This document shows, in pieces, positions 1-50,669 of a DNA stretch of 50,669 nt. Numbering within the stretch: the first letter of the stretch is position 1; the number at the start of each line of letters is the position of its first letter. Where the stretch lies: positions 1 through 50,669 of the IMG/VR virus record IMGVR_UViG_3300028831_000214; one strand, given 5' to 3'. The position numbers and the translations under genes were made by a program. The DNA comes from a virus. A model generated the notes under the pieces. The model was given only the letters and a program-made list of their open reading frames with translations, ran no database searches and was not told the DNA's origin.

Positions 1-134
1 CGCCAGGTAGGTCCCCGAGACTGCCTCGAGGGCCACGCCCAGTACGCCACTCGCGCCGACACCGATTGCCATTACTTGTCACCCTCCTCTCCCGGCTTGT
101 CGGCCAGCTCCTGCAGAGCGGCCACGTTCTTCTC
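1..134. repeat. terminal direct repeat copy 1 (identical to 50536-50669)
   Basis: Compared by eye: bases 1-134 match 50536-50669 exactly. Positions 1-72 duplicate the first 24 codons of the minus-strand major tail gene. This implies a circularly closed or terminally redundant genome with 50535 unique bp. Confidence 0.9.
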
Positions 135-380
135 CTGGGTCTCCTGCGCCGCCGCCTGACGGTCCTCAGCGTCCTGCTCGGCAGCCGTCTTGGAGCTCTT
201 CTCGAGCTTCCAGCCCTCCTGCAGACCGCTCGCACGCGGGACGCCGTTCATGGCCTCCCATGACGTGATCTCGGTCTCGTTGAAGTGACGCGTCTCTCCC
301 GGCTTGAAGATGCCCAGGAAAGGAACCACGAGCTCCGGTACATCCTTGACGTTCGGAGCAGTGACCTTGTAGTACTGCAT
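72..380 (-). CDS. hypothetical virion protein between the neck genes and the major tail gene
   Basis: 102-aa ORF. Its TAA stop overlaps the ATG of the major tail gene (TAATG at 70-74, equivalent to 50605-50609). Lys/Glu-rich C-terminus. Call rests on synteny. Confidence 0.6.
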   Translation of the reverse strand: MQYYKVTAPNVKDVPELVVPFLGIFKPGETRHFNETEITSWEAMNGVPRASGLQEGWKLEKSSKTAAEQDAEDRQAAAQETQEKNVAALQELADKPGEEGDK

Positions 381-381
381 G

Positions 382-846
382 TTACACCCCCAACTGCATC
401 TTCGTCTTGCCGGTGTGAGTCAGCCGGCTACCGAACATGAGCGTACCGTTCTTACGGGCGTACCCGTGATCGATCGTCCGGCAGTAGCCATGGATCAGCT
501 TGTCGTCACCTGTTAAGGTGAGCCGTGGATTATTGTCCAGATACGTTGCCGTAGCCTCCGCGATCGCTTCCATCTCCCGCTTGGTGGTTTCGACGTCCTG
601 AACGCGAGCGTAGTAGATGAGGATGTACGTCGTGAAGGCGTTCTCGACGCGGCCCTGAGGCCCCATCGCGCCCGCAATAGGACGCTCGACAGTGCCAGCC
701 TCGACACAGATCGTTGGGCTAACAGGAATTCTGTCCTGGTCACCGTAGAAGAGCATCGCGTCCGCACCATAGAGTGCCACCTTGTTGGCGACGAGGATAT
801 CGTAGATGCGATTGGCTACCTCTGACGGCATCTTGGCGTGTGTCAT
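382..846 (-). CDS. neck / tail-terminator-like structural protein (by position)
   Basis: 154-aa ORF, start overlaps the upstream gene stop. Size and position are typical. No motif recognised. Confidence 0.5.
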   Translation of the reverse strand: MTHAKMPSEVANRIYDILVANKVALYGADAMLFYGDQDRIPVSPTICVEAGTVERPIAGAMGPQGRVENAFTTYILIYYARVQDVETTKREMEAIAEATATYLDNNPRLTLTGDDKLIHGYCRTIDHGYARKNGTLMFGSRLTHTGKTKMQLGV

Positions 847-1553
847 CGGATCACCGTCTCGTTGACCTTAGACTCGATCCACTCGGCGAAGATGTTCTCG
901 ATAGCGTCGATGTCCTCATCCTGGAACACGGCCCACGGACGTGCAGGTACCGTAGCAGTGTCATGGTCACTAGTGCTGTGGGAAGGCTTCAGCCCGTTCT
1001 TCTGTCGGAAGATAGGATCGCTCAGCTTGCCCGCGAGCTTCTCGTTCTGTTCCTTAGTCCCGCCAGGGTTCAGCTTCTTGGCCTCGCGACGATACTTGTC
1101 CATCCAGTCACCGTCGTCACCACCCCCGCCAGACCCTTGGATGCCTGCCTGGTGGACCTTACCGTACCAGATCGACTGTGGCAGGTCACGGATCACTGCG
1201 GTCTTGGCGCCGATGGACCAGATGTTAGGCGATGAGCCACCCTCGGCCAGATTACCCGTCCAGACCAGGATTGGGTCTTCGCTACCGCCACGCCTCTTGA
1301 TGGTGTAGCGAGTCAGTGGTTCCCACGTACCGCGTCCGCCTGACATGAAGTTCTCCAGGATAGAGAACTGCATGACATCCTCGACGGCCCGCTTCAGTGG
1401 CTCGTGCATGTCGTTCAGCTCTTCGGCGAGCTTCTCGAGCTGCGAGGCCACGATGCCGAGAGAGGGCTTGAACTCGAACCGTTCGAGGTGACGGTCGAAG
1501 CGAATCTTGCCTACGGCTTCAGCAATCTGAGCACGAGACATTTGCCCAGCCAT
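843..1553 (-). CDS. virion morphogenesis / head-tail joining protein (Mu gpG-like, tentative)
   Basis: 236-aa ORF in the neck module. The N-terminal half resembles virion morphogenesis family proteins from memory. AGGAGG lies upstream of the ATG. Confidence 0.5.
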   Translation of the reverse strand: MAGQMSRAQIAEAVGKIRFDRHLERFEFKPSLGIVASQLEKLAEELNDMHEPLKRAVEDVMQFSILENFMSGGRGTWEPLTRYTIKRRGGSEDPILVWTGNLAEGGSSPNIWSIGAKTAVIRDLPQSIWYGKVHQAGIQGSGGGGDDGDWMDKYRREAKKLNPGGTKEQNEKLAGKLSDPIFRQKNGLKPSHSTSDHDTATVPARPWAVFQDEDIDAIENIFAEWIESKVNETVIR

Positions 1554-1562
1554 GTCTCCTCC

Positions 1563-2000
1563 TCAGTAAACTGAATCCATACGGAAATAGGGACCGGGAC
1601 ATCCGTCGGGACCGAGTGTGGTGTCGTCGGGCCACGAGGACGGAAGTCCGTCACCCGTTGACGTTGCTCCTGGGATGTCAATCTCACCGCTGACGGTGTC
1701 GTCGAGGAGGACCTGAGCCGTCTGACGTAGCATACGTGCGTAGGGGCTCAGACCTTCGTCTTCGGAGTACTGCCGGTCGATGATCGCTGCGACGTAGAAC
1801 TTGGCGATGATCGTCTTCGCCAGCTGTGGCGTTGTGGCCGAGCTGACCCAGGTCGAGGTCTCGACAGCTGCGGCAAGACGCCCGAGTACCTCTGACTGAA
1901 TCTGACCCAAAAGAGTCGAGTCGATCGTCGTCAGAGCAGGAAGCAGCTTCGTCCGCTCACCCCACGCCTGGGCTTCCAGGTTGGTGATCAGATCAGCCAT
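1563..2000 (-). CDS. head-tail adaptor-like protein (by position)
   Basis: 145-aa ORF, the first gene after the capsid-module hairpin. Confidence 0.45.
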   Translation of the reverse strand: MADLITNLEAQAWGERTKLLPALTTIDSTLLGQIQSEVLGRLAAAVETSTWVSSATTPQLAKTIIAKFYVAAIIDRQYSEDEGLSPYARMLRQTAQVLLDDTVSGEIDIPGATSTGDGLPSSWPDDTTLGPDGCPGPYFRMDSVY

Positions 2001-2020
2001 CTCCTGCTCCTTTCCAATAA

Positions 2021-2048
2021 GGGGGCCCCTGCCGCATCAGGGACCCCC
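2021..2048 (-). terminator. hairpin after the capsid module (attenuator/terminator)
   Basis: GGGGGCCCCTG (2021-2031) pairs with CAGGGACCCCC (2038-2048) with one mismatch and a 6-nt loop. On the minus strand it is followed by TTATTGG. Confidence 0.55.
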
Positions 2049-2069
2049 TCACGGCTCGTAGTCCCGCAA

Positions 2070-2372
2070 CTACGAGTTCGAAGGCGTCGCCGGCGTTGCC
2101 TTCGTGGGTGTGGCCTTCGTGGGCGCGGACTTCTTCGGAGCCGCGGGCGTCTCGTCGACGTTCCCCTCGTTCGGCTCCTCGTCGTCCTCGTCCTCGTCCG
2201 GGATCCAGTCCGGCCGGGTCTTGCTGATGGCACCGTTGCCGAACAGCGTCTTCATGGTGTCGACGTCGAGGCCGGTCACCTTCTGACCCGGCGCGAACGT
2301 GGTGAGCACGTTCTTGCCGTCCTTCTCTTCCCCGTGACGGATGTCCGTCACGGCGTACCATGTTGCCGCCAT
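2070..2372 (-). CDS. hypothetical protein (acidic DEDEDDEE stretch, Lys/Pro/Thr-rich tail)
   Basis: Start moved to ATG 2372, with AAGGAGA upstream. The upstream extension in the ORF track is Arg/Ser-rich shadow sequence. Confidence 0.6.
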   Translation of the reverse strand: MAATWYAVTDIRHGEEKDGKNVLTTFAPGQKVTGLDVDTMKTLFGNGAISKTRPDWIPDEDEDDEEPNEGNVDETPAAPKKSAPTKATPTKATPATPSNS

Positions 2373-2382
2373 GCTGGTCTCC

Positions 2383-3360
2383 TTAGGTGGACAGGACGTC
2401 CTTGTACAGGTAGCCCGCGACCACCTTGCCGGAACCGTCGAGTGCGGTGTGCTTGAGGTCGTACCGACGCGAGACGCGGACGAGGTCGCTCTTCCGCTTC
2501 TCCTCGCGCCAGCGGTCGACCGCCTGGACACCCGCACCCGGGTAGCGCCAGACGAACTCGTAGCCGTAGGCCGGCGTCTTCAGACCGGGACGCGGGGGCA
2601 CCCAGGCCATGATCACGTCGTCGCTCCAGACGTAGCCGAGGGTCTCGGCCGCGCCGTAGTTGACGGCGGTGTTGTAGCCGACGCCCGGGACGACCCAGTT
2701 GTCGATGCCGACCAGCGCCGCGAGCAGCTCGGGCGAGAAGATGGCCCGCTCCGAGTACTTGATGCGGTCGAGGATCGTCGCGTGGTCCTCCAGGACGGTC
2801 ATGACCTGGAAGGGGCACACGACGGTGTTGACCCGCAGGAACAGCTTCGCGTACACGGCCATGATGCCGGCCTTGAAGTTCGCGATCGGGGTCGACGCCG
2901 CGTTGTCCCACTGCTGCGTACCGGACAGCGTGGCGCTGTTACCGGTCGCATAGTTCGCCGCCGTGGTGGCGAGCGTGCGGATGGCCAGCTCGCGACCCAG
3001 GAGGATCTTACTGGTCACCAGCTCGGTGGCGTCGCGGTCGGGCGAGAGCGGGCTGTCCGCGTTCTCCCGCTCCTCGTCGGTCACCGGGATCTGGAGCGCG
3101 TGCTCCTTGGCGTAGTACGGCTGCGTCGAGACCTGCATGCCCGGGATCTCGTTCGCCTCGGTACCCGGCGCACGTTCGTCACCGCGCTCGGGCAGCCAGC
3201 CCTCGCGGCCGTAGACGTAGTAGATGTCCGACTGCTTGTTCACCGGTACGGCCGGGAACAGGGCCTCACCGACGAATCCCTGCTGCGGCCAGCCGATGCT
3301 GATCTGAGTCAGGATCTTGTCGATGTGGACGTTGCCGCCACCATTGGGGTTGTAAACCAC
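2383..3360 (-). CDS. major capsid protein (phage E-like fold family)
   Basis: 325 aa. Follows the decoration and protease genes. The N-terminus MVYNPNGGGNVHIDKILTQISIGW..FPAVPV is typical of E-type major capsid proteins (memory). Confidence 0.85.
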   Translation of the reverse strand: MVYNPNGGGNVHIDKILTQISIGWPQQGFVGEALFPAVPVNKQSDIYYVYGREGWLPERGDERAPGTEANEIPGMQVSTQPYYAKEHALQIPVTDEERENADSPLSPDRDATELVTSKILLGRELAIRTLATTAANYATGNSATLSGTQQWDNAASTPIANFKAGIMAVYAKLFLRVNTVVCPFQVMTVLEDHATILDRIKYSERAIFSPELLAALVGIDNWVVPGVGYNTAVNYGAAETLGYVWSDDVIMAWVPPRPGLKTPAYGYEFVWRYPGAGVQAVDRWREEKRKSDLVRVSRRYDLKHTALDGSGKVVAGYLYKDVLST

Positions 3361-3386
3361 TTGGTGCCTCCTTCCTCAGATAGTAG

Positions 3387-3797
3387 TTACGCCGTGCCCA
3401 TGGCGGTGCTGCGGCAGTACGGCAGGAGCAGGACGTCGATCCACTGACCCGCCGCCGTCGCCGCCTGGAGGGCGATGCCCTGGGCGAACTGTGTGGCGAC
3501 CGCGGTCTGCGCCCGACCGTTGGCCGACGGTGCGACGAAGTCCATCAGGGCGACCGCCGCGGCCGACTCGACCTTGGAGATGCCCATGATGCGCACGTCG
3601 ACCTGGACGTTGCCGGTCGCCGAGTCCGCCGCGTCGACGCGCTGCTGGCAGACGCCGATCGGCTTGTCGGTGACGGCGGTCACCTGGGTGACCTTGTTCT
3701 CATCGGCGGCGAACTTCATCCAACGGTAGATGTCCTGGAGAGCACCCGAGTTGGAGAGGTTGTAGCCCTTGTCGAGAATGTAGTTGGGACCACTCAT
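3387..3797 (-). CDS. DUF2190-type head decoration / capsid cement protein
   Basis: 136 aa, located between the protease/scaffold and capsid genes. The pattern PIGVCQ..G..V.V...GISKV matches DUF2190 from memory. Confidence 0.6.
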   Translation of the reverse strand: MSGPNYILDKGYNLSNSGALQDIYRWMKFAADENKVTQVTAVTDKPIGVCQQRVDAADSATGNVQVDVRIMGISKVESAAAVALMDFVAPSANGRAQTAVATQFAQGIALQAATAAGQWIDVLLLPYCRSTAMGTA

Positions 3798-3813
3798 GTT
3801 ACGTTACCTCCCC

Positions 3814-5064
3814 TCAGGCCTGGAACTGGTAGGACTCGGTCTGGTAGGCCGCGAACAGCTGCGGGTCTTCGTCGAAGACGCGCATCAGGCTGTCGGCCAC
3901 GGTGGCGTTCTTGTCGCCCTGCTCGGACAGCTGCTTGGTCAGCGACGTCGCGCGCTCCATCGCCGTGTCGTACGCGGACTTGCCGCCGACGTTGGTGGTG
4001 GAGGCACCGCCACGACCCACCTCGCCCAGCTGCACGGTACCCTTCGTGCCGAGCTTCTGGACCTCGGCGAGCATCGCGTGGATCGGGGCGTGCATGGATG
4101 CCGGCAGACCCGCCAGGACCTTGGTCGCCTCGTCGAGGATGGCCGGCGCGACGATCTTGTCGCCGGTCCGGTACTCGTTCAGCTTGACCTTGATCTCGTT
4201 CAGCTTGTTGGACTGCTCGAGCTCGGCGAGACGCTTGCGCGTGTCCTCGCGCTCCGCGAGCAGGATCGCCAGGGCCGGGTTCTTCTTGGCCAGCTCCGAC
4301 AGCTCGAAGCTGTCCGGGGTGACCATGTTGCCGTCCTTGTCGACCGCCGTCGCCGAGGTCGCGTCGAACGGCTGACCGTTGACGGTGCCCTGCGGGTTCG
4401 TGGTCGCCGCGGTGTCGGGCGCGTGGTTGGTGGCCGTACGGTCCGGGGCCTGGCCGGTCTTCGTGGAGGCCGCCTTGCGGTCCGCCGCGGCGCGCTCGAT
4501 GATCGAGTCGTCCTGGGAACCGTCTTCCGGGAGATTGTAGAGCTTCCGGAGTTCCTTGATATCCATACCCTTCCTTTCCTTCTGTTCGGCGAACGTGAGC
4601 TCGCTCAGGTTGACCGGAAGCAGGTCCTTCAGGAAGGGCCTGTTCGTGAGGCCGCCACCGAAGAGCACGTCCCGGTGGACGACGCCGTTCGAGTCCGTCC
4701 ACTCGTCCTGGAACTCCGGACTGAAGTAACGGTACGCCTTGTTCCTGATCCTCTGAACGGCGTCAGACGTCCAGTCGACCAGAAGCTGAAGGGTATCCCC
4801 CTCGACCTTGGCATCCTCGACCCATCCCGCTGCCTCGTGCCCCTTGGTGGGGTCGAGCTTGTGGTCGTAGTCGATGTCCAAGGCTATGCCACGAACCTTG
4901 TTCTTGACGCTGTCGGCGAAACGCTTGAGCCGGTCCGGCGTGAAGCTGATCTGCCCATACGACGGGTGCTTGTAGTTGCCCACCCTCATCGCAGTGACCC
5001 ACGACTTGTTACCGTCGGAGAACTGCATCCCCCGAAGATCTGCGTAGTACCCGAAGCGTGCCAT
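3814..5064 (-). CDS. Mu-like prophage protein I family capsid protease fused to a scaffold-like C-terminus
   Basis: 416 aa. LDIDYDHK...AAGWVED...VDWT...YRYFSPEF matches the Mu gpI protease family. The C-terminal half looks like coiled-coil. Confidence 0.8.
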   Translation of the reverse strand: MARFGYYADLRGMQFSDGNKSWVTAMRVGNYKHPSYGQISFTPDRLKRFADSVKNKVRGIALDIDYDHKLDPTKGHEAAGWVEDAKVEGDTLQLLVDWTSDAVQRIRNKAYRYFSPEFQDEWTDSNGVVHRDVLFGGGLTNRPFLKDLLPVNLSELTFAEQKERKGMDIKELRKLYNLPEDGSQDDSIIERAAADRKAASTKTGQAPDRTATNHAPDTAATTNPQGTVNGQPFDATSATAVDKDGNMVTPDSFELSELAKKNPALAILLAEREDTRKRLAELEQSNKLNEIKVKLNEYRTGDKIVAPAILDEATKVLAGLPASMHAPIHAMLAEVQKLGTKGTVQLGEVGRGGASTTNVGGKSAYDTAMERATSLTKQLSEQGDKNATVADSLMRVFDEDPQLFAAYQTESYQFQA

Positions 5065-5095
5065 TTCACCTCCCTGCCCTGACTCGGCTGATCTG

Positions 5096-5125
5096 ATTAT
5101 ATAGTGTACGAGCTAGCACACTCAA
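5096..5125 (-). promoter_or_regulatory. sigma70/HrdB-like promoter inside the late arm (TTGAGT-N18-TATAAT)
   Basis: Minus strand reads TTGAGT (5125-5120) gtgctagctcgtacacta TATAAT (5101-5096). Same geometry and CTATATAAT box as the 9286-9315 promoter. Confidence 0.55.
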
Positions 5126-5131
5126 CGGATG

Positions 5132-6664
5132 CTATTTCCCGCCGCTTCTGTCAACGCCACCATTAGGCCGAGGAGCACCAGGGCTAGGAGCACCCTGACG
5201 CGGAGGCCCGGTACGAGCCGGCTTCGGAGGCGCAGGAGTGTTGGCCTCAGTACCTGGAGCATTCGGGTCCTCTTCCTCCATGGGATCCTGCGGCGAGGGA
5301 ACCTCACGCCGCGTCTCGAAGTCGATCTCCGGGAGGTCGTTCTCTTCGCGAAGGTGGGCCTCGAGGACTTCGTCGGGGAGAATGAGACCAGCACCAACGT
5401 AGTTGCGAAGCGTGAAGGACTGGGTACGAGCATCCTCCCACTCTCCGATCCGTCGCACCATCAGCTTGGGCGCCTTGACGCGACTGAAGTTGATCTTGAT
5501 CAGGTCGTCGATCACGAAGCGGTTGGTGATGTCCGCCACCGTGTCGGCGATGTGACGCGTGCCCTTGTAGAAGGTCTCCAGGGACTCCTTCTTGGTGTTG
5601 CTGTCCGTCAGGAAGGGTGCCAGCACGTTGACCATGATCATCTCGTTGTGGTGCTGGATCGACGGCAGGCAGTCGACCGGCTGACCTTCGAGCTTGGCGA
5701 AGTAGATCTCCCACATCGGCGGCAGCGTGATGTGTGCCCGCTCGTTGGTCCGCAGGTTGCGGCCGATGCTCTCGGCGAGCGTCTTGTCACGCGGGCCCCA
5801 TCCGGGCGGCATCTTGATCACCGGAACACCAATGCCGTGGCGCTCCTTCTGGATAGCGTCGATCTTGTACAGCGTGTCCTTGTACTTGTAGTGCTTGTAC
5901 GCGGAACGCAGGATCGAGATACCCTGCAGATCGCCGGCCTCCGCCTCGAGACTGTAGATGGCCAGCTTGTCGATCGGGATCCGAGGACCGCGAATGTCGA
6001 CGGAGGCCTGCGTGTAGTCACCAGTCGCCGAAGTGTCCAGCGTCATCGGCTCCATGATGATGGCCGAAGGACCGCCATTGAAGTCGTACTCGAACTTCTG
6101 CACGTCTGCCGGGTGTCGAGGAGCCAACTTGCGAAGCGAGACCTTGCCGTCGGAGTCGAGCTGGTAGACCTTCTCCATTGGCATCCAGCCGTACTCGCAC
6201 ATCAGCAGGATGTCTTCGAGCGTGCGACCCCACGTGGTCGACATGCGGTTCTTGAAGTTGTCCTCGACCCACTCGGCGGCGTTCTTGTCAGCCGTCTTGT
6301 CGGATGCAGGCTTCATGAACCAGTGAGCGGAGAGTACTGGCGTCTTGAAGACGCGAAGCGAACCACGAATGATGCCGTCGAGACGCTTCATGCGGTAGTA
6401 CTCCGTGATGCCCATCTTGTCACGGAGCTTCGGATTCCACTCCTCACGAGTCCACGAGGTCCACGGCGAGGGGCTCGAGTAGCCGAGCTCAGGACCAGCA
6501 GCCACAACCTCGATGAACTGGCGAGGCGCATCAGGCGACCGCTCAGTCATGATGACTGCATCCTCGGTCACATCGACGACGGCGAGCTCACGGAGGTACT
6601 CCTCCAGCCCACGAGAGCCAGGATCTTCTCCTGCCACCTCGAATAGCTCCAGCTGGTCACTCAT
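5132..6664 (-). CDS. portal protein (Mu gp29 / DUF935-like)
   Basis: 510 aa, immediately downstream of terL with ATGA-type coupling. Size and position fit, next to the Mu-like head module. Confidence 0.8.
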   Translation of the reverse strand: MSDQLELFEVAGEDPGSRGLEEYLRELAVVDVTEDAVIMTERSPDAPRQFIEVVAAGPELGYSSPSPWTSWTREEWNPKLRDKMGITEYYRMKRLDGIIRGSLRVFKTPVLSAHWFMKPASDKTADKNAAEWVEDNFKNRMSTTWGRTLEDILLMCEYGWMPMEKVYQLDSDGKVSLRKLAPRHPADVQKFEYDFNGGPSAIIMEPMTLDTSATGDYTQASVDIRGPRIPIDKLAIYSLEAEAGDLQGISILRSAYKHYKYKDTLYKIDAIQKERHGIGVPVIKMPPGWGPRDKTLAESIGRNLRTNERAHITLPPMWEIYFAKLEGQPVDCLPSIQHHNEMIMVNVLAPFLTDSNTKKESLETFYKGTRHIADTVADITNRFVIDDLIKINFSRVKAPKLMVRRIGEWEDARTQSFTLRNYVGAGLILPDEVLEAHLREENDLPEIDFETRREVPSPQDPMEEEDPNAPGTEANTPAPPKPARTGPPRQGAPSPGAPRPNGGVDRSGGK

Positions 6665-8109
6665 CAGAACTCCAAACTGTCCCAGTCGAAGAAGCCGCCC
6701 TCACCGGTTGGCGCCAGAACATCGTGGTCATCACTGACCCCAAGACCCGTATATAGATCAGTCAGCCGGCTGTTGCAACCGAGCTTGACGATGTGCATCA
6801 AACCGTATCGCAGAGCATCGAGTGCGTGGTCGGCGTGCTTCTTGGCTGCCTCACGAACGTTCTGCTCCGGACGCGTGTCTGGTGCACGGTAGTTGTTGAA
6901 TTCGAAGATCAGATTCCTGCAGCTGTGATCTACGAACAGCTTCGGCTTCTGTTTCGGCGTTCCGTACTCATCGACGACCAGCAGGTTACCTGCGGGTGTG
7001 TACTGGTCGTACAGCTTCAGGAAGCTCTTGACAAGGTCGATACCCTCGCGCCAGTTCTTCTTCGCCTCAGGCTCTGCAAACGCTGGAACCAGGTTCTGCG
7101 AGATCGTAACAGCTGCTTCTGGGTCTGCGGCGTCACCAAAAGCCAAGTCCAGGTGATACCCATCCGGCTGCGGAAGGTTACGAATGAAGGCAATGTGCTC
7201 CGCCAGCTGCATGTACGGCTTGTAGTGCTCCCGCCAGACGTAAACGTTGTCCTGCGGGTCCATCTGAAAGAACACCCACGCCCAAGGGTTGGTGAATCCA
7301 GGGTCATAACCCACGTATGACGGCCAGTCAGGATTGAACTTGACATCCGTGACATGAACGTTCTCCTGCCATTCACCATAGATCTTGCCTACGAAGGCGG
7401 AGAAGTCGGCTCCGTACTCCTGAAGGAACCACTCGTGAGCAGTCGTTCGCTCAATGCCAAGGATCTCCGGATCTTGACGGCCAAGAGGGTATACGTAAGG
7501 ATTCTCCCACGACGGGAACTGCCAGGAATCGTATTCAGGCTCGTTCGGATCACGGCCCACTTGCCAAAGAGCATGAAGCCAGTTGAAGCCCTCAGGAGTC
7601 GTAGGGAATGAGGCATTGCCCCGCTTGTCAGCAAGAGCAGGACGAATGAATCGCTCCCAGGTATCCTTCTTATGCTTCGCGGCCTCCGACATGATGGCAA
7701 AGTCGAGCTTCTCACCAACCAGGTTCTCAGGGTGATCTGCAGAGCGACATTCGACGCGCGTCCGCCAAGGAAACTCAATGTACATGTCTCCGGAGCGCTT
7801 GTTGTACGCCTTCTTGACTTTCTTGTTGCGTCCGAACTCGAGCTGGATGATGAAGAGGTCCCAGAGGACGCGGAACTCCTTCTCCGCCAGGTCGTAGGTT
7901 GGGCCCACGATCCAACCCCGACGCTGCGGCATCATCAAGCCAGGCGCCTCGTCCATAGCGGACATGCGCGACTTGCCGAACCGTCGGCCGCAGACAGGCA
8001 CGCGGAAGCGGGCCTCCGAGTTGTGGAACAGCCACTGCTTCGGGTGTGGCTCGTATCCCACCTTGTCGAAGAACCTGTGCTTATCTACGACCTTTGCCAC
8101 TAGACACAC
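6664..8109 (-). CDS. terL: terminase large subunit
   Basis: 481 aa. Walker A-like VCGRRFGKS near the N-terminus and a C-terminal nuclease-type region. Position upstream of the portal. Confidence 0.9.
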   Translation of the reverse strand: MCLVAKVVDKHRFFDKVGYEPHPKQWLFHNSEARFRVPVCGRRFGKSRMSAMDEAPGLMMPQRRGWIVGPTYDLAEKEFRVLWDLFIIQLEFGRNKKVKKAYNKRSGDMYIEFPWRTRVECRSADHPENLVGEKLDFAIMSEAAKHKKDTWERFIRPALADKRGNASFPTTPEGFNWLHALWQVGRDPNEPEYDSWQFPSWENPYVYPLGRQDPEILGIERTTAHEWFLQEYGADFSAFVGKIYGEWQENVHVTDVKFNPDWPSYVGYDPGFTNPWAWVFFQMDPQDNVYVWREHYKPYMQLAEHIAFIRNLPQPDGYHLDLAFGDAADPEAAVTISQNLVPAFAEPEAKKNWREGIDLVKSFLKLYDQYTPAGNLLVVDEYGTPKQKPKLFVDHSCRNLIFEFNNYRAPDTRPEQNVREAAKKHADHALDALRYGLMHIVKLGCNSRLTDLYTGLGVSDDHDVLAPTGEGGFFDWDSLEF

Positions 8110-8438
8110 CTCTCCGGGAATGGTGGCGGCGGGTTCGCCGTACGCTTCGCCTCAGCCGCCGCACGCGTTGCACGGTACTCGGCCAAAGCCGCTGCGCTCT
8201 GTTCCTTCGACGAAGCCGTCGAAATCCTTGCCACCATCTTGTCTACCGCTTCGTCTGTATCCTGAATCGCCTGGATACGCGGAGCGGTAGCCTGTGCGTT
8301 GGCCCGGATGTAGTTGCCGAGGCACTCCTTGGTACGCTTGTTGTCAACGTACAGGATGAGAAAGCCGATGCTTAGGACGAGGATCATGATCCACGACCCC
8401 TCGAGCACTCGACGCCACGGTGGGCTTAGCGTTCGCAC
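8100..8438 (-). CDS. small membrane protein (one TM plus an Ala-rich helical tail)
   Basis: ORF-track 112 aa. TM segment WIMILVLSIGFLILYV. The true start may be ATG 8387. It overlaps the terL start. Confidence 0.45.
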   Translation of the reverse strand: MRTLSPPWRRVLEGSWIMILVLSIGFLILYVDNKRTKECLGNYIRANAQATAPRIQAIQDTDEAVDKMVARISTASSKEQSAAALAEYRATRAAAEAKRTANPPPPFPERCV

Positions 8439-8550
8439 GCGTCACCTTCCTTCTGATCAGTTCGACGACGGTTCCGATTGCCCAACCACTCCCACCGATC
8501 ACCATGATCCAGTAGGCTGCTTGCTCGGCATAGCTAAGATTCTGTGGCAT
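8344..8550 (-). CDS. small membrane protein (one TM)
   Basis: 68-aa ORF with TM AAYWIMVIGGSGWAIGTVV. The 3' part overlaps the next ORF and looks like shadow sequence. Confidence 0.4.
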   Translation of the reverse strand: MPQNLSYAEQAAYWIMVIGGSGWAIGTVVELIRRKVTRANAKPTVASSARGVVDHDPRPKHRLSHPVR

Positions 8551-8740
8551 GTACCTCGTCCTTCGGTCTTGGCAGTGGCGGGAAGACGACCAGCCATGCC
8601 CCCGTTGGAATGCCTAGCAATACAGGATCTGGCAATGGGCCTTCGAGGAACAGGTACTTGTACAGCGCCGCTCCTACGACAATGCCCCAGACGGATAAAA
8701 TAATCGTCAGGAACCTGATCTTGAATTGATCGACAGTCAC
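8534..8740 (-). CDS. small membrane protein (two TM)
   Basis: GTG start at 8740 with AGGGAG upstream. 68 aa with two hydrophobic segments. Confidence 0.55.
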   Translation of the reverse strand: MTVDQFKIRFLTIILSVWGIVVGAALYKYLFLEGPLPDPVLLGIPTGAWLVVFPPLPRPKDEVHATES

Positions 8741-8756
8741 TGCGGCTCCCTACCGT

Positions 8757-8798
8757 GTTAAACAAACCCGCGAAGCCGCCCTCCCAAACGCCACACGC
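8757..8798 (-). promoter_or_regulatory. variant copy of the GCGTGTGGnGTT...GTT(T)AAC bipartite motif
   Basis: Minus strand reads GGGGCGTGTGGCGTTTGG...GTTTAACACGG. The spacing is 27 nt to GTTTAAC, against 25 nt to GTTAAAC at the other four sites. Confidence 0.4.
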
Positions 8799-8901
8799 CC
8801 CTGTACTGTCGTTCGCTTCCATCGCTTGGCGCGCGCTTCCATCTTTCGATGGCACGTTACCACTGGTTCAGTCGGCTGACTGTAGGCGGTCAGTGGACGT
8901 C

Positions 8902-9261
8902 TTACCCGTTGGCGTGCTTTTCTGCCTCCACGATGGTGTCCTCGAGCAGCTCGGCCCAAGGCTCCTTGCCCTGCGCACCGTTGCCGATCTCCTCAGCGCG
9001 GTTCAGGATCTCCGTCGCGGCGCGAAGGCGAACCGAGTCGTTCTCCGAGTGCTTCGCCAGCTTGATCAGGGACGCAGCGGCCATCGGAGCGTTCTCCTGC
9101 AGCATCCGACGTGCCTGAGCGATGGGGCTCTCGACCGTCCCACTGACTCGAGCTCCCATGGTTCGCTCCATCATGAGGCCCGCCAGCTCGCTATCCGTCA
9201 CGAACGCGCTGTCGTCCTTCATGAGCTTGCGTCGCTCATCGTCGCTTGGTTCCCAGCTCAT
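8902..9261 (-). CDS. terS: terminase small subunit (tentative)
   Basis: Start set at ATG 9261 (GGGAGGTG RBS). 119 aa, first gene of the late arm. The helical DSVRLRAATEILNRA segment is typical of small terminases (memory). Confidence 0.6.
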   Translation of the reverse strand: MSWEPSDDERRKLMKDDSAFVTDSELAGLMMERTMGARVSGTVESPIAQARRMLQENAPMAAASLIKLAKHSENDSVRLRAATEILNRAEEIGNGAQGKEPWAELLEDTIVEAEKHANG

Positions 9262-9285
9262 ATTCACCTCCCGGGCTATACGTGT

Positions 9286-9315
9286 ATTATATAGCACCCC
9301 GCACAAAGGACACAA
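9286..9315 (-). promoter_or_regulatory. sigma70/HrdB-like promoter of the virion arm (TTGTGT-N18-TATAAT)
   Basis: Minus strand reads TTGTGT (9315-9310) cctttgtgcggggtgcta TATAAT (9291-9286), about 25 nt upstream of the terS start. Confidence 0.55.
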
Positions 9316-9335
9316 GGGACGCTGTAGTCACACAC

Positions 9336-9419
9336 GGTAACACATGATTTCTCCCCTCCTGTACTTCATACGTGGTAACAAGGTACCACTTGATTTTCAC
9401 CCCTTCGTACTTCATACGT
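9336..9419. repeat. tandem imperfect direct repeat (38 + 46 nt) in the divergent control region
   Basis: Unit 1 is 9336-9373 and unit 2 is 9374-9419. Both begin GGTAACA, contain TGATTT, and end in the exact 13-mer GTACTTCATACGT (9361-9373 and 9407-9419). Confidence 0.8.
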
Positions 9420-9515
9420 AGCGGGCCCTTTCTGCTGCAAGATCCCCTGTAGAATATAGTTATAGAAAAACAAAAACAAATACAAAACAAAATAACAATT
9501 TCATATTACTACTAC

Positions 9516-9558
9516 TGATTCATTGTTCTTTGACAATCTAATATCTTCCGGATATGCA
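9516..9558 (+). promoter_or_regulatory. candidate early promoter(s) for the plus arm
   Basis: TTGACA at 9530-9535 with TATGCA 17 nt downstream. Alternatively TGATTC (9516-9521)-N17-TAATAT (9539-9544). Very AT-rich context. Confidence 0.4.
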
Positions 9559-9598
9559 TCTGCATCCAATCCATCTCTATCCAAAGGAGAATAGTCTC

Positions 9599-9787
9599 AT
9601 GATGCATAATCTTCGAATCCGTCAAGAGATAACTAACCGTTATACTCCAGGTTTCGGCTCGAAAAAACTTTCTGCAGAACTCATCGAACGTATGATCGAC
9701 GAAGAAGAACGTAGGATCATGAAGCGTCGAGTACTATGTAACGTATGCTGTACGTATAAGTCTACATCCGGATCTTGTTACTGCTGA
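9599..9787 (+). CDS. AT-rich small Cys-rich protein (C-terminus LCNVCCTYKSTSGSCYC)
   Basis: ATG 9599 lies 8 nt after AAGGAGA. 62 aa. Codon usage is visibly atypical (ata, cta, gta, aaa, gaa). CxxC...CxC looks like a zinc knuckle. Confidence 0.45.
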   Translation: MMHNLRIRQEITNRYTPGFGSKKLSAELIERMIDEEERRIMKRRVLCNVCCTYKSTSGSCYC

Positions 9788-9834
9788 GTACATAGTATAG
9801 TATATAGACCGTCTATATACTGTACGGTATACTC
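9786..9834 (+). terminator. AT-rich palindrome/hairpin (terminator or operator)
   Basis: Perfect core AGTATATAGAC-C-GTCTATATACT (9799-9821) with outer arms GAGTA (9786-9790) / TACTC (9830-9834). It begins at the stop codon of the Cys-rich ORF. Confidence 0.5.
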
Positions 9835-9863
9835 AGAGGGAGTATAACCAGAAGGGAACTACC

Positions 9864-10202
9864 ATGTCCGTCAAGCAGATCATCATCGCCGACATCGAGC
9901 TGGGCAGCCTGGTCGAGGGCATGCTGGAGACAGTCGGAGACTCGGACCACACGGCCTACCGCGTCGCGGTCCTGGTTAACGGCGTCTTCGAGACGGCCGG
10001 AGTCGAGAAGCGGATTCCGACGCAGATGGCGTATACCTACACGCGGAACGGCCTGATCGCGAAGGGCAAGAAGGGCAAGGCCTCCGAGATCCGGTACACG
10101 AACGACGAGGTTCGGGACTTCGTGGTCAAGTACTGCTCCAAGCATCTGCAGGAGTTCCTGACCGAGGTCGACGAGACCGAGGCCGAGAACGTCGAGGCCT
10201 GA
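9864..10202 (+). CDS. hypothetical protein
   Basis: 112-aa ORF with typical high-GC codon usage, followed by a hairpin. Confidence 0.65.
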   Translation: MSVKQIIIADIELGSLVEGMLETVGDSDHTAYRVAVLVNGVFETAGVEKRIPTQMAYTYTRNGLIAKGKKGKASEIRYTNDEVRDFVVKYCSKHLQEFLTEVDETEAENVEA

Positions 10203-10205
10203 CAA

Positions 10206-10241
10206 GGAAGGATGGAGGGCCTTCGGGTCCTCCTCCTTTCC
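10206..10241 (+). terminator. intrinsic-type hairpin
   Basis: GGAAGGATGGAGGGCC-TTCG-GGTCCTCCTCCTTTCC: a long GC stem with a TTCG loop, right after the stop at 10202. Confidence 0.65.
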
Positions 10242-10289
10242 ATGGAATCATAACACTGGGTTGTGGTTCTTTGGTTGGGAGGACTTATC

Positions 10290-10433
10290 ATGTCCGTACT
10301 CGTCGCTGCCTACATCGAGCAGTTGGCCGAAGGAATCGAGCCGCGTCCGGACTCGGAGGAGGCCAAGGCCTACCGGGCCTGGAGTTGGGCCTACGAGCAG
10401 ATGCGTCGGATCAAGATCGAGCTGGGCGCCTAG
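10290..10433 (+). CDS. hypothetical small protein (47 aa)
   Basis: Not in the ORF track (under 60 aa). ATG 10290 follows GGGAGGA. Translation MSVLVAAYIEQLAEGIEPRPDSEEAKAYRAWSWAYEQMRRIKIELGA looks protein-like. The longer overlapping track ORFs look like shadow ORFs. Confidence 0.45.
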   Translation: MSVLVAAYIEQLAEGIEPRPDSEEAKAYRAWSWAYEQMRRIKIELGA

Positions 10434-10934
10434 TCCGGACCGGGACGAGGAGTACGGGTCAGAACTCCACAGGCCATGGGTCTGCAGTCTGGTCTGGCTC
10501 GTACTCTTCCTTCGTTACTAAGTAACACTATAGGCATAATTAGCCTATAGTAGTTAGGAGTTAGATGCTTCGAGCAATCTAGACCTATACGGCAGCTTAT
10601 TATAGTAAGGGCGAGTATAACTAGTAACACATGACGCATACGTAACCAGTCTTATAGTATTATACCTAGTTTATCTAATCCATATAATAATCAAAGCCTA
10701 AGAGTGAGTAATAATTCTGAATCGGTAGTTCGGTTAGAATTCTCGCAAGGTTTGCGACCGGTATGAGCCGTGTTTACGCCGATCTTGCAGGTTCGCTAAA
10801 CGAGCTCCGAGATACGAGTTCGTAATGACCCTTGTTAGTTCGTAATCGGTAAACGGATGGAGTTGATACCTAATAAGAGTTCAGAGTATAATCATAACAA
10901 GCATGAGAACGTAATACGTAGATAAGGAGTAATA
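10434..10934. other. 500-nt AT-rich non-coding region (candidate origin/regulatory hub or ncRNA locus)
   Basis: No credible ORF. Example GC counts: 22 of 60 at 10501-10560 and 20 of 60 at 10621-10680. Contains hairpin CTATAGGC-ataatta-GCCTATAG, three TATAGTA copies and AGTTCGTAAT twice. Confidence 0.6.
10863..10892 (+). promoter_or_regulatory. sigma70-like promoter (TTGATA-N18-TATAAT)
   Basis: TTGATA at 10863-10868 and TATAAT at 10887-10892, 42 nt upstream of ATG 10935. Confidence 0.6.
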
Positions 10935-11291
10935 ATGATCGAACTGCTGTTCGTGACGTTCGCGGACCGCAAGCGTCCAGGGCTGACGTACAAGATCAGC
11001 TTCGAGGACCAGACCGCGTACGACAAGTGGGTCCTGGAACACTCGTGGTTCGTCGAGAGCCGCGAGGCCGTGTTCCACGACGAGGCGGAAGCTAACACGG
11101 CGACCGTAAACCTGTCGGACAACTTCATGACCATCAAGTACTCCTTGACCTGGGGTCAGGTACTGCAGATGCTGCAGTCGGCGACGGAGATGCCGTACTA
11201 CCCTGACAAGCCTGGGCGGCCGGAGGCGAGGGTCCTGGTCTGTAACACGAGCCGGGAGCGTCGCCTATGGAAGATGCCGAAGGTCTGGTAG
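10935..11291 (+). CDS. hypothetical protein
   Basis: 118-aa ORF, with TAAGGAG RBS 5 nt upstream. Confidence 0.65.
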   Translation: MIELLFVTFADRKRPGLTYKISFEDQTAYDKWVLEHSWFVESREAVFHDEAEANTATVNLSDNFMTIKYSLTWGQVLQMLQSATEMPYYPDKPGRPEARVLVCNTSRERRLWKMPKVW

Positions 11292-11319
11292 GGACATAAT
11301 TTTTCTTAGGGCTGTCGCC

Positions 11320-11350
11320 TTGCAAAGGCATACGGGGTCTGAGATAAAAT
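11320..11350 (+). promoter_or_regulatory. candidate promoter (TTGCAA ... GATAAAAT)
   Basis: TTGCAA at 11320-11325, and an A/T-rich -10-like GATAAAAT at 11343-11350. Confidence 0.35.
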
Positions 11351-11380
11351 TAAGTCAGCAGCAAAGAATGGGAGGACAAA

Positions 11381-11752
11381 GTGTCCGACAAGTCGAAGGA
11401 AGCGCAGCAGCGCCGCCTAGAACAGCTCATGAAGCGCTGGCGGCGCGCTGACTCGACGCAGCGGCGTCAGTCGGTCGATCAGATTCCGGCGAAGAAGAAG
11501 TCGAAGCCGCTGCCCTACAAGATGCAAAACACGTTCGAGAAGTCGGTACAGGGCATGCCGGGCGGGAAGAGCATCGTCAAGCAGATCGCGGCGCCGAAGA
11601 CGGGTTGCCGTGTTCGAAAAGATGACATCGGGCTTCTTAAGTCGGCTCGCAACGCGAACACGACGAGCGGGAGCTACAACCGGACGATTGTCAAGGACGA
11701 GACCGGGTGGCCGGTCTGCGACATGCAAGGACGGAAGGTGTTCGGGCGATGA
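11381..11752 (+). CDS. hypothetical basic protein
   Basis: GTG start after GGGAGGA. 123 aa, Lys/Arg-rich. Its RBS plus first codons share an 18-mer with the gene at 12407. Confidence 0.6.
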   Translation: MSDKSKEAQQRRLEQLMKRWRRADSTQRRQSVDQIPAKKKSKPLPYKMQNTFEKSVQGMPGGKSIVKQIAAPKTGCRVRKDDIGLLKSARNANTTSGSYNRTIVKDETGWPVCDMQGRKVFGR

Positions 11753-11937
11753 ACTGGGCAGACGTTCGACAGGCGTACAAGGCGGTTAACGGCGAAGAGG
11801 CGGCCAAGTCGGTCGATTCGGGCCTGTACGCCAAGGCAGCCAAGTACGGTAACCTGAACGGTTACGAGAAGGACGACGCCGACGTTCTGATCGCGCTGGA
11901 CGTTCTGCGAATGGACCAGTCAGGAGACCTGGACTGA
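11749..11937 (+). CDS. hypothetical protein (62 aa)
   Basis: ATGA overlap with the upstream stop. Start moved to 11749 from the track start 11707. Confidence 0.5.
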   Translation: MNWADVRQAYKAVNGEEAAKSVDSGLYAKAAKYGNLNGYEKDDADVLIALDVLRMDQSGDLD

Positions 11938-12125
11938 TGCGGTACTGGCTGATTCGACTGCTGCTCGGACGTCAAACGCGCCTGGTCGCAGTGCTGGCGC
12001 TGAGGCAGTACCAGGACGTGGTACACGAGTGCCTGAAGGACAAGGCGCTGTGTCCAGTGGAGAGGCTCGCATTCGAGGTCGACTGCTACCGTACCGACGA
12101 ACTGATCAGGGGGCTGGACCGATGA
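11937..12125 (+). CDS. hypothetical protein (62 aa)
   Basis: TGATG coupling to the upstream gene. Confidence 0.45.
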   Translation: MRYWLIRLLLGRQTRLVAVLALRQYQDVVHECLKDKALCPVERLAFEVDCYRTDELIRGLDR

Positions 12126-12298
12126 AGTTCGAGTTGCGACCGAGTACGGTACTGGACGAGTGCTACGAGATGCTCGACGAGACCGGCGACGTTCTCCTCT
12201 ACCTGGGTAAGGACGAAGTCGGCGCACTGATGACGTCGCTCGGCGGAACCGAGGAAGGCCAGGAGTTCCTGGAGGACTGGGCCGGCGGACCGACGTAG
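12122..12298 (+). CDS. hypothetical acidic protein (58 aa)
   Basis: ATGA coupling. Start moved to 12122. Confidence 0.45.
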   Translation: MKFELRPSTVLDECYEMLDETGDVLLYLGKDEVGALMTSLGGTEEGQEFLEDWAGGPT

Positions 12299-12307
12299 AG
12301 CTTCCAT

Positions 12308-12390
12308 ACGCCACACGAGCCGCGGATTGGAATGTATCGATTCAGTGAGTGCGTGTGGCGTTTGGTGGCTGTGCGAGGGCGCAGTTAAAC
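12308..12390 (+). promoter_or_regulatory. bipartite motif site: hairpin plus GCGTGTGGcGTT-N21-GTTAAACA
   Basis: ACGCCACACG (12308-12317) pairs with CGTGTGGCGT (12352-12361). GCGTGTGG is at 12351-12358 and TTAAAC at 12385-12390, exactly 26 nt apart. Confidence 0.55.
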
Positions 12391-12406
12391 AAGGTTGGAG
12401 GACAAA

Positions 12407-12643
12407 GTGTCCGATGAGAAGTACCGCGAGGTTCGCTCCGAGTTCGTTAAGGGAAACATCACGCGGGCCGAGTACTTCCGGTACCTGGCCGAGCTGAGCG
12501 CCGGCAAGAAGGACCTGGTGCGTGCGCTGATGGAGTCGATGGGTAAGGACATCGACCTGAACGTGTACTTCGACCAGGGCTACAAGAACGATGAGGTCGT
12601 GGACGCCTACGTGGCGGAGATGCTGAAGGTGGTAGGGCTGTGA
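12407..12643 (+). CDS. hypothetical protein (78 aa)
   Basis: GTG 12407 preferred over the TTG 12395 track start (GGAGGACAAAGTG, as for the gene at 11381). Confidence 0.55.
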   Translation: MSDEKYREVRSEFVKGNITRAEYFRYLAELSAGKKDLVRALMESMGKDIDLNVYFDQGYKNDEVVDAYVAEMLKVVGL

Positions 12644-13089
12644 ACGAGCGGTTCGAGGAACTGATGAAGTGCTTCCGCAAGCCGCCGGGAGGGATGCGCT
12701 GCTACATCTCGAACGACGGAACCGAAGAGGGCTGGCACGAGATGCACCAGAACGGCGACTCGATGACCATCGGCGGCATGACGATTCCGCTGCACACCGA
12801 CTTCGTCGTCTGCGAGGAGCACCAGCCAAAGAAGCACGACTACGTCGGCGAACCGAACTTCGATCAGTGCGACGAGTGCGGCGGACCGGTCGACGCGGTC
12901 TGGCACGCCGGATACGATCCGAAGGTTGACTACGCCCAGAAGCTGGTCGACGAGGGTATCGCAAGGCGTACCGACAACGGGATCACGCTCGGGGAAGTGA
13001 GCATGTTCTCGGATCCGCTTCAGCCTGAGCACGGGCACGAAACGCCGACGGAGATCGTGGGCGACATCCGCAAGCGGGCCGGCCTGTAG
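12640..13089 (+). CDS. hypothetical protein with a CDECGG Cys motif
   Basis: 149-aa ORF. GTGA overlap with the upstream gene. Confidence 0.6.
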   Translation: MNERFEELMKCFRKPPGGMRCYISNDGTEEGWHEMHQNGDSMTIGGMTIPLHTDFVVCEEHQPKKHDYVGEPNFDQCDECGGPVDAVWHAGYDPKVDYAQKLVDEGIARRTDNGITLGEVSMFSDPLQPEHGHETPTEIVGDIRKRAGL

Positions 13090-13095
13090 GTTCTG

Positions 13096-13120
13096 GGATC
13101 GACGTCAAGTACGTCGATCC
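13096..13120 (+). terminator. perfect 10-bp hairpin
   Basis: GGATCGACGT-caagt-ACGTCGATCC, directly after the stop at 13089. Confidence 0.65.
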
Positions 13121-13141
13121 TGGTGTCTAGAGGAGGTGATC

Positions 13142-13471
13142 GTGAACATTCGTGAAGCTCGTCTGACAAGGACTCCTGAGGAGTTCGTGCGACACAAGCA
13201 CCAGATCGAGATCGAAACACGGCTTGGAGTTAGCTGGCAGAGGTTCAGGCCGAACTGCACCTGCGGGAAGCTACGTTCGAAGTGGCAACCTACGGAGCAG
13301 GACGCAGAAGGAATCGGGCGCACGCACATCAAGCGTGCCATTCGCAAGGAGGAACAGTTCCGTGAGCAACAAGACCAAGCTGCAGGAGTTGGGTCGGGAG
13401 ATGGCGAACATCTGCCTCGGCGGACAGCCGGGGGAGAAGGTCGTGGAGACGATCAGCGGGATCAGTGCTGA
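13142..13471 (+). CDS. hypothetical protein (3' end uncertain)
   Basis: GTG 13142 lies 5 nt after AGGAGG. The last ~35 codons overlap the next gene out of frame and look like shadow sequence. Confidence 0.45.
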   Translation: MNIREARLTRTPEEFVRHKHQIEIETRLGVSWQRFRPNCTCGKLRSKWQPTEQDAEGIGRTHIKRAIRKEEQFREQQDQAAGVGSGDGEHLPRRTAGGEGRGDDQRDQC

Positions 13472-13646
13472 GCTGACGCGGGTCGCGATGGTCGAGTCGG
13501 GTGTTCGCATGGAGGAGCTGACCGACGAGAACATGGAGGACTCGCCGATCGTGCGCCTCTACTACGCGCACCTGGCGATCGCGTGGTCGAAGGTGCTGAC
13601 GGAGGCGGCCGACCTGCAGACGTACTTCAAGTCGCTGGAGGCGTAG
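13362..13646 (+). CDS. hypothetical protein (94 aa)
   Basis: GTG 13362 follows AAGGAGGAACAG. The upstream part of track ORF 13224 is Arg/Ser-rich shadow. Confidence 0.55.
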   Translation: MSNKTKLQELGREMANICLGGQPGEKVVETISGISAELTRVAMVESGVRMEELTDENMEDSPIVRLYYAHLAIAWSKVLTEAADLQTYFKSLEA

Positions 13647-13647
13647 C

Positions 13648-13734
13648 ATGGAGTTCGTGCTACTGTACATCGTGTTGCCGTTCGCGGCGGGTGCCATCAT
13701 CGGACTCATCTTCGCCCTCGCTGCGAGGAGGTAG
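13648..13734 (+). CDS. 28-aa hydrophobic peptide (MEFVLLYIVLPFAAGAIIGLIFALAARR)
   Basis: Not in the track. ATG lies 2 nt after the upstream stop, and its own stop lies 2 nt before the next ATG. Single TM. Confidence 0.35.
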   Translation: MEFVLLYIVLPFAAGAIIGLIFALAARR

Positions 13735-13736
13735 AC

Positions 13737-14084
13737 ATGCCGAACGGCATTCGCGATCCGAAGGAAGGCAACAACGCAACGTCGCGTCGGATCGCACAGG
13801 CGGTCGACAACCGTGACTGGCAGAAGTTCCGTGTCAGCCTGAAAGGGATCTCGACGCGGGACAAGCTGACCAAGCTGTTGGAGTACCACAACGACGAGCT
13901 CAAGAAGCTGGGCGCGCTGATGGCTACGGAGCAGATCAGCGATCGCGACGTGCTTCGCCAGGTCGACGACATCAAGATCCGCATCGACAACTACCTCAAG
14001 GCGCTGGCGCGAGGTGGTCTGATCGATGTCAGTCGCAACTACATGCTGGACCTGATCGAGGGAAGGACGATGATCAGAAGATGA
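13737..14084 (+). CDS. hypothetical protein
   Basis: 115-aa ORF, with GAGGAGG RBS. Confidence 0.65.
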   Translation: MPNGIRDPKEGNNATSRRIAQAVDNRDWQKFRVSLKGISTRDKLTKLLEYHNDELKKLGALMATEQISDRDVLRQVDDIKIRIDNYLKALARGGLIDVSRNYMLDLIEGRTMIRR

Positions 14085-14860
14085 GACGCCTGTACAAGAT
14101 CGAGGTCGCTGCCATCGACGGTAGCGACGGCCTCGTCAACTTCGAGGGTTCGCTCAGCCGGATGGTCGGAGAGAACCGTCCTGGGCGAACGTTCTGGTCG
14201 GTCGTGCAGACCGAAGACGAGCCGCTCGGCGATCCGCTCGCCGTGACACGGCAACAGGATCCTCGCTCGAAGGCCATCGAAGACCAGATCGACAAGATGA
14301 CCAAGGGTGCGGAGGCAACGCATCGGCTCAGCATGGGCGGACGTATCGCCATCGCGGGTCAGGGTGGTCGACACGAGGTGTACTCGTGCATCCTGAAGGC
14401 CGACAGGCGAGACGTTCCGGAAGACGGAACGCATGAGGTCTTCAACATCGAGGCCCACCACGACTCGCACACGGGCCAGATCGTCGTCACGGTCAACGGA
14501 CCGTGGCTCGACTCGGCCGACAGGTACTGGGTACCGATGGCCAAGAGCACGGAGCTGCGTAGGATCGTCACGCCGGACTGGGTTCACCGCACCGTCTCGC
14601 CGGACGATCCCAAGGCGGTCGCGTCCGGGGGAGGCGGTCACGGTGGCGCCGAGTTCCGCTTCAAGATCGACAAGGAGACTGCGGACCGGTTCAAGGCCGC
14701 CGGTCTGACAGTGATCAGCTGGGACAGCTCGGACGACCAGTTCGTCGTCGTCACCAAGAACTGCTGGTACCAGGGAGTCATCCCGCCGAAGCATCGTCAC
14801 CTGTTCAAGGTGAACGCGGAGATGGTCAAGGGCTTCAACCCGGGAAGGTACGACATCTGA
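14081..14860 (+). CDS. hypothetical protein
   Basis: 259-aa ORF, ATGA coupling. No motif recognised. Confidence 0.7.
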   Translation: MRRLYKIEVAAIDGSDGLVNFEGSLSRMVGENRPGRTFWSVVQTEDEPLGDPLAVTRQQDPRSKAIEDQIDKMTKGAEATHRLSMGGRIAIAGQGGRHEVYSCILKADRRDVPEDGTHEVFNIEAHHDSHTGQIVVTVNGPWLDSADRYWVPMAKSTELRRIVTPDWVHRTVSPDDPKAVASGGGGHGGAEFRFKIDKETADRFKAAGLTVISWDSSDDQFVVVTKNCWYQGVIPPKHRHLFKVNAEMVKGFNPGRYDI

Positions 14861-15078
14861 TGCGATGCATGCTCTGCGGGGCAGAGGTTCCCGAGTTGCG
14901 GCTGATCGAGTCCATCTTCACGGACTTCGATCCCAAGGAGGTTTCGGAGCTGGTGGGCAAGGAGACCACCGCCGAGACCGGCGCGGACACGCTGTCGGTC
15001 TGCCCCGGCGAGTGCGCTGACACGATCCGCAAGAACAGCGACGTGATCATCCGAGACGAGCCCTTCAAAAGATCTTGA
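14860..15078 (+). CDS. hypothetical small Cys-containing protein
   Basis: 72-aa ORF, TGATG coupling. CxxC at the N-terminus and CPGEC later. Confidence 0.55.
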   Translation: MRCMLCGAEVPELRLIESIFTDFDPKEVSELVGKETTAETGADTLSVCPGECADTIRKNSDVIIRDEPFKRS

Positions 15079-15088
15079 AGGGTGGTGC

Positions 15089-15118
15089 TTGAAAAGTCCT
15101 TGAGTACCCTTGTATAAT
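15089..15118 (+). promoter_or_regulatory. strong consensus promoter P1 (TTGAAA-N18-TATAAT)
   Basis: TTGAAA at 15089-15094 and TATAAT at 15113-15118, followed by TAAA as in the promoter at 17467. Confidence 0.65.
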
Positions 15119-15189
15119 TAAATCAAGCCAGAATTTTGGCTAGGCAAGGAGGGCAGTAATCATGTGTGATACTGACAAGTGAATAGGTA

Positions 15190-15271
15190 GCCCTCGTGAG
15201 TTCGTCAGGGAGAATCCTCCAAGCGGTAAGCCCGTAGGAGCGGTAGGCAGGTTCGAGTCCTGTCGAGGGTA
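15190..15271 (+). ncRNA. tRNA-like element (acceptor + D-arm + T-arm, non-canonical anticodon arm)
   Basis: 7-bp acceptor GCCCTCG/CGAGGGT. D-stem GTTC/GAAT with loop GTCAGGGA. T-arm GCAGG-TTCGAGT-CCTGT. The central arm is 4+3 bp with a 5-nt loop, so no 7-nt anticodon loop can be drawn. Confidence 0.35.
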
Positions 15272-15293
15272 CGTAGTAAGGAGGGAGGTTTAC

Positions 15294-16055
15294 ATGGGAG
15301 AAATGGCAGAGCACGACGCCGAGATGTACGGATCGGAGTTCCAGGATCCGAAGCTCCAGTACTTGTACTGGGCCAAGCGCAAGTTCGACAGCAGTCCGCG
15401 ACTGAACTACATGGTCGCTCACAAGCACCCAGAGTTCGGTGTCCTCACTCGGGAGTGGGTCGACATCCTGATCGCACAGCGCGAACAGGCGATCGGGCGT
15501 ATCCAGCGACTCGACGACCCGAACGAGCTGATCGGTCAGCGGGTCACCGTCAGCCTGAATGGCTTCGAGACAGTCAGGAACTACGCACAAGCCGACATCG
15601 ACTTCACGATGGCGGTGTACAACAAGCTCTTCGGAGAGATCAAGGAGAAGAACGTGAGCTGGAATGTCGATGCACTGCGTCGCGAGGCGCGTCGGCTGCT
15701 CGAGGACGCCGACAAGGCCGAGGGCGTGCCGCAGGACGACATGTTCAAGGACGGTCAGGTCCTGACCTTCGCCAAGAAGTTCCAGGAGGGCGGTCGGAGC
15801 TACACCTACGTCGCCATCAAGGTCGCCGCCGTCCGCGTCGGCGAGTTCTGGTTCACCACCGCGCAGCGGTCGGGCGGTCTCAGCGGCCGGCTCAGCTGGC
15901 AGGCGCTGCTCGAGGGCATCGGCCTCGAGAACCTGCACACCATCGAGGTCCTCGACATGGAGACGGCGATGCCGCTCAAGGAGTGGGTCAAGGGCGTGCA
16001 GGAGGTCGTCGAGCAGGACGACGTGAACAGCAGGCCGGCCGGTGCCGACCAGTAG
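15294..16055 (+). CDS. hypothetical protein
   Basis: 253-aa ORF, with AAGGAGGGAGG RBS. The alternative-frame 282-aa ORF (15455-16303) is Arg/Gly-rich shadow. Confidence 0.7.
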   Translation: MGEMAEHDAEMYGSEFQDPKLQYLYWAKRKFDSSPRLNYMVAHKHPEFGVLTREWVDILIAQREQAIGRIQRLDDPNELIGQRVTVSLNGFETVRNYAQADIDFTMAVYNKLFGEIKEKNVSWNVDALRREARRLLEDADKAEGVPQDDMFKDGQVLTFAKKFQEGGRSYTYVAIKVAAVRVGEFWFTTAQRSGGLSGRLSWQALLEGIGLENLHTIEVLDMETAMPLKEWVKGVQEVVEQDDVNSRPAGADQ

Positions 16056-16230
16056 GGACGAGGACAGACTCCTCACGCCGGGCGAGGTCGCTGCGCTGTT
16101 CCGCGTCGACCCGAAGACCGTCACCCGCTGGGCAGCCGCCGGCAGGATCGGCAGCATCCGTACGCCTGGCGGCCACCGCCGCTTCCGCGAATCCGAGATC
16201 CGACTCTTCCTGGAGACCCCGCAGCCATGA
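16042..16230 (+). CDS. BldC-like MerR/excisionase-family DNA-binding protein
   Basis: 62 aa. LLTPGEVAALFRVDPKTVTRWAAAGRIGSIRTPGGHRRFRESEIRLFL closely parallels Streptomyces BldC (LLTPAEVATMFRVDPKTVTRWAKAGKLTSIRTLGGHRRYREAEVRALL, recalled from memory). Confidence 0.8.
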   Translation: MPTSRDEDRLLTPGEVAALFRVDPKTVTRWAAAGRIGSIRTPGGHRRFRESEIRLFLETPQP

Positions 16231-16457
16231 CCGCACCGAACCAGCGGCCGAAGGACGACTACACGGTCGACGAGCTCATCGAGATGCTCACCGAGTACCG
16301 TGACATCGATCCGGAGACCCGCGGCAAGAAGAAGGTAGTCTTCAAGACCACCAACCAGCTCCGTCCCGCATCCACCTACAAGGTCGTCTTCAACCCGCCG
16401 TACGCGTACGAGAAGGACAAGCGGTTCCAGATCTTCCCCGGAGGCTGGACCACCTGA
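16227..16457 (+). CDS. hypothetical protein (76 aa)
   Basis: ATGA coupling to the BldC-like gene. Confidence 0.6.
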   Translation: MTAPNQRPKDDYTVDELIEMLTEYRDIDPETRGKKKVVFKTTNQLRPASTYKVVFNPPYAYEKDKRFQIFPGGWTT

Positions 16458-16496
16458 GCATTACCCCTTCACCTGCAGCTGTGAGCGCGGGTGAGG

Positions 16497-16615
16497 GCGC
16501 TGCAGAGACTCCGCCAGGAGTCCGCCTTGGACATGGGGCAAGGGGGAAGCGCAGACGGTGACTATGCTGCGGAGCGACAGCGTGCTCACCTCGGTTCGAA
16601 TCCGGCCTGCAGCGC
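16497..16615 (+). ncRNA. structured RNA with a tRNA-like T-arm and 9-bp closing stem (not a canonical tRNA)
   Basis: GCGCTGCAG (16497-16505) pairs with CTGCAGCGC (16607-16615). GGTTCGAATCC is at 16593-16603. Internal hairpins GACTCC-gcca-GGAGTC and CGCAG..CTGCG. 119 nt, with no drawable anticodon arm. Confidence 0.3.
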
Positions 16616-16697
16616 GTGAAAGGAGGTACCACTGTGAAGTAGTACGGAGCAGTAGCTAAGGATCCGAACTGTGTGAGATTGCCTGTAGCTTGCAAGA

Positions 16698-16725
16698 GGG
16701 TGAAGGAGCCGGAACTCCTTCACCC
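16698..16725 (+). terminator. perfect 11-bp hairpin closing the untranslated interval
   Basis: GGGTGAAGGAG-ccggaa-CTCCTTCACCC. The same CCTTCACC 8-mer occurs at about 16466-16473, so alternative pairing is possible. Confidence 0.5.
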
Positions 16726-16739
16726 GATGGAGGTGACAG

Positions 16740-16895
16740 ATGATCACGGACCACAAGTACCGTCCGATGTACAAGGCGGACGTCGCAGGTATCGCGAAGG
16801 GTAACTGTCCCTTCAACGGTACCTGCAACAAACCCAAGGAGGAGCACGCCGCAAGCGTGAACCTCAAAGACAAGAGGAGACCGAGTTCGCGATGA
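16740..16895 (+). CDS. hypothetical small protein (51 aa)
   Basis: Not in the track. ATG 16740 follows GGAGGTGACAG, and its stop overlaps the next ATG (ATGA). Confidence 0.45.
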   Translation: MITDHKYRPMYKADVAGIAKGNCPFNGTCNKPKEEHAASVNLKDKRRPSSR

Positions 16896-17389
16896 AGATC
16901 CGTACCCCGCTGGGGTTGTTCGTCGGCTTGACGGTCGCTGGTATGCCCCTGGCGTTGGGCACGGGGCACGCGATCGGCATCCACAACACCAGCTACGAGC
17001 CCATCCCGCAGCCACAGAAGCCGCCGACTGCCGTGCAGGACTACGGCAACGCGGTTCCGAGGATCACGCCTGTTCCCACTCGTGGAACGGGAACGAAGTC
17101 CAAGGGCCGTGTGGTGGTTCGTACGACACCCAAGCCTCAGGTTCAACACAGTCCGGCGGCGCCGAAGGCGACGACAAACTCCACACGCATCGGGGTGACC
17201 AAGGTCGATGAGCCACCTACGCAGAACACCGCTCCGAGCCTCTGTGCCAACGGGCCATGCCCGGAGCCTTCGAGCGACCAGGGCAACGGAGCGTCGCAAC
17301 CGCCGGCGGCAGAAGGACGACCTGACAGCGACCCTAACTCGGGCGCTAGCGGACCAAGGTGCTTCGAACTCTCCTGCTCCAACGATTGA
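16892..17389 (+). CDS. secreted Pro-rich protein with a C-terminal Cys pair motif
   Basis: 165 aa. Signal-peptide-like MKIRTPLGLFVGLTVAGMPLALGTGHA. Pro/Thr-rich with CANGPC and CFELSC. Confidence 0.6.
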   Translation: MKIRTPLGLFVGLTVAGMPLALGTGHAIGIHNTSYEPIPQPQKPPTAVQDYGNAVPRITPVPTRGTGTKSKGRVVVRTTPKPQVQHSPAAPKATTNSTRIGVTKVDEPPTQNTAPSLCANGPCPEPSSDQGNGASQPPAAEGRPDSDPNSGASGPRCFELSCSND

Positions 17390-17441
17390 CCTGCTCGAGG
17401 TCCTGATGAGGTCGTACTAAAAATTCTTTAGTCAGGACCTC

Positions 17442-17472
17442 TTGAAGTTGCCCCTAGAACCTCTGCTATAAT
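17442..17472 (+). promoter_or_regulatory. consensus promoter P2 (TTGAAG-N19-TATAAT)
   Basis: TTGAAG at 17442-17447 and TATAAT at 17467-17472, followed by TAAA. Confidence 0.6.
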
Positions 17473-17501
17473 TAAAGCAGCGGAAAAGACTGGAGGTAAT
17501 C

Positions 17502-17846
17502 ATGGACGATGCACTGCGCGACCAGCTCCGCGAGGACGCTGAGAGTGACCGACAGGACAGCGAGCGCGACGAGGTGCAGGACCTTGGAGATGCCGTACGC
17601 GAGTACGCCTTCACGTTCGGCAACGACCACATCTGGCCGCTGACCGGGCTGTCGATGTTCAAGAACTACGTGGTCATCAAGGGTGACTACTTCGGTGCCC
17701 GCAACGAGATGCACCGACGCTTCGGCGGAAACTGGGCTGCCCAGTATCCCGTCGGCAAGACCTGGTTCGCCATGGTCGAGGAGTACGAGCTGGCCGAGCT
17801 GCGGCTGGAGAACCTCAAGCCCGAGGGCTACCGGTACGACCTGTAA
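17502..17846 (+). CDS. hypothetical early protein (acidic N-terminus)
   Basis: 114-aa ORF with GGAGG RBS and its own promoter. Confidence 0.7.
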   Translation: MDDALRDQLREDAESDRQDSERDEVQDLGDAVREYAFTFGNDHIWPLTGLSMFKNYVVIKGDYFGARNEMHRRFGGNWAAQYPVGKTWFAMVEEYELAELRLENLKPEGYRYDL

Positions 17847-17869
17847 CAAAAGATCTTGCGCTAGCCGGC

Positions 17870-17898
17870 GTGAGATTCCCACAAGGACGGAGTATAAT
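17870..17898 (+). promoter_or_regulatory. promoter P3 (GTGAGA-N17-TATAAT) for a leaderless transcript
   Basis: TATAAT is at 17893-17898 and the ATG at 17905 begins 7 nt after the -10. No Shine-Dalgarno sequence lies between them. Confidence 0.6.
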
Positions 17899-17904
17899 AA
17901 AATC

Positions 17905-18522
17905 ATGGCACGCCGCAAGGTCGCACAGACCGACACCGCACAGGAGACCACCGTGACCAACGACACCGTGAACGACACCGACTTCGACACCACCGTCGCC
18001 CCCGCGGCCCCCGAGGACCTCGACGTCGACGCCCCGGCCGTGGAGACCGAGGACACCGTCGAGCCCACCGCCGACGGCGGCGAGAAGCCGGCCAAGGAGG
18101 CCAAGTCCACCCGACCGGGCGTGCCCGAGGGCTTCATCGCCCCGGTCGCCTTCGCCAAGGTCCTGACGGACCACCTGAAGGCCAACGGTCAGATGCCCGA
18201 GGGTAAGACCGAGATCAAGCCGCAGGAGGTCTACTCCTACATCAAGAACAACGGCGAGGGCTCCAAGAACCCGTTCCCCGCCTACGCCGGCGACGCGATC
18301 AACCCGGAGACCAACGAGCCCTACGCGCCGGGCCGCAAGGTCGTCCTGAAGGCCGACGAGGGCATCGCCTGGTGGGACGCCAAGGTCGCTCGCGTGGCCG
18401 CCAACAAGGCGGCGGCCAAGGAGAAGGCCGAGAAGAAGGCCACCAAGTCCGACAGCAAGGCCGGCGAGACCGTCGAGGCCGTCGAGGAGGCCCCCGAGGT
18501 CGAGCTCACCGAGGCGGAGTGA
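17905..18522 (+). CDS. hypothetical early protein (acidic Thr/Asp/Glu-rich N-terminus, Lys/Ala-rich C-terminus), probably leaderless
   Basis: Start moved to ATG 17905. 205 aa. The upstream part of track ORF 17683 overlaps the previous gene and promoter. Confidence 0.65.
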   Translation: MARRKVAQTDTAQETTVTNDTVNDTDFDTTVAPAAPEDLDVDAPAVETEDTVEPTADGGEKPAKEAKSTRPGVPEGFIAPVAFAKVLTDHLKANGQMPEGKTEIKPQEVYSYIKNNGEGSKNPFPAYAGDAINPETNEPYAPGRKVVLKADEGIAWWDAKVARVAANKAAAKEKAEKKATKSDSKAGETVEAVEEAPEVELTEAE

Positions 18523-18611
18523 AGGCCTCACCCCGGTTGCCTGTACTTTGACGCACTGTGCTTCGAAGGCATGTGCTGTCAGTACTGGGCAAGAGTAGCA
18601 CCGAAGTAGCC

Positions 18612-18651
18612 GGAAGGCCCGTCAGTCCCCCGATCGGCTGGCGGGCCTTCC
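18612..18651 (+). terminator. 10-bp GC hairpin
   Basis: GGAAGGCCCG (18612-18621) pairs with CGGGCCTTCC (18642-18651). Followed by TTTAAC. Confidence 0.6.
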
Positions 18652-18675
18652 TTTAACTCTCCTAGTTGTTACACA

Positions 18676-18704
18676 GTGAAATTCCTTGTTGGATCTAGTA
18701 TAAT
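18676..18704 (+). promoter_or_regulatory. promoter P4 (GTGAAA-N17-TATAAT)
   Basis: GTGAAA at 18676-18681 and TATAAT at 18699-18704. Confidence 0.55.
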
Positions 18705-18714
18705 AAGAGGAAGC

Positions 18715-18909
18715 ATGTCGTATGATATGCCGCGTGCTAAGCGCGTCGTGAGCGACTGGATTGAAGACCAGGAGCACATCCTCAGGGAGCAGACCGGTGA
18801 TCAATCGTACGAGTCACCGGAAGCTCTGCTGAAGGACACGGCGGAGACGTACGCTGACCTGGAGGCTATGAAGGGCCTTCATCAACAACTGGAGCGTGAC
18901 TGTGAGTGA
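18715..18909 (+). CDS. hypothetical protein (64 aa)
   Basis: ATG 18715 follows AAGAGGAAGC. The track start 18676 lies inside the promoter. Confidence 0.55.
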   Translation: MSYDMPRAKRVVSDWIEDQEHILREQTGDQSYESPEALLKDTAETYADLEAMKGLHQQLERDCE

Positions 18910-19345
18910 TGAGAAGCCCACCCCGGCTCTCTTCGACCACGCCGTGCGTGTGTACGAGAAGATGCAGGAGGAGTCCACTCGGGAACCGATCGACAAGGTC
19001 GACGAGGACGCTGTCGTCGTAGGAGAAGTGCCTACGGTGCTGGTCTACACCGGCCACCTGACGCGACTCTTCGCGGACCTCGGCATCGCGAACCCGTACT
19101 ACACCAAGATCATGAAGACCCTGGAGGGTCTCGGCTGCGTCGAGCAGCTTCGTCGAGGGGGCGGAGCCGCGACCAGCAAGTGGCTCCTGCACAAGCCGCC
19201 CGTCGAGGAGATCTTCGCGGACTACGTGGAGCGCAAGCGGGCTCCGCAGACGCGGATGCACATCCTGGAGCAGCGCGTGCGGGATTACGGCAGCATGCTC
19301 AACGACATCCTGGACCGACTCGAGAAGCTGGAGAAGACCAGATGA
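18896..19345 (+). CDS. hypothetical protein, possible winged-helix DNA binder
   Basis: 149 aa. YTKIMKTLEGLGCVEQLRRGGG resembles a wHTH recognition region (weak). Confidence 0.55.
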   Translation: MTVSDEKPTPALFDHAVRVYEKMQEESTREPIDKVDEDAVVVGEVPTVLVYTGHLTRLFADLGIANPYYTKIMKTLEGLGCVEQLRRGGGAATSKWLLHKPPVEEIFADYVERKRAPQTRMHILEQRVRDYGSMLNDILDRLEKLEKTR

Positions 19346-19578
19346 GGATCACGACTGCCGAGCAGTACAAGGAGCGCTTCAAGAAGCGCGGCCTGAAGCA
19401 ACGGAACCGGAAGCGTACGTCGGACTACAACGGCAAGTTCGCAACGGCCTGGAAGAGCATCAACTACCAGAGCCAGCACGTCAAGTACGACGGTACGACG
19501 CGGGTGCACGACATCAACCAGTGCTTCGCGCCGACGGCGCTGAAGCCGAAGACGTTCAAGAAGTGGAGCGAGCGGTGA
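19342..19578 (+). CDS. hypothetical basic protein (78 aa)
   Basis: ATGA coupling. Start moved to 19342. Confidence 0.55.
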   Translation: MRITTAEQYKERFKKRGLKQRNRKRTSDYNGKFATAWKSINYQSQHVKYDGTTRVHDINQCFAPTALKPKTFKKWSER

Positions 19579-19952
19579 GCGACCCGTACGTGGACTTCAA
19601 CGACAAGGGTGCTTCGAAGAAGCGCCTCGGTGGACAGGGTAGCGACCAGGCGAAGGACGGCATCGGTATGGTGCCCGAGCGTTCGTTCGGCGTCTCTTCT
19701 CACCAGGGCTACGGGAACGGTAGCTTCCCCCAGCCGGAGCTGCAGAAGCTCCAGGTCGGGCCGGCTACGCTCGAGGACTGCATCGCCGAGATCAACGACC
19801 TCAACACGGACTTCAGCCTCCTGAACGACAAGGTCGACAAGCACATCAGCAGGCACGCCTCCACCAACGTGCTCCAGCTCTTCCACAAGCTGCTGGTCAC
19901 GATGATCATCTGTGCTACCATCATCGCCGTGGCGTGGGTGATGTTCCAGTGA
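19575..19952 (+). CDS. hypothetical C-terminally membrane-anchored protein
   Basis: GTGA coupling at 19575. C-terminal TM LLVTMIICATIIAVAWVMF. Confidence 0.55.
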   Translation: MSDPYVDFNDKGASKKRLGGQGSDQAKDGIGMVPERSFGVSSHQGYGNGSFPQPELQKLQVGPATLEDCIAEINDLNTDFSLLNDKVDKHISRHASTNVLQLFHKLLVTMIICATIIAVAWVMFQ

Positions 19953-20290
19953 CGACGACGTGGGACGAGGCGAGTCGCTGTCCGGCTGACTCGTTCACGG
20001 GCAAGGAGACCAGGCGTCGGCCACTCAAGAGGGCCATGGGCACCAACGGCGGACAGCTGGTCACGCTGACCTGCCCGAACGAGCGGTGCGAGTTCCACGA
20101 GGTCGGCTGGACCGTTCAGGTTCGCCCGGACGGGACGATCCCCGACGCAGTCGCACCAGGTGAGCGAGAGAAGAACTTCGTCTCCCAGCCCGGTGCTAGA
20201 GCTCGCGGGCAGCGGATCCGTGAGCTGCTGGCCGAACAGGTCGAGCTCGAGCTCAGGGGTGACGGGGAGATCCGTAACCCCTTGCGCTGA
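19949..20290 (+). CDS. hypothetical protein
   Basis: GTGA coupling at 19949. 113 aa. Confidence 0.55.
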   Translation: MTTTWDEASRCPADSFTGKETRRRPLKRAMGTNGGQLVTLTCPNERCEFHEVGWTVQVRPDGTIPDAVAPGEREKNFVSQPGARARGQRIRELLAEQVELELRGDGEIRNPLR

Positions 20291-20385
20291 GTCTAACCTC
20301 AACGTCTAACAAGCAACAGAGACCTGTGAGAACACGAAGTCAACGCGTCTAACCTACAAGCTAACCGTTTAGACAGCGATTAGAA
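20291..20385. promoter_or_regulatory. array of GTCTAAC(C) operator-like repeats
   Basis: GTCTAACC at 20291 and 20347, GTCTAAC at 20304, inverted TTAGAC at 20369-20374, plus partial CTAACC/TTAGAA copies. Lies in the intergenic region before the gene at 20411. Confidence 0.55.
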
Positions 20386-20410
20386 ACCAACAACGAAACC
20401 GAGGAAAACG

Positions 20411-20863
20411 ATGAGCGATCGGAAGCCGCCCACGCGCGGTAGGCAGCGAGACGTGGTTGCGTACCTCTACGAGTACGCCGGCAGAGACATCACCATCGCC
20501 CAGCTCGAGCGCTTCTTCAGGGGGCGCTACAGCCGGGAGCAGCTGATGGCGACGATGAACGGCATCATCAATCCTCCACGGGGAGAGGCGAAGAAGCTCC
20601 CGGTCACCAAGCTGACCAACGGTGTGTGGCGTCTGGACGAGTTCAAGGCTACCGGGCCCGAGAAGCAGTGGCATGACCTCGACCCCCAGCCGCCCAAGGA
20701 GGACATCGTCGAGCCTGTCCCCGACAAGTACGGCGAGCCGGTACAGAAGCCGGACGTCGGCCTCAACGTCAAGGTCCGCAACGGCATCCTGTACGTCGAC
20801 GACAACCCGACCGACCCGGAGAGCTTCTTCGTCGGCCTGCGACTCGCTCTGCGCATCGGCTAG
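20411..20863 (+). CDS. hypothetical protein, possible N-terminal DNA-binding domain
   Basis: 150-aa ORF directly downstream of the GTCTAAC array. Confidence 0.65.
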   Translation: MSDRKPPTRGRQRDVVAYLYEYAGRDITIAQLERFFRGRYSREQLMATMNGIINPPRGEAKKLPVTKLTNGVWRLDEFKATGPEKQWHDLDPQPPKEDIVEPVPDKYGEPVQKPDVGLNVKVRNGILYVDDNPTDPESFFVGLRLALRIG

Positions 20864-20871
20864 GAGGTACC

Positions 20872-21177
20872 ATGGCCTCGGACATCGAGGAAGCCATCAA
20901 GGAGATGATCCTCGGCGACCTCGAGGGGGCGACGATGATGTCGCCAATCGACTACGCCAAGCGTCGCGGCATCTACCCGCAGCAGGTGTACAAGGCGCTT
21001 CGAGACAAGCGACTGAATCCGACGACGTGTGAGTGCGGACGAAAGGTGGTGGTAGTCGATGAAGCCGACAGACTCTTCAAGCTCGGAGAGTACGCCGCCA
21101 AGCCGGCCGTACAGGCCACGGAGGAAGTTTCAGGGAGCGACGTGGACACCGACGACGAAGTCAGCGGACAAGCCTGA
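20872..21177 (+). CDS. hypothetical protein with an HTH-like segment
   Basis: 101 aa, with GGAGGTACC RBS. SPIDYAKRRGIYPQQVYKALRDKRL resembles a helix-turn-helix. Confidence 0.6.
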   Translation: MASDIEEAIKEMILGDLEGATMMSPIDYAKRRGIYPQQVYKALRDKRLNPTTCECGRKVVVVDEADRLFKLGEYAAKPAVQATEEVSGSDVDTDDEVSGQA

Positions 21178-21373
21178 CGGAGTCTGGTGTCAGAAGCACA
21201 AGCTCAGGCACGGCTACATGTCGAAGGAGCTCGGTTTCAGGACCGAGCTCCGCCAGGGGCAATTCCACATCCTGTGGTACTGCAAGACGTACGGCGACGT
21301 ACTGAAGGACCAGCCGCTAAGGAGGACAGAGAGTGGACGCGAAGCTGGACCTGACGCTGACGTTCAAGGATAG
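21059..21373 (+). CDS. uncertain ORF; only the 3' part (DGVWCQKHKLRHGY...WYCKTYGDVLKD) looks coding
   Basis: Its first 119 nt overlap the previous gene out of frame. The next in-frame ATG is 21218. There is no start codon between the upstream stop (21177) and the protein-like segment. Confidence 0.3.
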   Translation: MKPTDSSSSESTPPSRPYRPRRKFQGATWTPTTKSADKPDGVWCQKHKLRHGYMSKELGFRTELRQGQFHILWYCKTYGDVLKDQPLRRTESGREAGPDADVQG

Positions 21374-21560
21374 CGTCCTGACTCACAACCAGGAGCACCA
21401 GGTTATCGACCAGATCGCCGAGATCCTGGTAGCACACAAGCTCCTGGAGACAGGAGACGTGATCGAGACGACCTGCGGCTTCGGCGTCGAGATCGGACAA
21501 AGGACGGTAACGTCAGAGTTCACACCAGTCGCCTCACGTATCTGGGGAGGTCCTAACTAA
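21333..21560 (+). CDS. hypothetical protein (75 aa)
   Basis: GTG start after AAGGAGGACAGAGA. Confidence 0.6.
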   Translation: MDAKLDLTLTFKDSVLTHNQEHQVIDQIAEILVAHKLLETGDVIETTCGFGVEIGQRTVTSEFTPVASRIWGGPN

Positions 21561-23122
21561 TGCCGAAGCTCTTCCAGTTCCAGGCTAAGGGCCTGACGCA
21601 GATCTTCAGGCACCAGCAAGAGCACCCCGAAGATCGGTCAGTCCTTATCGGGGACGAGATGGGTCTAGGCAAGACCGTCGAGGCCATCGTCTACGACAAC
21701 GAGATCAGGAAGCGTCACGACTGCTCCTACACGGCGCAGACACTCATCGTGACTCAGACGTCCGTCATGGACGCGTGGCGCAGGCACTACCAGGGAGATG
21801 ACAACACACCGGCATGGGCGCCGTGGCTCAACGTGTACGTCATCAATCGCAAGGACCGCGACGGGTTCCTCAGGGCACTTAAGGCGAAGACGCCTAACGG
21901 GTACCCTAAGTACCACGTCTTCATCTGTCACTGGCAGGCGTTGCGGTTCATGGCCGACGAGATCAAGGCGCACGAGTTCTTCCACGTCATCGGCGACGAG
22001 ATCCACAACATCAAGAACCGTGGCGCACAGCAGTCCATGGTGTTCAAGAAGATCAGGACATTCTACAAGACAGGCCTGTCCGGTACTTGGGCAGACAACA
22101 AGCCTGAGGATGCCTGGTCGGTCTTGAACTGGCTCTGGCCGAAGCGTTGGTCGAGCTACTGGGCCTTCTTCAACAACCACGTCCTGCGACGAGTACACAC
22201 CGAGGGCTTCTGCGACGAGTGCATGAAGACGCACAAGCGGAAGTACACCGAGACGGTGGGCATCCACGACTTCGAGTCCATCCACGAACGGATGGCTGGT
22301 GCGTACCTCCGACGGCTGAAGGAAGTGGTCTGGAAGGACCTTCCGGACAAGCTGTACGAGACGCGGTGGGTTGACCTCGAGCCGAAGCAGAAGCGCATGT
22401 ACGACGCTATGGCCAAGGAGATGCTGGCCTGGGTTGGAGAGAACGAAGACCAGCCTGTAGCATCACCTGCGGTCATCAGCCAGCTCATCCGACTGCAGCA
22501 GTTCGCTCTGGCGTCCGCTAAGGTCGTCACGCAGCAGAAGAAGCGCCGGCTCAAGCCTGACGAGCTCGAGGCACTGGAGGCGTCACTGGGTCGAGAGCTG
22601 ACCAAGCAGGAGAAGTACCAAGAGTACGAACGGGATGTCGTCGAACTCTCTGAGCCCAGCAGCAAGCTGGACGCAGCCATGGATCTCATCGGAGAGAACC
22701 GTGAGCAGATCGTCGTCTTCAGTCAGTCCAAACAGGTCATCCATCTTCTCAAGGCACGCCTGGATCGTGCAGGCATCACCTCCTTTGCTCTCACTGGAGA
22801 CGCGCCACAAGCGGCTCGTGATATGGCTGTACAGGAGTTCCAGGCTGGACGCATTCAGGTCTTCCTCAGTACCATCAAGGCGGGAGGGGTCGGTATCACC
22901 CTCACTGCTGCTTCGACGTGTCTGTTCCTGGATCTGGCGTGGAGTCCCTCGGCGAACAAGCAGGCTGAGGATAGGCTTCACCGTCTGGGACAGAAGAATG
23001 CAGTACGGATCATTGTCCTCGCTGCACGAGATACAATTGATCCCGATCGAAACGACAAGATCAGCCTGAAGTGGGAATGGATCAAGGGGATCCTGAACCC
23101 TAAGCAGAAGGTAGGAGTATGA
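21560..23122 (+). CDS. SNF2-family (DEAD/DEAH-like) helicase
   Basis: 520 aa. GDEMGLGKT (motif I), GDEIHNIKN (motif II) and C-terminal helicase motifs (LTAASTCLFLDLAWSP..QAEDRLHRLGQ). Confidence 0.9.
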   Translation: MPKLFQFQAKGLTQIFRHQQEHPEDRSVLIGDEMGLGKTVEAIVYDNEIRKRHDCSYTAQTLIVTQTSVMDAWRRHYQGDDNTPAWAPWLNVYVINRKDRDGFLRALKAKTPNGYPKYHVFICHWQALRFMADEIKAHEFFHVIGDEIHNIKNRGAQQSMVFKKIRTFYKTGLSGTWADNKPEDAWSVLNWLWPKRWSSYWAFFNNHVLRRVHTEGFCDECMKTHKRKYTETVGIHDFESIHERMAGAYLRRLKEVVWKDLPDKLYETRWVDLEPKQKRMYDAMAKEMLAWVGENEDQPVASPAVISQLIRLQQFALASAKVVTQQKKRRLKPDELEALEASLGRELTKQEKYQEYERDVVELSEPSSKLDAAMDLIGENREQIVVFSQSKQVIHLLKARLDRAGITSFALTGDAPQAARDMAVQEFQAGRIQVFLSTIKAGGVGITLTAASTCLFLDLAWSPSANKQAEDRLHRLGQKNAVRIIVLAARDTIDPDRNDKISLKWEWIKGILNPKQKVGV

Positions 23123-23123
23123 C

Positions 23124-23378
23124 ATGCGACTGAGCCCCCGACTGAACGCCAGGAAGCACAAGCTGGCCAACCGAAGCAAGGGCAAGCTGACCTACCACCA
23201 GCGGCGACGCAACCTACGTCCGCAGGTCATGGGCGGACCCGGGAGCTGCCCGCACAGCCTCGCCGTGCACCAGGACCTCAACGGGCAGACGATCACGTTC
23301 GCGCTGCCCTGCACCGTCAAGCAGCACAAGGCCAAGACCCCCACCCACAAGACCTCCGACGGAAGGAAGTGGCAGTAA
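23124..23378 (+). CDS. hypothetical basic protein
   Basis: 84-aa ORF, tightly packed after the helicase. Confidence 0.5.
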   Translation: MRLSPRLNARKHKLANRSKGKLTYHQRRRNLRPQVMGGPGSCPHSLAVHQDLNGQTITFALPCTVKQHKAKTPTHKTSDGRKWQ

Positions 23379-23776
23379 TGGAAGACCCCCGGATCGAGTT
23401 GCTGAAGGCGCAGGCGCCGCCTATCCCGGTCAACTGGCCGACGAACGAGCCGAAGGACTCACCCAGGGAGGAGCCGCTCGGTCGACTCCGCATCACGGTG
23501 ACGGCGGAGTTCGACGTCTACCGGAGCAACTACATCACGGACCCGCGCAGCGGCGAGCCCATCCCGAAGCGCAAGGAGCTCACGCTGGCCGACATCGCGC
23601 TCATGGAGCGTACCCACCTGCTCGAGGGCAACACGACCGTCGAGGAGATGCTCGACGAGGCCGACGTGGACCTCGAGGACGACGTGAAGATCGAGGCCGT
23701 CCTGGCGGAGTGCGGTGAGCCGGCTCCGTGCGGTCACGCCCCCAACGGCGGTAACCACCCGACGGTGGGTGCCTGA
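23378..23776 (+). CDS. hypothetical protein
   Basis: TAATG coupling at 23378. 132 aa. Confidence 0.6.
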   Translation: MEDPRIELLKAQAPPIPVNWPTNEPKDSPREEPLGRLRITVTAEFDVYRSNYITDPRSGEPIPKRKELTLADIALMERTHLLEGNTTVEEMLDEADVDLEDDVKIEAVLAECGEPAPCGHAPNGGNHPTVGA

Positions 23777-24060
23777 TGCCCAAGGTCTTCATCTACGACA
23801 CCGACAGGCACGTCTACACCTGGCCCGAGTCCGGCTTCGACAACGACGTGATCCGGGACACGGCCAGCAAGTGGGCCAACGGCAAGCTGGGCAGTGGTGA
23901 GCCGCAGAGCTCCACGGTGCACCATCACAAGCGTGACCAGGCCTGCGTCGGCTACCACCACGACTCGTTCTACCCCGAGGGCGCGGTCGTCTTCGAAGAC
24001 GCAGCCAAGGTCCAGAGTCAGATCATGGAAGAGATGCGCAACACGGTCCCCACCGAGTAA
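23776..24060 (+). CDS. hypothetical protein
   Basis: 94-aa ORF, TGATG coupling. Confidence 0.6.
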   Translation: MPKVFIYDTDRHVYTWPESGFDNDVIRDTASKWANGKLGSGEPQSSTVHHHKRDQACVGYHHDSFYPEGAVVFEDAAKVQSQIMEEMRNTVPTE

Positions 24061-24086
24061 CACAAGCACGATCGGGTAGCTTCAGT

Positions 24087-24206
24087 ACTCCACACGCACG
24101 CCGATCCATTTAACGGATCTTGGAAGTCACGTTAATCGTTCAGAGAGCAATTAACGGGATCGAGAGGCGTGTGGAGTTCTGTGGGTAGCCGATTGGAGGG
24201 TTAAAC
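24087..24206 (+). promoter_or_regulatory. bipartite motif site: long-loop hairpin plus GCGTGTGGaGTT-N21-GTTAAACA
   Basis: ACTCCACACGC (24087-24097) pairs with GCGTGTGGAGT (24167-24177). The 69-nt loop carries TTAACGG(G)ATC twice. GCGTGTGG is at 24167-24174 and TTAAAC at 24201-24206 (26-nt gap), abutting ATG 24207. Confidence 0.55.
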
Positions 24207-24551
24207 ATGTGGAAGCAACTACTGGACCAGGCCTTTGGTCACCTGCACAAGGCCGTCAACCTGCGTGAGCGAATCTACCAGGGTCAGCGTGAGGCCAGGG
24301 CGGAGGCAAAGCGTAAGGGTACGACGCCGATCATCGAGCAGCAGCGCTTCATGACTTCTGCGGTCGCACAGGAGATGATCTCCGACCAGAACTGGTACAT
24401 GCGCCAGGCCGACGCACACAGCGGTGTCGCCACGGCGGCCCTGTTGGAGCAGCTCCTGAACGAGCAGAAGGCAACCAACCAACTCCTGAGCAACCTGGTC
24501 TACTCGGTCGACCGGGTCCACGAGAGCCTCAAGGAAATGAAGGTGTACTGA
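24207..24551 (+). CDS. hypothetical coiled-coil-like protein
   Basis: 114-aa ORF with GGAGGG RBS. Confidence 0.65.
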   Translation: MWKQLLDQAFGHLHKAVNLRERIYQGQREARAEAKRKGTTPIIEQQRFMTSAVAQEMISDQNWYMRQADAHSGVATAALLEQLLNEQKATNQLLSNLVYSVDRVHESLKEMKVY

Positions 24552-24985
24552 TGCGACTCGTACTGCTGGCCTTCGAGGACAACGACACGGCCGACGCCTT
24601 CGTCAAGGCCATCAAGGACAATCAGGTCATCATCGGACAGACCGAGGATGAGGACGGTGCACAGGTTCTCAGGTACAAGGACATCGGTCCTGACGTCACT
24701 GCTGAGGCGATGTGGGCTGCGCCAACGAAGCTGTGCACCTGTCACCCGCCCTACGCTCTGCCGAACAAGCTCGCCAAGGCCGGCTCAGGTCTCAACTGCT
24801 TCTCGGGCCGCTCCAAGAAGTTCGGCTGGCTACTGTGCACCAAGTGCATGAAGCCCCACGGCTTCCAGACCATCCACCCGAAGAACCTACTCGGGCCCGA
24901 GGTGGAAGACCTGCAGGACAGGAAGTTCGTCCTCGGCTTCGAGGCCAAGAAGACCGGAGTACGAGATGACGTGGAACCTGCCTAA
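24551..24985 (+). CDS. hypothetical Cys-rich (CxC...CxxC) protein
   Basis: 144-aa ORF, TGATG coupling. Confidence 0.6.
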   Translation: MRLVLLAFEDNDTADAFVKAIKDNQVIIGQTEDEDGAQVLRYKDIGPDVTAEAMWAAPTKLCTCHPPYALPNKLAKAGSGLNCFSGRSKKFGWLLCTKCMKPHGFQTIHPKNLLGPEVEDLQDRKFVLGFEAKKTGVRDDVEPA

Positions 24986-25160
24986 GGGTCTCTGCCCTGA
25001 CAGAGAAGACCACTCGCCACACGTGCGCGACTCGCCCACGCTGGGCAGATTCTGGTGTACAGCGAATCAGGACGACCGTGAACCCTGGCGCAGCGAGGAA
25101 AGGAGACGACGTGAACATTCCGATGTGGATGCGGGCGCTACTCAGGCTCCACTCACCTAG
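24966..25160 (+). CDS. hypothetical protein (64 aa)
   Basis: ORF track entry. Overlaps the upstream gene by 20 nt. Confidence 0.4.
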   Translation: MTWNLPKGLCPDREDHSPHVRDSPTLGRFWCTANQDDREPWRSEERRRREHSDVDAGATQAPLT

Positions 25161-25202
25161 CGCCCACGCTTGGGGTGGCTGTTGGTGCCAGAAAAGCCGC
25201 CG

Positions 25203-25231
25203 TTGATTTTCCCGTAGGGACGCTATATACT
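25203..25231 (+). promoter_or_regulatory. promoter P5 (TTGATT-N17-TATACT)
   Basis: TTGATT at 25203-25208 and TATACT at 25226-25231, upstream of the replication/recombination module. Confidence 0.5.
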
Positions 25232-25278
25232 AAAGGTAACCAAGAACAACACAGCCTCAACGATACGGACCGAAGCGT

Positions 25279-26550
25279 ATGGAACTGAACGAGTACATCG
25301 AGTTGGGACTTACCCACTCGATTCACACCTCGGAGAGGAGGAGCTTCCGTGGATGTCGCAGGCGATGGAACTGGATCTCGAGGGAGTTCTATTACCCACG
25401 CGTCACGGCTCGCCCTCTCGAATTTGGTGTTGCCTTCCACGCAGCCATGGAAGCAGGCTACGAGAATCGACTTGGGCTCTGGGAGGACCCTGATCCAAGT
25501 GCCACCCAGGCTGTCGCACTGTCCACCTTCCGGAAGAAGGTACGGGAGCAGCGCGAAGCGTACGTAAGGCTAAACGGTGGCATCGACGACGAGATGGACG
25601 CCGACTATCGTGACCGCGTTCAGCTCGGCGAGGGGATGCTGAAGTACTACTTCGGCAAGCTGTACCCGAACATCGATGTGCTCGAGGACGGCGTACGCAT
25701 CCGGCCCGTCAAGGTCGAGATCAAGTTCGAGGTTCCCATCCCTGGCGACCTCTGGTGCAAGTGTGACCACTGCTGGCGCATGTACATGAAGTGGTGTAAC
25801 GGCAACCCCGATGCGGAGTTCGCCAAGCAGAACTTCGACTTCGACGCCTGGAAGGGCTTGCCTGTCACTCTCGGTGGCCGCCTCGACATCCTGTGGGAGG
25901 ATGAGCGTGGATTCTACTGGATCGGCGACTGGAAGACAGCCGCTCGCCTCTCCGGTATCGACGTCAACGACGAGTACCTCGAGATGGACGACCAGATCAC
26001 CGGCTACGTCGCAGCCCTCCGATCCCTGGGCATCAATGTTGTCGGGTTCATCTACATGGAGCTCAAGAAAGCCGTCCCCGACGAGCCGGAGCCGAACAAG
26101 GTCATCCGACTTGGACGACGATTCTCCGTATCCAAGAGCCTCGACACCACAGCGGACCTGTACGAAGCCACGGTAATGGAGAACGACCCGGGCGCGTACT
26201 CGAATGGACTGTACGACGAGTTCATCGAGTACCTGAAGACCGACGGTCCTGTCTTCCACTACCGGCACCAGGTGGAGCGCAGCGACACCGAGTGCGAGGT
26301 CTTCTGGCATACCATCGAGATGGAGGCGCGGGACATGACGAACCCGACGCTGCCTATCTACCCCAACGCCGGTCGCTTCCACTGCAAGGGGTTCAGCACG
26401 TTCAGTGGCTGTGCCTTCTTCGAGGTCTGCCTCGGCACGAACCGTGGTGAGGATGTCGCATACGGTCTGGCTACGATGTTCGACCGACGCGACAGACACT
26501 ACTGGGAAGAGGAAGAGCCCACCACGGACAAGCGTAAGGAAGCGGTATGA
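25279..26550 (+). CDS. Cas4/RecB-family PD-(D/E)XK exonuclease with Fe-S cysteines
   Basis: 423 aa. LDIL...IGDWKT nuclease core and QITGY (QxxxY) motif. One N-terminal Cys plus C-terminal CKGFSTFSGCAFFEVC. Confidence 0.8.
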   Translation: MELNEYIELGLTHSIHTSERRSFRGCRRRWNWISREFYYPRVTARPLEFGVAFHAAMEAGYENRLGLWEDPDPSATQAVALSTFRKKVREQREAYVRLNGGIDDEMDADYRDRVQLGEGMLKYYFGKLYPNIDVLEDGVRIRPVKVEIKFEVPIPGDLWCKCDHCWRMYMKWCNGNPDAEFAKQNFDFDAWKGLPVTLGGRLDILWEDERGFYWIGDWKTAARLSGIDVNDEYLEMDDQITGYVAALRSLGINVVGFIYMELKKAVPDEPEPNKVIRLGRRFSVSKSLDTTADLYEATVMENDPGAYSNGLYDEFIEYLKTDGPVFHYRHQVERSDTECEVFWHTIEMEARDMTNPTLPIYPNAGRFHCKGFSTFSGCAFFEVCLGTNRGEDVAYGLATMFDRRDRHYWEEEEPTTDKRKEAV

Positions 26551-27335
26551 CTCTCAACGACAACCGGCTCACACCTACCAACTTCGCCGGCCTCAAGGTC
26601 GACCGTCCTCAGACGGAGGGCATCGACAGGATCAACCTGCTCCTCTACGGTGAGGCAGGCGTCGGCAAGACGTGGCTCGCCGGCTCGGCTTCAGCCGTTC
26701 CCACGATGCGCAAGGTCCTCTACCTGGACGCTGAGGGCGGTGCAGTGACTCTCCGCGAATGGCCCGACGTGGAGATGCTGCGGTGTACCCAGTGGGACGA
26801 CTACACCCGAGTGTACCACGCCCTCAAGGCCGGCGGGCACGACTACCAGACCGTGGTGCTGGACTCGCTGTCGGAGATCAACGAGCAGAACCGCGAGCGG
26901 GTCATGCAGGAGATGAAGCTCGACCCGGAGAACGAAGGTCGCGACGAGGACGTTCCGAGCCTCCGCGAGTGGGGCAAGATGCAGGTCCGTCTGCTCCGCC
27001 TCATCCGCAACTACCGTGACCTGCCCATGAATGTGATCTTCATCGCGCACGCTGAGCGCGTCAAGCTGAACACCGGCAAGCAGAAGTGGATGCCGCTGCT
27101 CAACGGTAAGACGCAGATGAAGGTCCCACAGATTCCCGACCTCGTCTTCTTCATGTACAACCAGGAAGTCGAGGGTGAGCAGCGACGACTGCTGCTGACT
27201 GCACAGACCGACAACGCAGCCGCCAAGGTGCGTGGCGTTCGTATGCCGGCTGTCCTCGGGGCAGAGGAAACCGTAACCATGAAAACGATCCTCGACTACT
27301 ACACCAAGAACAAGACACAGGAGAACAACAAGTGA
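26547..27335 (+). CDS. RecA-fold AAA ATPase (Sak4-like recombination ATPase)
   Basis: 262 aa. Walker A GEAGVGKT and Walker B VVLDSLSE. Lies between the nuclease and SSB-like genes. Confidence 0.75.
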   Translation: MTLNDNRLTPTNFAGLKVDRPQTEGIDRINLLLYGEAGVGKTWLAGSASAVPTMRKVLYLDAEGGAVTLREWPDVEMLRCTQWDDYTRVYHALKAGGHDYQTVVLDSLSEINEQNRERVMQEMKLDPENEGRDEDVPSLREWGKMQVRLLRLIRNYRDLPMNVIFIAHAERVKLNTGKQKWMPLLNGKTQMKVPQIPDLVFFMYNQEVEGEQRRLLLTAQTDNAAAKVRGVRMPAVLGAEETVTMKTILDYYTKNKTQENNK

Positions 27336-27868
27336 GCGACTACGACGAAGACGACTACAGCGAAGGCATCAAGGTCAACGTCTCCAAGAAGGAGACGGCG
27401 GCCGGCAACCAGACCATGCTCCCCCGGGGCTGGTACAAGGTCACCGTCTCGGACGTCGAGCTGCGAGAGTCGAAGTCCGAGAAGAACAACGGCAAGCCGA
27501 TGTACGCCGTCGAGTGCACGGTGAACGAGCCGGCGGAGTACGAGGGCCGCAAGCTGTACACGAACGCCTGCCTCTGGGAGGGTGCTCTGTACACGGTCAT
27601 CGGCCTGATGAAGGCCGTCGAGCTGATCGAGCAGAACATCGACGAGGGCGACCTCGTGATCCCGGGTCCGGGTGCGTTCCTCGGCAAGGAGTGCATGGCC
27701 CGCGTGACCATCACGCCGCCGCGCAAGGGCCCGGACGGCAAGGAGTACGACGAGCGGAACGAGCTCAAGTCGTTCGCCACGCTCGCGCAGCAGCAGGTGA
27801 AGGTCGGCTCGCAGTCGGCCATCGCCGGCACCGCGACGGCCAAGGGCGGCTCGCTGTTGCCGTCCTGA
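27332..27868 (+). CDS. DUF669-like single-strand DNA-binding protein (tentative)
   Basis: 178 aa, GTGA coupling. LPRGWYKVTV...GKPMYAVECTV...YEGRKLY pattern and module context (memory). Confidence 0.5.
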   Translation: MSDYDEDDYSEGIKVNVSKKETAAGNQTMLPRGWYKVTVSDVELRESKSEKNNGKPMYAVECTVNEPAEYEGRKLYTNACLWEGALYTVIGLMKAVELIEQNIDEGDLVIPGPGAFLGKECMARVTITPPRKGPDGKEYDERNELKSFATLAQQQVKVGSQSAIAGTATAKGGSLLPS

Positions 27869-27876
27869 TCCACCCT

Positions 27877-27909
27877 GAATGCCCCGGAGCGCACCTCTCC
27901 GGGGCATTC
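27877..27909 (+). terminator. perfect 13-bp hairpin
   Basis: GAATGCCCCGGAG-cgcacct-CTCCGGGGCATTC, 9 nt after the stop at 27868. Confidence 0.7.
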
Positions 27910-27929
27910 CCCATCCTCAAGGGCAGTGT

Positions 27930-30122
27930 ATGGAATCTGACATCAAGACGTTCTTCAACCTGATCTTCGGTCGCACGAACGAAGGTTACATTTGCGTGTC
28001 CTTCTACTCCACTGAGGCCAAGGGCAAGCGCAAGATGACGGAACGGTTCTTTCGCTACCCTGATCAGGTAGGCGACGCTGCTCGCGCAGCTGCGGATGGG
28101 ATGTACGACTCAGATGTCTACTACTGTCCGCAGCTCTTCGAGACTGCGCGACGCACCAAGGACACGGTGAAGAGCTGTCCCACGCTCTGGGCAGACCTCG
28201 ACTCCTGTCCACCCAACAAGATGCAGGTCAAGCCGTCCGTCATCGTCGAAAGCTCACCTGGACGTTACCAGGCACTTTGGCGGGTCGCTCAGGCACTGCC
28301 GCCTCACGTCGCTGAAGACCTCTGCAAGCGTATCGCGTACTTCCACGCAGAGGACGGAGCAGACAGAAGCGGCTGGGACCTGTCACAGCTGCTCCGAGTA
28401 CCCACCACGATCAATTACAAGTACAGTGGCGAGCCTACCGTCAACGTCATCGGTGGCGAGCTTCGTGCAATGTACACGCCGAAGGACTTCGAGGGCTACC
28501 CCGAGGTCAAGCACAGCGTCTTCCTGAAGACGCCTATGCCCACGGCGGAGGAGATGCCTCAGGAGCCTTCCGAGGATATCCTGCAGAAGTACAAGCATGC
28601 CCTGCTCCCAGTGACCTACGACCTGTTCTCTATCACGCCCGATGGGGAATGGTCGGAGAAGCTCTGGAAGCTGGAGATGCTTCTGTTCGAGATGGGTATG
28701 ACGAGGGAGGAGGTCTTCGCCGTATCATGGGATGCGGCCTGTAACAAGTACCGTCGAGACGGCAAGCAGAAGGAGTACCTTTGGACTGAGGTGTGCCGAG
28801 CCTTCGTCGCGTACAACGATCGCGTCAACGCAACGGTGTTTCCAGGACAAGTCATCGCCGACCTCCTGGACGACGAGGAGATCAAGATCGCCAACGCCCA
28901 GACAGGCTTCGTGGAGGAGTACATCGAATGGGCATCGGGCCTCGGAGACGCAGCTACCCAATACCACCAGGCTGGTGCGTTCACAGTCCTGAGTGCACTC
29001 CTATCTGGACGAGTGACACTCCCAACGAGTTATGGACCTGTGGTTCCGAACCTCTGGTTTATGATTCTTGGCGACACTACGTTGACGCGGAAGTCGACGG
29101 CGATGGATATCGCAACGGACCTTCTGATGGACGTCGACCCGGACGCGATCCTCGCAACGGACGGTTCAGTGGAAGGCCTCATGCAAGGTCTATCCACGAG
29201 GCCGAGGCGCCCCTCGATCTTCTTGAGGGACGAGTTCTCGGGCCTCCTGGAGATGATCAGTAAGAAGGACTACTATGCCGGCATGGCCGAAGTGCTCACC
29301 AAGTTGTACGACGGTAAAATGCAGAAGCGCGTCCTGCGCAAAGAGGAGGTGGTGGTTAGAAACCCTATCCTCCTTATCCTCGCTGGAGGAATTCGCAACC
29401 GAGTACAGGGCCTACTTACCCACGAGCACGTCAGCTCCGGCTTCATTCCCCGTTTCATCTTCGTCACTGCAGAAAGCGACACAAGCCGCCTTCAGCCCCT
29501 TGGGCCGCCTACTGCACGGGACATGGGCAATCGCGACCACCTCCTCGAGAAGATGGAAGACATGGTCGAACACTACGGCCAGTCGCGAGGCGCCTACATC
29601 GAGGCCAGAGGGGACCGGAAGCCTTCCACCGAAGGGTTCAGCGCACAGCTGACTCGGGAGGCCTGGGCACGGTACAACAAGCTGGAGGGCGATCTAATCC
29701 AGAGCGGACTCGACTCGGAGAAGCCTGAGCTGATGACGCCACTGTTCGACCGTCTCTCCAAGTCAGGACTGAAGGCAGCAGTTCTACTGGCAGCCGCACG
29801 CCAGGTGGGACAGGAAGGAGTGACAGTAGAGGTCACGGACATCCTCCACGCTATCCGCTACGTAATGCAGTGGCGAGCGTACGCTCTGGAGGTTGTCACA
29901 GGCATCGGCAAGAACACCTACGAGCGGGAGATCGAGCGCATCCTGAACGCGATCGTGAAGCGGCCAGGCATTACGCGTTCGCAGCTCATGCAGTCGTACC
30001 ACCTGACCGCATCGAATGCCAACGCAGTGTTCGACACGCTCATGCAACGAGGACAGATCACCATGAAGCGCACCGAGAGCGGTGCACAGATGTACTATCC
30101 ACTCATCGGAGGAATCAAGTGA
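27930..30122 (+). CDS. bifunctional primase-polymerase / DUF3987-D5-type helicase
   Basis: Start moved to ATG 27930, downstream of the terminator hairpin. 730 aa. N-terminal prim-pol-like region (VIVESSPGRYQALW..LLRVPTTINYKY) and a central helicase-like region. Confidence 0.7.
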   Translation: MESDIKTFFNLIFGRTNEGYICVSFYSTEAKGKRKMTERFFRYPDQVGDAARAAADGMYDSDVYYCPQLFETARRTKDTVKSCPTLWADLDSCPPNKMQVKPSVIVESSPGRYQALWRVAQALPPHVAEDLCKRIAYFHAEDGADRSGWDLSQLLRVPTTINYKYSGEPTVNVIGGELRAMYTPKDFEGYPEVKHSVFLKTPMPTAEEMPQEPSEDILQKYKHALLPVTYDLFSITPDGEWSEKLWKLEMLLFEMGMTREEVFAVSWDAACNKYRRDGKQKEYLWTEVCRAFVAYNDRVNATVFPGQVIADLLDDEEIKIANAQTGFVEEYIEWASGLGDAATQYHQAGAFTVLSALLSGRVTLPTSYGPVVPNLWFMILGDTTLTRKSTAMDIATDLLMDVDPDAILATDGSVEGLMQGLSTRPRRPSIFLRDEFSGLLEMISKKDYYAGMAEVLTKLYDGKMQKRVLRKEEVVVRNPILLILAGGIRNRVQGLLTHEHVSSGFIPRFIFVTAESDTSRLQPLGPPTARDMGNRDHLLEKMEDMVEHYGQSRGAYIEARGDRKPSTEGFSAQLTREAWARYNKLEGDLIQSGLDSEKPELMTPLFDRLSKSGLKAAVLLAAARQVGQEGVTVEVTDILHAIRYVMQWRAYALEVVTGIGKNTYEREIERILNAIVKRPGITRSQLMQSYHLTASNANAVFDTLMQRGQITMKRTESGAQMYYPLIGGIK

Positions 30123-30949
30123 CACAGCCCGACAGCATCGCCGTCTTCTCGGGCGGCCTGGACTCGACCACGATGGTCTACGGCATGCTCGACAGCGGCA
30201 AGACCCCGCACCTGCTGTCGTTCAACTACGGCCAGCGGCACAAGAAGGAGCTGGTCTTCGCCGAGCGCACCGCGCAGCTCCTCGGCCTCCGCTGGGACTG
30301 CATCGACCTCTCCGGCATCACCGGCCTGATCAGCAACTCGGCCCTCACGTCGAAGGGCCGTGAGGACTGGTCGGATGCACAGGCGATCGCGCCCGGCTTC
30401 GTCGGACCGATCTACGACGCTGAGATCGAGGTGCCGGAGGGTCACTACGCCGAGGACAACATGAAGGCGACGGTCGTCCCGAACCGCAACATGATCATGC
30501 TGAGCATCGCCGCCGGCGTGGCCGTAAACAACTCCTACGACAGCGTCTACACGGCCGTGCACGCCGGCGACCACTTCGTGTACCCGGACTGTCGTCCGCA
30601 GTTCATCATGGCCACCAACGCGGCGGCCGTCCTGGGCAACGAGGGCTTCGGCGCCCTGCCCAAGCTGGAGGAGCTGCAGGCGGTGCCAAGCTTCATCATG
30701 GCGCCGTACCTGAACATCTCCAAGGCGGACATCGCCAGCGAGGCCATCCGGCTGAAGGTGCCCTTCGAGAACACCTGGTCCTGCTACAAGGGCGAGTCGA
30801 TGCACTGCGGCAAGTGCGGCACGTGCGTCGAGCGTCTCGAGGCCATCCACGAGGCGCACGTCAAGGCGAACATCCTGTCGCCGGAGAACTGGAAGGACAA
30901 CACGAAGTACGCCGACGCGGACTTCTGGAAGCAGGCGGTGACCAAGTAA
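30119..30949 (+). CDS. queC: 7-cyano-7-deazaguanine (preQ0) synthase QueC
   Basis: GTG 30119 (GTGA overlap). AVFSGGLDSTT PP-loop, VPNRNMIML, and C-terminal SCYKG...HCGKCGTCVER zinc motif. Confidence 0.9.
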   Translation: MTQPDSIAVFSGGLDSTTMVYGMLDSGKTPHLLSFNYGQRHKKELVFAERTAQLLGLRWDCIDLSGITGLISNSALTSKGREDWSDAQAIAPGFVGPIYDAEIEVPEGHYAEDNMKATVVPNRNMIMLSIAAGVAVNNSYDSVYTAVHAGDHFVYPDCRPQFIMATNAAAVLGNEGFGALPKLEELQAVPSFIMAPYLNISKADIASEAIRLKVPFENTWSCYKGESMHCGKCGTCVERLEAIHEAHVKANILSPENWKDNTKYADADFWKQAVTK

Positions 30950-31122
30950 TGGGACGCAAGGACAATAGGAACTGGAACGCACGCGGACAGTGGGGCTCCT
31001 CCAACGGCGGCTCCACGAGTGGCAAGAGCAACGGACGGGCCAAGGCCTTCGCCATTCTCTTCGTCATCGCCGGAGCCACCTTCGTCCTCAGCCCGTTCGT
31101 CTACATCATCACGCACCAGTAG
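30949..31122 (+). CDS. small membrane protein (57 aa) inside the que cluster
   Basis: TAATG coupling to queC. C-terminal TM AFAILFVIAGATFVLSPFVYII. Confidence 0.5.
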   Translation: MGRKDNRNWNARGQWGSSNGGSTSGKSNGRAKAFAILFVIAGATFVLSPFVYIITHQ

Positions 31123-31130
31123 GGAGAGAC

Positions 31131-31244
31131 ATGTTCATCGAGCTCATGCAGCACCGCGGTCGCTGGATCGCCCTCGCCGCCATCAGCATCCTCCTGATGC
31201 TGGACATCGTCTGGGGCGACGGTAGCTGCTCCAAGGCCGTCTGA
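31131..31244 (+). CDS. small membrane protein (37 aa) inside the que cluster
   Basis: ATG 31131 follows AGGGAGAGAC. TM WIALAAISILLMLDIVW. Confidence 0.4.
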   Translation: MFIELMQHRGRWIALAAISILLMLDIVWGDGSCSKAV

Positions 31245-31254
31245 CACCGAACCC

Positions 31255-31299
31255 CACGGGCGTGTGGAGTTGTGAAGGCTACACACGCCCGTGTTAAAC
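31255..31299 (+). promoter_or_regulatory. bipartite motif site: 12-bp hairpin plus GCGTGTGGaGTT-N21-GTTAAACA
   Basis: CACGGGCGTGTG (31255-31266) pairs with CACACGCCCGTG (31282-31293), with a 15-nt loop. GCGTGTGG is at 31260-31267 and TTAAAC at 31294-31299 (26-nt gap). Confidence 0.55.
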
Positions 31300-31345
31300 A
31301 GTACATCCGAAGTAGACCAAACCCCACACGCACTAGGGAGCGCAA

Positions 31346-31828
31346 GTGGATGTCATCGTTCGGCATAACGCCGAGATCGCACACAGGCTGTCTCAGTCGC
31401 CTGGCAAGTGCCAGCAGATCCACGGTCACGGCCTGCAGATCACGCTGACGCTGATGATGCTGCGTCAGGACGAGAAGACCGGCATGGTCCAGAACCAGCT
31501 GGGGAAGACCTTGGACTTCTCCGAGATCAAGCAGCACTTCCGTTCCTACATCGACGAGGGCTACGATCACCACCTGCTCCTGAACGAGAAGGACGAGTGG
31601 GCACGACTTCACCTCTCCTTCAGCGTCGGGCGTCCCGACGAGCAACTGCCGGGACTGAAGACCTTCCCGGGCGACCCGACCGTCGAGAACCTCGCCAAGT
31701 GGATCGCGCTCTGGGCCGCCTCGACGTTCGCTGCGAACACCATCGTTCGAATCGACGAGACCCGAACCAACGCAGCCGAAGCTCGCGCCATCTGGAAGGG
31801 CTCGCTGCAGCCGGAGGTGACGATGTGA
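31346..31828 (+). CDS. queD: 6-carboxytetrahydropterin synthase QueD
   Basis: 160 aa, GTG start after GGGAGCGCAA. The CQQIHGHG..HHLLLNE pattern is typical of the PTPS/QueD family. Operon context. Confidence 0.85.
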   Translation: MDVIVRHNAEIAHRLSQSPGKCQQIHGHGLQITLTLMMLRQDEKTGMVQNQLGKTLDFSEIKQHFRSYIDEGYDHHLLLNEKDEWARLHLSFSVGRPDEQLPGLKTFPGDPTVENLAKWIALWAASTFAANTIVRIDETRTNAAEARAIWKGSLQPEVTM

Positions 31829-32562
31829 TCAAGATCAACGAGATCTTCGGACCAACCGTTCAGGGCGAGGGAGCTGCAGGTGGTCGCCACTGCATGTTCG
31901 TCAGGGTTGCCAACTGCAACCTGACCTGTACGTGGTGTGACACAGCCTACACCTGGGCATTCAACGAGCACAAGGCCAACAAGCTCGAGGTCCCCGTGAT
32001 CTTCAACAAGGACGAGAACCTCAAGGAGATGTCCGCCGAGGACGTGCTGGAGAAGCTCCACGACCTGTGGGACATCTATGAGCACCCGACGATGATCGTC
32101 ATCTCAGGTGGTGAGCCCCTGATGCAGTCCAAGGAGCTGATCCCCCTGGCACAGGAGCTCGTCAACTACGACAACATGATTCACGTCGAGACGGCCGGCA
32201 CGCTGATTCCCGATTCTACGTTCCACGAGCTCGTCACGCAGTACAACGTGTCGCCGAAGCTGGCACACTCCGGCAACCGGCTCGAGATGCGGCGGAAGCC
32301 GGACGCGCTTCGATTCTTCGCTGAGTCGGACAAGTCCTGGTTCAAGTTCGTGCTTCGTACGCCGACTGACTTCGAGGAGGTGGACGAACTCGTCGCCACG
32401 TTCGACATCAACCCGCACCGTGTCATGGTGATGCCCGAAGGGGTGACCGCCGAGAAGAACATGGAGATCGCCAAGACGCTCGTCGACGACGCAGTCGCAC
32501 GTGGCTACGGCCTCTCCTACCGCACACACATCCTGCTCTGGAAGGACGTCCGTGGAAAGTAA
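31825..32562 (+). CDS. queE: 7-carboxy-7-deazaguanine synthase QueE (radical SAM)
   Basis: GTG 31825 (overlaps the queD stop). EIFGPTVQGEG and CNLTCTWCDT cluster motif. Confidence 0.9.
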   Translation: MIKINEIFGPTVQGEGAAGGRHCMFVRVANCNLTCTWCDTAYTWAFNEHKANKLEVPVIFNKDENLKEMSAEDVLEKLHDLWDIYEHPTMIVISGGEPLMQSKELIPLAQELVNYDNMIHVETAGTLIPDSTFHELVTQYNVSPKLAHSGNRLEMRRKPDALRFFAESDKSWFKFVLRTPTDFEEVDELVATFDINPHRVMVMPEGVTAEKNMEIAKTLVDDAVARGYGLSYRTHILLWKDVRGK

Positions 32563-33127
32563 CCCACTCGAACACGAGCACGAGACGCCGGGCTGCGCGG
32601 AGGATCTCCTCGCCGTCCACGCTGGACTCGACATGAGTACGGAGCACGGGAAGGACACGCCGACTCGCTTCCTGACGATGCTCGGCGACCTGACCTCACA
32701 CAAGACCTGCAACGAGGCCTGCATCAAGTGGAAGGTCTTCGACGGTGACGTGGACGAGATGATCGTCGTCAAGAAGATCCCGTTCGTCAGCGTCTGCAAC
32801 CATCACGTCATCCCGTTCGTCGGCCACGCTTGGGTCGGCTACGTCCCGAAGACCAAGATCGTCGGCCTGTCGAAGTTCGCACGCGTGGTCGAGCACTTCG
32901 CACGTCGACTCCAGGTGCAGGAACGACTCACGCAGGAAGTGCACAACTTCATCCACCTGAACCTCGACACCAAGGGCATCATCGTTCGAATGGAGGCGGA
33001 GCACCTGTGCATGACGATCCGTGGGGCTCAGGCTCCGGGAGTTACCACCGTGACCACGAAGACCTCTGGCGTCTTCGCCGATCACTCCCGCACCGCGAAG
33101 CACGAGTTCCTGGAGGCCATCAAGTGA
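32552..33127 (+). CDS. folE: GTP cyclohydrolase I FolE
   Basis: GTG 32552. SVCNHHVIPF, VGLSKFARVVEHFARRLQVQERLT and EAEHLCM motifs are characteristic of GCH-I. Confidence 0.9.
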   Translation: MESNPLEHEHETPGCAEDLLAVHAGLDMSTEHGKDTPTRFLTMLGDLTSHKTCNEACIKWKVFDGDVDEMIVVKKIPFVSVCNHHVIPFVGHAWVGYVPKTKIVGLSKFARVVEHFARRLQVQERLTQEVHNFIHLNLDTKGIIVRMEAEHLCMTIRGAQAPGVTTVTTKTSGVFADHSRTAKHEFLEAIK

Positions 33128-33588
33128 CTCAACCCAACTGGACCCTCGCCAACATGAACTTCGGCGCCATGGTCGAGGACTGCACCGCCGACAGTCAGCG
33201 ATGGTTCCCCGGCAAGACCCAGTCGGTCGCCTTCATGACGCTGGCGATGATGGGCGAGGCCGGCGAGGTCGCGAACATCGTCAAGAAGATCGAGCGTGGC
33301 TCCAGCAGGCTCAACGACCCGGCCGTCAAGGAACACCTGACGGAGGAGATCGTGGACGTTCTGATCTACCTCTGCAACATGATCGGCCTCCCCGAGTTCG
33401 CGGACGTCGACTGGGGTCAGGTCTGGGACGCCAAGCGACGCTTCAACGAGGACCGCTTCGGTCCCGTCAAGCACGACAACCACGTCCACAAGCCTCGGGC
33501 GCTGCCGGATCAGGTCCTCGCCGAGGCTGGCCTGGACGTCGAGGTGAAGCAGCAGACGTGGCAGACGCCGGGAGAGTTCGCATCGTGA
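33124..33588 (+). CDS. mazG: MazG-like nucleoside triphosphate pyrophosphohydrolase
   Basis: GTGA coupling. MMGEAGEVANIVKKIERG...EEIVDVLIYLCNM is the all-alpha NTP-PPase signature. Confidence 0.8.
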   Translation: MTQPNWTLANMNFGAMVEDCTADSQRWFPGKTQSVAFMTLAMMGEAGEVANIVKKIERGSSRLNDPAVKEHLTEEIVDVLIYLCNMIGLPEFADVDWGQVWDAKRRFNEDRFGPVKHDNHVHKPRALPDQVLAEAGLDVEVKQQTWQTPGEFAS

Positions 33589-33899
33589 GCGAGCTTCAGG
33601 ACAAGATCAACCAGTTCTGCCAGGAGTTCGAGCAGAAGCGCTTCGAACGCCACGTTGAGGGCGAGAAGAAGTACGGCGCCGGTACCTGGCTGAAGATCGA
33701 TACCCTCCAGCACGCCATGGACGAGGTACTCGATCTCGGCAACTACGCGATGTTCACCTACGCCAAGCTCCGACTCCTGCAGGAGCGGCTCGTCAAGGGC
33801 TTCGAGGCCGACGGAAGCATCGCACGTGCACGGGAGGACTATGACGGCCCTCTCGTGATGGGCAAGGACAGCATCGTCACGAGGAAGGACATCCAATGA
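33585..33899 (+). CDS. second small all-alpha protein, MazG/DUF1599-like (tentative)
   Basis: GTGA coupling. 104 aa. The segments EGEKKYGAGTW and MDEVLDLGNYAMF are reminiscent of helper NTP-PPase-like proteins next to nucleotide-modification genes (memory, weak). Confidence 0.4.
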   Translation: MSELQDKINQFCQEFEQKRFERHVEGEKKYGAGTWLKIDTLQHAMDEVLDLGNYAMFTYAKLRLLQERLVKGFEADGSIARAREDYDGPLVMGKDSIVTRKDIQ

Positions 33900-34168
33900 C
33901 AAGCTGTGTGCAGTACACGGGACGCTGGGTCACGATCCAGGCCTTCATGGACGCGTCGGGCTACATCCCGGTCGTCGGTCCGGTCCCGCACGTCCGCGTC
34001 GACAACTCCGGCGGGGAGCCGCGCCTGAAGGTCTGGTGCTCCGACGGTCAGATCCGCGAGGTCCGCAACGGGCAGTACCTGGTGCTGGAGGACGAGCAGG
34101 ATCCGCCTCTGCCCTCCCGGTACAACGCTTCAACCCAGTCGGTCGGTACCGTCTGGACGATGCCGTGA
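33896..34168 (+). CDS. hypothetical protein translationally coupled to dpdA
   Basis: 90-aa ORF. ATGA coupling upstream and GTGA coupling downstream. Confidence 0.6.
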   Translation: MTSCVQYTGRWVTIQAFMDASGYIPVVGPVPHVRVDNSGGEPRLKVWCSDGQIREVRNGQYLVLEDEQDPPLPSRYNASTQSVGTVWTMP

Positions 34169-34929
34169 AAGCGGCCCTGATTCCGCCGAAGGGCTACTTC
34201 AACACGGCCAGGCGCTCGGACATCCACCTCGTTCTGGCACAGATCGAGGACTTCACCTACCGCAACATGTACCAGCACCTCGACGGGGACAACTTCATCA
34301 TCCTGGACAACGGTGCCGCAGAAGGTGATGCGGTGCCGGACGGTCACCTGATGACGATGGCCGCTACGCTGGGTCCGAACGAGATCGTCCTGCCGGACGT
34401 GATGGAGGACGCGGAACGTACGGTCCTTCGAACCAAGGCGTTCCTGTGGACGTTCAGGCCATTCATCCAGGACAACGTGGATGCGTTCGGCTTCATGGCC
34501 GTACCGCAGGGGTACAACGTCGGCGAGATGAAGGACTGCATCAAGGAGTTCATCCAGTTCGAGGAGATCAAGACCCTCGGCATCCCACGACACCTGGTGG
34601 CCAAGGATCACATGGGTCGGTACGTCCTATGCGATTGGCTGGAGAAGGAAAAACTCCACACGCGCTTCGCGGTCCATCTGCTGGGCACGAGTGGTGACTA
34701 TCCCACCGAGATTCGGTACATCGCAACGGACTTTCCTTGGGTCCGTTCGGTCGACAGCTCGATGCCGTACAACTACACTATCGCCGGCCAGCGTCTCGAG
34801 GACAAGCACAAGGTCACTCGGCCGGAGGGGTACTTCGAGAAGGACTGGAAGCTGAACGACGTTCTGCTTCAGCACAACATCGACGTCTACATGAGGTGGG
34901 CACGTGGAGTCGAAAGCACCCGGAGCTAA
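34165..34929 (+). CDS. dpdA: DpdA-family DNA transglycosylase (TGT-fold, inserts 7-deazaguanine into DNA)
   Basis: GTG 34165. 254 aa. The TGT-like motif series ILDNGAAEG, MAVPQGY, LGIPRHL, VHLLGTSG, VDSSMPY. Adjacent to the preQ0 pathway genes. Confidence 0.8.
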   Translation: MKAALIPPKGYFNTARRSDIHLVLAQIEDFTYRNMYQHLDGDNFIILDNGAAEGDAVPDGHLMTMAATLGPNEIVLPDVMEDAERTVLRTKAFLWTFRPFIQDNVDAFGFMAVPQGYNVGEMKDCIKEFIQFEEIKTLGIPRHLVAKDHMGRYVLCDWLEKEKLHTRFAVHLLGTSGDYPTEIRYIATDFPWVRSVDSSMPYNYTIAGQRLEDKHKVTRPEGYFEKDWKLNDVLLQHNIDVYMRWARGVESTRS

Positions 34930-37315
34930 CTGTTCCGAGTGCCCTCTGAAGGACGAGAAGATGGCTCCCTCTGCCATTCCGGTAGGGGGAGCCACCCTCG
35001 CAGTCGTAGGAGAGGCACCAGGATTCCAGGAGGTTACCTACGGCAAGCCCTTCATGGGCCCTTCGGGTAAGCTCCTGAAGACGGTACTGAGGTACCACGG
35101 AATCGATCCTAAGGAGGTGATGTTCTCCAATGTTGTACTATGCCGTCCTGAAGGGAACGCAACTCCTCCTGCGACAGCGCAAGCTGCGTGTCGTGGACGT
35201 CTTGTTCGTGAACTGGACGAGTCCGGCGCACGAAGTGTCGTGGCACTTGGCGGGACCGCAGCTGGAGCTCTGGTTGACGATCCCCGAACTATCACACAGC
35301 TTCGCATCGGACCTCCGAAGCCTCCCACTCGAGCGCTCGATGGATCGAGTGTTGAAAGAGTTGTGCCGACGTGGCACCCCGCTTACTGTCTCCGAAATCC
35401 AGATGCGTTTCCTACCATGGCCGCGGACATCGAGAAGGTCACCTGGACGAAGGCCAAGGAGTGGAGAGAGCCGAACTGGAACTACTTCGACACTCCGCTA
35501 GAGGCTGTCGCGTTCCTTGACGAACTCTGGCAGTGGCAGAACTCGTCGGGCAGGTACGAGCTCGTCGTCGACATCGAGGTCGGTATCGAGAAGGATACCG
35601 CCTTCGACCACCCGAACCACTACCAGATGCTCTGCATCGGACTTGCATGGGAGAAGGGAGCTGCAGGTGTCATCGGAGATGGAGCTCTGGCGTCTGCGCA
35701 GGTTCTCGGACGTCTCGCTCGGATACTGTACCGTTCGAAACTCATTGCTCAGAACGGGAAATTTGACCTCGCCGGCCTTTGGCCTCTCTTTCCACGCCTG
35801 GAACTGTGGTTCGATACTATGCTCGCGCATTACGCTCTGGACGAACGTTCGGGCGGGCATGGACTTAAGGTCCTTGCAGTGGAACGACTCGGCGCTCCTC
35901 AGTATGACGACGAGATCAAGAAGTACATCCCGCGCGGAGGCAACTACGCCAACATCCCGAGGGAGATCCTCTACAAGTACAACGCGCTCGACGTCGCCTG
36001 CACCTGGGATCTCCATGAGCTCTTCACTATCGAGATGGACCGAGATCCGGTCGCTTCGGGAAGGCACGAGTGGCCTTACCCCGAACTCCCTGTACGAACT
36101 CTTCGGGACTGGCATGACTTCCTAGTCTCCGCCTCGAATGCCCTGATGTACCTGGAGCTCAACGGCATCGCTGTCGACGTGAACTACAACACGCAGCTGT
36201 CGTACGAGTACATCGCCAAGCTCGATGCCATGGAGAAGGGTCTCTCGGAGATCGTCAACGAGGCGACCAAGGGGGAGAAGCCGGCGATCAACCCTCGGAG
36301 CCCGAAGCAGGTGAAGGAGTTCCTTCACAGTCAGGGTATGCGAGTCGAGAAGACCGACAAGGAGGTGCTGAATGGTCTCGCGGAGAGACTACATCCGGAG
36401 AGCTACGCGGGAAGGTTTGTCAACGGGCTTCTGGACCATCGCTTCGAAGCGAAGCGTTACGGAACGTTCGTCAAAGGTATTCGTCAAAGGCTGTACGGTG
36501 GACGTGTCTTTACCAACTACCTCCTTCACGGTACCACGTCGGGACGACTGGCTTCACGTAACCCGAACCTTCAGAATATTGTTCGGGACAAGAATATCCG
36601 AAGGCAGTTTGTCGCCAGCAAGCCTGGCTATGTCCTCACCCAGGCGGATTACAAACAGGCTGAGGGCCGAGTCATTGCGTGGCTGGCTCAGGACGAGTTC
36701 CTTCGAAGCATCTTTGCAGACCCAGAGGCTGACCTCTTCAACACCCTGGGCGCCAGGCTCTACAACCTCCCACCAGGCGTAATTCCGAACAAGGAGCAGC
36801 GTGTTCGTGTCAAGGCGTACTTCTATGGCCTCAGCTACGGACGAGAGGCCTACAGCATCGCCAAGGAATACAAGCTCCCCGTGGCACAAGTTCAAAGAGA
36901 CCTGGAAGCGTTCTTCAAGACGATTCCCCAAGTCGCTGCTTGGCAAGAGTCCATCAAGCAGCGAGTCCTCGACGGTCACGATCTCATCTCGCCATTCGGT
37001 CGGCGTCGTCGGTTTGCTCTCATCACGGAGCAGACAAAGCAGGATGTCCTCAAGGAAGCACTCAGCTATCTGCCGCAGTCGATCGCTTCCGACATCTGCC
37101 TCACTGCCCTTACTCGTATTCGACCCAAGCTCCGTGGAATCGGTTTTGTCCGACTCACGATCCACGATGCACTGGTCGTCGAGCATCACGAGTCGAAACT
37201 GGACCTTGTGTCGGAGATGCTACGCACTGAGATGGTCCAAGCAGCTCGTGAGATAACTGAATACGTTCCGTTCGAAGTCGATGTGTCAACAGGGCACAGC
37301 TGGGGGGATCTGTAA
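34904..37315 (+). CDS. family A DNA polymerase with an N-terminal family-4 UDG-like domain and 3'-5' exonuclease
   Basis: 803 aa. UDG-4 motifs CSECPL, GEAPGFQE..PFMGPSGKLL, HPAYCLRNP. Exo motif VVDIEV. Pol motifs QADYKQAEGRV, KAYFYGLSYG, IHDALVVE. Confidence 0.9.
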   Translation: MESKAPGANCSECPLKDEKMAPSAIPVGGATLAVVGEAPGFQEVTYGKPFMGPSGKLLKTVLRYHGIDPKEVMFSNVVLCRPEGNATPPATAQAACRGRLVRELDESGARSVVALGGTAAGALVDDPRTITQLRIGPPKPPTRALDGSSVERVVPTWHPAYCLRNPDAFPTMAADIEKVTWTKAKEWREPNWNYFDTPLEAVAFLDELWQWQNSSGRYELVVDIEVGIEKDTAFDHPNHYQMLCIGLAWEKGAAGVIGDGALASAQVLGRLARILYRSKLIAQNGKFDLAGLWPLFPRLELWFDTMLAHYALDERSGGHGLKVLAVERLGAPQYDDEIKKYIPRGGNYANIPREILYKYNALDVACTWDLHELFTIEMDRDPVASGRHEWPYPELPVRTLRDWHDFLVSASNALMYLELNGIAVDVNYNTQLSYEYIAKLDAMEKGLSEIVNEATKGEKPAINPRSPKQVKEFLHSQGMRVEKTDKEVLNGLAERLHPESYAGRFVNGLLDHRFEAKRYGTFVKGIRQRLYGGRVFTNYLLHGTTSGRLASRNPNLQNIVRDKNIRRQFVASKPGYVLTQADYKQAEGRVIAWLAQDEFLRSIFADPEADLFNTLGARLYNLPPGVIPNKEQRVRVKAYFYGLSYGREAYSIAKEYKLPVAQVQRDLEAFFKTIPQVAAWQESIKQRVLDGHDLISPFGRRRRFALITEQTKQDVLKEALSYLPQSIASDICLTALTRIRPKLRGIGFVRLTIHDALVVEHHESKLDLVSEMLRTEMVQAAREITEYVPFEVDVSTGHSWGDL

Positions 37316-37549
37316 ATGAACCGTCAAGAGGCACTCATGTTGGCGGTCTCCACCGTCGAGGAGATGACGTCCAAGGTACCCACGAACAAGAATGGGTACC
37401 CGCTCGACGGCTTCAAGGCACCGACCTTCACCGAGAAGATCGAGGCCATCGAGAGACTGGCCAACTTCCTGTGGGAGCCCGAGCCGGAGATGGCTACGCT
37501 GGAGGAGGTGACTAGTGCCGCGAGGGAAGCCGAGTCCTATCGGGACTGA
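37316..37549 (+). CDS. hypothetical protein (77 aa)
   Basis: ATG lies 1 nt after the polymerase stop. Confidence 0.55.
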   Translation: MNRQEALMLAVSTVEEMTSKVPTNKNGYPLDGFKAPTFTEKIEAIERLANFLWEPEPEMATLEEVTSAAREAESYRD

Positions 37550-37829
37550 GATGGTCAACGCCAACGGCTACACTCAGGTCAGGACCGAGAGTGGCTGGAT
37601 CGCCAAGCACACGATGATCCTGGAGAAGAAGCTCGGCCGCAAGCTTCGCCCAGGCGAGCGAGCTACCTTCAAGGATGGCAACCGAGCCAACCTCGACCCG
37701 GAGAACATCGTCCTGACCGAGGGACACAAGAAGGAGTCCATCAAGGCCAGGATCGCCAGGTACGAGAAGGAGATCCAGGACCGGCAGGAATGGATCGCTG
37801 AGCTCAAACGAGAGCTAGCTAGCGATTAA
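37515..37829 (+). CDS. HNH-type endonuclease-like protein (first His of the motif replaced)
   Basis: 104 aa. NGYTQVRTESGWIAKHTMILEKKLGRKL..ERATFKDGNRANLDPENIVL follows the HNH_3 layout but has TF where HH is usual. Confidence 0.6.
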   Translation: MPRGKPSPIGTEMVNANGYTQVRTESGWIAKHTMILEKKLGRKLRPGERATFKDGNRANLDPENIVLTEGHKKESIKARIARYEKEIQDRQEWIAELKRELASD

Positions 37830-37841
37830 TTTCTAAGCGAT

Positions 37842-37938
37842 GTCTAATCGATTAGACGCGAGGTTAGACCAAAGGACGTACCGCCCGCCGTACATCTCTA
37901 GGGGCTTGAAAATCGCAAGGTCTATCTTGCGTCTAACC
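37842..37938. promoter_or_regulatory. second GTCTAA(CC) array including a perfect 16-bp palindrome
   Basis: Palindrome GTCTAATCGATTAGAC at 37842-37857. GGTTAGAC (inverted GTCTAACC) at 37862-37869. GCGTCTAACC at 37929-37938, the same 10-mer as 20345-20354. Confidence 0.55.
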
Positions 37939-37979
37939 GATTGCACTCGAACACAACACCACACGCACAAGGGGAGACA

Positions 37980-38156
37980 ATGCCTGTACAGCTCATAGTC
38001 GTTCATATGGACGATACGCGCAGCTATCACCCTGTCAGCCTGAGGAGGGGATGGAAGATCTGCCCCACGCGAAGGGAGATCATCGTTGGGGGAGGTCTTC
38101 CGCGGACGCACATCCCCCTCGACAACGTCAAGTACTACAACATCGAGGAGTACTGA
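37980..38156 (+). CDS. hypothetical protein (58 aa)
   Basis: ATG 37980 follows AAGGGGAGACA. Start moved from 37941. Confidence 0.5.
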   Translation: MPVQLIVVHMDDTRSYHPVSLRRGWKICPTRREIIVGGGLPRTHIPLDNVKYYNIEEY

Positions 38157-38587
38157 TGCAGGTAATCGTTGGAGAACGGAGGACCGGTCGGACGACCAAG
38201 CTGATCGACTGGCTGCTGCAGGGAAGGGAGCAGAACTCCTACCCGTACTGGTCCAGAGTGATCGTCTGCCCGACACACCAGATGGTCAGGCACACGACGT
38301 ACGCAGTGCTGAAGCGTATCGAGGAGGTGAAGTGGAACCTCTGCGAGCAGATGCTTCCGCACGTACACGGAGACACCGATCACCACCAGGCGGTGCTGAC
38401 GGACGTCAAGAAGGCCGTGTGGGGTTTGAACGACCTCATGTCCAACATCATGGGCTCACGCCCGTTCGAGTACGCCGTCGACGACTACGACATGATGATG
38501 AATCAGGTCGGCAGAGTCGCAAGCGGTGTACATCGGCCAGCACTCATCGTCATCGAGGGGAGTCTGTATGGCACTGATAGCAATTGA
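38156..38587 (+). CDS. hypothetical protein with a deviant P-loop (GERRTGRTT)
   Basis: TGATG coupling. 143 aa. Confidence 0.55.
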   Translation: MQVIVGERRTGRTTKLIDWLLQGREQNSYPYWSRVIVCPTHQMVRHTTYAVLKRIEEVKWNLCEQMLPHVHGDTDHHQAVLTDVKKAVWGLNDLMSNIMGSRPFEYAVDDYDMMMNQVGRVASGVHRPALIVIEGSLYGTDSN

Positions 38588-39050
38588 CCCCGGACCGCAC
38601 ACGGGCATCTTCGGCCAGCGACTGGGAGCGTTCTTCAGCACTACGTTGAACCTGGACGAGCTGTCCCAGAGTGCCCTAGTCATTCCGCCGCACCGCTACC
38701 TCTGGGACTGGCTCAACGATCACGTCCAGCCGACGTGTGATCAGATCATCCTGGAGAAGTTCGAGTTCCAGAAGGACAAGCGCGACAAGGAGAACCTCAA
38801 CTACGACGCCGGCGAGTACGTCGGGGTCGTCAAGATCTGGTGCGACCTCAACAAGGTCCCCTGTCACCTCCAGAGCCCAAGCCAGGTCGTCAGCAAGGAA
38901 GGCAAGACCTTCTGGACGGATGACAAGCTCAAGCGCGTGGGGTTGTGGAAGTCGCTACGGACGCGCCACGAGAGGGACGCTGCACGTCACTACCTCTACT
39001 ACGTCACCTTCACCCTGAACGACAAGACCTGGCTGGAGAAGCTGAAGTGA
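38568..39050 (+). CDS. RuvC-like Holliday junction resolvase
   Basis: ATG 38568. LIAIDPGPHTG N-terminal motif, an acidic residue in ILEKFEF, and C-terminal HERDAARH. Confidence 0.7.
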   Translation: MALIAIDPGPHTGIFGQRLGAFFSTTLNLDELSQSALVIPPHRYLWDWLNDHVQPTCDQIILEKFEFQKDKRDKENLNYDAGEYVGVVKIWCDLNKVPCHLQSPSQVVSKEGKTFWTDDKLKRVGLWKSLRTRHERDAARHYLYYVTFTLNDKTWLEKLK

Positions 39051-39223
39051 AGATCACTGTCCAGATCGACGGCGACGAGTACGGAGACGTCGAGCTCTCG
39101 AAGGAGGTGCGTGGCCCTTTCAGGATGGGTCATGTACATCTCGACCGCCGCAACGAAGCAGGAGAGGTACTAAAGGACCTGGCAGGACAAGCACAGCTCT
39201 GGCTGAACGTTAACGTCAAGTAG
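39047..39223 (+). CDS. hypothetical protein (58 aa), last gene of the plus arm
   Basis: GTGA coupling at 39047. Confidence 0.5.
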   Translation: MKITVQIDGDEYGDVELSKEVRGPFRMGHVHLDRRNEAGEVLKDLAGQAQLWLNVNVK

Positions 39224-39283
39224 AGTCCTGGCCTCCTACCGGAAGGATCACCCGAGGCGGTGACGGTAGGAGGCCAGGAGTCT
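39222..39283. terminator. bidirectional terminator hairpin between the convergent arms
   Basis: AGAGTCCTGGCCTCCTACCG (39222-39241) pairs with CGGTAGGAGGCCAGGAGTCT (39264-39283): 16 perfect bp, one mismatch, then 3 bp. The loop contains an inner TCACC/GGTGA stem. Confidence 0.75.
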
Positions 39284-39342
39284 AGATGGCGATGAAGCCG
39301 ATCACGATCGCTGCCACTATCCAGATGTGGAACATGACAGCA

Positions 39343-40290
39343 CTAACTGCCGATGTTGCCCCCCGCACCGGGGCCTCCGTAGTAGAACGAGCGCATCGAG
39401 GAGGTGAAGCCCACCCGGTACTCATTCGGATCCGTCTCCTGGACGGTCAGCGAGTGCGTCACGCCGGTCGGCGGGTTGATCAGCGTCCACGAGTTCACGT
39501 AGGCCGCGCTGAGGTTCGTGTTCACCGGGCAGCACAGCGACCGACCGAACTGACCGGTACCCATGTCTGCCGTGTTCGGTGCGTTGGGCACCTCGCCGAA
39601 CACCTGACCCAGGCCCATCTTCGTGAACGTCGCACCCTGGCTGGTCCACCGCGTGTTCGGGAAGTAGCCGATCCACTCGAAAGTGCCTGGCGTCGAGTCC
39701 ATCCCGACCCACCACACGTTGTCGAACTGCTGGATGCCGATACGCCACAGGACCGGCGTCGAGGGGTAGGACGCACTGGCGTTGATGTAGTCACCCAGGT
39801 GGTGAGTAGCCGCAGGGTCGGCCACGAAGCCGGTACCGTAGCCCTGCCAGACACCGTTGATCCAGTGGCCGGCGAAGAGCCACTGCTTCGGGTCACTAGT
39901 CCCCTTGCGGAAGCCGACCTCGACAGCCTGGCTGCCATCGGCCGACTGTACCGCGACCTCGACCAGCGAGTGAGTGACCGGAGTCGTCGGCACGAACGGG
40001 TTGGTGACCTGCACCTTGGCGCTCGCACCGTCGGAGCCGGCACCCGACACGTACTGGTACCCGCCGGCGTAGCTGTAGCCGTTGACCGTCTTGGTCGAGG
40101 CGCGACCGGGGACCCAGTGGCCCTTGGGCAGCATCGACTTGCTGTTCGCCTTCAGCGGCGCACTGCCGGCGACCTGCTTGCCGTCCGGGTTGGTCCGGAT
40201 GGGGGCACTGCCGGCCTGGGCCGATGCGGGGATGCTGAGCCCCATCAGAACGATGAGGGCCGCCAGGACCCTCGAGATGTAGTGCCTCAC
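39343..40290 (-). CDS. secreted neprosin/DUF239-like protein (putative glutamic peptidase; candidate exported lysis or surface-acting enzyme)
   Basis: 315 aa. Signal peptide MRHYISRVLAALIVLMGLSIPASA-QA. HSLVEVAV, VEVGF, GFV, NVWWVG, WIGYFP and VFGEV appear in the order I recall for the PF03080 family. Last gene of the lysis cassette. Confidence 0.55.
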   Translation of the reverse strand: MRHYISRVLAALIVLMGLSIPASAQAGSAPIRTNPDGKQVAGSAPLKANSKSMLPKGHWVPGRASTKTVNGYSYAGGYQYVSGAGSDGASAKVQVTNPFVPTTPVTHSLVEVAVQSADGSQAVEVGFRKGTSDPKQWLFAGHWINGVWQGYGTGFVADPAATHHLGDYINASASYPSTPVLWRIGIQQFDNVWWVGMDSTPGTFEWIGYFPNTRWTSQGATFTKMGLGQVFGEVPNAPNTADMGTGQFGRSLCCPVNTNLSAAYVNSWTLINPPTGVTHSLTVQETDPNEYRVGFTSSMRSFYYGGPGAGGNIGS

Positions 40291-40547
40291 TTGCCGGTCT
40301 CCTTCGTGGCGGTGATGTTCATCAGGTTGATGTCGGGATTCTTCTTGATCTGGTCGGTCAGGTCACCCGTGGTGAGTCGGTTTGCGGGCGACAACGCGAC
40401 GGCGGCGGGGCTGCCGATCAGCGCTCCCAGGATTCCCAGCCACTCGATCAGCGTCACCTTGTCGTCCGACAGCGCGGCGATCACCAACGGGATTGCCACG
40501 GCTATCCCGGCGAGTAGCGCCGTCAGCGCTTTGCTGTACCTTGCCAT
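40287..40547 (-). CDS. holin-like two-TM membrane protein
   Basis: 86 aa, with TAGGAGGACTGATCG RBS. TM segments ALTALLAGIAVAIPLVIAAL and WLGILGALIGSPAAVAL, polar charged tail. GTGA coupling to the downstream gene. Confidence 0.6.
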   Translation of the reverse strand: MARYSKALTALLAGIAVAIPLVIAALSDDKVTLIEWLGILGALIGSPAAVALSPANRLTTGDLTDQIKKNPDINLMNITATKETGK

Positions 40548-40791
40548 CGATCAGTCCTCCTAGTGATGCAAGCAGCTCCCACGTTAGGCCCTGCACGTTG
40601 TCATTCGGGAATGTTCCCTGAACCAGCTTCTGGATGGCCGTCTGCTGGTCGATCTTGTCAGACTCCTGAAGAGCCTGAACACGGGTGTAGGGGATGTTCA
40701 CCATCATCTTGGCGCCAGCGAAGTACTGCGCTTCCACGGTGATGTGATCCCCAGTGCGTGTGGCGTTTGAAATGGTCACGAGCGGCATCAT
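40363..40791 (-). CDS. hypothetical protein; the last ~60 codons overlap the holin-like gene out of frame
   Basis: The first ~80 aa look protein-like. After LASLGG the frame runs on through the holin RBS with Arg/Gly-rich shadow-like sequence. Confidence 0.45.
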   Translation of the reverse strand: MMPLVTISNATRTGDHITVEAQYFAGAKMMVNIPYTRVQALQESDKIDQQTAIQKLVQGTFPNDNVQGLTWELLASLGGLIDGKVQQSADGATRRDSRGNPVGDRRAVGRQGDADRVAGNPGSADRQPRRRRVVARKPTHHG

Positions 40792-41498
40792 CGCCTCCAG
40801 ACCTGAAAGTTCACCGTGTGCGCCAATGCATCACCCCAGCGGATTTCGAAGCCCGATGCGGTTGAGGATTTGATGCAGTGGTAGAACGTTGCGTCGGCAC
40901 CCGTGATCGAGTACGTCAGCAGTGGTACTGCGGGGTAGGTCCAGTCGTAGTTCCAGATCACACCACCGAAGCCTGCGACAACGTCGATGGTGCCCATGTA
41001 CAGAGCGTTCCAGCTGGAGTACTGGTCGTCGCTCATCCACTTACCACGGAAGAGGAAGTGGTTCGGGTAGGAGCCGGACGCTGACAGTCCGATGTAGGTC
41101 TCCTCACCTGAAGCTGGCTGGTGAGAGAGGAACACGTACTCACGCGTCATCAGGAGCTTGCCGCCATCGCCAGCACCATCAGAGTCGCGGACTATGTAGG
41201 TCTGGAACGAGGTGTTACCGCTGCTGCCAGAGAACGCGACCGAACGTGCACGGACACTGTCGGTAGCGTCGGCAGCACGGAAGAGCATGCTCGGCTCTTC
41301 ACCATGTGTCAGCTTGATGCGTTCGTTGTCCTGCTCGTCCCGGATACTCAGGTCACCATTCCTGATGACGAGAGTACCGTTGTCGACCGAAGACGAGCCC
41401 AGACGACGTCCCGTCTCCATGACGCCAAGTCGACTGTTAACCGACTTGAGCATGTCCAGCAGATCGGGATTCTGCCGGTAAGTCTTGAGCCTGCTCAT
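40788..41498 (-). CDS. minor tail protein
   Basis: 236-aa ORF, ATGA coupling on both sides, within the tail module. Confidence 0.6.
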   Translation of the reverse strand: MSRLKTYRQNPDLLDMLKSVNSRLGVMETGRRLGSSSVDNGTLVIRNGDLSIRDEQDNERIKLTHGEEPSMLFRAADATDSVRARSVAFSGSSGNTSFQTYIVRDSDGAGDGGKLLMTREYVFLSHQPASGEETYIGLSASGSYPNHFLFRGKWMSDDQYSSWNALYMGTIDVVAGFGGVIWNYDWTYPAVPLLTYSITGADATFYHCIKSSTASGFEIRWGDALAHTVNFQVWRR

Positions 41499-42577
41499 TC
41501 AGCATCCTCCCCTTCGAAGGTCAGACGAACCTCTTCTGTTGCATCACTCGACGGTGGGGTGTACTCGTACTGCAGGATACGAGTTGGATGTACCAGACCT
41601 TGAGGGTGCATCGGGTCGTTGAATGCCAACTTGCAGTAGTCACCGATCACCCACTCGCTGAACTGCGGCGTGCGGTCTGCCTTCAGCTCCACAGTGTAGA
41701 CAGGCATTGGCGCCTTGCGTACTTGTGCCTGTACCTGCCCAAGTCCTTCGAGCTCGAGTTCGCTCTGGATGTCCTTGAGAGGTACATCCTGGTCTAGACG
41801 TATGAAGCCTGCGTCCAGCAGATCCTGGTGTACGATCTCGACCTGTGGCATCGAGTCGCCCTCACCAGCACCGATGGCATAGATGTTAGTACCCGAGCCA
41901 CCAAGTGTATCGTTCTGCCAGTAGTTCAGGATGTTACCAGGGTACTCGAACACTACGCTGGCATCATTCAAGGGCTGGCCTAGCGTCGGGTAACCTAGCT
42001 CGACGACCCAGCTGTACGCACCGGTCTGCTTGGTGACGCCTACACGCCACTCGAAACCGATATCGGTCACCGACAGGTTGTCGACTATCTCTCGGTAGCT
42101 GCGGAGCTCCGAGCCAGCGATGTCGTAGTTGATGGCGACGTCGGTTGCGAACGCTGCTGGCAAATCCCACTGCGGGGAGTTAGGATCCAGCATCATCAGC
42201 TCGAGTAGTGCCAGGAAGATGTTACGGCGATCGACACCAGTGAACGAGACGTCCTCGTCGATGAACCGCTTTGTCAGGTACTGGTCCATCGTCTTGGAGT
42301 ACAGCTGAGCCGTCTTCGCCTGGCTCTGGTAGGTCCGCGACCAGTTCAAGCCACCCCAGATGGGAACGCCATTGCGTTCCACAACGACGAAGGTCTTGCC
42401 TGGAATGGTCGCGGCTACCAGATCAGCGTTGTTCTTGCCTGTAGTGTCTAGAGCGAAGTTGCCCCGAAACTCGCCACCGTCGAGGCTGTCGTTGATGCTC
42501 ACACCGTAGCAAGGGATCTCCTCGATCACCTCGCCGGTGAGGACATCCCCGAAGATGTAGCGAATCTCAGAGCCCAT
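41495..42577 (-). CDS. Tal-like minor tail protein (siphovirus tail-tip N-terminal domain type)
   Basis: 360 aa. The N-terminus IFGDVLTGEVIEEIPCYGVSINDSLDGGEFRGNFALD resembles actinophage tail-tip proteins (memory). Confidence 0.55.
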   Translation of the reverse strand: MGSEIRYIFGDVLTGEVIEEIPCYGVSINDSLDGGEFRGNFALDTTGKNNADLVAATIPGKTFVVVERNGVPIWGGLNWSRTYQSQAKTAQLYSKTMDQYLTKRFIDEDVSFTGVDRRNIFLALLELMMLDPNSPQWDLPAAFATDVAINYDIAGSELRSYREIVDNLSVTDIGFEWRVGVTKQTGAYSWVVELGYPTLGQPLNDASVVFEYPGNILNYWQNDTLGGSGTNIYAIGAGEGDSMPQVEIVHQDLLDAGFIRLDQDVPLKDIQSELELEGLGQVQAQVRKAPMPVYTVELKADRTPQFSEWVIGDYCKLAFNDPMHPQGLVHPTRILQYEYTPPSSDATEEVRLTFEGEDAE

Positions 42578-42583
42578 GTCGCC

Positions 42584-43318
42584 CTACTTCTTGGTCTCGG
42601 TCGGGACCAGCTTCTCGAGCATGGCCTCGATCCGCAGCTGACGCTTGTAGCTGTCGGCGAAGTAGGCCAGGAAGTTCGACCCCTCCGGCAGACCACCCGG
42701 AAGACCGCCACCGTTGTAGTTCAGCGGGGCCGCCCCGACGAGCGCCTCGGCCGGCTTGCCCTCGGCGAAGGCCTTCGCCAGCGCGGTCTCGAACTCGGTC
42801 TGGTTGTCGATGAATCCCATGAAGTCCTCCACGAAGAGAGTGATGAACGGACGGGTGTCACGCTCACAGCTGGTCTCGTAGCGACCGGAGAAGTGGGCGT
42901 GGTTGGTGTGCGGGTCGTCGAGCGTGTACGGTTCCGGCTCGAAGTCGTTGTCGATGTGGTAGATCTTGCGGTCCCAGATGACGTACCGCAGACGGCACTT
43001 GTCATCCTTGCTGAGCCACTTCTTCTTCTCGCCCGCGATGATGTTCATCACGATGGCGTGGAAGCGCTGCTTCTGAGTGCCACTGCCCGGCCACGGACCC
43101 GACGAGTCGATGTCCAACGCGTGGACCTCGTTGTTGCTGTCGGCATCCTTACCACGCAGCTTGTCGCTGTCTTCGTCCGGCGTGTGGTCGGAGCCCGAGT
43201 CGTGCGAGCTGTCGCCGATCGTTCCGTCAGCACCCTTGTCACGATTGGGACTGATGTAGTTGACCTCGCTACGCAGCGCGAGCAGGCAGTCGATGGTTAC
43301 CCATGCACTCATGTTCAC
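42584..43318 (-). CDS. tail-module protein with His/Asp metal-site motifs (possible LAS/M15-like cell-wall peptidase)
   Basis: 244 aa. DGTIGDSSHDSGSDHTPDEDSD, EVHALDID and HTNHAH resemble the H-x6-7-D...HxH zinc peptidase layout (tentative). Confidence 0.4.
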   Translation of the reverse strand: MNMSAWVTIDCLLALRSEVNYISPNRDKGADGTIGDSSHDSGSDHTPDEDSDKLRGKDADSNNEVHALDIDSSGPWPGSGTQKQRFHAIVMNIIAGEKKKWLSKDDKCRLRYVIWDRKIYHIDNDFEPEPYTLDDPHTNHAHFSGRYETSCERDTRPFITLFVEDFMGFIDNQTEFETALAKAFAEGKPAEALVGAAPLNYNGGGLPGGLPEGSNFLAYFADSYKRQLRIEAMLEKLVPTETKK

Positions 43319-43321
43319 CTC

Positions 43322-44623
43322 CTAGATGTAGAGATCCAAGATGATCGCCCCGGGAGCAGCATCGGCCCCGAGTCGCTGTGATTCGCTAGGGTTGGTGGTT
43401 GAACCGCCACCACCGCCACCGTAGCCCTTACCGTTCTCACCGACAGCGCCACGACCTGGCGCACCGCCGGAGCCCATGAAGGACGAGCCGCCCATACCAC
43501 CGAGTGTCTGACCGGCAGCAGATCCGAGTCGCGATGCCATACCGCCACCCTGACCACCGATCTGAATGTCGCCGGTCATTGCCTGCGAGCCCTGAGCAGC
43601 AGCCGCAGTGAATGCGGTAGCACCCGTAACGACCGTCTGGCCGCCGACACCGCCGACAGCTGAGACGTGCGCACCGAAGGACGTCGTACCGCCCGAGCCA
43701 CCCGTACCGCCAGCCACGCCAGCACCGGCAGCACCAATGGTACAGGTCACAGATGCCGCCAAGGCTGAAGCATCGATGAAGGACTCAGCATACGAGCCTC
43801 CCTGACCGCCACCGCCTGCAGATACCTGACCCGCAGGGTTAGTCGCAGCACCGCCGCCAGCACCTCCGCCACCCTGGCAGCACACGCGGACCTTCTTCAG
43901 ACCCGGGTAGGTTGCCTTCGTGAACGACGATGTGGCAGTGATCACGAGGCGCTGGAAGAAGGACACACCACGAGGGTTCGTCCAGCTCGTACCGTTGTAG
44001 GACGCGAGGCCGTCGTACTGCATGTCGTAGACGACCATGCCCTCGATGGCCGGCGTAGGGTAGTCTGCCGAGCTACGGCAAACGATGATCCCGTAGGAGC
44101 TGTACGGACGAACGTCGGTGATGTTCGCCGTCAGGATCTGAGTGACCGCTGCAGCAACAGCCACCTGAGCCAGGATGATCGAGTTCGCCGGCGCAGCAGG
44201 CACCGTAGGCGAGCCGGCAGGAGTACCAGTCACAACGGCGAGCTGCCAAGCATTCGTCGCACCGCTGTAGGCCGAGTCCTGCACCTGTGCGACGATGATG
44301 TCGATACGTGGCAGAGACGCGTGAGCGGCAGAGATGATGAGGTTGGTAGTGCTCGGTGCAACACAGGTGTAGACCGCCTGCGTGGTACCCTCCGTGCCCG
44401 GCACAAAGGCAACACCCGTACCAACGTTCACCGACATGTTCGGCGAGCCATTCTGGGTGACAGCCATCACTGCACCTAGGTGAGGGTGAACGCCGCCCCT
44501 ATTGACGAGCGACGAAGCGATGCGAGGACCCGACAGACCGTTGTTGGCGGACTGCCGAGTGATCTCCGCGTTGTGCGTAGCCCCAGCGTTCTGCAGGAAG
44601 CCAGGGGGATTGTTTACTGCCAT
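43322..44623 (-). CDS. glycine-rich tail fibre / receptor-binding minor tail protein
   Basis: 433 aa. The N-terminal domain is typical of actinophage minor tail proteins. The C-terminal half is GGxGG-rich. Confidence 0.65.
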   Translation of the reverse strand: MAVNNPPGFLQNAGATHNAEITRQSANNGLSGPRIASSLVNRGGVHPHLGAVMAVTQNGSPNMSVNVGTGVAFVPGTEGTTQAVYTCVAPSTTNLIISAAHASLPRIDIIVAQVQDSAYSGATNAWQLAVVTGTPAGSPTVPAAPANSIILAQVAVAAAVTQILTANITDVRPYSSYGIIVCRSSADYPTPAIEGMVVYDMQYDGLASYNGTSWTNPRGVSFFQRLVITATSSFTKATYPGLKKVRVCCQGGGGAGGGAATNPAGQVSAGGGGQGGSYAESFIDASALAASVTCTIGAAGAGVAGGTGGSGGTTSFGAHVSAVGGVGGQTVVTGATAFTAAAAQGSQAMTGDIQIGGQGGGMASRLGSAAGQTLGGMGGSSFMGSGGAPGRGAVGENGKGYGGGGGGSTTNPSESQRLGADAAPGAIILDLYI

Positions 44624-44625
44624 GG

Positions 44626-45501
44626 TTACCTCCAGGCGTTCCGGTAGGTCACAGATGCTGCCGGGTTGCCAGTTGTGTCTGCGCGGTACTGAAGGAAGTT
44701 GTCTCCCGGATCAAGGTAGAACCAGTCCGCCTTGGTCATCGTACCTCTTCGTGAGGCAGTGCCGTTGAGCGTTACTGTCCTGTAGTAGCTATCGATCACC
44801 AGTGTGTCCGACGCTCCAAGGACGATGGAGAAGATCATCTCCTTGGACTGACCTGCATGGTAGATGCGAGGGTTAGTTACCGGTCCAGGGATGGTGATCG
44901 TTACGGGCGTTGGACGGTTGCCTGCATTGTACGCGTTCGTGGTGGTCGGGTCTACAGCAGCACCGAAGCCGAAGTCGAAGCCGAAGTTGAACCCGAAGCC
45001 AGTCATCGCACTGATGCCCTGGTTGATCGGGAGCGTCTGTGCAGTACTGTCGAAGATCATCGGGTTCTCTGCCTGACACATGAACTGGGCGTCCACGCTG
45101 CCAATGCGGCGGAGTTCGGCAATGTCGTACTTGACACCCAACGGCTTGACGAAGATCACTCGCTCGTCGATGTCCGGGTGCTGAAAGTAGAAGGGCTTCA
45201 GTAGTCGGCTAGGCGACCACTCTCCCTTCAGCTGATCCAGGAACGATTCCGTACCGACATGGTTGGTGATGATCTGGCCCTCGAGGACCAAGGTTCGCAT
45301 CTTCTCGAACTCGGCATCGATGAAGCCACCGTCCACGCCTTCGTGGTCACGCTCGGTCGTACGGAACTCGGGTGAGTCCAGACCCTTGACGCTCGTGATG
45401 TCCACGAAGGGCACAGTCATGTCATCCGGGTTGAGAACTGTACCCGTATCGCCTAGACGGTACTCGAAGTTGTTCATTACATCTGCCCTGCCAATTCCCA
45501 A
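44626..45501 (-). CDS. distal tail protein (Dit)
   Basis: 291 aa, immediately after the tape measure gene and overlapping it by 25 nt. Confidence 0.7.
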   Translation of the reverse strand: MGIGRADVMNNFEYRLGDTGTVLNPDDMTVPFVDITSVKGLDSPEFRTTERDHEGVDGGFIDAEFEKMRTLVLEGQIITNHVGTESFLDQLKGEWSPSRLLKPFYFQHPDIDERVIFVKPLGVKYDIAELRRIGSVDAQFMCQAENPMIFDSTAQTLPINQGISAMTGFGFNFGFDFGFGAAVDPTTTNAYNAGNRPTPVTITIPGPVTNPRIYHAGQSKEMIFSIVLGASDTLVIDSYYRTVTLNGTASRRGTMTKADWFYLDPGDNFLQYRADTTGNPAASVTYRNAWR

Positions 45502-48500
45502 CCCAGATCAGCGGACGTCTTGCGAGGATCGATCTCCTGCGTGTTGACAGTGATGTTGTTGTTGATGACCTTGTGTGGAGTTCCGTCGGCGTACGGCATT
45601 GCCGCGTACGGTCCATTGAGCGGTGCGGCAGGTGTAAACATGGAAGCCATCGCCATACGGTTCTTTGCAGCGTTCATGTCAGCCATGTACCCGTTGATGT
45701 AGCCGAGAGCGGTGTTGGAACCGAGTGCAGCAAACACCGTCGACGGCGAGTGGATACCCAACTGCTTCTTGATCGCTGCAACAAGGGCATTGGCGATGTT
45801 GGTCATCTCGGCCGTGATCTTCTTGATCTGGCTCGACAGACCATCCATCAGGCCCTTGGCAGCATCGATGCCCGCCTTGTACAGGCTGTCAGCGATCGTA
45901 CTTCCCATACTGCCAGAGATCTCACGGATCTGCTGCTGCACCGAACTGATCTGGTTCAGGTCCTGCTGGCTAGCATTGGCCAACGTGTGCGCGAGAGCAC
46001 CACCGGCTTCGACACCCTGCGTCGCAAGGTCCGCAATGGTCTGCTTGTCGAAGCCGCGAGCCTGAAGCTTCAGCAAGTCTGCCTGGAACGTCTTGAGTGC
46101 CATCAGGCGATCCTTCAGGCCTGCAGCGATACCTCCAGCGGTCTGCTTCTGCACATCGGTCAGGGTGGTCAGGTCGTTGGCGTCCTGAAGCGACTCAGCG
46201 ATCTTCTGCTGCAGGTCGTTACGTGCCTTGAGCTGGTCGTTGTAGGACTTGGTCGCGTCTGCCAAACGGTTCTGCAGCTTCGTACGCTTCGCATCGAGTG
46301 CCAGCAGCTTGCGCTCGTTCTTGTCGATCAGACGGTTCCACGCCTTACTGAGCTTTGCACGCTCCCTCTTGCTGATACCTGCACCGGCAATCGATCGCTG
46401 GATGTCACGCTTCAGAGCGAACATCGTGTCACGGATCTTCTTGGCATTGACCTTGACGCCCTCGATGAAGCCTCGGACGACGTTGGCACCGATGTCCTTG
46501 AAGTGACGTGACGGCGAGTGGATACCCAAAGCGTCCTTGGCAGCACCCAATGCAGCCTTAGCAAGGTTGGCCGCCTCAGCCGCAGCGGCACCAATCTTCT
46601 CGCGGATACCTGCGATCAGACCGTTAACAATATCCCGGCCAGCATTGATGAGCCAGGAGCTAGCACCCTTGAAGGCACCCTTGACGGAGTCGATCGCACT
46701 CTTTACTGTCGTCTTCACTGTCGCCATAGCGGACGAGGCCTTGCTACCCAGGTCCTTGAAGAAGCCGATGATCGCCTTGATGGCGGCAATGCCGATGTTG
46801 ATCTGAGTACGTACGTAGGTGTACGCGGTGCGGAAGATGTTCACCAGCGTACGCCCCATGACAACAGTAGCACGTGCCGACGCAGCCAGAGCTGCGATAA
46901 GAACACCTACGATGACGCCTGCAAGAGCTGCGCCGCCGATCATCATCTGTGCCAGGAACCTAATGACTGGGAGGATAGCATCCTTGTTCTGCTTGAACCA
47001 GTCAACGACATCAGAGATGGCAGGCACGAGGTAGTTCTGGATGGCATCTGCAGCCATCTTCAGTGCAGGCTGCAAGCTAGCAGCGAATACGGCTCCGGCC
47101 TGCTGGATGATCGGAACCAAGTTGGTCCTGCACCAGTCGATGAACTCCTTGGCTGCAGGGAGCACCTTCGTCTCGATGACGTTCCAGAGAGCAGTAAAGG
47201 CGGGACCCATTGTGGTACTGATCGCACTACCGACAGTACTCGCTGCAGTCTTTATTGCCCCCCAAAGTGCACCCAGCGTATCACCTATCGAGGATACGAC
47301 AGCACGGAAGGCTGCACTCTTCTGGTACGCAACGATGAAGGCCGCACCCAGCGCAGTGATTACCAGAATCACTCCGGCGACAATCGCTGCGACAGAAGCG
47401 AATGCAGCGATCATGGGAGCCAGTGCAGGGCCTGCGATGGTGATAACACCGAGCAGGCCGACGATGGCACCCAGTATGACAGTGATCACGCCGATCACAA
47501 TCGACAGTACCGCACCCCAGAGCAGGAACTGTGCAATGGTGTTCTTAGCACCTGGCGAGAGCTTGTTGAACCAGTCGAGGATCTGCTGCAGCTTACCCAC
47601 CAACATCGTGAACGTCGGCAGTAGTGCAGTACCGATACTGACCTTGAGTGTCATCCAGGCGTTCTTCAAGAGCTGCGTCTTAGCCGAGACGGAGTTTGCC
47701 ATCTCGTCATAAGCCTTCTGGAAGGCACCCTTGTCGGTAGCGAACTCCTTAATCTGATCCTGGAAGAGTTCCAGACCACCCTTGGTCAGCAGGATGCCCT
47801 GCAGGAAGCGGCGAGCCTCGATAGTAGAACCTGCGCCCTTAAGGACGTCGAGGATCTCTGCGACACGTTCCTTTGGTGGAAGACTATCCAGCTGCTTACG
47901 CCAGTCCGTCAACACATCCACGAGTGGCCTGAAGTTACCCTTAGCATCACGCGTCTTAACGCCGATCTCGGCCAGGGCCTTCTCAGTCTTGGGATTCGAC
48001 ATTGCATCGAATGCACGAGCGACCGCAGTACCACCTCGAGCAGCACTGACACCCATACGAGTGACAGTGGCGAGTGCTGCTGCCATCGTCTCGAAGGACT
48101 GTCCTGCACGGACAGCAGAAGGTGTGACCAGACCGATGCGCTGTGCCCACTCCTCGTAGGTACCGACACCCTCCTGGACCAGCTGGAACTGGATGTCCAA
48201 GACCTTGTTGACATCCTCGAAGGGAATCTTGTAGGCGTTCATCACACCAATGGTAGCGCGCGAGGCAGTCTGGATATCAGTCTGCCCTGCTACAGCCGCC
48301 TTGGAGAACGAACGCAGGAGTGCCTCAGCCTGTGGCAGGTTTGCCTCGGTCGAGGAGAAGACGTCGAACAGTGCCGTCTGAACCTCTTCGAATGGAACAG
48401 CGATGTCCTTGGCGACACGAAGGCCGATCTCACCGAGTTCCTTCAGGCTAGGCTTGAAGCGCTTGTCGACCTGCGTATAGGTCAGACGCACCTGCTTGTC

Positions 48501-48893
48501 CCAGTCGGACGCTGCCTGCACAGCGTCGCCCAGACCTGCAATGGTTGCAACGCCCAGACCGATCATTGCAACGCCGGCAATCTCCGTTATGCGTGCAACG
48601 TTCTGCATGGCATGACCGAGATTGTTCTGCCGCTTACGTACGTACTCGACCTTCTTGGCCTGGTCGTCGAGGGCCTTTGCCTCGTTGCGAAGAGCTGCGA
48701 CCTGTGCCTGCGTAGCACCAGCCTGTAGGGCTTGCGCAGCCATCTGACGTCGCTGTGCTGCCTGCGCACGGAGGCTAGCAGCTTCCGCTGCCGCCCCCGC
48801 CTTGCGCATCGACTGTGCTACGTTGTTGATCGCCCTGGAAGCATCTTCCTTGGTACGGATCAGTAGGAGGATATCCCTAACGCTTGCTGGCAC
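45477..48893 (-). CDS. tape measure protein
   Basis: 1138 aa, GTG start. Ala-rich helical repeats and a central multi-TM block. Follows the G/G-T chaperones. Confidence 0.95.
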   Translation of the reverse strand: MPASVRDILLLIRTKEDASRAINNVAQSMRKAGAAAEAASLRAQAAQRRQMAAQALQAGATQAQVAALRNEAKALDDQAKKVEYVRKRQNNLGHAMQNVARITEIAGVAMIGLGVATIAGLGDAVQAASDWDKQVRLTYTQVDKRFKPSLKELGEIGLRVAKDIAVPFEEVQTALFDVFSSTEANLPQAEALLRSFSKAAVAGQTDIQTASRATIGVMNAYKIPFEDVNKVLDIQFQLVQEGVGTYEEWAQRIGLVTPSAVRAGQSFETMAAALATVTRMGVSAARGGTAVARAFDAMSNPKTEKALAEIGVKTRDAKGNFRPLVDVLTDWRKQLDSLPPKERVAEILDVLKGAGSTIEARRFLQGILLTKGGLELFQDQIKEFATDKGAFQKAYDEMANSVSAKTQLLKNAWMTLKVSIGTALLPTFTMLVGKLQQILDWFNKLSPGAKNTIAQFLLWGAVLSIVIGVITVILGAIVGLLGVITIAGPALAPMIAAFASVAAIVAGVILVITALGAAFIVAYQKSAAFRAVVSSIGDTLGALWGAIKTAASTVGSAISTTMGPAFTALWNVIETKVLPAAKEFIDWCRTNLVPIIQQAGAVFAASLQPALKMAADAIQNYLVPAISDVVDWFKQNKDAILPVIRFLAQMMIGGAALAGVIVGVLIAALAASARATVVMGRTLVNIFRTAYTYVRTQINIGIAAIKAIIGFFKDLGSKASSAMATVKTTVKSAIDSVKGAFKGASSWLINAGRDIVNGLIAGIREKIGAAAAEAANLAKAALGAAKDALGIHSPSRHFKDIGANVVRGFIEGVKVNAKKIRDTMFALKRDIQRSIAGAGISKRERAKLSKAWNRLIDKNERKLLALDAKRTKLQNRLADATKSYNDQLKARNDLQQKIAESLQDANDLTTLTDVQKQTAGGIAAGLKDRLMALKTFQADLLKLQARGFDKQTIADLATQGVEAGGALAHTLANASQQDLNQISSVQQQIREISGSMGSTIADSLYKAGIDAAKGLMDGLSSQIKKITAEMTNIANALVAAIKKQLGIHSPSTVFAALGSNTALGYINGYMADMNAAKNRMAMASMFTPAAPLNGPYAAMPYADGTPHKVINNNITVNTQEIDPRKTSADLGWELAGQM

Positions 48894-49505
48894 GTTTCGC
48901 CTCCTTCTCCCGCTTCTCCGCGTCCCTGGATTCCTTCTCGTAGTGTGCGCCTTGAATCATTTCGAACACTACGTACAGCTTCCACGGCTGATCAAGCATT
49001 CCGCCCGGGTAGGGCAGCTGGTGGAACTCCTTACACATAGCGAACATGTTCAGGAGTTCCGTCAGCTCTGAGTCTTGACGATTCAGGACAATTGCGGCCC
49101 TGAACCGTCCCTTCAGTTTCCCTGCTCGTCCTCGTCGAACGAGTTGACGCGGTCGATGTAGGTGCCGACCTCCTCGCCGACCTGCGGGTTCAGCGACTTG
49201 ACGTGCTGCGGGTTCTTGAGGTCCAGCTTGTAGGTGCCCTTGCTCGGGTCCTTCGGGTCGTTGAAGCCCTCGAGGTTGTGGTCGACGACGAGATTGCCGA
49301 AGTCCCACAGGGTGATCTTCTCGGTCTCCATCGCCAGCTCGCCGGAGTAGTCCGACTTCTGGTCCTTGAGAATCTTCATGGCGCCGGTCAGGTTCGAACG
49401 CGCCATACGCTCGCCGTAGCTCATCTGACGGACGACGACGTAGCCCTCGGGGAGCGTCTTCAGCTCGAACCGCTCGGGCTCGTTGATGATGGTTGCGACT
49501 GGCAT
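48877..49505 (-). CDS. tail assembly chaperone G-T (-1 frameshift product)
   Basis: The G frame (49505 down to the slip site) joins ORF 48877-49308 in the -1 frame. The T part (ELLNMFAMCKEFHQLPYPGGMLDQP) looks protein-like only downstream of the slip site. Confidence 0.7.
49113..49505 (-). CDS. tail assembly chaperone G
   Basis: ATG 49505 follows AAGGAGAAC. 130 aa, acidic C-terminus. The in-frame upstream ATG 49607 would add a 34-aa hydrophobic extension. Confidence 0.75.
   Translation of the reverse strand: MPVATIINEPERFELKTLPEGYVVVRQMSYGERMARSNLTGAMKILKDQKSDYSGELAMETEKITLWDFGNLVVDHNLEGFNDPKDPSKGTYKLDLKNPQHVKSLNPQVGEEVGTYIDRVNSFDEDEQGN
49116..49122 (-). promoter_or_regulatory. -1 programmed ribosomal frameshift heptamer G_GGA_AAC
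   Basis: Minus strand reads cag GGA AAC tga. Slipping to GGG AAA continues into the T frame. The phase of ORF 48877-49308 was checked. Confidence 0.75.
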
Positions 49506-49618
49506 TGCTGTTCTCCTTCTGAACAGTAGTGGAAGTCCATCGATCAGGACTGCCAGGTAGAACGAACCAAATAGAAGGTATACGACGTCGACGATTGCCT
49601 CGATCATCTTCGTCCCTT

Positions 49619-49663
49619 GTTTAACCGAGGGGCGTGTAGTAGACGAAACCCCACACGCCCCTC
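49619..49663 (-). promoter_or_regulatory. bipartite motif site: 11-bp hairpin plus GCGTGTGGgGTT-N21-GTTAAACA after the major tail gene
   Basis: Minus strand reads GAGGGGCGTGT-(15-nt loop)-ACACGCCCCTC then GG TTAAAC. GCGTGTGG is at 49658-49651 and TTAAAC at 49624-49619 (26-nt gap). Confidence 0.55.
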
Positions 49664-49668
49664 CGCTA

Positions 49669-50607
49669 CTACGTCAGCTGGGCGTGGGTCTCCTGCGTCT
49701 GCACGGTCAGCGTGTACGCTGCCGTGGCGGGCCCGATCAGGCACTGGTACTCGATCGACGCTCGCACGACGTCGCCCTGCGAGCTGAGGCTGACCTCGTA
49801 GGTGTCCTTGAGAGACACCGGCGTCAGGATGGTGATCTTGTTGTTCGTGCCCTTGGTGGCCACGAGCGTGATCGACTGCGCCGTCATCGCCTTGAAGGCG
49901 TCGTAGTCGGTACGGTCCTGGAAGTCACGCTCGAGCGACAGGGTTACCTCTCGCTCACCGAACGCGATGAACTGTGCACCGCGACTCGGGTTCTTGAGGC
50001 GGTAGTTCGGCTCGGCGTTGTCCTCGACCTGGAACTCGAAGGTGTCCGTGTCGAGCACCGACGAGCTCGTCGGGATCTGGATGTCGTACTGACCCATGCC
50101 GTACGGGGTCGTGGTCGGCCAGGTCACCGTCGGGTTGGACTGCGTCGCCTCGTCGTTGCCGACGATGCTGACGTTGTAGGTCAGCGTGCCGTCGTCGATG
50201 CCGAAGGTGAACGAGCCGACCACGCAGCCGGAGTACCCGAAGACCACGCCGTTGCGCACGATGGTGATCGACATCGTCTTGGCCGGCGTCGCGTTCGCGT
50301 TCGGCGTACCCGTGTAGGTGAGGTTCGTCGTACCGCTCTTCACCACCGTCATGCGACTGGCGTACATGAACCAGACGACCACGTCTTCCGTAGCGTCCAT
50401 CTCGATGTCGCCCTCGACGTGCGCGTTGCCCGGCACGGCGTAGTTCACGTCTGGCGAGTTACGGATGGCTCGGCGGAAGTTGGTCTCCTGCTGGTACATC
50501 AGGGACTCGCTGTTGAATGGGACGAACTTGACGGGCGCCAGGTAGGTCCCCGAGACTGCCTCGAGGGCCACGCCCAGTACGCCACTCGCGCCGACACCGA
50601 TTGCCAT
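49669..50607 (-). CDS. major tail (tube) protein
   Basis: 312 aa, directly upstream of the chaperones and tape measure, followed by an attenuator-like hairpin. Its 5' end lies in the terminal repeat. Confidence 0.8.
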   Translation of the reverse strand: MAIGVGASGVLGVALEAVSGTYLAPVKFVPFNSESLMYQQETNFRRAIRNSPDVNYAVPGNAHVEGDIEMDATEDVVVWFMYASRMTVVKSGTTNLTYTGTPNANATPAKTMSITIVRNGVVFGYSGCVVGSFTFGIDDGTLTYNVSIVGNDEATQSNPTVTWPTTTPYGMGQYDIQIPTSSSVLDTDTFEFQVEDNAEPNYRLKNPSRGAQFIAFGEREVTLSLERDFQDRTDYDAFKAMTAQSITLVATKGTNNKITILTPVSLKDTYEVSLSSQGDVVRASIEYQCLIGPATAAYTLTVQTQETHAQLT

Positions 50608-50669
50608 TACTTGTCACCCTCCTCTCCCGGCTTGTCGGCCAGCTCCTGCAGAGCGGCCACGTTCTTCTC
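50536..50669. repeat. terminal direct repeat copy 2 (identical to 1-134)
   Basis: Same as copy 1. Confidence 0.9.

What the first reader, a model, noticed from the sequence alone, without database searches (positions are those of the whole stretch)
24087..24206. Genome-wide bipartite element GCGTGTGGnGTT-N21-GTTAAACA with invariant spacing at operon junctions on both strands
Seen in the sequence: four sites carry GCGTGTGG and TTAAAC separated by exactly 26 nt.

| Site | Strand | GCGTGTGG | TTAAAC |
|---|---|---|---|
| 1 | + | 12351-12358 | 12385-12390 |
| 2 | + | 24167-24174 | 24201-24206 |
| 3 | + | 31260-31267 | 31294-31299 |
| 4 | - | 49658-49651 | 49624-49619 |

All four also share nGTT after the first box, and a G before and an A after the second box. 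A fifth, looser copy lies at 8798-8757 (minus strand; GTTTAAC, spacing +2).

Fourteen or more specified positions are not expected even once by chance in 2 x 50 kb.

The GCGTGTGG box is always one arm of a hairpin, but the partner arm lies in different places:
- upstream with a 34-nt loop at site 1
- upstream with a 69-nt loop at site 2
- downstream with a 15-nt loop at sites 3 and 4

The linear spacing to TTAAAC is nevertheless fixed. That argues for recognition of the DNA (or a linear RNA) rather than of one common fold.

The sites sit just upstream of the RBS of the first gene of new gene blocks. Those blocks are the 12407 block, the 24207 block, queD-queE-folE, the tail chaperones/tape measure, and the membrane-protein/terL block. 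They therefore span early-type and late-type genes.

I do not recognise this as a known Streptomyces sigma-factor promoter, nut/put site or riboswitch.
Basis: seen in the sequence. Interest (0 to 1): 0.7.

Follow-up and report, generated by a model that had tools for sequence, protein, structure and literature searches.

The report
Conserved intergenic punctuation signal in phage
A roughly 41-base two-part DNA signal sits between gene blocks of this uncultured soil phage and its relatives, most likely marking where long messenger RNAs are stopped, cut or allowed through; it belongs to a known kind of phage control element, but its sequence and layout are new.

Summary
GCGTGTGGNGTT-N21-GTTAAACA occurs exactly four times (0.01 expected), plus a looser fifth copy. 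Orthologous copies are conserved in dozens of ~50-kb metagenomic phage contigs whose genes are only 45-80% identical.

The description needs four corrections:
- The 12-bp box is a module of its own. It has 10 exact copies (0.05 expected), on both strands.
- The second box is the near-palindrome GTTWAAC(A).
- Box-to-centre spacing is 20-23 nt across relatives, not invariant.
- Composite sites exist, both face-to-face (31260-31331, 17107-17188) and back-to-back (24086-24206).

At four of the five sites the box is one arm of a very stable hairpin specific to the gene strand (z -4 to -6). These hairpins show compensatory and wobble changes and end at GTTWAAC, just before the next ribosome-binding site.

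Canonical sigma-70-like promoters are conserved elsewhere in the genome, and none lies at these sites. No Rfam family, phage RNA polymerase or sigma factor was found.

Best reading (about 40%): factor-modulated terminator or processing signals that subdivide a few long operons. Rivals are a factor-dependent promoter, a DNA operator and a primase/helicase loading site. I judge it a new variant of a known kind, of moderate interest.

The parts
12307..12318 (-). Site 1: reversed, imperfect box (TCGTGTGGCGTA). It forms the 5' arm of the site-1 hairpin in the plus-strand transcript.
   Evidence: hairpin z -4.8
12351..12391 (+). Site 1 full unit: box 12351-12362, 21-nt spacer with its own 9-bp hairpin, centre GTTAAAC-A 12384-12391. 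The ribosome-binding site GGAGG and the GTG start at 12407 follow.
24086..24097 (-). Site 2: reversed box (GCGTGTGGAGTA). A degenerate centre GTGTTAC overlaps the stop codon of gene 23776-24060. This box forms the 5' arm of the long site-2 hairpin.
24167..24207 (+). Site 2 full unit (the finding's coordinates): box 24167-24178, spacer containing the ribosome-binding site GGAGG, centre 24200-24206, ATG at 24207. The whole gap 24062-24206 folds into one hairpin (-60.6 kcal/mol, z -6.3).
   Evidence: orthologs L014, L020-L024
31260..31331 (+). Site 3, a two-fold symmetric composite: box(+) 31260-31271, inner hairpin arm 31281-31292, centre 31293-31299, reversed box 31320-31331. Ribosome-binding site 31336-31340 and the queD GTG start at 31346 follow directly.
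   Evidence: conserved in 15 or more relatives
49618..49658 (-). Site 4 full unit, between the major tail protein gene (49669-50607) and the tail chaperone gene (start 49607). Box 49658-49647, hairpin of -31.9 kcal/mol (z -6.3), centre 49625-49619.
   Evidence: ortholog in L001/L010/L056 with compensatory changes
8757..8798 (-). Site 5, the looser unit, between the terS-like gene (8903-9264) and the membrane-protein/terL block. Box 8798-8787, 23-nt spacer, centre GTTTAAC 8763-8757, GTG start at 8740. No hairpin involves the box.
   Evidence: orthologs with canonical 21-nt spacing in L002, L008, L009, L018
17107..17188 (+). Site 6, a degenerate symmetric composite inside ORF 16892-17389: CCGTGTGGTGGT, GTTCAAC at 17141-17147, and an exact reversed box at 17177-17188.
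   Evidence: well-formed orthologs in L009 (intergenic), L020, L023, L024
37931..37966 (-). Site 7: exact reversed box 37955-37966 immediately upstream of a ribosome-binding site, with the centre-like GTCTAAC at 37931-37937. A long TAGAC/GTCTAAC inverted-repeat hairpin (37840-37945) precedes it.
   Evidence: reversed box conserved 450-1000 nt after PolA in 11 relatives
40756..40767 (+). Solo exact box in the convergent junction between the plus-strand and minus-strand gene blocks.
   Evidence: conservation not established
34652..34663 (-). Solo exact box inside gene 34036-34929. It is not found at the orthologous place in L019.
   Evidence: possibly lineage-specific or chance
10463..10474 (-). 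Reversed box with one mismatch (GCCTGTGGAGTT), at the end of the first early gene group.
   Evidence: an exact reversed box lies at a roughly corresponding place in L009 (3026-)

Best explanation
The element is an intercistronic 'punctuation' signal that acts on the phage's long polycistronic transcripts. A few canonical sigma-70-like promoters drive long operons, and the elements cut each operon into a promoter-proximal part and a distal part.

In the gene-strand RNA, the invariant GU-rich box GCGUGUGG(A)GUU(U)G is one arm of a stable hairpin. The hairpin closes at the A/U-rich GUUWAACA, which is followed within 0-17 nt by the next start codon.

I propose that hairpin plus A/U tract acts as an imperfect ('I-shaped') terminator or attenuator, and as a 3'-end stabiliser. 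I further propose that the box, possibly together with the centre about three helical turns away, is the recognition site of a lineage-specific trans-acting factor. That factor would decide whether RNA polymerase reads through (antitermination) or whether the RNA is cut there.

Shown: the motifs, their conservation, their placement, the strand-specific hairpins with covariation, and the absence of sigma-70 promoter features.

Inferred: termination or processing activity, the existence and identity of the factor, and the timing role.
For: 1. Placement:
- Every full site fills the short gap between a stop codon and the next ribosome-binding site.
- Canonical promoters lie in other gaps and are conserved in relatives: near 10863, 15089, 17437, 18676 and 25203 on the plus strand, and near 9290 on the minus strand. 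Each promoter-driven operon is therefore subdivided by an element.

2. Hairpins on the gene strand:
- Sites 3 and 4 and 11 orthologs form 15-19 bp stems of -25 to -32 kcal/mol, with z of -4 to -6.5.
- Site 2 and 4 orthologs have z of -4.1 to -6.3, and site 1 has z of -4.8.

3. Selection on the fold:
- Double-sided changes occur at flank positions -5 to -1 and at box positions 1 and 9.
- A-to-G changes in the partner arm give U.G pairs, while the box itself never changes.
- The reverse unit at site 3 has no hairpin on its own strand: mean z +0.6 against -4.6.

4. The stem ends 0-4 nt into GTT, so UU(W)AAC follows it directly.

5. A hairpin directly after the major tail gene is general in more distant relatives. 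This fits an attenuator role at site 4.

6. In L009 a separate 15-bp hairpin follows terS, ahead of site 5.

7. The box differs between lineages: GCGTGTGGAGGT in L025 and GCGGTGTGGTTC in L027. That is expected for a phage-encoded recognition partner.

8. Precedent: in E. coli rrn leaders boxC (UCUGUGUGGG) is nearly invariant while its partner strand covaries through wobble pairs, and it sits at a fixed 18-19 nt from boxA (PMC10250234).
Against: - There is no T-run after the stems, so the sites fail a canonical intrinsic-terminator scan.
- Site 5 and its orthologs have box plus centre but no significant fold.
- Site 6 lies inside an ORF in five genomes.
- Reversed boxes are as well conserved as forward ones, including solo copies next to a ribosome-binding site (site 7 in 11 relatives). 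An RNA-only model does not explain this.
- Paired boxes do not covary at positions 1 and 9.
- No antiterminator-like protein was identified.
- There are no transcript data.
Confidence: 0.4

Rival explanations
1. Factor-dependent (middle or late) promoter. The box would be the binding site of a phage activator or sigma-like factor. A TTG triplet right after the box would serve as a -35 remnant, and GTTWAAC would be an unusual -10 or initiation region. The overlapping hairpin would be the terminator of the upstream unit.
For: - All five full units point toward the downstream gene and lie 0-17 nt before its start.
- TTG follows the box at positions 11-15 in most units, leaving 17-18 nt to TTAAAC.
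- Genes distal to the sites include DNA polymerase, terL, portal and tail genes, and they have no recognisable promoter of their own.
- In L009 a strong hairpin separates terS from site 5.
- Repeated 46-50 bp promoter motifs are known in actinophages: ESAS in Adephagia (PMC11373665) and the motif in Vardy (PMC9671010).
Against: - GTTWAAC lacks the TANNNT features of actinobacterial -10 elements, whereas the same genomes carry near-consensus TTGACA-17-TATAAT promoters.
- The 31-bp centre-to-centre distance is too long for one sigma factor to span.
- At site 2 the conserved ribosome-binding site is upstream of GTTAAAC and the ATG abuts it. A transcript starting after the centre could not express that gene.
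- The centre core is palindromic, and reversed units exist.
- No sigma factor or RNA polymerase was found.
Confidence: 0.17
2. RNA processing and stability sites, analogous to the T7 RNase III sites. A host endoribonuclease would cut in or next to the A/U-rich centre or in the long stems. This would leave a protective 3' hairpin on the upstream message and free the downstream ribosome-binding site.
For: - The layout is the same as in the best explanation: stable gene-strand hairpin, single-stranded A/U-rich tract, then the ribosome-binding site.
- There are 5-7 sites spread over early and late regions, as in T7 (own knowledge).
- The rrn leader-trailer stem carrying boxC is a processing stem (PMC10250234).
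Against: - A nuclease that recognises structure does not explain why the box sequence never drifts while its partner does.
- It also does not explain box-plus-centre without a hairpin at site 5, or solo reversed boxes.
Confidence: 0.15
3. Double-stranded DNA operator sites of a phage regulator, working like stoperators or global Kor-type operators. A protein would bind the asymmetric box, and a dimer would bind the palindromic centre on the same face of the helix. Together they would block or modulate RNA polymerase at operon junctions.
For: - The box is conserved equally in both orientations, without covariation between partners, and solo copies exist.
- The box is an asymmetric 12-15 bp site with 10 or more copies per genome, in short intergenic gaps, as for cluster A stoperators (PMC9283540).
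- The centre-to-centre spacing of about 31 bp is close to 3 helical turns.
- A conserved winged-helix protein (18896-19345) and zinc-ribbon proteins are encoded by all relatives.
Against: - It does not explain the strand-specific hairpins with compensatory changes.
- No integrase, immunity repressor or lysogeny module was seen.
- There is no orientation bias of the box relative to transcription, unlike stoperators.
- The only MerR/Xis-type HTH protein (16042-16230) is present in just one relative.
Confidence: 0.12
4. Replication signals: single-strand initiation sites or helicase-loading sites for the phage's RepB'-type primase fused to an SF3 (D5-like) helicase. The symmetric composites at 31260-31331 and 17107-17188 would act as bidirectional origins.
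For: - The primase at 27879-30122 has a RepB_primase domain plus DUF3987.
- RSF1010 RepB' needs 40-nt ssiA/ssiB signals. These have specific 5' nucleotides, a hairpin, and a start at the T of GTG 4-5 nt after the hairpin, and they occur as an inverted pair (PMC8567376). That is formally like box, hairpin and GTT.
- Site 3 lies just downstream of the primase-queC genes and has two-fold symmetry around an AT-rich core.
- The protein at 18896-19345 best matches RepA_N initiator domains.
Against: - Seven dispersed sites, including some in the structural operon, would be unusual for origins.
- The reverse unit has no hairpin on its own strand.
- The tight placement against ribosome-binding sites would be unexplained.
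- The fold match is weak (E 4e-3, TM 0.33-0.45).
- AT-rich repeat regions at 9430-9560 and 10480-10930 look more origin-like.
Confidence: 0.1

Closest known systems
[quoted passage not shown]
   Same: Both are lineage-specific conserved motifs repeated 7-19 times. Both lie in the larger intergenic gaps just upstream of start codons and are combined with imperfect inverted repeats of variable spacing. Both are conserved across subclusters with subcluster-specific base changes. The original authors also concluded that the inverted repeats are protein sites rather than RNA stems (PMC3203893).
   Different: SAS overlaps the ribosome-binding site itself. ESAS contains SigA-like -35 and -10 hexamers 17-18 bp apart (PMC11373665), which are absent here. 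ESAS sites are confined to the non-structural arm. The sequences are unrelated.
Stoperators of cluster A mycobacteriophages
   Same: Both are asymmetric 12-13 bp sites present in tens of copies, in short intergenic gaps of both genome arms, and both diverge between lineages (PMC9283540, PMC6550527).
   Different: Stoperators are oriented with transcription, are bound by the immunity repressor of temperate phages, have no partner box at fixed spacing and are not hairpin arms. No repressor or integrase was found here.
rrn / lambda nut antitermination signals (boxB hairpin, boxA, boxC)
   Same: All combine a hairpin with short conserved RNA boxes at fixed spacing. BoxC (UCUGUGUGGG) is GU-rich and nearly invariant while its pairing partner covaries through wobble pairs, and the boxA-boxC distance is 18-19 nt (PMC10250234). 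rrn boxA plus spacer, UGCUCUUUAACAA (PMC2724277), resembles UGUUUAACA. The M. tuberculosis rrn leader contains GUGUGUUUGGUGG (PMC7399025), which resembles GUGUGG(N)GUUUGGUGG at site 1.
   Different: The order of the two boxes is reversed here, with the boxC-like box first. The commoner centre form GUUAAACA matches boxA less well. There are 5-7 sites at intercistronic positions rather than 1-2 promoter-proximal ones. Reversed copies exist. Nus-factor binding was not tested.
T7 RNase III processing sites
   Same: Both comprise about 5-10 conserved intercistronic hairpins in early and late regions, lying between a stop codon and the next ribosome-binding site (own knowledge).
   Different: In T7 conservation is spread over both strands of the stem and an internal loop. 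Here one arm is invariant and is tied to a separate A/U-rich box, and one site has no hairpin.
RSF1010 ssiA/ssiB single-strand initiation signals
   Same: Both are about 40 nt long and consist of a specific 5' sequence, a hairpin and a 3' start triplet of the GTN kind. Both occur as inverted pairs and are used by a RepB'-type primase, a domain present in this phage (PMC8567376).
   Different: RSF1010 has only one pair per replicon, inside oriV. Here the reverse unit lacks a hairpin, the sites are dispersed and they abut ribosome-binding sites.

Membership tests
Sigma-70/SigA-type promoter | A -35 hexamer like TTGACA and a -10 hexamer like TATAAT (TANNNT in actinobacteria), 16-18 bp apart | tested here: not met
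   The consensus scan finds no hit at any of the sites, while it does find TTGATA-18-TATAAT, TTGAAA-18-TATAAT and others elsewhere. GTTWAAC has no A at position 2 or T at position 6 in any register.
Canonical intrinsic (L-shaped) terminator | A GC-rich hairpin followed at once by a run of T/U | tested here: inconclusive
   Hairpin: met at sites 1-4. T-run of at least 5 in 8: not met, because only TT(W)AAC follows. Hairpin-only terminators are described in actinobacteria (own knowledge), so function cannot be excluded.
Known structured RNA family (riboswitch, leader, sRNA) | A match to an Rfam covariance model at or above the gathering score | tested here: not met
   No match in the whole window on either strand.
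lambda nut / rrn antiterminator | BoxA consensus (UGCUCUUUA, or the host equivalent) bound by NusB-NusE, located 5' of boxC and adjacent to the boxB hairpin, downstream of a promoter | tested here: inconclusive
   Sequence resemblance is partial (UGUUUAACA against UGCUCUUUAACAA). The box order is reversed, the sites are not promoter-proximal and the host boxA is unknown. Nus-factor binding is not testable here.
Stoperator (cluster A phage repressor site) | An asymmetric site in one orientation relative to transcription, with an immunity repressor encoded by a temperate phage | tested here: not met
   Boxes occur about equally in both orientations within the plus-strand gene block. No integrase or repressor domain was found among about 60 proteins scanned.
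ESAS-type promoter/operator motif | SigA-like hexamers inside the conserved motif, plus a 15-17 bp inverted repeat with a 4-14 bp spacer | tested here: not met
   There are no SigA hexamers (see above). Inverted box pairs are 32-69 bp apart, or share a centre 26 bp away from each box.
RSF1010-type ssi signal | A hairpin-containing single-strand signal on each strand, recognised by a RepB' primase | tested here: inconclusive
   The primase domain is present and the length and layout are similar. But the reverse unit has no hairpin on its own strand. Priming is not testable here.
MITE or other mobile repeat | Copies share their internal sequence as well as their ends, and are present or absent between relatives | tested here: not met
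   Spacers are unrelated between sites within one genome. The sites are orthologous and stable across relatives while the spacers diverge.

The most novel reading that the evidence does not exclude
The elements would be mimics of the host's ribosomal-RNA leader signals. They carry a boxC-like invariant GU-rich strand held in a wobble-tolerant helix, and a boxA-like UGUUWAACA about 20 nt away. They would recruit the host Nus/rrn antitermination and processing machinery repeatedly along the phage operons. A whole family of uncultured actinophages would then gain processive, termination-resistant transcription without encoding an N- or Q-like protein or its own polymerase. A second, equally unexcluded novel reading is that they are dispersed loading or priming sites for the RepB'-type primase fused to an SF3 helicase.
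Probability: 0.15. Interest if true: 0.8.

Novelty: new variant of a known kind. Interest (0 to 1): 0.5.

Why it matters
How actinobacteriophages time and balance gene expression is largely unknown, and SAS/ESAS elements have lacked a mechanism since 2011.

This element gives a sharply defined cis signal that is easy to mutate. It has two boxes, a measurable spacing and optional hairpins. It has hundreds of natural variants in a large family of about 50-kb soil phages that has no cultured member.

If it is a factor-controlled terminator or processing site, it would show how a phage with only host RNA polymerase and a handful of consensus promoters subdivides its operons. If it recruits host Nus factors or the phage primase-helicase, it would be a new mechanism for this host group.

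In practice, the motif is also a good marker for recognising this phage family in metagenomes.

Tried and rejected
- **Close relatives among cultured phages.** Megablast of 4 kb and a blastn of a 61-nt consensus found nothing relevant.
- **Relatives via a single SNF2 protein.** The search of viral contigs failed. Protein alignments worked later.
- **Contig look-ups.** Two look-ups were wasted because my start codons differed from the recorded gene calls.
- **MerR/Xis-type HTH (16042-16230) as the box binder.** Rejected, because it is present in only one of eight relatives.
- **Phage sigma factor or RNA polymerase.** None turned up in Pfam, PHROGs, NCBIfam or PDB sequence searches of about 60 proteins.
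- **ECF-type, SigB/SigF-type and sigma-54 geometries.** I checked these by eye against the aligned units and found no conserved partner element. They are rejected.
- **Chi-like site, DnaA box, integron attC, REP/BIME, Tus-Ter, 16S complementarity.** I considered each from memory. Each shares a few bases or one architectural trait but fails on layout. None was tested further.
- **RNAalifold on a MAFFT alignment of the hairpins.** This under-called the structure because stem registers shift. I replaced it with a register-based pair table.
- **tRNA-like element near 16.5 kb.** Not recognised by ARAGORN or Rfam.
Full report
**1. The observation**

The 41-nt pattern GCGTGTGGNGTT-N21-GTTAAACA matches exactly at four places: 12351(+), 24167(+), 31260(+) and 49658(-). 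No further match appears even with three mismatches allowed, and shuffled sequence gives 0.01 matches. The looser fifth copy at 8798(-) has an exact box, the centre GTTTAAC, and a 23-nt gap instead of 21.

**2. The genome**

- The window is a 50.7-kb, 60% GC, circularly assembled phage genome.
- Minus-strand structural genes run from 9264 down through coordinate 1 and on to 40788: a terS-like gene, terL 6664-8109, portal, capsid, the major tail protein 49669-50607 and a 1138-aa tape measure protein.
- Plus-strand early and replication genes run from about 9600 to 40563: SNF2 helicase 21560, a PD-(D/E)XK nuclease 25279, a RepB'-type primase with DUF3987 at 27879, queC/D/E-folE, and PolA 34904.
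- No cultured phage is close. TerL is 38% identical to that of Arthrobacter phage Wollypog, and the primase is 30% identical to those of Curtobacterium and Arthrobacter phages.
- The SNF2 protein has hundreds of relatives on 50-53-kb soil and rhizosphere metagenome contigs. This is a large uncultured family, and a Streptomyces host is not established.

**3. Conservation**

- Exact-pattern scans of viral and metagenome collections returned orthologs of sites 2, 3, 4 and 5, in genomes whose coding DNA is about 70% identical to the window.
- I fetched 21-kb stretches around SNF2, PolA and the major tail gene.
- These gave 51 non-redundant box-plus-centre units. Spacers and flanks are not conserved, whereas the box and the centre are.
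The element is real and under selection.

**4. Corrected anatomy**

- **a. The box.**
  - Its consensus is (G/C)CGTGTGG(A)GTT(T)(T/G)G.
  - It is an independent module with 10 exact copies in the window against 0.05 expected.
  - About as many copies lie antisense to the local genes as lie sense.
- **b. The centre.**
  - It is GTTWAAC followed by A. Its 7-bp core is palindromic, and the middle base is A or T in different orthologs.
  - All five GTTWAAC copies in the window belong to these sites.
- **c. The spacing.** The gap from box to centre is 20-23 nt across relatives, with 21 the commonest value. The two motifs are about 31 bp apart centre to centre, roughly three helical turns.
- **d. 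Combinations of units.**
  - Site 3 is exactly two-fold symmetric: box, 26 nt, TTAA, 26 nt, reversed box (31260-31331). This is conserved in every relative examined.
  - Site 6 (17107-17188) has the same design. It is degenerate in the window and lies inside an ORF in five genomes, but it is intergenic in two others.
  - Sites 1 and 2 are back-to-back pairs.
  - Site 7 (37955-37966) is a solo reversed box directly before a ribosome-binding site. It is conserved in 11 relatives.
- **e. Distant relatives.** In relatives with 47-53% SNF2 identity the box changes to GCGTGTGGAGGT or GCGGTGTGGTTC. The second motif becomes (G)TATTGAGG, next to the ribosome-binding site.

**5. What the element is not**

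- Consensus scans find no sigma-70-type promoter and no T-run terminator at any site.
- The same genomes carry well-conserved canonical promoters in other intergenic gaps.
  - Window examples are TTGATA-18-TATAAT at 10863, TTGAAA-18-TATAAT at 15089, TTGAAG-19-TATAAT near 17437, and others at 18676 and 25203.
  - On the minus strand, TTGTGT-18-TATAAT lies near 9290, in front of the terS-like gene. In L009 the corresponding promoter is a perfect TTGACA-17-TATAAT.
- Rfam finds nothing in the window.
- No sigma factor, RNA polymerase, integrase or repressor was detected among about 60 proteins.

**6. The hairpins are real and strand-specific**

- At sites 3 and 4 and in 11 orthologs, the box plus its 5' flank pairs with the 3' half of the spacer.
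  - The stems are 15-19 bp, with -25 to -32 kcal/mol and z of -4 to -6.5.
  - A register-based pair table shows double-sided (compensatory) changes at flank positions -5 to -1 and at box positions 1 and 9.
  - It also shows frequent A-to-G changes in the partner arm that keep U.G pairs, while the box itself never changes.
  - The stem ends 0-4 nt into GTT.
- At site 3 the reversed unit has no hairpin on its own strand, with mean z +0.6 against -4.6 for the forward unit. The fold is therefore a property of the gene-sense strand, that is, of the transcript.
- At site 2 the whole 145-nt gap folds into one hairpin whose basal stem is reversed box against box. It has z -6.3, and orthologs in L014, L021, L022 and L023 have z of -4.1 to -5.9.
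- Site 1 has z -4.8.
- Site 5 orthologs show no significant fold, although in L009 a separate 15-bp hairpin follows terS.

**7. Two layers of constraint**

- One layer is an RNA-level hairpin that closes at an A/U-rich tract just before the next ribosome-binding site.
- The other is sequence-specific conservation of the box and centre that goes beyond what pairing needs. It holds in both orientations and also at sites without a hairpin.
- Paired boxes do not covary at their variable positions 1 and 9. Each box therefore matches the consensus in its own right.

**8. Best mechanism**

- Each operon driven by a canonical promoter is divided by one of these sites:
  - P10863, then site 1.
  - P18676, then site 2.
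  - P25203, then site 3, then site 7.
  - P9290(-), then terS, site 5, the major tail gene, and site 4.
- Essential distal genes (DNA polymerase, terL, portal, tail) have no promoter of their own that I can recognise.
- I therefore favour conditional punctuation. The hairpin plus A/U tract would attenuate transcription or mark a 3' end. A lineage-specific factor that recognises the box, and perhaps the centre, would set the level of read-through or cleavage.
- A hairpin directly after the major tail gene is general in more distant relatives, which fits an attenuator at site 4.
- This is inference. No transcript data exist, the tract is not U-rich, and site 5, site 6 and the solo reversed boxes are not explained. 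I put it at about 0.4.

**9. Rivals**

- **Factor-dependent promoter (0.17).** It is attractive because TTG follows the box at the right distance for a -35, and because the distal genes need a promoter. It is contradicted by the non-TANNNT, palindromic centre. It is also contradicted by site 2, where the conserved ribosome-binding site lies upstream of the centre and the ATG abuts it.
- **RNA processing and stability (0.15).** It shares most of the evidence for the best explanation, but it does not explain the box invariance.
- **DNA operator, stoperator-like (0.12).** It explains conservation in both orientations but not the strand-specific folds.
- **Primase or helicase loading signal (0.10).** It is suggested by three things:
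  - the RepB'-type primase;
  - the formal likeness to the 40-nt ssiA/ssiB signals (PMC8567376);
  - the two-fold symmetric site 3 next to the primase gene.

  It is weakened by the missing hairpin on the reverse strand and by the dispersal of the sites.

**10. A conserved DNA-binding candidate**

- The protein encoded at 18896-19345 is present in all relatives.
- It gives a confident model (pLDDT 88.8) with a winged-helix domain and a long C-terminal helix.
- Its best structural matches are the N-terminal domains of RepA_N plasmid initiators (E 4e-3, 21-24% identity), followed by MarR and ArsR regulators.
- It is a plausible trans-factor, but nothing ties it to the box.

**11. An untested lead**

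- E. coli rrn boxC is UCUGUGUGGG. It is nearly invariant while its partner strand covaries by wobble, and it lies a fixed 18-19 nt from boxA (PMC10250234).
- rrn boxA plus spacer reads UGCUCUUUAACAA (PMC2724277).
- The M. tuberculosis rrn leader contains AGUGUGUUUGGUGG (PMC7399025).
- The extended box GUGUGG(N)GUUUGG(U/A)GG and the centre UGUUWAACA resemble these, with a similar fixed spacing.
- However, the order of the two boxes is reversed, and the commoner GUUAAACA form fits boxA poorly.
- I list this as the most novel reading that the evidence does not exclude.

**12. Verdict**

The finding is a real, conserved, lineage-specific cis element. In kind it belongs with the repeated intergenic control motifs of phages: SAS/ESAS, stoperators, T7 RNase III sites and nut sites. 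In sequence, bipartite geometry, symmetric composites and the 'invariant arm' hairpins it is a new variant. Its function is unresolved.

Noticed in passing
window 10863-10892, 15089-15118, about 17437-17475, 18676-18704 and 25203-25231 (+); about 9268-9300 (-): Near-consensus sigma-70-like promoters occupy intergenic gaps other than those holding the element. The one near 17437 has an upstream A-tract and is conserved in L009 and L020-L024. The minus-strand one, in front of the terS-like gene, is a perfect TTGACA-17-TATAAT in L009.
   Followed up: partly
window about 16480-16625 (T-loop-like GGTTCGAATCC at 16593-16603): A tRNA-like segment (GGGCAAGGGGGAAGCG ... GGTTCGAATCC ... with complementary ends) is conserved at the same place in L009 and L020-L024. 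Neither ARAGORN nor Rfam calls it, even at E<=1.
   Followed up: partly
window 20291-20375 and 37840-37945: A second repeat family, GTCTAAC/GTTAGAC ('TAGAC' repeats), clusters in two intergenic gaps. At 37840-37945 it forms a long inverted repeat just before the site-7 reversed box. The same motif fills the gap after the major tail gene in distant relatives (L059, L066, L068, L072). It differs from the centre GTTWAAC by one base.
   Followed up: partly
window 9361-9373 and 9407-9419; AT-rich stretch 9430-9560: Two direct repeats of GTACTTCATACGT lie upstream of the minus-strand promoter in the divergent control region. L009 has a different repeat (TTCTAAGCAAG, twice) at the same place. They look like operators of a lineage-specific regulator.
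   Followed up: no
window 10480-10930: This is a 450-bp AT-rich, non-coding stretch full of short TATAGTA-like repeats, ending in the strongest early promoter. It could be a replication origin or a multi-promoter region.
   Followed up: no
window 18896-19345: This gene encodes a 149-aa protein conserved in all relatives. The confident model shows a winged helix-turn-helix plus a long C-terminal helix. Its best structural matches are RepA_N plasmid initiator domains (5kbj, 4pt7, 4pql), followed by MarR and ArsR regulators. The protein family is confined to this phage group.
   Followed up: yes
window 16892-17389: This ORF encodes an N-terminal transmembrane helix followed by a Pro/Thr-rich tail. 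It carries the whole symmetric site 6 in frame (RV..V / VK / KTPH). In L009 and L021 the same site is intergenic.
   Followed up: partly
window 30122-33127 and 34904-37315: The genome carries a 7-deazaguanine pathway (queC, queD, queE, folE) and a family A DNA polymerase with an N-terminal uracil-DNA-glycosylase-like domain. This suggests modified DNA. No DpdA-like transglycosylase was recognised.
   Followed up: no
window 8903-9264 (-): The first gene of the minus-strand block matches a small terminase subunit only weakly (PHROG E 9e-4). It is separated from terL by site 5, a 68-aa membrane protein and a 112-aa ORF. Its position behind a strong, operator-flanked promoter would also suit a regulator.
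   Followed up: partly
L077, about 10950-11010: A distant relative (51% major tail protein identity) has an ordinary terminator-like hairpin after the major tail gene. Its stem, CGGCGGGTGTGG/CCACACCCGCCG, resembles the box.
   Followed up: no
L007 (Pedobacter alluvionis NZ_RCCK01000018.1): The only exact match to the 41-nt pattern in about 185,000 reference genomes lies in a 33% GC coding region. It has no similarity to the window and is a chance hit.
   Followed up: yes

Follow-up and report, generated by a model that had tools for sequence, protein, structure and literature searches.

The window, meaning the whole stretch of 50,669 nucleotides that was analysed, belongs to an uncultured high-GC phage and carries the following features from its primase gene through its DNA polymerase gene.

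27879–30122, plus strand: primase with a RepB_primase domain (Pfam, 1e-9), the upstream neighbour of queC
30119–30949, plus strand: queC, 7-cyano-7-deazaguanine synthase, 276 aa (Pfam QueC, 2.2e-52; phrog_1550, 1.5e-62)
30949–31122, plus strand: orf57, 57 aa, with a C-terminal hydrophobic helix (GC3 0.86)
31131–31244, plus strand: 37-aa ORF with one hydrophobic helix (GC3 0.92), preceded by the ribosome-binding site GGGAGAGAC
31255–31293, plus strand: conserved hairpin with a 12-bp perfect stem (0 matches in shuffles)
31291–31331, plus strand: bipartite motif GTGTTAAAC, ~21 nt, AACCCCACACGC, directly upstream of the queD ribosome-binding site
31346–31828, plus strand: queD, 6-carboxytetrahydropterin synthase (Pfam PTPS, 1.7e-20; phrog_2389, 2e-24)
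31825–32562, plus strand: queE, 7-carboxy-7-deazaguanine synthase, a radical SAM enzyme (phrog_2076, 2.3e-54; TIGR03365, 4e-28; Radical_SAM, 2e-8)
32501–33127, plus strand: folE, GTP cyclohydrolase I (Pfam, 2.6e-53; NF006825, 176.7 bits against a cut-off of 174)
33124–33588, plus strand: MazG-like all-alpha NTP pyrophosphohydrolase (phrog_229, 4e-8; Pfam MazG, 8e-4, below cut-off)
33585–33899, plus strand: orf104, putative 104-aa helical-hairpin protein with a GTG start at 33585, conserved in the phage clade
33896–34168, plus strand: orf90, 90 aa (GC3 0.88), a real gene between orf104 and dpdA3, restricted to a sub-clade
34165–34929, plus strand: dpdA3, 254 aa, predicted minimal TGT-fold (TIM-barrel) 7-deazaguanine transglycosylase homologue (phiST DpdA3 homology and model)
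34904–37315, plus strand: UDG-exonuclease-PolA fusion DNA polymerase (Pfam UDG, 7e-22; DNA_pol_A_exo1, 2e-9; DNA_pol_A, 9e-60)

FolE, QueD, QueE and QueC convert GTP to preQ0. A preliminary description of this DNA had proposed the complete pathway, and all four proteins match their families far beyond chance (Pfam, PHROG and NCBIfam-type profiles). QueC scores 164.3 bits against TIGR00364 (cut-off 150.3); it has an internal insertion that the profile lacks. The motifs quoted in that description were all recovered from the translations at their coordinates: SGGLDS and CGKCGTC in QueC, QGEG and CNLTCTWCDT in QueE (CNLTCTWC being the cluster motif), CNHHVIPF and EAEHLCM in FolE, and ILDNGA, AVPQG, HLLGTSG and VDSSMPY in the 254-aa protein. 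The start of folE is ambiguous, with candidates at 32501, 32552 and 32633. No QueF, ArcS or amidotransferase was detected by Pfam in the other plus-strand genes scanned, in agreement with the earlier reading.

The close packing of the genes was likewise borne out, as 4-nt GTGA/ATGA overlaps join primase to queC (the primase stop overlaps the queC start in GTGA), queD to queE, folE to the MazG-like gene, the latter to orf104, orf104 to orf90 and orf90 to dpdA3. The queC–orf57 junction is a TAATG overlap, the polymerase start overlaps dpdA3 by 26 nt, and one gap of 101 nt contains the hairpin. The module genes are translationally coupled. Four ~50-kb relatives (L004-L007) show the same order, primase-queC-queD-queE-folE-x-dpdA3-polA, as do Bacillus phage BSP7 (BSP7/BSTP group) and Weizmannia phage Youna2; all six of these phages share the primase–queC arrangement, and the primases of relatives additionally carry DUF3987. 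Phage phiST has the same order from queD through the polymerase, and the adjacency of dpdA3 and the polymerase gene is also found in L005-L007, L012, L013, BSP7, Youna2 and phiST.

The 254-aa protein was originally assigned to the DpdA-family transglycosylases. Neither the TGT profiles of Pfam and NCBIfam nor any curated TGT/DpdA profile recognises it, so that the assignment holds for a TGT-fold homologue but not for a generic DpdA. Over its full length it aligns with the DpdA3 of phiST, CGPG_00065 (blastp 3e-13; hhalign 99.7%, E = 2.5e-25), at 23% identity. Its AF2 model (pLDDT 95.6) retrieves TGTs as all top Foldseek hits in the PDB (E = 3e-6), at 11-14% identity in structural alignments, and phiST M4SLA5 as the best hit in BFVD (TM 0.82, E = 6e-16). 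Nine residues, including three aspartates, are invariant in 50 diverse homologues that are each 27-52% identical to the window protein; among them are D48, N49, E53, D78, R152, H171, G174 and D197, and the model places the invariant residues at beta-strand ends. The three invariant aspartates are D48, D78 and D197, and the predicted fold is TGT-like. In a local alignment that is itself statistically insignificant, VPQG, HLLG and VDSS of DpdA3 fall on the TGT motifs IIQG, YLMG and MFDC; together with the fold similarity, this alignment suggests a mapping of the three aspartates onto the TGT catalytic residues. No cysteine is conserved across the 50 homologues, which indicates the absence of a Zn site from the family, and the family likewise lacks a counterpart of the nucleic-acid-binding insertion Ins8 of bacterial DpdA (PMC10164549). 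The reading frame is conserved, with a GC3 of 0.82. By sequence comparison and modelling, the protein is a TGT-fold transglycosylase homologue of the divergent DpdA3 subfamily, genetically tied to the preQ0 pathway.

The two genes downstream of folE had been described as consecutive NTP-pyrophosphatase-like genes, a description that fits only the first. The MazG-like gene has tblastn matches to actinophage genes annotated 'MazG-like nucleotide pyrophosphohydrolase', orthologues of 50-61% identity at the same position in L004-L007, and an orthologue in L012 (hhalign 99.2%). For orf104, an identity as NTP pyrophosphatase is not supported, since no significant similarity to MazG or PF18909 was detectable. 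Its motif, ERHxxGExKYGxGTWL...DEVLDLxNY, is shared by 20 homologues, all of this phage clade, including orthologues in L004-L007 and L012 (hhalign 95.9%), and within the clade the gene always lies directly upstream of dpdA3. Its model (pLDDT 68) consists of two helices, and Foldseek was uninformative. As judged from sequence conservation, both genes are parts of the conserved module, adjoining dpdA3 in relatives; their products are likely to shape the (d)GTP pool or to aid DpdA3.

The remaining small genes had been put forward as possible new accessory or specificity factors, which their distribution does not support. For orf90, the overlap with dpdA3 stands, but a strict ORFan it is not: two 88-aa homologues of 53-58% identity were found among 1.84 billion representatives, one of them at the same position in L016 (104 aa, 88 aa and 252 aa in succession), with no counterpart in L004-L007. 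This distribution points to a dispensable sub-clade insert found only in the closest relatives, not a conserved accessory factor. No family was matched by orf57 (Pfam, PHROG, NCBIfam-type profiles), which has no homologue in L004-L007, where other cargo fills the gap between queC and queD; the 37-aa ORF has no homologues in the relatives. Both tiny membrane ORFs are, on these comparisons, dispensable lineage-specific cargo in a variable slot.

The hairpin that splits the pathway is conserved, as had been noted: L004-L007 keep it with compensatory changes in 3 pairs and an invariant CGTGTGGAGTT block. It is not, however, specific to the que genes. Its 5′ arm carries one inverted-orientation copy of the genome-wide 12-mer GCGTGTGGAGTT, the bipartite motif occurs in 16 copies (<=2 mismatches) compared to 3.7 in shuffles, and CCACACGC occurs 12 times compared to 2.98 expected. 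The hairpin represents a single instance of a regulatory motif that recurs across the genome. A known riboswitch was rejected, as no Rfam family matches the region. The bipartite motif is likely a promoter or operator, and the two elements upstream of queD probably mark a transcription-unit boundary with a regulatory element used throughout the genome.

The closest described systems are the DpdA3 phages (2023, PMC10516641), in which a ~255-aa minimal TGT-fold protein is likewise missed by curated TGT profiles and a role in 7-deazaguanine DNA modification was assigned to it. In phiST as in the window, dpdA3 comes after que/folE and a gene for a MazG-like protein, and the DNA polymerase gene follows directly. 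The window differs from the DpdA3 phages of that study in combining the enzyme with a complete preQ0 pathway (FolE, QueD, QueE, QueC), in lacking the DpdL of phiST and the QueF and DpdN of immuto_2-6A, in its clade-specific 104-aa protein and in being part of its own clade of ~50-kb high-GC phages known solely from metagenomic sequence. BSP7/BSTP and Youna2 are isolated phages whose genes are annotated as hypothetical, and the DpdA3-like proteins of both are homologues of the window family (hhalign 99.9% for BSP7). Unlike the window, BSP7 and Youna2 are low-GC Firmicutes phages with a polymerase without UDG fusion, and a thymidylate-kinase-like gene instead of the MazG-like gene and orf104 precedes dpdA3. 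Rosebush/CAjan-type phages (2019, PMC6884629) also combine FolE, QueD, QueE and QueC with a transglycosylase and no amidotransferase; they carry dPreQ0 in DNA, with restriction protection, although in Rosebush and CAjan only about 30% of G is modified. The Rosebush DpdA differs in its 385 aa, its annotation as queuine tRNA-ribosyltransferase and a cluster adjoining the terminase gene, and hhalign between it and the window DpdA3 family was not significant. Salmonella Montevideo DpdA, of the Dpd restriction-modification system, and tRNA-guanine transglycosylases share the TIM-barrel TGT fold and the proposed three-aspartate double-displacement base exchange (PMC10164549). There is no profile-level sequence match to these enzymes, and compared to bacterial DpdA the window protein lacks the Zn site, Ins8 and a DpdB ATPase partner and is about 130 residues shorter.

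The explanation we favour, with a probability of roughly 0.72 for the whole of it, is a DpdA3-type 7-deazaguanine DNA-modification module inside the replication operon, from primase to polymerase. The stripped-down 254-aa enzyme with its three invariant aspartates would swap guanine for a 7-deazaguanine base, and dPreQ0 (or dADG) in the phage DNA would confer resistance to guanine-dependent restriction. Since every assayed DpdA3 phage, phiST, CP220 and immuto_2-6A among them, replaces 100% of its guanine (PMC10516641), heavy or full substitution is expected by analogy. The inserted base is probably dPreQ0 or dADG and not predictable with confidence; the substrate of DpdA3 is unsettled, and its activity has yet to be reconstituted, since tests in E. 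coli by the authors of that study failed (PMC10516641).

One may speculate on a partly pre-replicative route, in which the MazG-like enzyme hydrolyses dGTP to dGMP, base exchange by DpdA3 takes place on the free deoxynucleotide and not on DNA, kinases rebuild the triphosphate and the polymerase incorporates 7-deaza-dGTP. Such a route would explain total guanine replacement, and its possibility arises from the position of DpdA3, flanked by free-nucleotide enzymes and abutting the polymerase gene across lineages. These neighbours are MazG-like in the window clade and L012, MazG and a PF18909 dATP/dGTP diphosphohydrolase in L013, thymidylate-kinase-like in BSP7 and Youna2 (phrog_761, 9.5e-16 and 1.5e-9), a P-loop AAA_18 protein and a MazG/dUTPase-like protein in phiST (PMC10516641), and a dCTP-deaminase/dUTPase-like protein and a phosphoribosyltransferase in L014, whereas the Rosebush cluster beside the terminase gene has none. 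The missing Zn site and Ins8 polynucleotide-binding parts (PMC10164549) and the free ADG nucleoside in CP220-infected cells (cited in PMC10516641) point the same way. Nevertheless we consider this route unlikely: all characterised TGT/DpdA enzymes work on polynucleotide, the authors who defined DpdA3 favour post-replicative insertion (PMC10516641), many actinophages without DNA modification also carry MazG-like genes, no kinase was found by Pfam in the window plus-strand genes scanned, and gene neighbourhood is circumstantial.

Much less probable still is an auxiliary metabolic cassette for host queuosine/tRNA modification, with a tRNA-directed or unrelated TIM-barrel protein and unmodified phage DNA. 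Queuosine in tRNA shares preQ0 as precursor, curated DpdA profiles miss the 254-aa protein, and Mycobacterium phage Orion has a DpdA yet unmodified DNA (PMC6884629); however, no QueF, QueA or QueG was detected among the window plus-strand genes scanned, tRNA genes are absent, the genes are translationally coupled within a replication operon, and the 254-aa gene is a homologue of the DpdA3 of fully modified phages (PMC10516641). Least credible is a degenerate, non-catalytic remnant with any modification left to a host DpdA/TGT, for although the extreme divergence from TGT and the missing Zn subdomain would fit, the invariance of nine residues over such diverse homologues, the high-confidence fold prediction, the GC3 and conserved frame, and synteny kept in phages of distant hosts speak against it.

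A DpdA3-type modification module thus remains the preferred reading: an uncultured high-GC phage combines a complete preQ0 gene set with a very divergent base-swapping enzyme of the DpdA3 type. The system type itself is not new; a known anti-restriction DNA-modification system gains another example.

A plus-strand module lying between a primase gene and a polymerase gene (30119-34929) combines the four enzymes of preQ0 synthesis with a gene that we file as a divergent dpdA3, on the grounds of homology and structural modelling.

Features of the module and its boundaries, with the evidence for each
27879-30122, plus strand: primase, upstream boundary of the module
30119-30949, plus strand: queC (Pfam 2e-52; TIGR00364 cut-off passed)
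30949-31122, plus strand: small hydrophobic ORF, 57 aa (GC3 within 0.82-0.95)
31131-31244, plus strand: small hydrophobic ORF, 37 aa (GC3 within 0.82-0.95)
31255-31293: hairpin with a 12-bp perfect stem, inside the 101-nt gap before queD
31346-31828, plus strand: queD (PTPS 2e-20)
31825-32562, plus strand: queE (phrog_2076 2e-54)
end at 33127, plus strand: folE (family match 3e-53)
33124-33588, plus strand: MazG-like gene (phrog_229 4e-8)
33585-33899, plus strand: 104-aa gene (position and motif conserved in the clade)
33896-34168, plus strand: 90-aa gene (sub-clade insert)
34165-34929, plus strand: putative dpdA3, 254-aa gene (phiST DpdA3 homology and TGT fold)
34904-37315, plus strand: UDG-exonuclease-PolA fusion polymerase, downstream boundary, overlapping dpdA3

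The genome is phage-like, ~50.7 kb long and about 60% GC, with no tRNA genes detected in the window and no relative at the nucleotide level among 50,697 deposited phage genomes, in which 30000-35000 had zero megablast matches. Each 100-nt end (1-100 and 50570-50669) recurs once more inside the window and the 200-nt ends do not, which is consistent with a terminal overlap of 100-199 nt and thus with a complete genome that was circularly assembled or is terminally redundant. All ORFs of the module, the small ones included, have the GC3 of 0.82-0.95 typical of real genes in this genome. The motifs quoted in the preliminary description for queC, queE, folE and the 254-aa protein were all found in the sequence, and the genes are packed as it described, by 4-nt GTGA/ATGA overlaps.

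FolE, QueD, QueE and QueC together convert GTP to preQ0. All four are present with family-level matches and catalytic motifs, and the preliminary description of a complete pathway is borne out. QueC and FolE exceed their NCBIfam cut-offs, while QueD and QueE have Pfam and PHROG family matches yet fall under the NCBIfam equivalog cut-offs; judged by sequence, the four assignments are secure. No QueF, ArcS, amidotransferase or nucleotide kinase was recognized by Pfam in 20 other plus-strand ORFs, in agreement with the earlier impression that queF, arcS and an amidotransferase are missing.

The 254-aa protein had been described as a DpdA with a TGT fold, and a match to TGT profiles was among the checks set for it, with a mixed outcome. 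The que and folE products did match, but the 254-aa product has zero matches in Pfam (PF01702 TGT included) or NCBIfam, and its sole PHROG match is a family of unknown function. None of its 145 metagenomic homologues is annotated by Pfam, a profile built from 50 of them recovered only noise and no TGT among PDB sequences, and a single one of 50 family members matches Pfam TGT (E = 3.4e-4). The fold is nevertheless that of a TGT by modelling: AlphaFold (AF2) predicts a (beta/alpha)8 barrel with pLDDT 95.6 and pTM 0.92, and tRNA-guanine transglycosylases take all of the first 27 places among the Foldseek matches of this model in the PDB (best E = 3.4e-6, TM 0.55-0.65).

The DpdA3 subfamily was defined by Cui, Hutinet and colleagues from CGPG_00065 of Cellulophaga phage phiST, a TGT homologue detectable by HHpred alone (PMC10516641). 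Blastp gives a full-length alignment of the window protein with CGPG_00065 (3e-13, 23% identity), hhalign matches its family profile to CGPG_00065 with a probability of 99.7% (E = 2.5e-25), and the top Foldseek match in the BFVD viral structure library is the model of the same protein (M4SLA5; TM 0.82/0.81, E = 6e-16). The assignment to DpdA3 is thus made on homology to the phiST enzyme and on structure, and not on curated TGT profiles. Alignments by hhalign to the single sequences of E. coli Tgt, Rosebush DpdA and HVTV-1 DpdA4 were insignificant. An assignment to DpdA4/DUF6610 (PF20314) was rejected, as 10 of the 50 members match that family only weakly (best 0.0014, below the cut-off) and hhalign to HVTV-1 gp69 gave a probability of 1.5%. 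The generic DpdA label first given to the enzyme should hence be replaced by DpdA3, which carries different expected consequences.

Nine residues are invariant in the DpdA3-like family (D48, N49, E53, D78, R152, H171, L173, G174 and D197), and in the model D48, D78 and D197 sit at the ends of beta-strands. In TGT and bacterial DpdA, aspartates serve as general acid, in base recognition and as nucleophile (PMC10164549), with which the order D48, D78, D197 in the window protein agrees. A local alignment that has no statistical significance by itself places VPQG, HLLG and VDSS on IIQG, YLMG and MFDC of E. coli Tgt. The Zn-binding CxCxxC...H subdomain is absent, and there is no conserved Cys in invariant or near-invariant columns, so that the window protein has no Zn site. 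It stops about 55 residues past beta-8, leaving no room for an Ins8 insertion, and none is present; in bacterial DpdA, by contrast, Ins8 contacts the nucleic acid.

The gene order primase-queC-[variable]-queD-queE-folE-MazG-like-orf104-like-dpdA3-PolA is kept in four metagenomic relatives of ~50 kb (L004-L007), whose DpdA3 is 45-49% identical to that of the window. The more distant relative L012 retains the MazG-like (hhalign 99.2%) and orf104-like (hhalign 95.9%) genes. The preliminary description saw two consecutive NTP-pyrophosphatase-like genes here, and this holds for the first. Besides its PHROG match, its product scores just under the Pfam MazG cut-off (8e-4, 20 bits against 22), has weak PDB matches to MazG-like and DCTPP1 proteins and resembles MazG-like proteins of actinophages. 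Its position is conserved in relatives, it has the EExxE...ExxD metal motifs, and GEAGEV...EEIVDVLIYL does not vary among its orthologues.

The 104-aa gene also keeps its position and carries a strong motif (ERHxxGExKYGxGTWL...DEVLDLxNY), with only 20 homologues found, all from the window phage clade. A kinship with MazZ/PF18909 had been suspected from its KYG..W motif and from the slot shared with the PF18909 gene of the distant relative L013, but profile-profile tests gave no support for a second NTP pyrophosphatase: hhalign probability was 0.3% against the MazG-like family and 1% against a 21-sequence PF18909 profile, where a 15-column GEKKYGxGTW motif was the sole aligned part. The protein has no Pfam match even at E <= 5, and its model is a two-helix hairpin of moderate confidence for which Foldseek was uninformative. 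A weak tblastn match in Pseudomonas phage JG054 (2e-3) is uninterpretable.

The 90-aa product, initially regarded as an ORFan, has two 88-aa homologues with 53-58% identity, one of which is likewise flanked by a 104-aa gene and a DpdA3-like gene. Family searches gave no matches, and weak similarity to the repeats of large beta-propeller or Ig-like proteins was uninformative. The gene is missing from all four ~50-kb relatives and is a genuine insertion limited to a sub-clade. Nothing in the relatives corresponds to the 57-aa and 37-aa hydrophobic ORFs; there, the gap between queC and queD holds unrelated cargo, all of it upstream of the conserved hairpin (L005 6228-7157, L006 3840-4730, L007 6699-7276): a 309-aa Neprosin-domain protein with a signal peptide, secreted proteins of 151-153 aa and small membrane ORFs. 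From these comparisons the gap is best described as a variable cargo slot, a hot spot for unrelated genes. Of the passengers, the MazG-like and 104-aa genes alone are conserved alongside dpdA3 and the others are dispensable cargo, which does not favour the initial proposal of the latter as accessory factors.

The hairpin at 31255-31293, with its perfect stem, is real. It is conserved upstream of queD in 4/4 relatives, and three of its base pairs show compensatory changes among them. Also common to the four are the CGTGTGGAGTT block, which is invariant, a box TGTT(T/A)AAC and, adjoining the RBS, a box CCAC(A/G)CG. The conserved hairpin of the preliminary description stands, but as a genome-wide element that is not que-specific. 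TGTT(T/A)AAC followed after ~23 nt by AACnCCACACGC, also given as TGTTTAAC-N23-AACnCCACACGC, occurs on both strands at about 11 mostly intergenic sites, and with up to 2 mismatches it has 16 copies compared to 3.7 in shuffles. The 12-mer lies at 8787, 12351, 17177, 24086, 24167, 31260, 31320, 34652, 37955, 40756 and 49647, with the TGTT(T/A)AAC box ~23 nt upstream of each. The motif is often just 5′ of an RBS, sometimes forms hairpins as inverted pairs and is conserved in related phages.

The bipartite motif may be a phage-specific promoter or operator. We read the site upstream of queD as one such phage-wide element with an inverted copy that forms the hairpin, putatively marking a transcription-unit boundary within the module. 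Neither an RNA polymerase nor a sigma factor was recognized in the window. A preQ1 riboswitch was rejected, as the whole window has no Rfam match at the gathering threshold and 31100-31500 has none to preQ1-I, -II or -III even at E <= 10. Simple scans of 29800-35200 for sigma-70 promoters and terminators gave hits no more numerous than in shuffles. One perfect copy of the 12-mer AACTCCACACGC is located within the dpdA3 coding sequence (34652-34663), ~250 nt upstream of the polA start, and might regulate the polymerase gene as an internal site.

Among isolated phages, the same module order is found in Bacillus phage BSP7 (and the BSTP phages) and in Weizmannia phage Youna2, where the DpdA3-like gene is labelled hypothetical; tblastn with phiST DpdA3 as query also recovered the BSP7-group genes. 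In Youna2 (L001 6453-7004) and BSP7 (L002 6306-6869, BSP7_056) a thymidylate-kinase-like P-loop gene (phrog_761) overlaps the start of the DpdA3-like gene and is likewise hypothetical in GenBank, while other BSTP records obviously mislabel the DpdA3-like gene as 'polynucleotide kinase' or 'integrase/recombinase'. PhiST itself has the order queD-queE-folE-MazG/dUTPase-like-DpdL-P-loop protein-DpdA3-small ORF-polymerase. As in phiST, dpdA3 of the window is encoded alongside 7-deazaguanine synthesis genes in a replication neighbourhood, with FolE/QueD/QueE/QueC upstream and PolA overlapping downstream. The classical DpdA cluster of Mycobacterium phage Rosebush, by contrast, adjoins the terminase gene, and none of its neighbours belongs to nucleotide metabolism. 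The polymerase joins a UDG-superfamily domain (Pfam UDG 7e-22) to a 3′-5′ exonuclease and PolA, a fusion also present in L005-L007, L012 and L013; UDG-polymerase fusions were recently reported in other phages (bioRxiv 10.1101/2025.03.26.645540).

At the distant DpdA3-like locus of L013 (5060-8753), QueC is accompanied by a Vut_1 (YhhQ-type preQ0 transporter family) gene, and FolE, QueD and QueE were not found in the fetched stretch, which suggests that the precursor is salvaged rather than synthesised; MazG and a PF18909 dATP/dGTP diphosphohydrolase are encoded immediately upstream of its dpdA3. On the 85-kb contig L014 (GCA_040961635.1; 8001-16777) a dCTP-deaminase/dUTPase-like gene comes after the DpdA3-like gene, and QueD, a phosphoribosyltransferase, QueE and a FolE2-type cyclohydrolase are encoded further along. 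A phosphoribosyltransferase in the midst of que genes could, by analogy with toyocamycin biosynthesis, point to a step that forms a nucleotide. In a third locus (L015 8001-10248) a Gat-QueC fusion (GATase plus QueC, 478 aa) follows the DpdA3-like gene. Such fusions are a signature of archaeosine (dG+) pathways, and DpdA3-like enzymes may thus be paired with several different final bases.

The homology and synteny described here point to a DpdA3 that would put a 7-deazaguanine base into phage DNA by a TGT-like double displacement, with D197 as the presumed nucleophile and D48 as the acid/base, and the modified DNA would resist restriction. By analogy with the three DpdA3 phages that have been assayed (PMC10516641), guanine is likely to be substituted completely or almost completely. 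For the inserted base dPreQ0 is probable, with dADG as the alternative should QueC or DpdA3 stop at the amide or prefer it. It must be noted that gene content can mispredict the base: dPreQ1 was predicted for immuto_2-6A and only fdPreQ1 was found (PMC10516641).

Insertion after replication is the published view, and beyond PMC10516641 a literature search brought up nothing more recent on the mechanism of DpdA3 or on deazaguanine entering before replication. One may speculate, however, that DpdA3 systems, including that of the window, are not purely post-replicative and that a nucleotide-pool pathway removes dGTP and feeds 7-deaza-dGTP to the adjacent phage polymerase. Such a pathway would consist of the minimal TGT barrel and the conserved MazG-like enzyme, replaced elsewhere by PF18909, dNMP-kinase-like or dUTPase-like enzymes. 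We consider it unlikely, but three features leave room for a partly pre-replicative route in which dGTP would be hydrolysed and the base exchanged or salvaged on nucleotides. First, the genes touching dpdA3 encode free-nucleotide enzymes in five lineages: MazG-like in the window clade and L012, MazG plus PF18909 in L013, thymidylate-kinase-like in BSP7 and Youna2 (phrog_761, 9.5e-16 and 1.5e-9), a P-loop kinase-like and a MazG/dUTPase-like protein in phiST, and a dCTP-deaminase/dUTPase-like protein in L014, with its phosphoribosyltransferase among the que genes. Second, the block abuts or overlaps a polymerase gene in most of these lineages, and third, DpdA3 is devoid of polynucleotide-binding elements. 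A pool pathway would also account for the 100% guanine replacement reached by DpdA3 phages only. If true, base exchange by DpdA3 on a free deoxynucleotide would be a first for a TGT-fold enzyme.

Here, the DpdA3-type 7-deazaguanine system, a known type of anti-restriction module, is extended to an unstudied clade of ~50-kb high-GC phages represented by metagenomes only, and isolated Bacillus and Weizmannia phages are seen to carry the same module annotated merely as hypothetical proteins. Telling the conserved members (MazG-like and 104-aa) apart from dispensable cargo provides concrete experimental targets, and the link of DpdA3 to free-nucleotide enzymes and a polymerase gene bears on how and when complete guanine replacement occurs. 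Many restriction enzymes will probably fail to cut such genomes, and some sequencing chemistries may possibly be affected.

Follow-up and report, generated by a model that had tools for sequence, protein, structure and literature searches.

The final cistron of the tail/holin late operon of an actinophage encodes a 315-aa protein which, judged by profile comparison and its modelled fold, is a divergent member of the neprosin family (PF03080-related), with both catalytic glutamates aligned. The protein is probably a late, Sec-exported accessory peptidase (putative) and not the principal endolysin. The better endolysin candidate is most likely a 244-aa protein encoded 2.3 kb upstream, which would cut peptidoglycan together with a two-transmembrane (2-TM) holin-like protein. 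The window, i.e. the whole stretch of 50,669 nt that was analysed (IMGVR_UViG_3300028831_000214), was assembled as a circle and is a complete genome, the two ends of which overlap exactly over 134 bp.

Table. Features of the late operon and of the neprosin-like gene, with positions in the window
Feature	Position	Strand	Basis or remark
244-aa candidate endolysin, putative LAS/M15-like zinc peptidoglycan peptidase, variable C-terminus	42584..43318	-	Motifs, fold, synteny
ORF1, ~80 coding codons	40551..40791	-	Frame open to 40363, across the holin-like gene
86-aa two-TM holin-like protein	40287..40547	-	Hydrophobic segments, charged C-terminus, Shine-Dalgarno
315-aa neprosin-family protein, putative glutamic peptidase	39343..40290	-	ORF, profiles, AF2 fold
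Signal peptide, residues 1-24, predicted cleavage ASA-QA	40219..40290	-	Sequence reading and hydropathy scan
H107 codon, at the position of neprosin F169 (lines S3 subsite)	39970..39972	-	Family-invariant histidine
E124 codon, aligned with neprosin catalytic E188	39919..39921	-	HMMER and hhalign alignment
E233 codon, aligned with neprosin catalytic E297	39592..39594	-	hhalign alignment
Conserved hydrophobic micro-ORF	39282..39368	-	17 aa from ATG 39335, or 28 aa from GTG 39368
Operon-ending hairpin	39221..39284	-	Between convergent transcription units, directly after the mini-ORF

On the minus strand, the 3' end of the operon runs in the order ORF1, holin-like gene, neprosin-like gene, micro-ORF and hairpin. 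The three genes after the tail genes, among them the holin-like gene, and the mini-ORF had been named in a preliminary description of this DNA, and all are present in the sequence. The ORF of 80–142 aa listed there exists as a frame, but coding sequence is likely only for the first ~80 codons: the GC content by codon position has a coding pattern in codons 1–80 and a non-coding one in codons 81–142. These final 62 codons overlap the holin-like gene out of frame. The start of ORF1 is ATGA-coupled to the gene upstream of it.

The holin-like gene is the sole small multi-TM ORF of the late operon and has a strong Shine-Dalgarno sequence (GGAGGA) 7 nt upstream. Its product has hydrophobic segments at about residues 7–26 and 33–52. 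The features of a class II holin are present: it is small, has two TM segments and a charged C-terminus and lies beside lysis genes. Searches of Pfam, PHROG and NCBIfam gave no match for the protein, and no described holin family was recovered. The hairpin behind the operon has a folding energy of -50.8 kcal/mol (z = -6.9), and none of 200 shuffled sequences was as stable. It was absent from a simple terminator scan because it has no U-tract.

The neprosin assignment (PF03080) had been made from motifs in the preliminary description, with hmmscan of the protein itself proposed as a check. This check was negative: the 315-aa protein alone matched no Pfam family even at E ≤10, and PF03080 was not directly matched. 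PHROGs and NCBIfam also gave no match. At the level of profiles and structure, the assignment is right. PF03080 was matched by seven of the ten proteins scanned (window protein and nine homologues, alignment A1; best E 3.7e-23), and a chromosomal relative scored 100.7 bits (cutoff 22). The A1 family profile matched the neprosin chain sequences in the PDB (E 2.5e-13), and hhalign of alignment A6 against mature neprosin gave a probability of 97.6% (E 2.7e-12). No match to PF14365 (Neprosin_AP pro-domain) was found in Pfam for the protein and its homologues.

An AlphaFold model, also proposed earlier as a check, pointed to the same family. With the AF2 model (pLDDT 79, pTM 0.81), the five best PDB matches in Foldseek were neprosin entries without exception (E 1.4e-10 to 1.3e-9; TM, normalised to the target, up to 0.69). 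The next match was scytalidoglutamic peptidase (E 1.6e-5, about 10% identity). The BFVD fold search gave generic jelly-roll matches only, including the polyprotein of strawberry mottle virus, which contains a MEROPS G3 peptidase. Weaker likeness was seen to GH16 glucanases, xyloglucanases and galectins (E 4e-4 to 3e-3). Such likeness, together with the substitution of several neprosin support residues, would fit a beta-sandwich that is non-catalytic or no peptidase, i.e. a lectin-like binder or a two-glutamate glycoside hydrolase acting on wall polysaccharide. This is highly improbable, as the neprosin matches in Foldseek exceeded the GH16/lectin matches in strength by a factor of about one million, the sequence homology to PF03080 is significant, and both glutamates fall exactly on the neprosin dyad and are invariant.

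The presence of two catalytic glutamates was another point to be checked, and both were found. E124 and E233 align with the E188/E297 dyad, whose catalytic role in neprosin has been described (PMC9343461). Their spacing of 109 residues is identical to that in neprosin, and H107, E124 and E233 are invariant across 21 sequences. Two of the neprosin support residues are kept (Y136 as Y74 and Y220 as Y151) and four are changed (H134 to Y72, Q173 to E111, W175 to A113 and Y214 to V147). Because of these four changes, the activity and specificity of the 315-aa protein are only putative.

Nepenthes neprosin is known from four structures (PDB 7ZU8, 7ZVA, 7ZVB and 7ZVC), and in-silico work proposed that it represents a new family of glutamic peptidases, with a relation to MEROPS G3. 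The phage protein shares with it the beta-sandwich catalytic domain, secretion (predicted here), the Glu-Glu dyad with its spacing, the equivalents of Y136 and Y220 and the conserved WW...W-GY-P and GGPG motifs. It differs in its origin from a phage gene, in its Sec signal peptide of the bacterial type, in lacking the PF14365 pro-domain and in the invariant H107 of the phage family, which is absent from neprosin. The identity is about 20%, and post-proline specificity should not be assumed. Eqolisins (MEROPS G1, scytalidoglutamic peptidase 2IFR, 1S2B) also have a beta-sandwich with a catalytic glutamate at the equivalent position. However, their dyad is Gln-Glu rather than Glu-Glu, and the structural match is much weaker.

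The GTG start of the neprosin-like gene overlaps the TGA stop of the holin-like gene (GTGA), meaning that the two are translationally coupled. By inspection and hydropathy scan, the N-terminus MRHYISRVLAALIVLMGLSIPASA-QA has the Sec-type n/h/c layout with an AxA site. The basic n-region, the hydrophobic h-region and AxA correspond to a substrate of SPase I, and by inspection there is no lipobox and no twin-arginine. An equivalent hydrophobic N-terminus was found in 10/10 proteins of alignment A1. The motifs follow in the order HSLVEVAV (107–114), VEVGF (123–127), GFV, WWVG (193–196), IGYFP (207–211) and FGEV (231–234). Thus, the coupling, the signal peptide (by inspection) with its ASA-QA site and the six motifs in their order are as first described. 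A single domain is predicted. About 45 residues separate the signal peptide from the catalytic domain, and a PKG motif in this segment is aligned to the linker of neprosin. Residues 25–70 (conserved PKG, lysine at about 67) may, in analogy to the zymogen of neprosin, act as a mini-propeptide.

The preliminary description preferred a new class of exported endolysin. As a true endolysin or essential lysis enzyme, the neprosin-like protein would be stored in the wall and would cut peptidoglycan peptides or wall-anchoring proteins after the holin collapses the membrane potential. The gene holds the classic endolysin slot, last in the operon and coupled to the only holin-like gene. Moreover, when 71 ORFs of the genome were scanned with Pfam, domains of the amidase, lysozyme, M23, CHAP, NlpC/P60 and transglycosylase types were all absent; the earlier statement that the first four are missing elsewhere in the genome thus holds, and the lack of a canonical lysin domain speaks for this reading. 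Signal-peptide endolysins are an established class, e.g. Lys44 of Oenococcus phage fOg44. Like Lys44, the 315-aa protein is a late phage product which carries a cleavable Sec signal (predicted here) and is encoded beside a holin-like gene. However, endolysins of the Lys44 type carry recognised peptidoglycan-hydrolase domains. The 315-aa protein has no such domain, and another candidate endolysin is encoded in the same genome. In Pfam, PHROG and NCBIfam no class of peptidoglycan hydrolase was matched, no known cell-wall-binding domain was detected and the fold is that of peptidases and glucanases, not of lysins. We know of no glutamic peptidase that cuts peptidoglycan. Characterised members of the neprosin family work at acidic pH on proline-rich protein substrates (PMC9343461), which also counts against an endolysin.

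The competing candidate is the 244-aa protein, for which 378 homologues were found. H66-x4-D71 and H140-x-H142 are invariant among 40 sequences of this family; LAS motifs are defined as H-x(3-6)-D plus H-x-H (PMC11667670). The best Foldseek match of its model was VldE, a LAS L,D-endopeptidase, but the match was weak (E 0.069, prob 0.96; no match at E ≤1e-3). The second match, MepA, was without statistical support (E >1, prob 0.05). No peptidase was matched by phmmer and profile searches of the PDB or by Pfam on 40 members. The statistically weak LAS assignment is a point against the reading of the neprosin-like protein as an accessory enzyme. The genomic context of the 244-aa family points the other way: homologues lie between tail genes and PF23778 holins in three phage contigs (L014, L015 and the P0047 contig), and Pas66, the homologue of Actinoplanes phage phiAsp2, is directly upstream of an annotated holin. 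In the window, the gene is located among tail genes. The protein could therefore be a virion-associated entry lysin, and the endolysin role would then be vacant. First noted as the only other wall-hydrolase candidate, it is now the preferred endolysin; LAS motifs and holin synteny support it, while the fold match is weak. The unannotated family PHROG 32486 (including Pas66) thereby gains a probable function, that of an endolysin.

Neprosin-like genes were found in seven other phage contigs, at varying positions. The copies of L001, L005 and the P0012 contig are among early or replication genes, and the copy of L016 stands alone. In L006, the gene adjoins a lysozyme-like SLT_3 gene, and in L004 it precedes terS and has small TM ORFs on its flanks. 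The TM ORFs of L004 and the lysozyme-like neighbour in L006 speak for the endolysin and leave room for a lysis-related role. L007 carries both genes: the LAS-like gene lies within a holin cassette, and the neprosin-like gene is on the opposite strand in a separate operon. Compared with these seven contigs, linkage to a holin-like gene was seen in the window only.

A replacement of the endolysin is unsupported because the 244-aa family sits in holin cassettes and combines LAS-type motifs with fold matches, albeit weak, of the LAS type, because the neprosin-like genes of other phages are not holin-linked, and because one phage (L007) has both genes in separate operons, the neprosin-like gene co-occurring there with a full LAS-like and holin cassette. 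We therefore consider it quite unlikely that the neprosin-like protein is a true endolysin or essential lysis enzyme. A lysis effector of a new enzymatic class is also unlikely. Here, a Sec-exported glutamic peptidase positioned in the wall would, together with the holin-like protein, be needed for timely release and would act on peptidoglycan peptides or a proteinaceous envelope layer; in a variant, it would cleave an ECF anti-sigma ectodomain or a surface receptor. If true, it would be the first glutamic-peptidase lysin.

The phage copies, from at least eight phage contigs, fall into two or more deep clades apart from the chromosomal clade, which suggests long-term use by phages. A recent horizontal pick-up was rejected since the phage copies are in deep clades distinct from the chromosomal ones; it is also countered by the GC3 of the gene (0.89), which is like that of the highly biased capsid and tail-tube genes. 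A lysogenic-conversion moron was rejected as well, since no integrase or recombinase domain was detected in the genome. A profile search of genome contigs with the alignment of the closest relatives gave no close relative, and when three divergent members of the family were compared by tblastn with 50,697 deposited phage genomes, no counterpart emerged. None was found in PHROGs, BFVD or the searched literature, and no phage was matched when 10 kb of the window was searched with megablast.

The chromosomal relatives number 215, almost all in Actinoplanes, Paractinoplanes and other Micromonosporaceae. Like the phage protein, they have a signal peptide, a short N-terminal segment and a PF03080 domain. 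Unlike the phage copies, they form a clade of their own and often precede an ECF sigma/anti-sigma pair: of 75 loci, 42 have an ECF sigma factor and 38 a zf-HC2 anti-sigma factor immediately downstream in the same orientation. Their flanks hold no phage genes. A prophage origin of the Actinoplanes copies was rejected, as no phage protein of the window matches these flanks.

This distribution raises the possibility that the phage protein is a secreted effector for host manipulation, derived from an Actinoplanes-type protease of envelope signalling. It would cut, e.g., a surface receptor or the portion of an anti-sigma factor that lies outside the cytoplasm, and the outcome would be superinfection exclusion, destruction of the receptor or changed ECF signalling. 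The relatives in Micromonosporaceae and their sigma/anti-sigma neighbours fit this, as do the several phage copies among early genes and the deep phage clades separate from the chromosomal one. However, synteny is a correlation only; the sigma factor might just control the host gene as one of its targets. In the window, the gene would be expressed alongside the late genes, when little time is left to reprogram transcription, and its product is only 33–41% identical to the chromosomal copies. We regard such an effector as conceivable but doubtful.

A secreted accessory or moron-type protease outside the cytoplasm, which the preliminary description gave as its alternative, fits the evidence better than an endolysin. 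The reading of a late accessory peptidase builds on the observed homology, fold, conservation of the Glu dyad, export-signal features, operon position and recurrence in phages. The gene would encode a two-glutamate (G3-type) peptidase of the neprosin family, which would be produced late in infection, its gene being the final cistron of the tail/holin operon; its secretion would presumably be late, too. The Sec pathway would export the protein, and the signal peptide would be removed after A24. Once beyond the membrane, the mature protein would act on a protein or peptide, either in the zone of the wall or in the medium. The cleavage of peptidoglycan would most likely fall to the LAS-like zinc peptidase, in concert with the 2-TM holin-like protein. 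The accessory role may be, e.g., the trimming of envelope or surface proteins, which would aid release or block the re-adsorption of progeny to debris. Lysin B of mycobacteriophages is a possible functional analogue, as a second lytic-cycle enzyme near the lysis genes with a non-peptidoglycan envelope target. Lysin B is a cutinase-like esterase which is not Sec-exported and acts on mycolyl-arabinogalactan; it shows no homology to the 315-aa protein.

To our knowledge, neprosin-type glutamic peptidases have been characterised in plants only. The structural paper on neprosin described likely orthologues as restricted to plants, and Pfam held about 50 bacterial neprosin sequences in 2022. Our data add a sizeable bacterial and phage branch, concentrated in Actinoplanes-type actinomycetes. 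A secreted phage protease of unusual catalytic type (putative) could point to a new interaction between phage and host envelope. Acid-stable peptidases or peptidases of novel specificity are of possible biotechnological interest. The bacterial and phage branch comprised 2,443 clusters at 50% identity (E ≤1e-3).

The 17-aa mini-ORF behind the neprosin-like gene reads MFHIWIVAAIVIGFIAI and has a GC3 of 0.89. A look-alike, MRASPAAVMLHVWIAAAVAVGVAAALAG, adjoins the neprosin-like gene of phage contig L004, which is 60% identical to that of the window.

Together with its nine homologues, the 315-aa protein was assigned to the neprosin family. The preliminary description had placed it there by motif, and its coordinates, GTGA coupling, signal peptide and motifs were all present as described. 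On its own, the window protein had no match in PHROGs, NCBIfam or Pfam, where the cut-off was as loose as E≤10. The nine homologues (34–61% identity) came from a word-indexed search across 5.8 billion proteins, and PF03080 matched 7 of the ten proteins, with a best E of 3.7e-23. The profile of the ten matched the neprosin crystal-structure sequences (E 2.5e-13), and hhalign of a 21-sequence alignment against mature neprosin gave a probability of 97.6% (E 2.7e-12). With the AF2 model (pLDDT 79, pTM 0.81), the top Foldseek matches were five neprosin PDB entries (E about 1e-10, target TM up to 0.69), followed by the G1 scytalidoglutamic peptidase. The short-form branch is large, judging by an exhaustive HMM search: 2,443 representative clusters passed E≤1e-3, and 714 still did so at E≤1e-30.

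The catalytic dyad of neprosin, E188/E297, has been established by mutagenesis (PMC9343461). E124 and E233 of the 315-aa protein align with these residues at an identical spacing of 109 residues, and both are conserved in every one of the 21 sequences. The equivalents of neprosin Y136 and Y220 are kept, whereas H134, Q173, W175 and Y214 are replaced, and an invariant His107 is a feature of the phage protein's own family. That the protein is a beta-sandwich protein and not a peptidase is very improbable. Unlike neprosin, it has no Neprosin_AP pro-domain. Within residues 25–70 lie a confidently modelled beta-hairpin and a PKG motif, the latter aligning with the neprosin linker; this segment could be a mini-propeptide. 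No true counterpart was found in deposited phage genomes, PHROGs or BFVD structures, and neprosin combined with phage biology was not found in the searched literature. The catalytic family itself is already known; it is therefore the phage-borne, Sec-exported, short-propeptide form that is new.

The ends of the window overlap exactly over 134 bp (1–134 and 50536–50669), so it is a complete, circularly assembled genome of about 50.5 kb (G+C about 60%). The minus strand carries the structural and late genes, which descend from about 9.3 kb across the window origin to 39.3 kb, and the plus strand carries the early and replication genes (9.9–39.05 kb). Part of this early region (18.9–39.05 kb) encodes DNA polymerase A, SNF2 helicase, UDG, PD-(D/E)XK nuclease, RepB-type primase and one protein with Radical_SAM (E 5.5e-8) and Fer4_12 (E 1.7e-7) domains. 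The portal shares only about 30% identity with those of Gordonia, Rhodococcus, Mycobacterium and Arthrobacter phages, and positions 36000–46000 (10 kb) had no DNA-level match to deposited phages; the phage is a new actinophage lineage. It is probably virulent, since Pfam detected no integrase or recombinase domain in the genome.

Late-operon features of the window phage, with related loci in other phages
Feature	Position	Strand	Remark
Tape-measure protein	45477-48893	-	late operon
Dit	44626-45501	-	late operon
Gly-rich fibre protein, 433 aa	43322-44623	-	late operon
244-aa protein	42584-43318	-	late operon
Minor tail protein	41495-42577	-	PHROG 1885, E 7e-39
236-aa protein	40788-41498	-	late operon
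ORF1	40791 -> 40363	-	only first ~80 codons coding-like
Two-TM holin-like protein, 86 aa	40287-40547	-	late operon
Neprosin-like protein, 315 aa	39343-40290	-	last gene of late operon
Hydrophobic mini-ORF, 17 aa	39282-39335	-	after 315-aa gene
Hydrophobic micro-protein	39282-39368	-	
Hairpin, -50.8 kcal/mol	end of late operon, after mini-ORF		faces plus-strand operon end
244-aa homologue Pas66 (phiAsp2)	L013:9007-9891		
244-aa homologue	L014:8001-8768		
244-aa homologue	L007:6134-6958		
Five-gene lysis cassette	L007:4831-6958	-	
Five-gene lysis cassette	L014:8001-10091	+	
Micro-protein in phage contig L004	L004:251-337	+	

The 244-aa protein has 378 homologues. Conservation is 60–79% over its N-terminal 158 residues, and the C-terminal half is highly variable (a coiled coil in some members, collagen-like in Pas66). 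Two motifs, H66-x4-D71 and H140-x-H142, are invariant, a pattern known as the LAS/M15 zinc-peptidase signature (PMC11667670). The AF2 model (pLDDT 76) gives weak evidence for a LAS fold: the best PDB match in Foldseek, the LAS L,D-endopeptidase VldE, had a probability of 0.96 but an E of 0.069, and the next, MepA, was without statistical support (E>1, probability 0.05). Homologues occur immediately upstream of the annotated holin in the Actinoplanes phage phiAsp2 (Pas66) and, in three metagenomic phage contigs, after the tail genes and ahead of a PF23778 holin with a 4-TM protein. The family has no Pfam entry and corresponds to PHROG 32486 ('unknown function'). Its invariant motifs, the weak fold matches and its location just ahead of holins in several actinophages make it a probable endolysin family, hitherto undescribed, of Actinoplanes-type phages.

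In two related phages, the lysis cassette has a fixed layout: the LAS-like enzyme, a 126–131-aa protein with an N-terminal TM and a coiled coil, a highly charged 67–75-aa protein, a 3-TM PF23778 holin and a 4-TM protein. The window phage does not have this layout and carries only one 2-TM protein. Its 244-aa gene lies midway in the tail module, after the 433-aa gene, an unusual site for an enzyme gene. The N-terminal region of the 433-aa protein matches 'head/virion structural' PHROGs, and its C-terminal Gly_rich_2 (PF21722) is typical of tail fibres.

The preliminary description had preferred the 315-aa protein as a new class of exported endolysin, and its position and coupling to the holin-like gene do suit a lysis role. 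So do its neighbours in two other phages, namely small TM ORFs in L004, where the gene precedes terS, and the lysozyme-like SLT_3 gene that it follows in L006; the 244-aa gene, lying among tail genes, would also be compatible with a virion-associated entry lysin. However, the 244-aa protein is the better endolysin candidate, and no conserved linkage of neprosin-like genes to lysis genes was found in the other phage contigs compared. In L001, L005 and the P0012 contig the gene has early or helicase genes around it, and in L016 it stands alone between opposite-strand genes. Moreover, one phage (L007/L008) carries both families, with the LAS-like gene (E 1e-23 to the window's 244-aa protein) inside a full holin cassette and the neprosin-like gene in a different operon on the other strand. 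An endolysin or essential lysis enzyme is thus distinctly unlikely.

We consider it fairly likely that the 315-aa protein is a late, Sec-exported accessory putative peptidase and not the principal endolysin. It would be translated late, from a transcript shared with the tail genes and the holin-like gene, exported by Sec, processed at ASA|QA and then act as a two-glutamate endopeptidase outside the membrane. Candidate substrates are envelope or surface proteins, whose cleavage might aid release or destroy receptors on debris, wall peptides and, from host synteny, an anti-sigma ectodomain.

This synteny was seen in chromosomes. Scanning of genomes yielded 215 chromosomal relatives, which belong almost exclusively to Actinoplanes, Paractinoplanes and other Micromonosporaceae and often occur as two copies per genome; they are 33–41% identical to the window protein, and their flanks had no match to other window proteins. 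Of 75 loci (L017–L096), 42 had an ECF sigma factor and 38 a zf-HC2 anti-sigma factor downstream on the same strand, at about +0.75 and +1.4 kb; a cysteine-dioxygenase-type cupin lay upstream on the opposite strand in 49 of the 75. These neighbours suggest that the secreted peptidase is functionally tied to envelope signalling in these chromosomes. For the phage protein itself, a signalling or receptor-directed effector is rather unlikely.

In a rough NJ tree, the chromosomal copies grouped in a single clade and those borne by phages in at least two deep ones, which suggests long-term phage retention and not recent accidental capture. The phiAsp2 link and the presence of a 244-aa-protein homologue in the Actinoplanes italicus genome together point to a Micromonosporaceae host.

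For ORF1, first given as 80–142 aa, the lower length is favoured. Only about 80 codons from its start are coding-like; the GC-position pattern is non-coding in the last 62 codons, which are Arg-rich and out of frame with the overlapped holin-like gene. The first ORF1 stop lies 185 nt inside that gene in a different frame, and the holin frame has TAG and TGA stops just upstream of its ATG. The open 3' part could be a true overlapping tail, an indel from assembly or a site of frameshifting.

A hydrophobic micro-protein is conserved between the window (MRGATSAVSAVMFHIWIVAAIVIGFIAI) and L004 (MRASPAAVMLHVWIAAAVAVGVAAALAG), and no further copies of its motif were found in ~210 kb of window and compared-locus sequence. 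Both copies adjoin the neprosin-like gene of their phage: the window copy lies downstream of it, and the L004 copy lies upstream and is GTGA-coupled to a 65-aa TM ORF.
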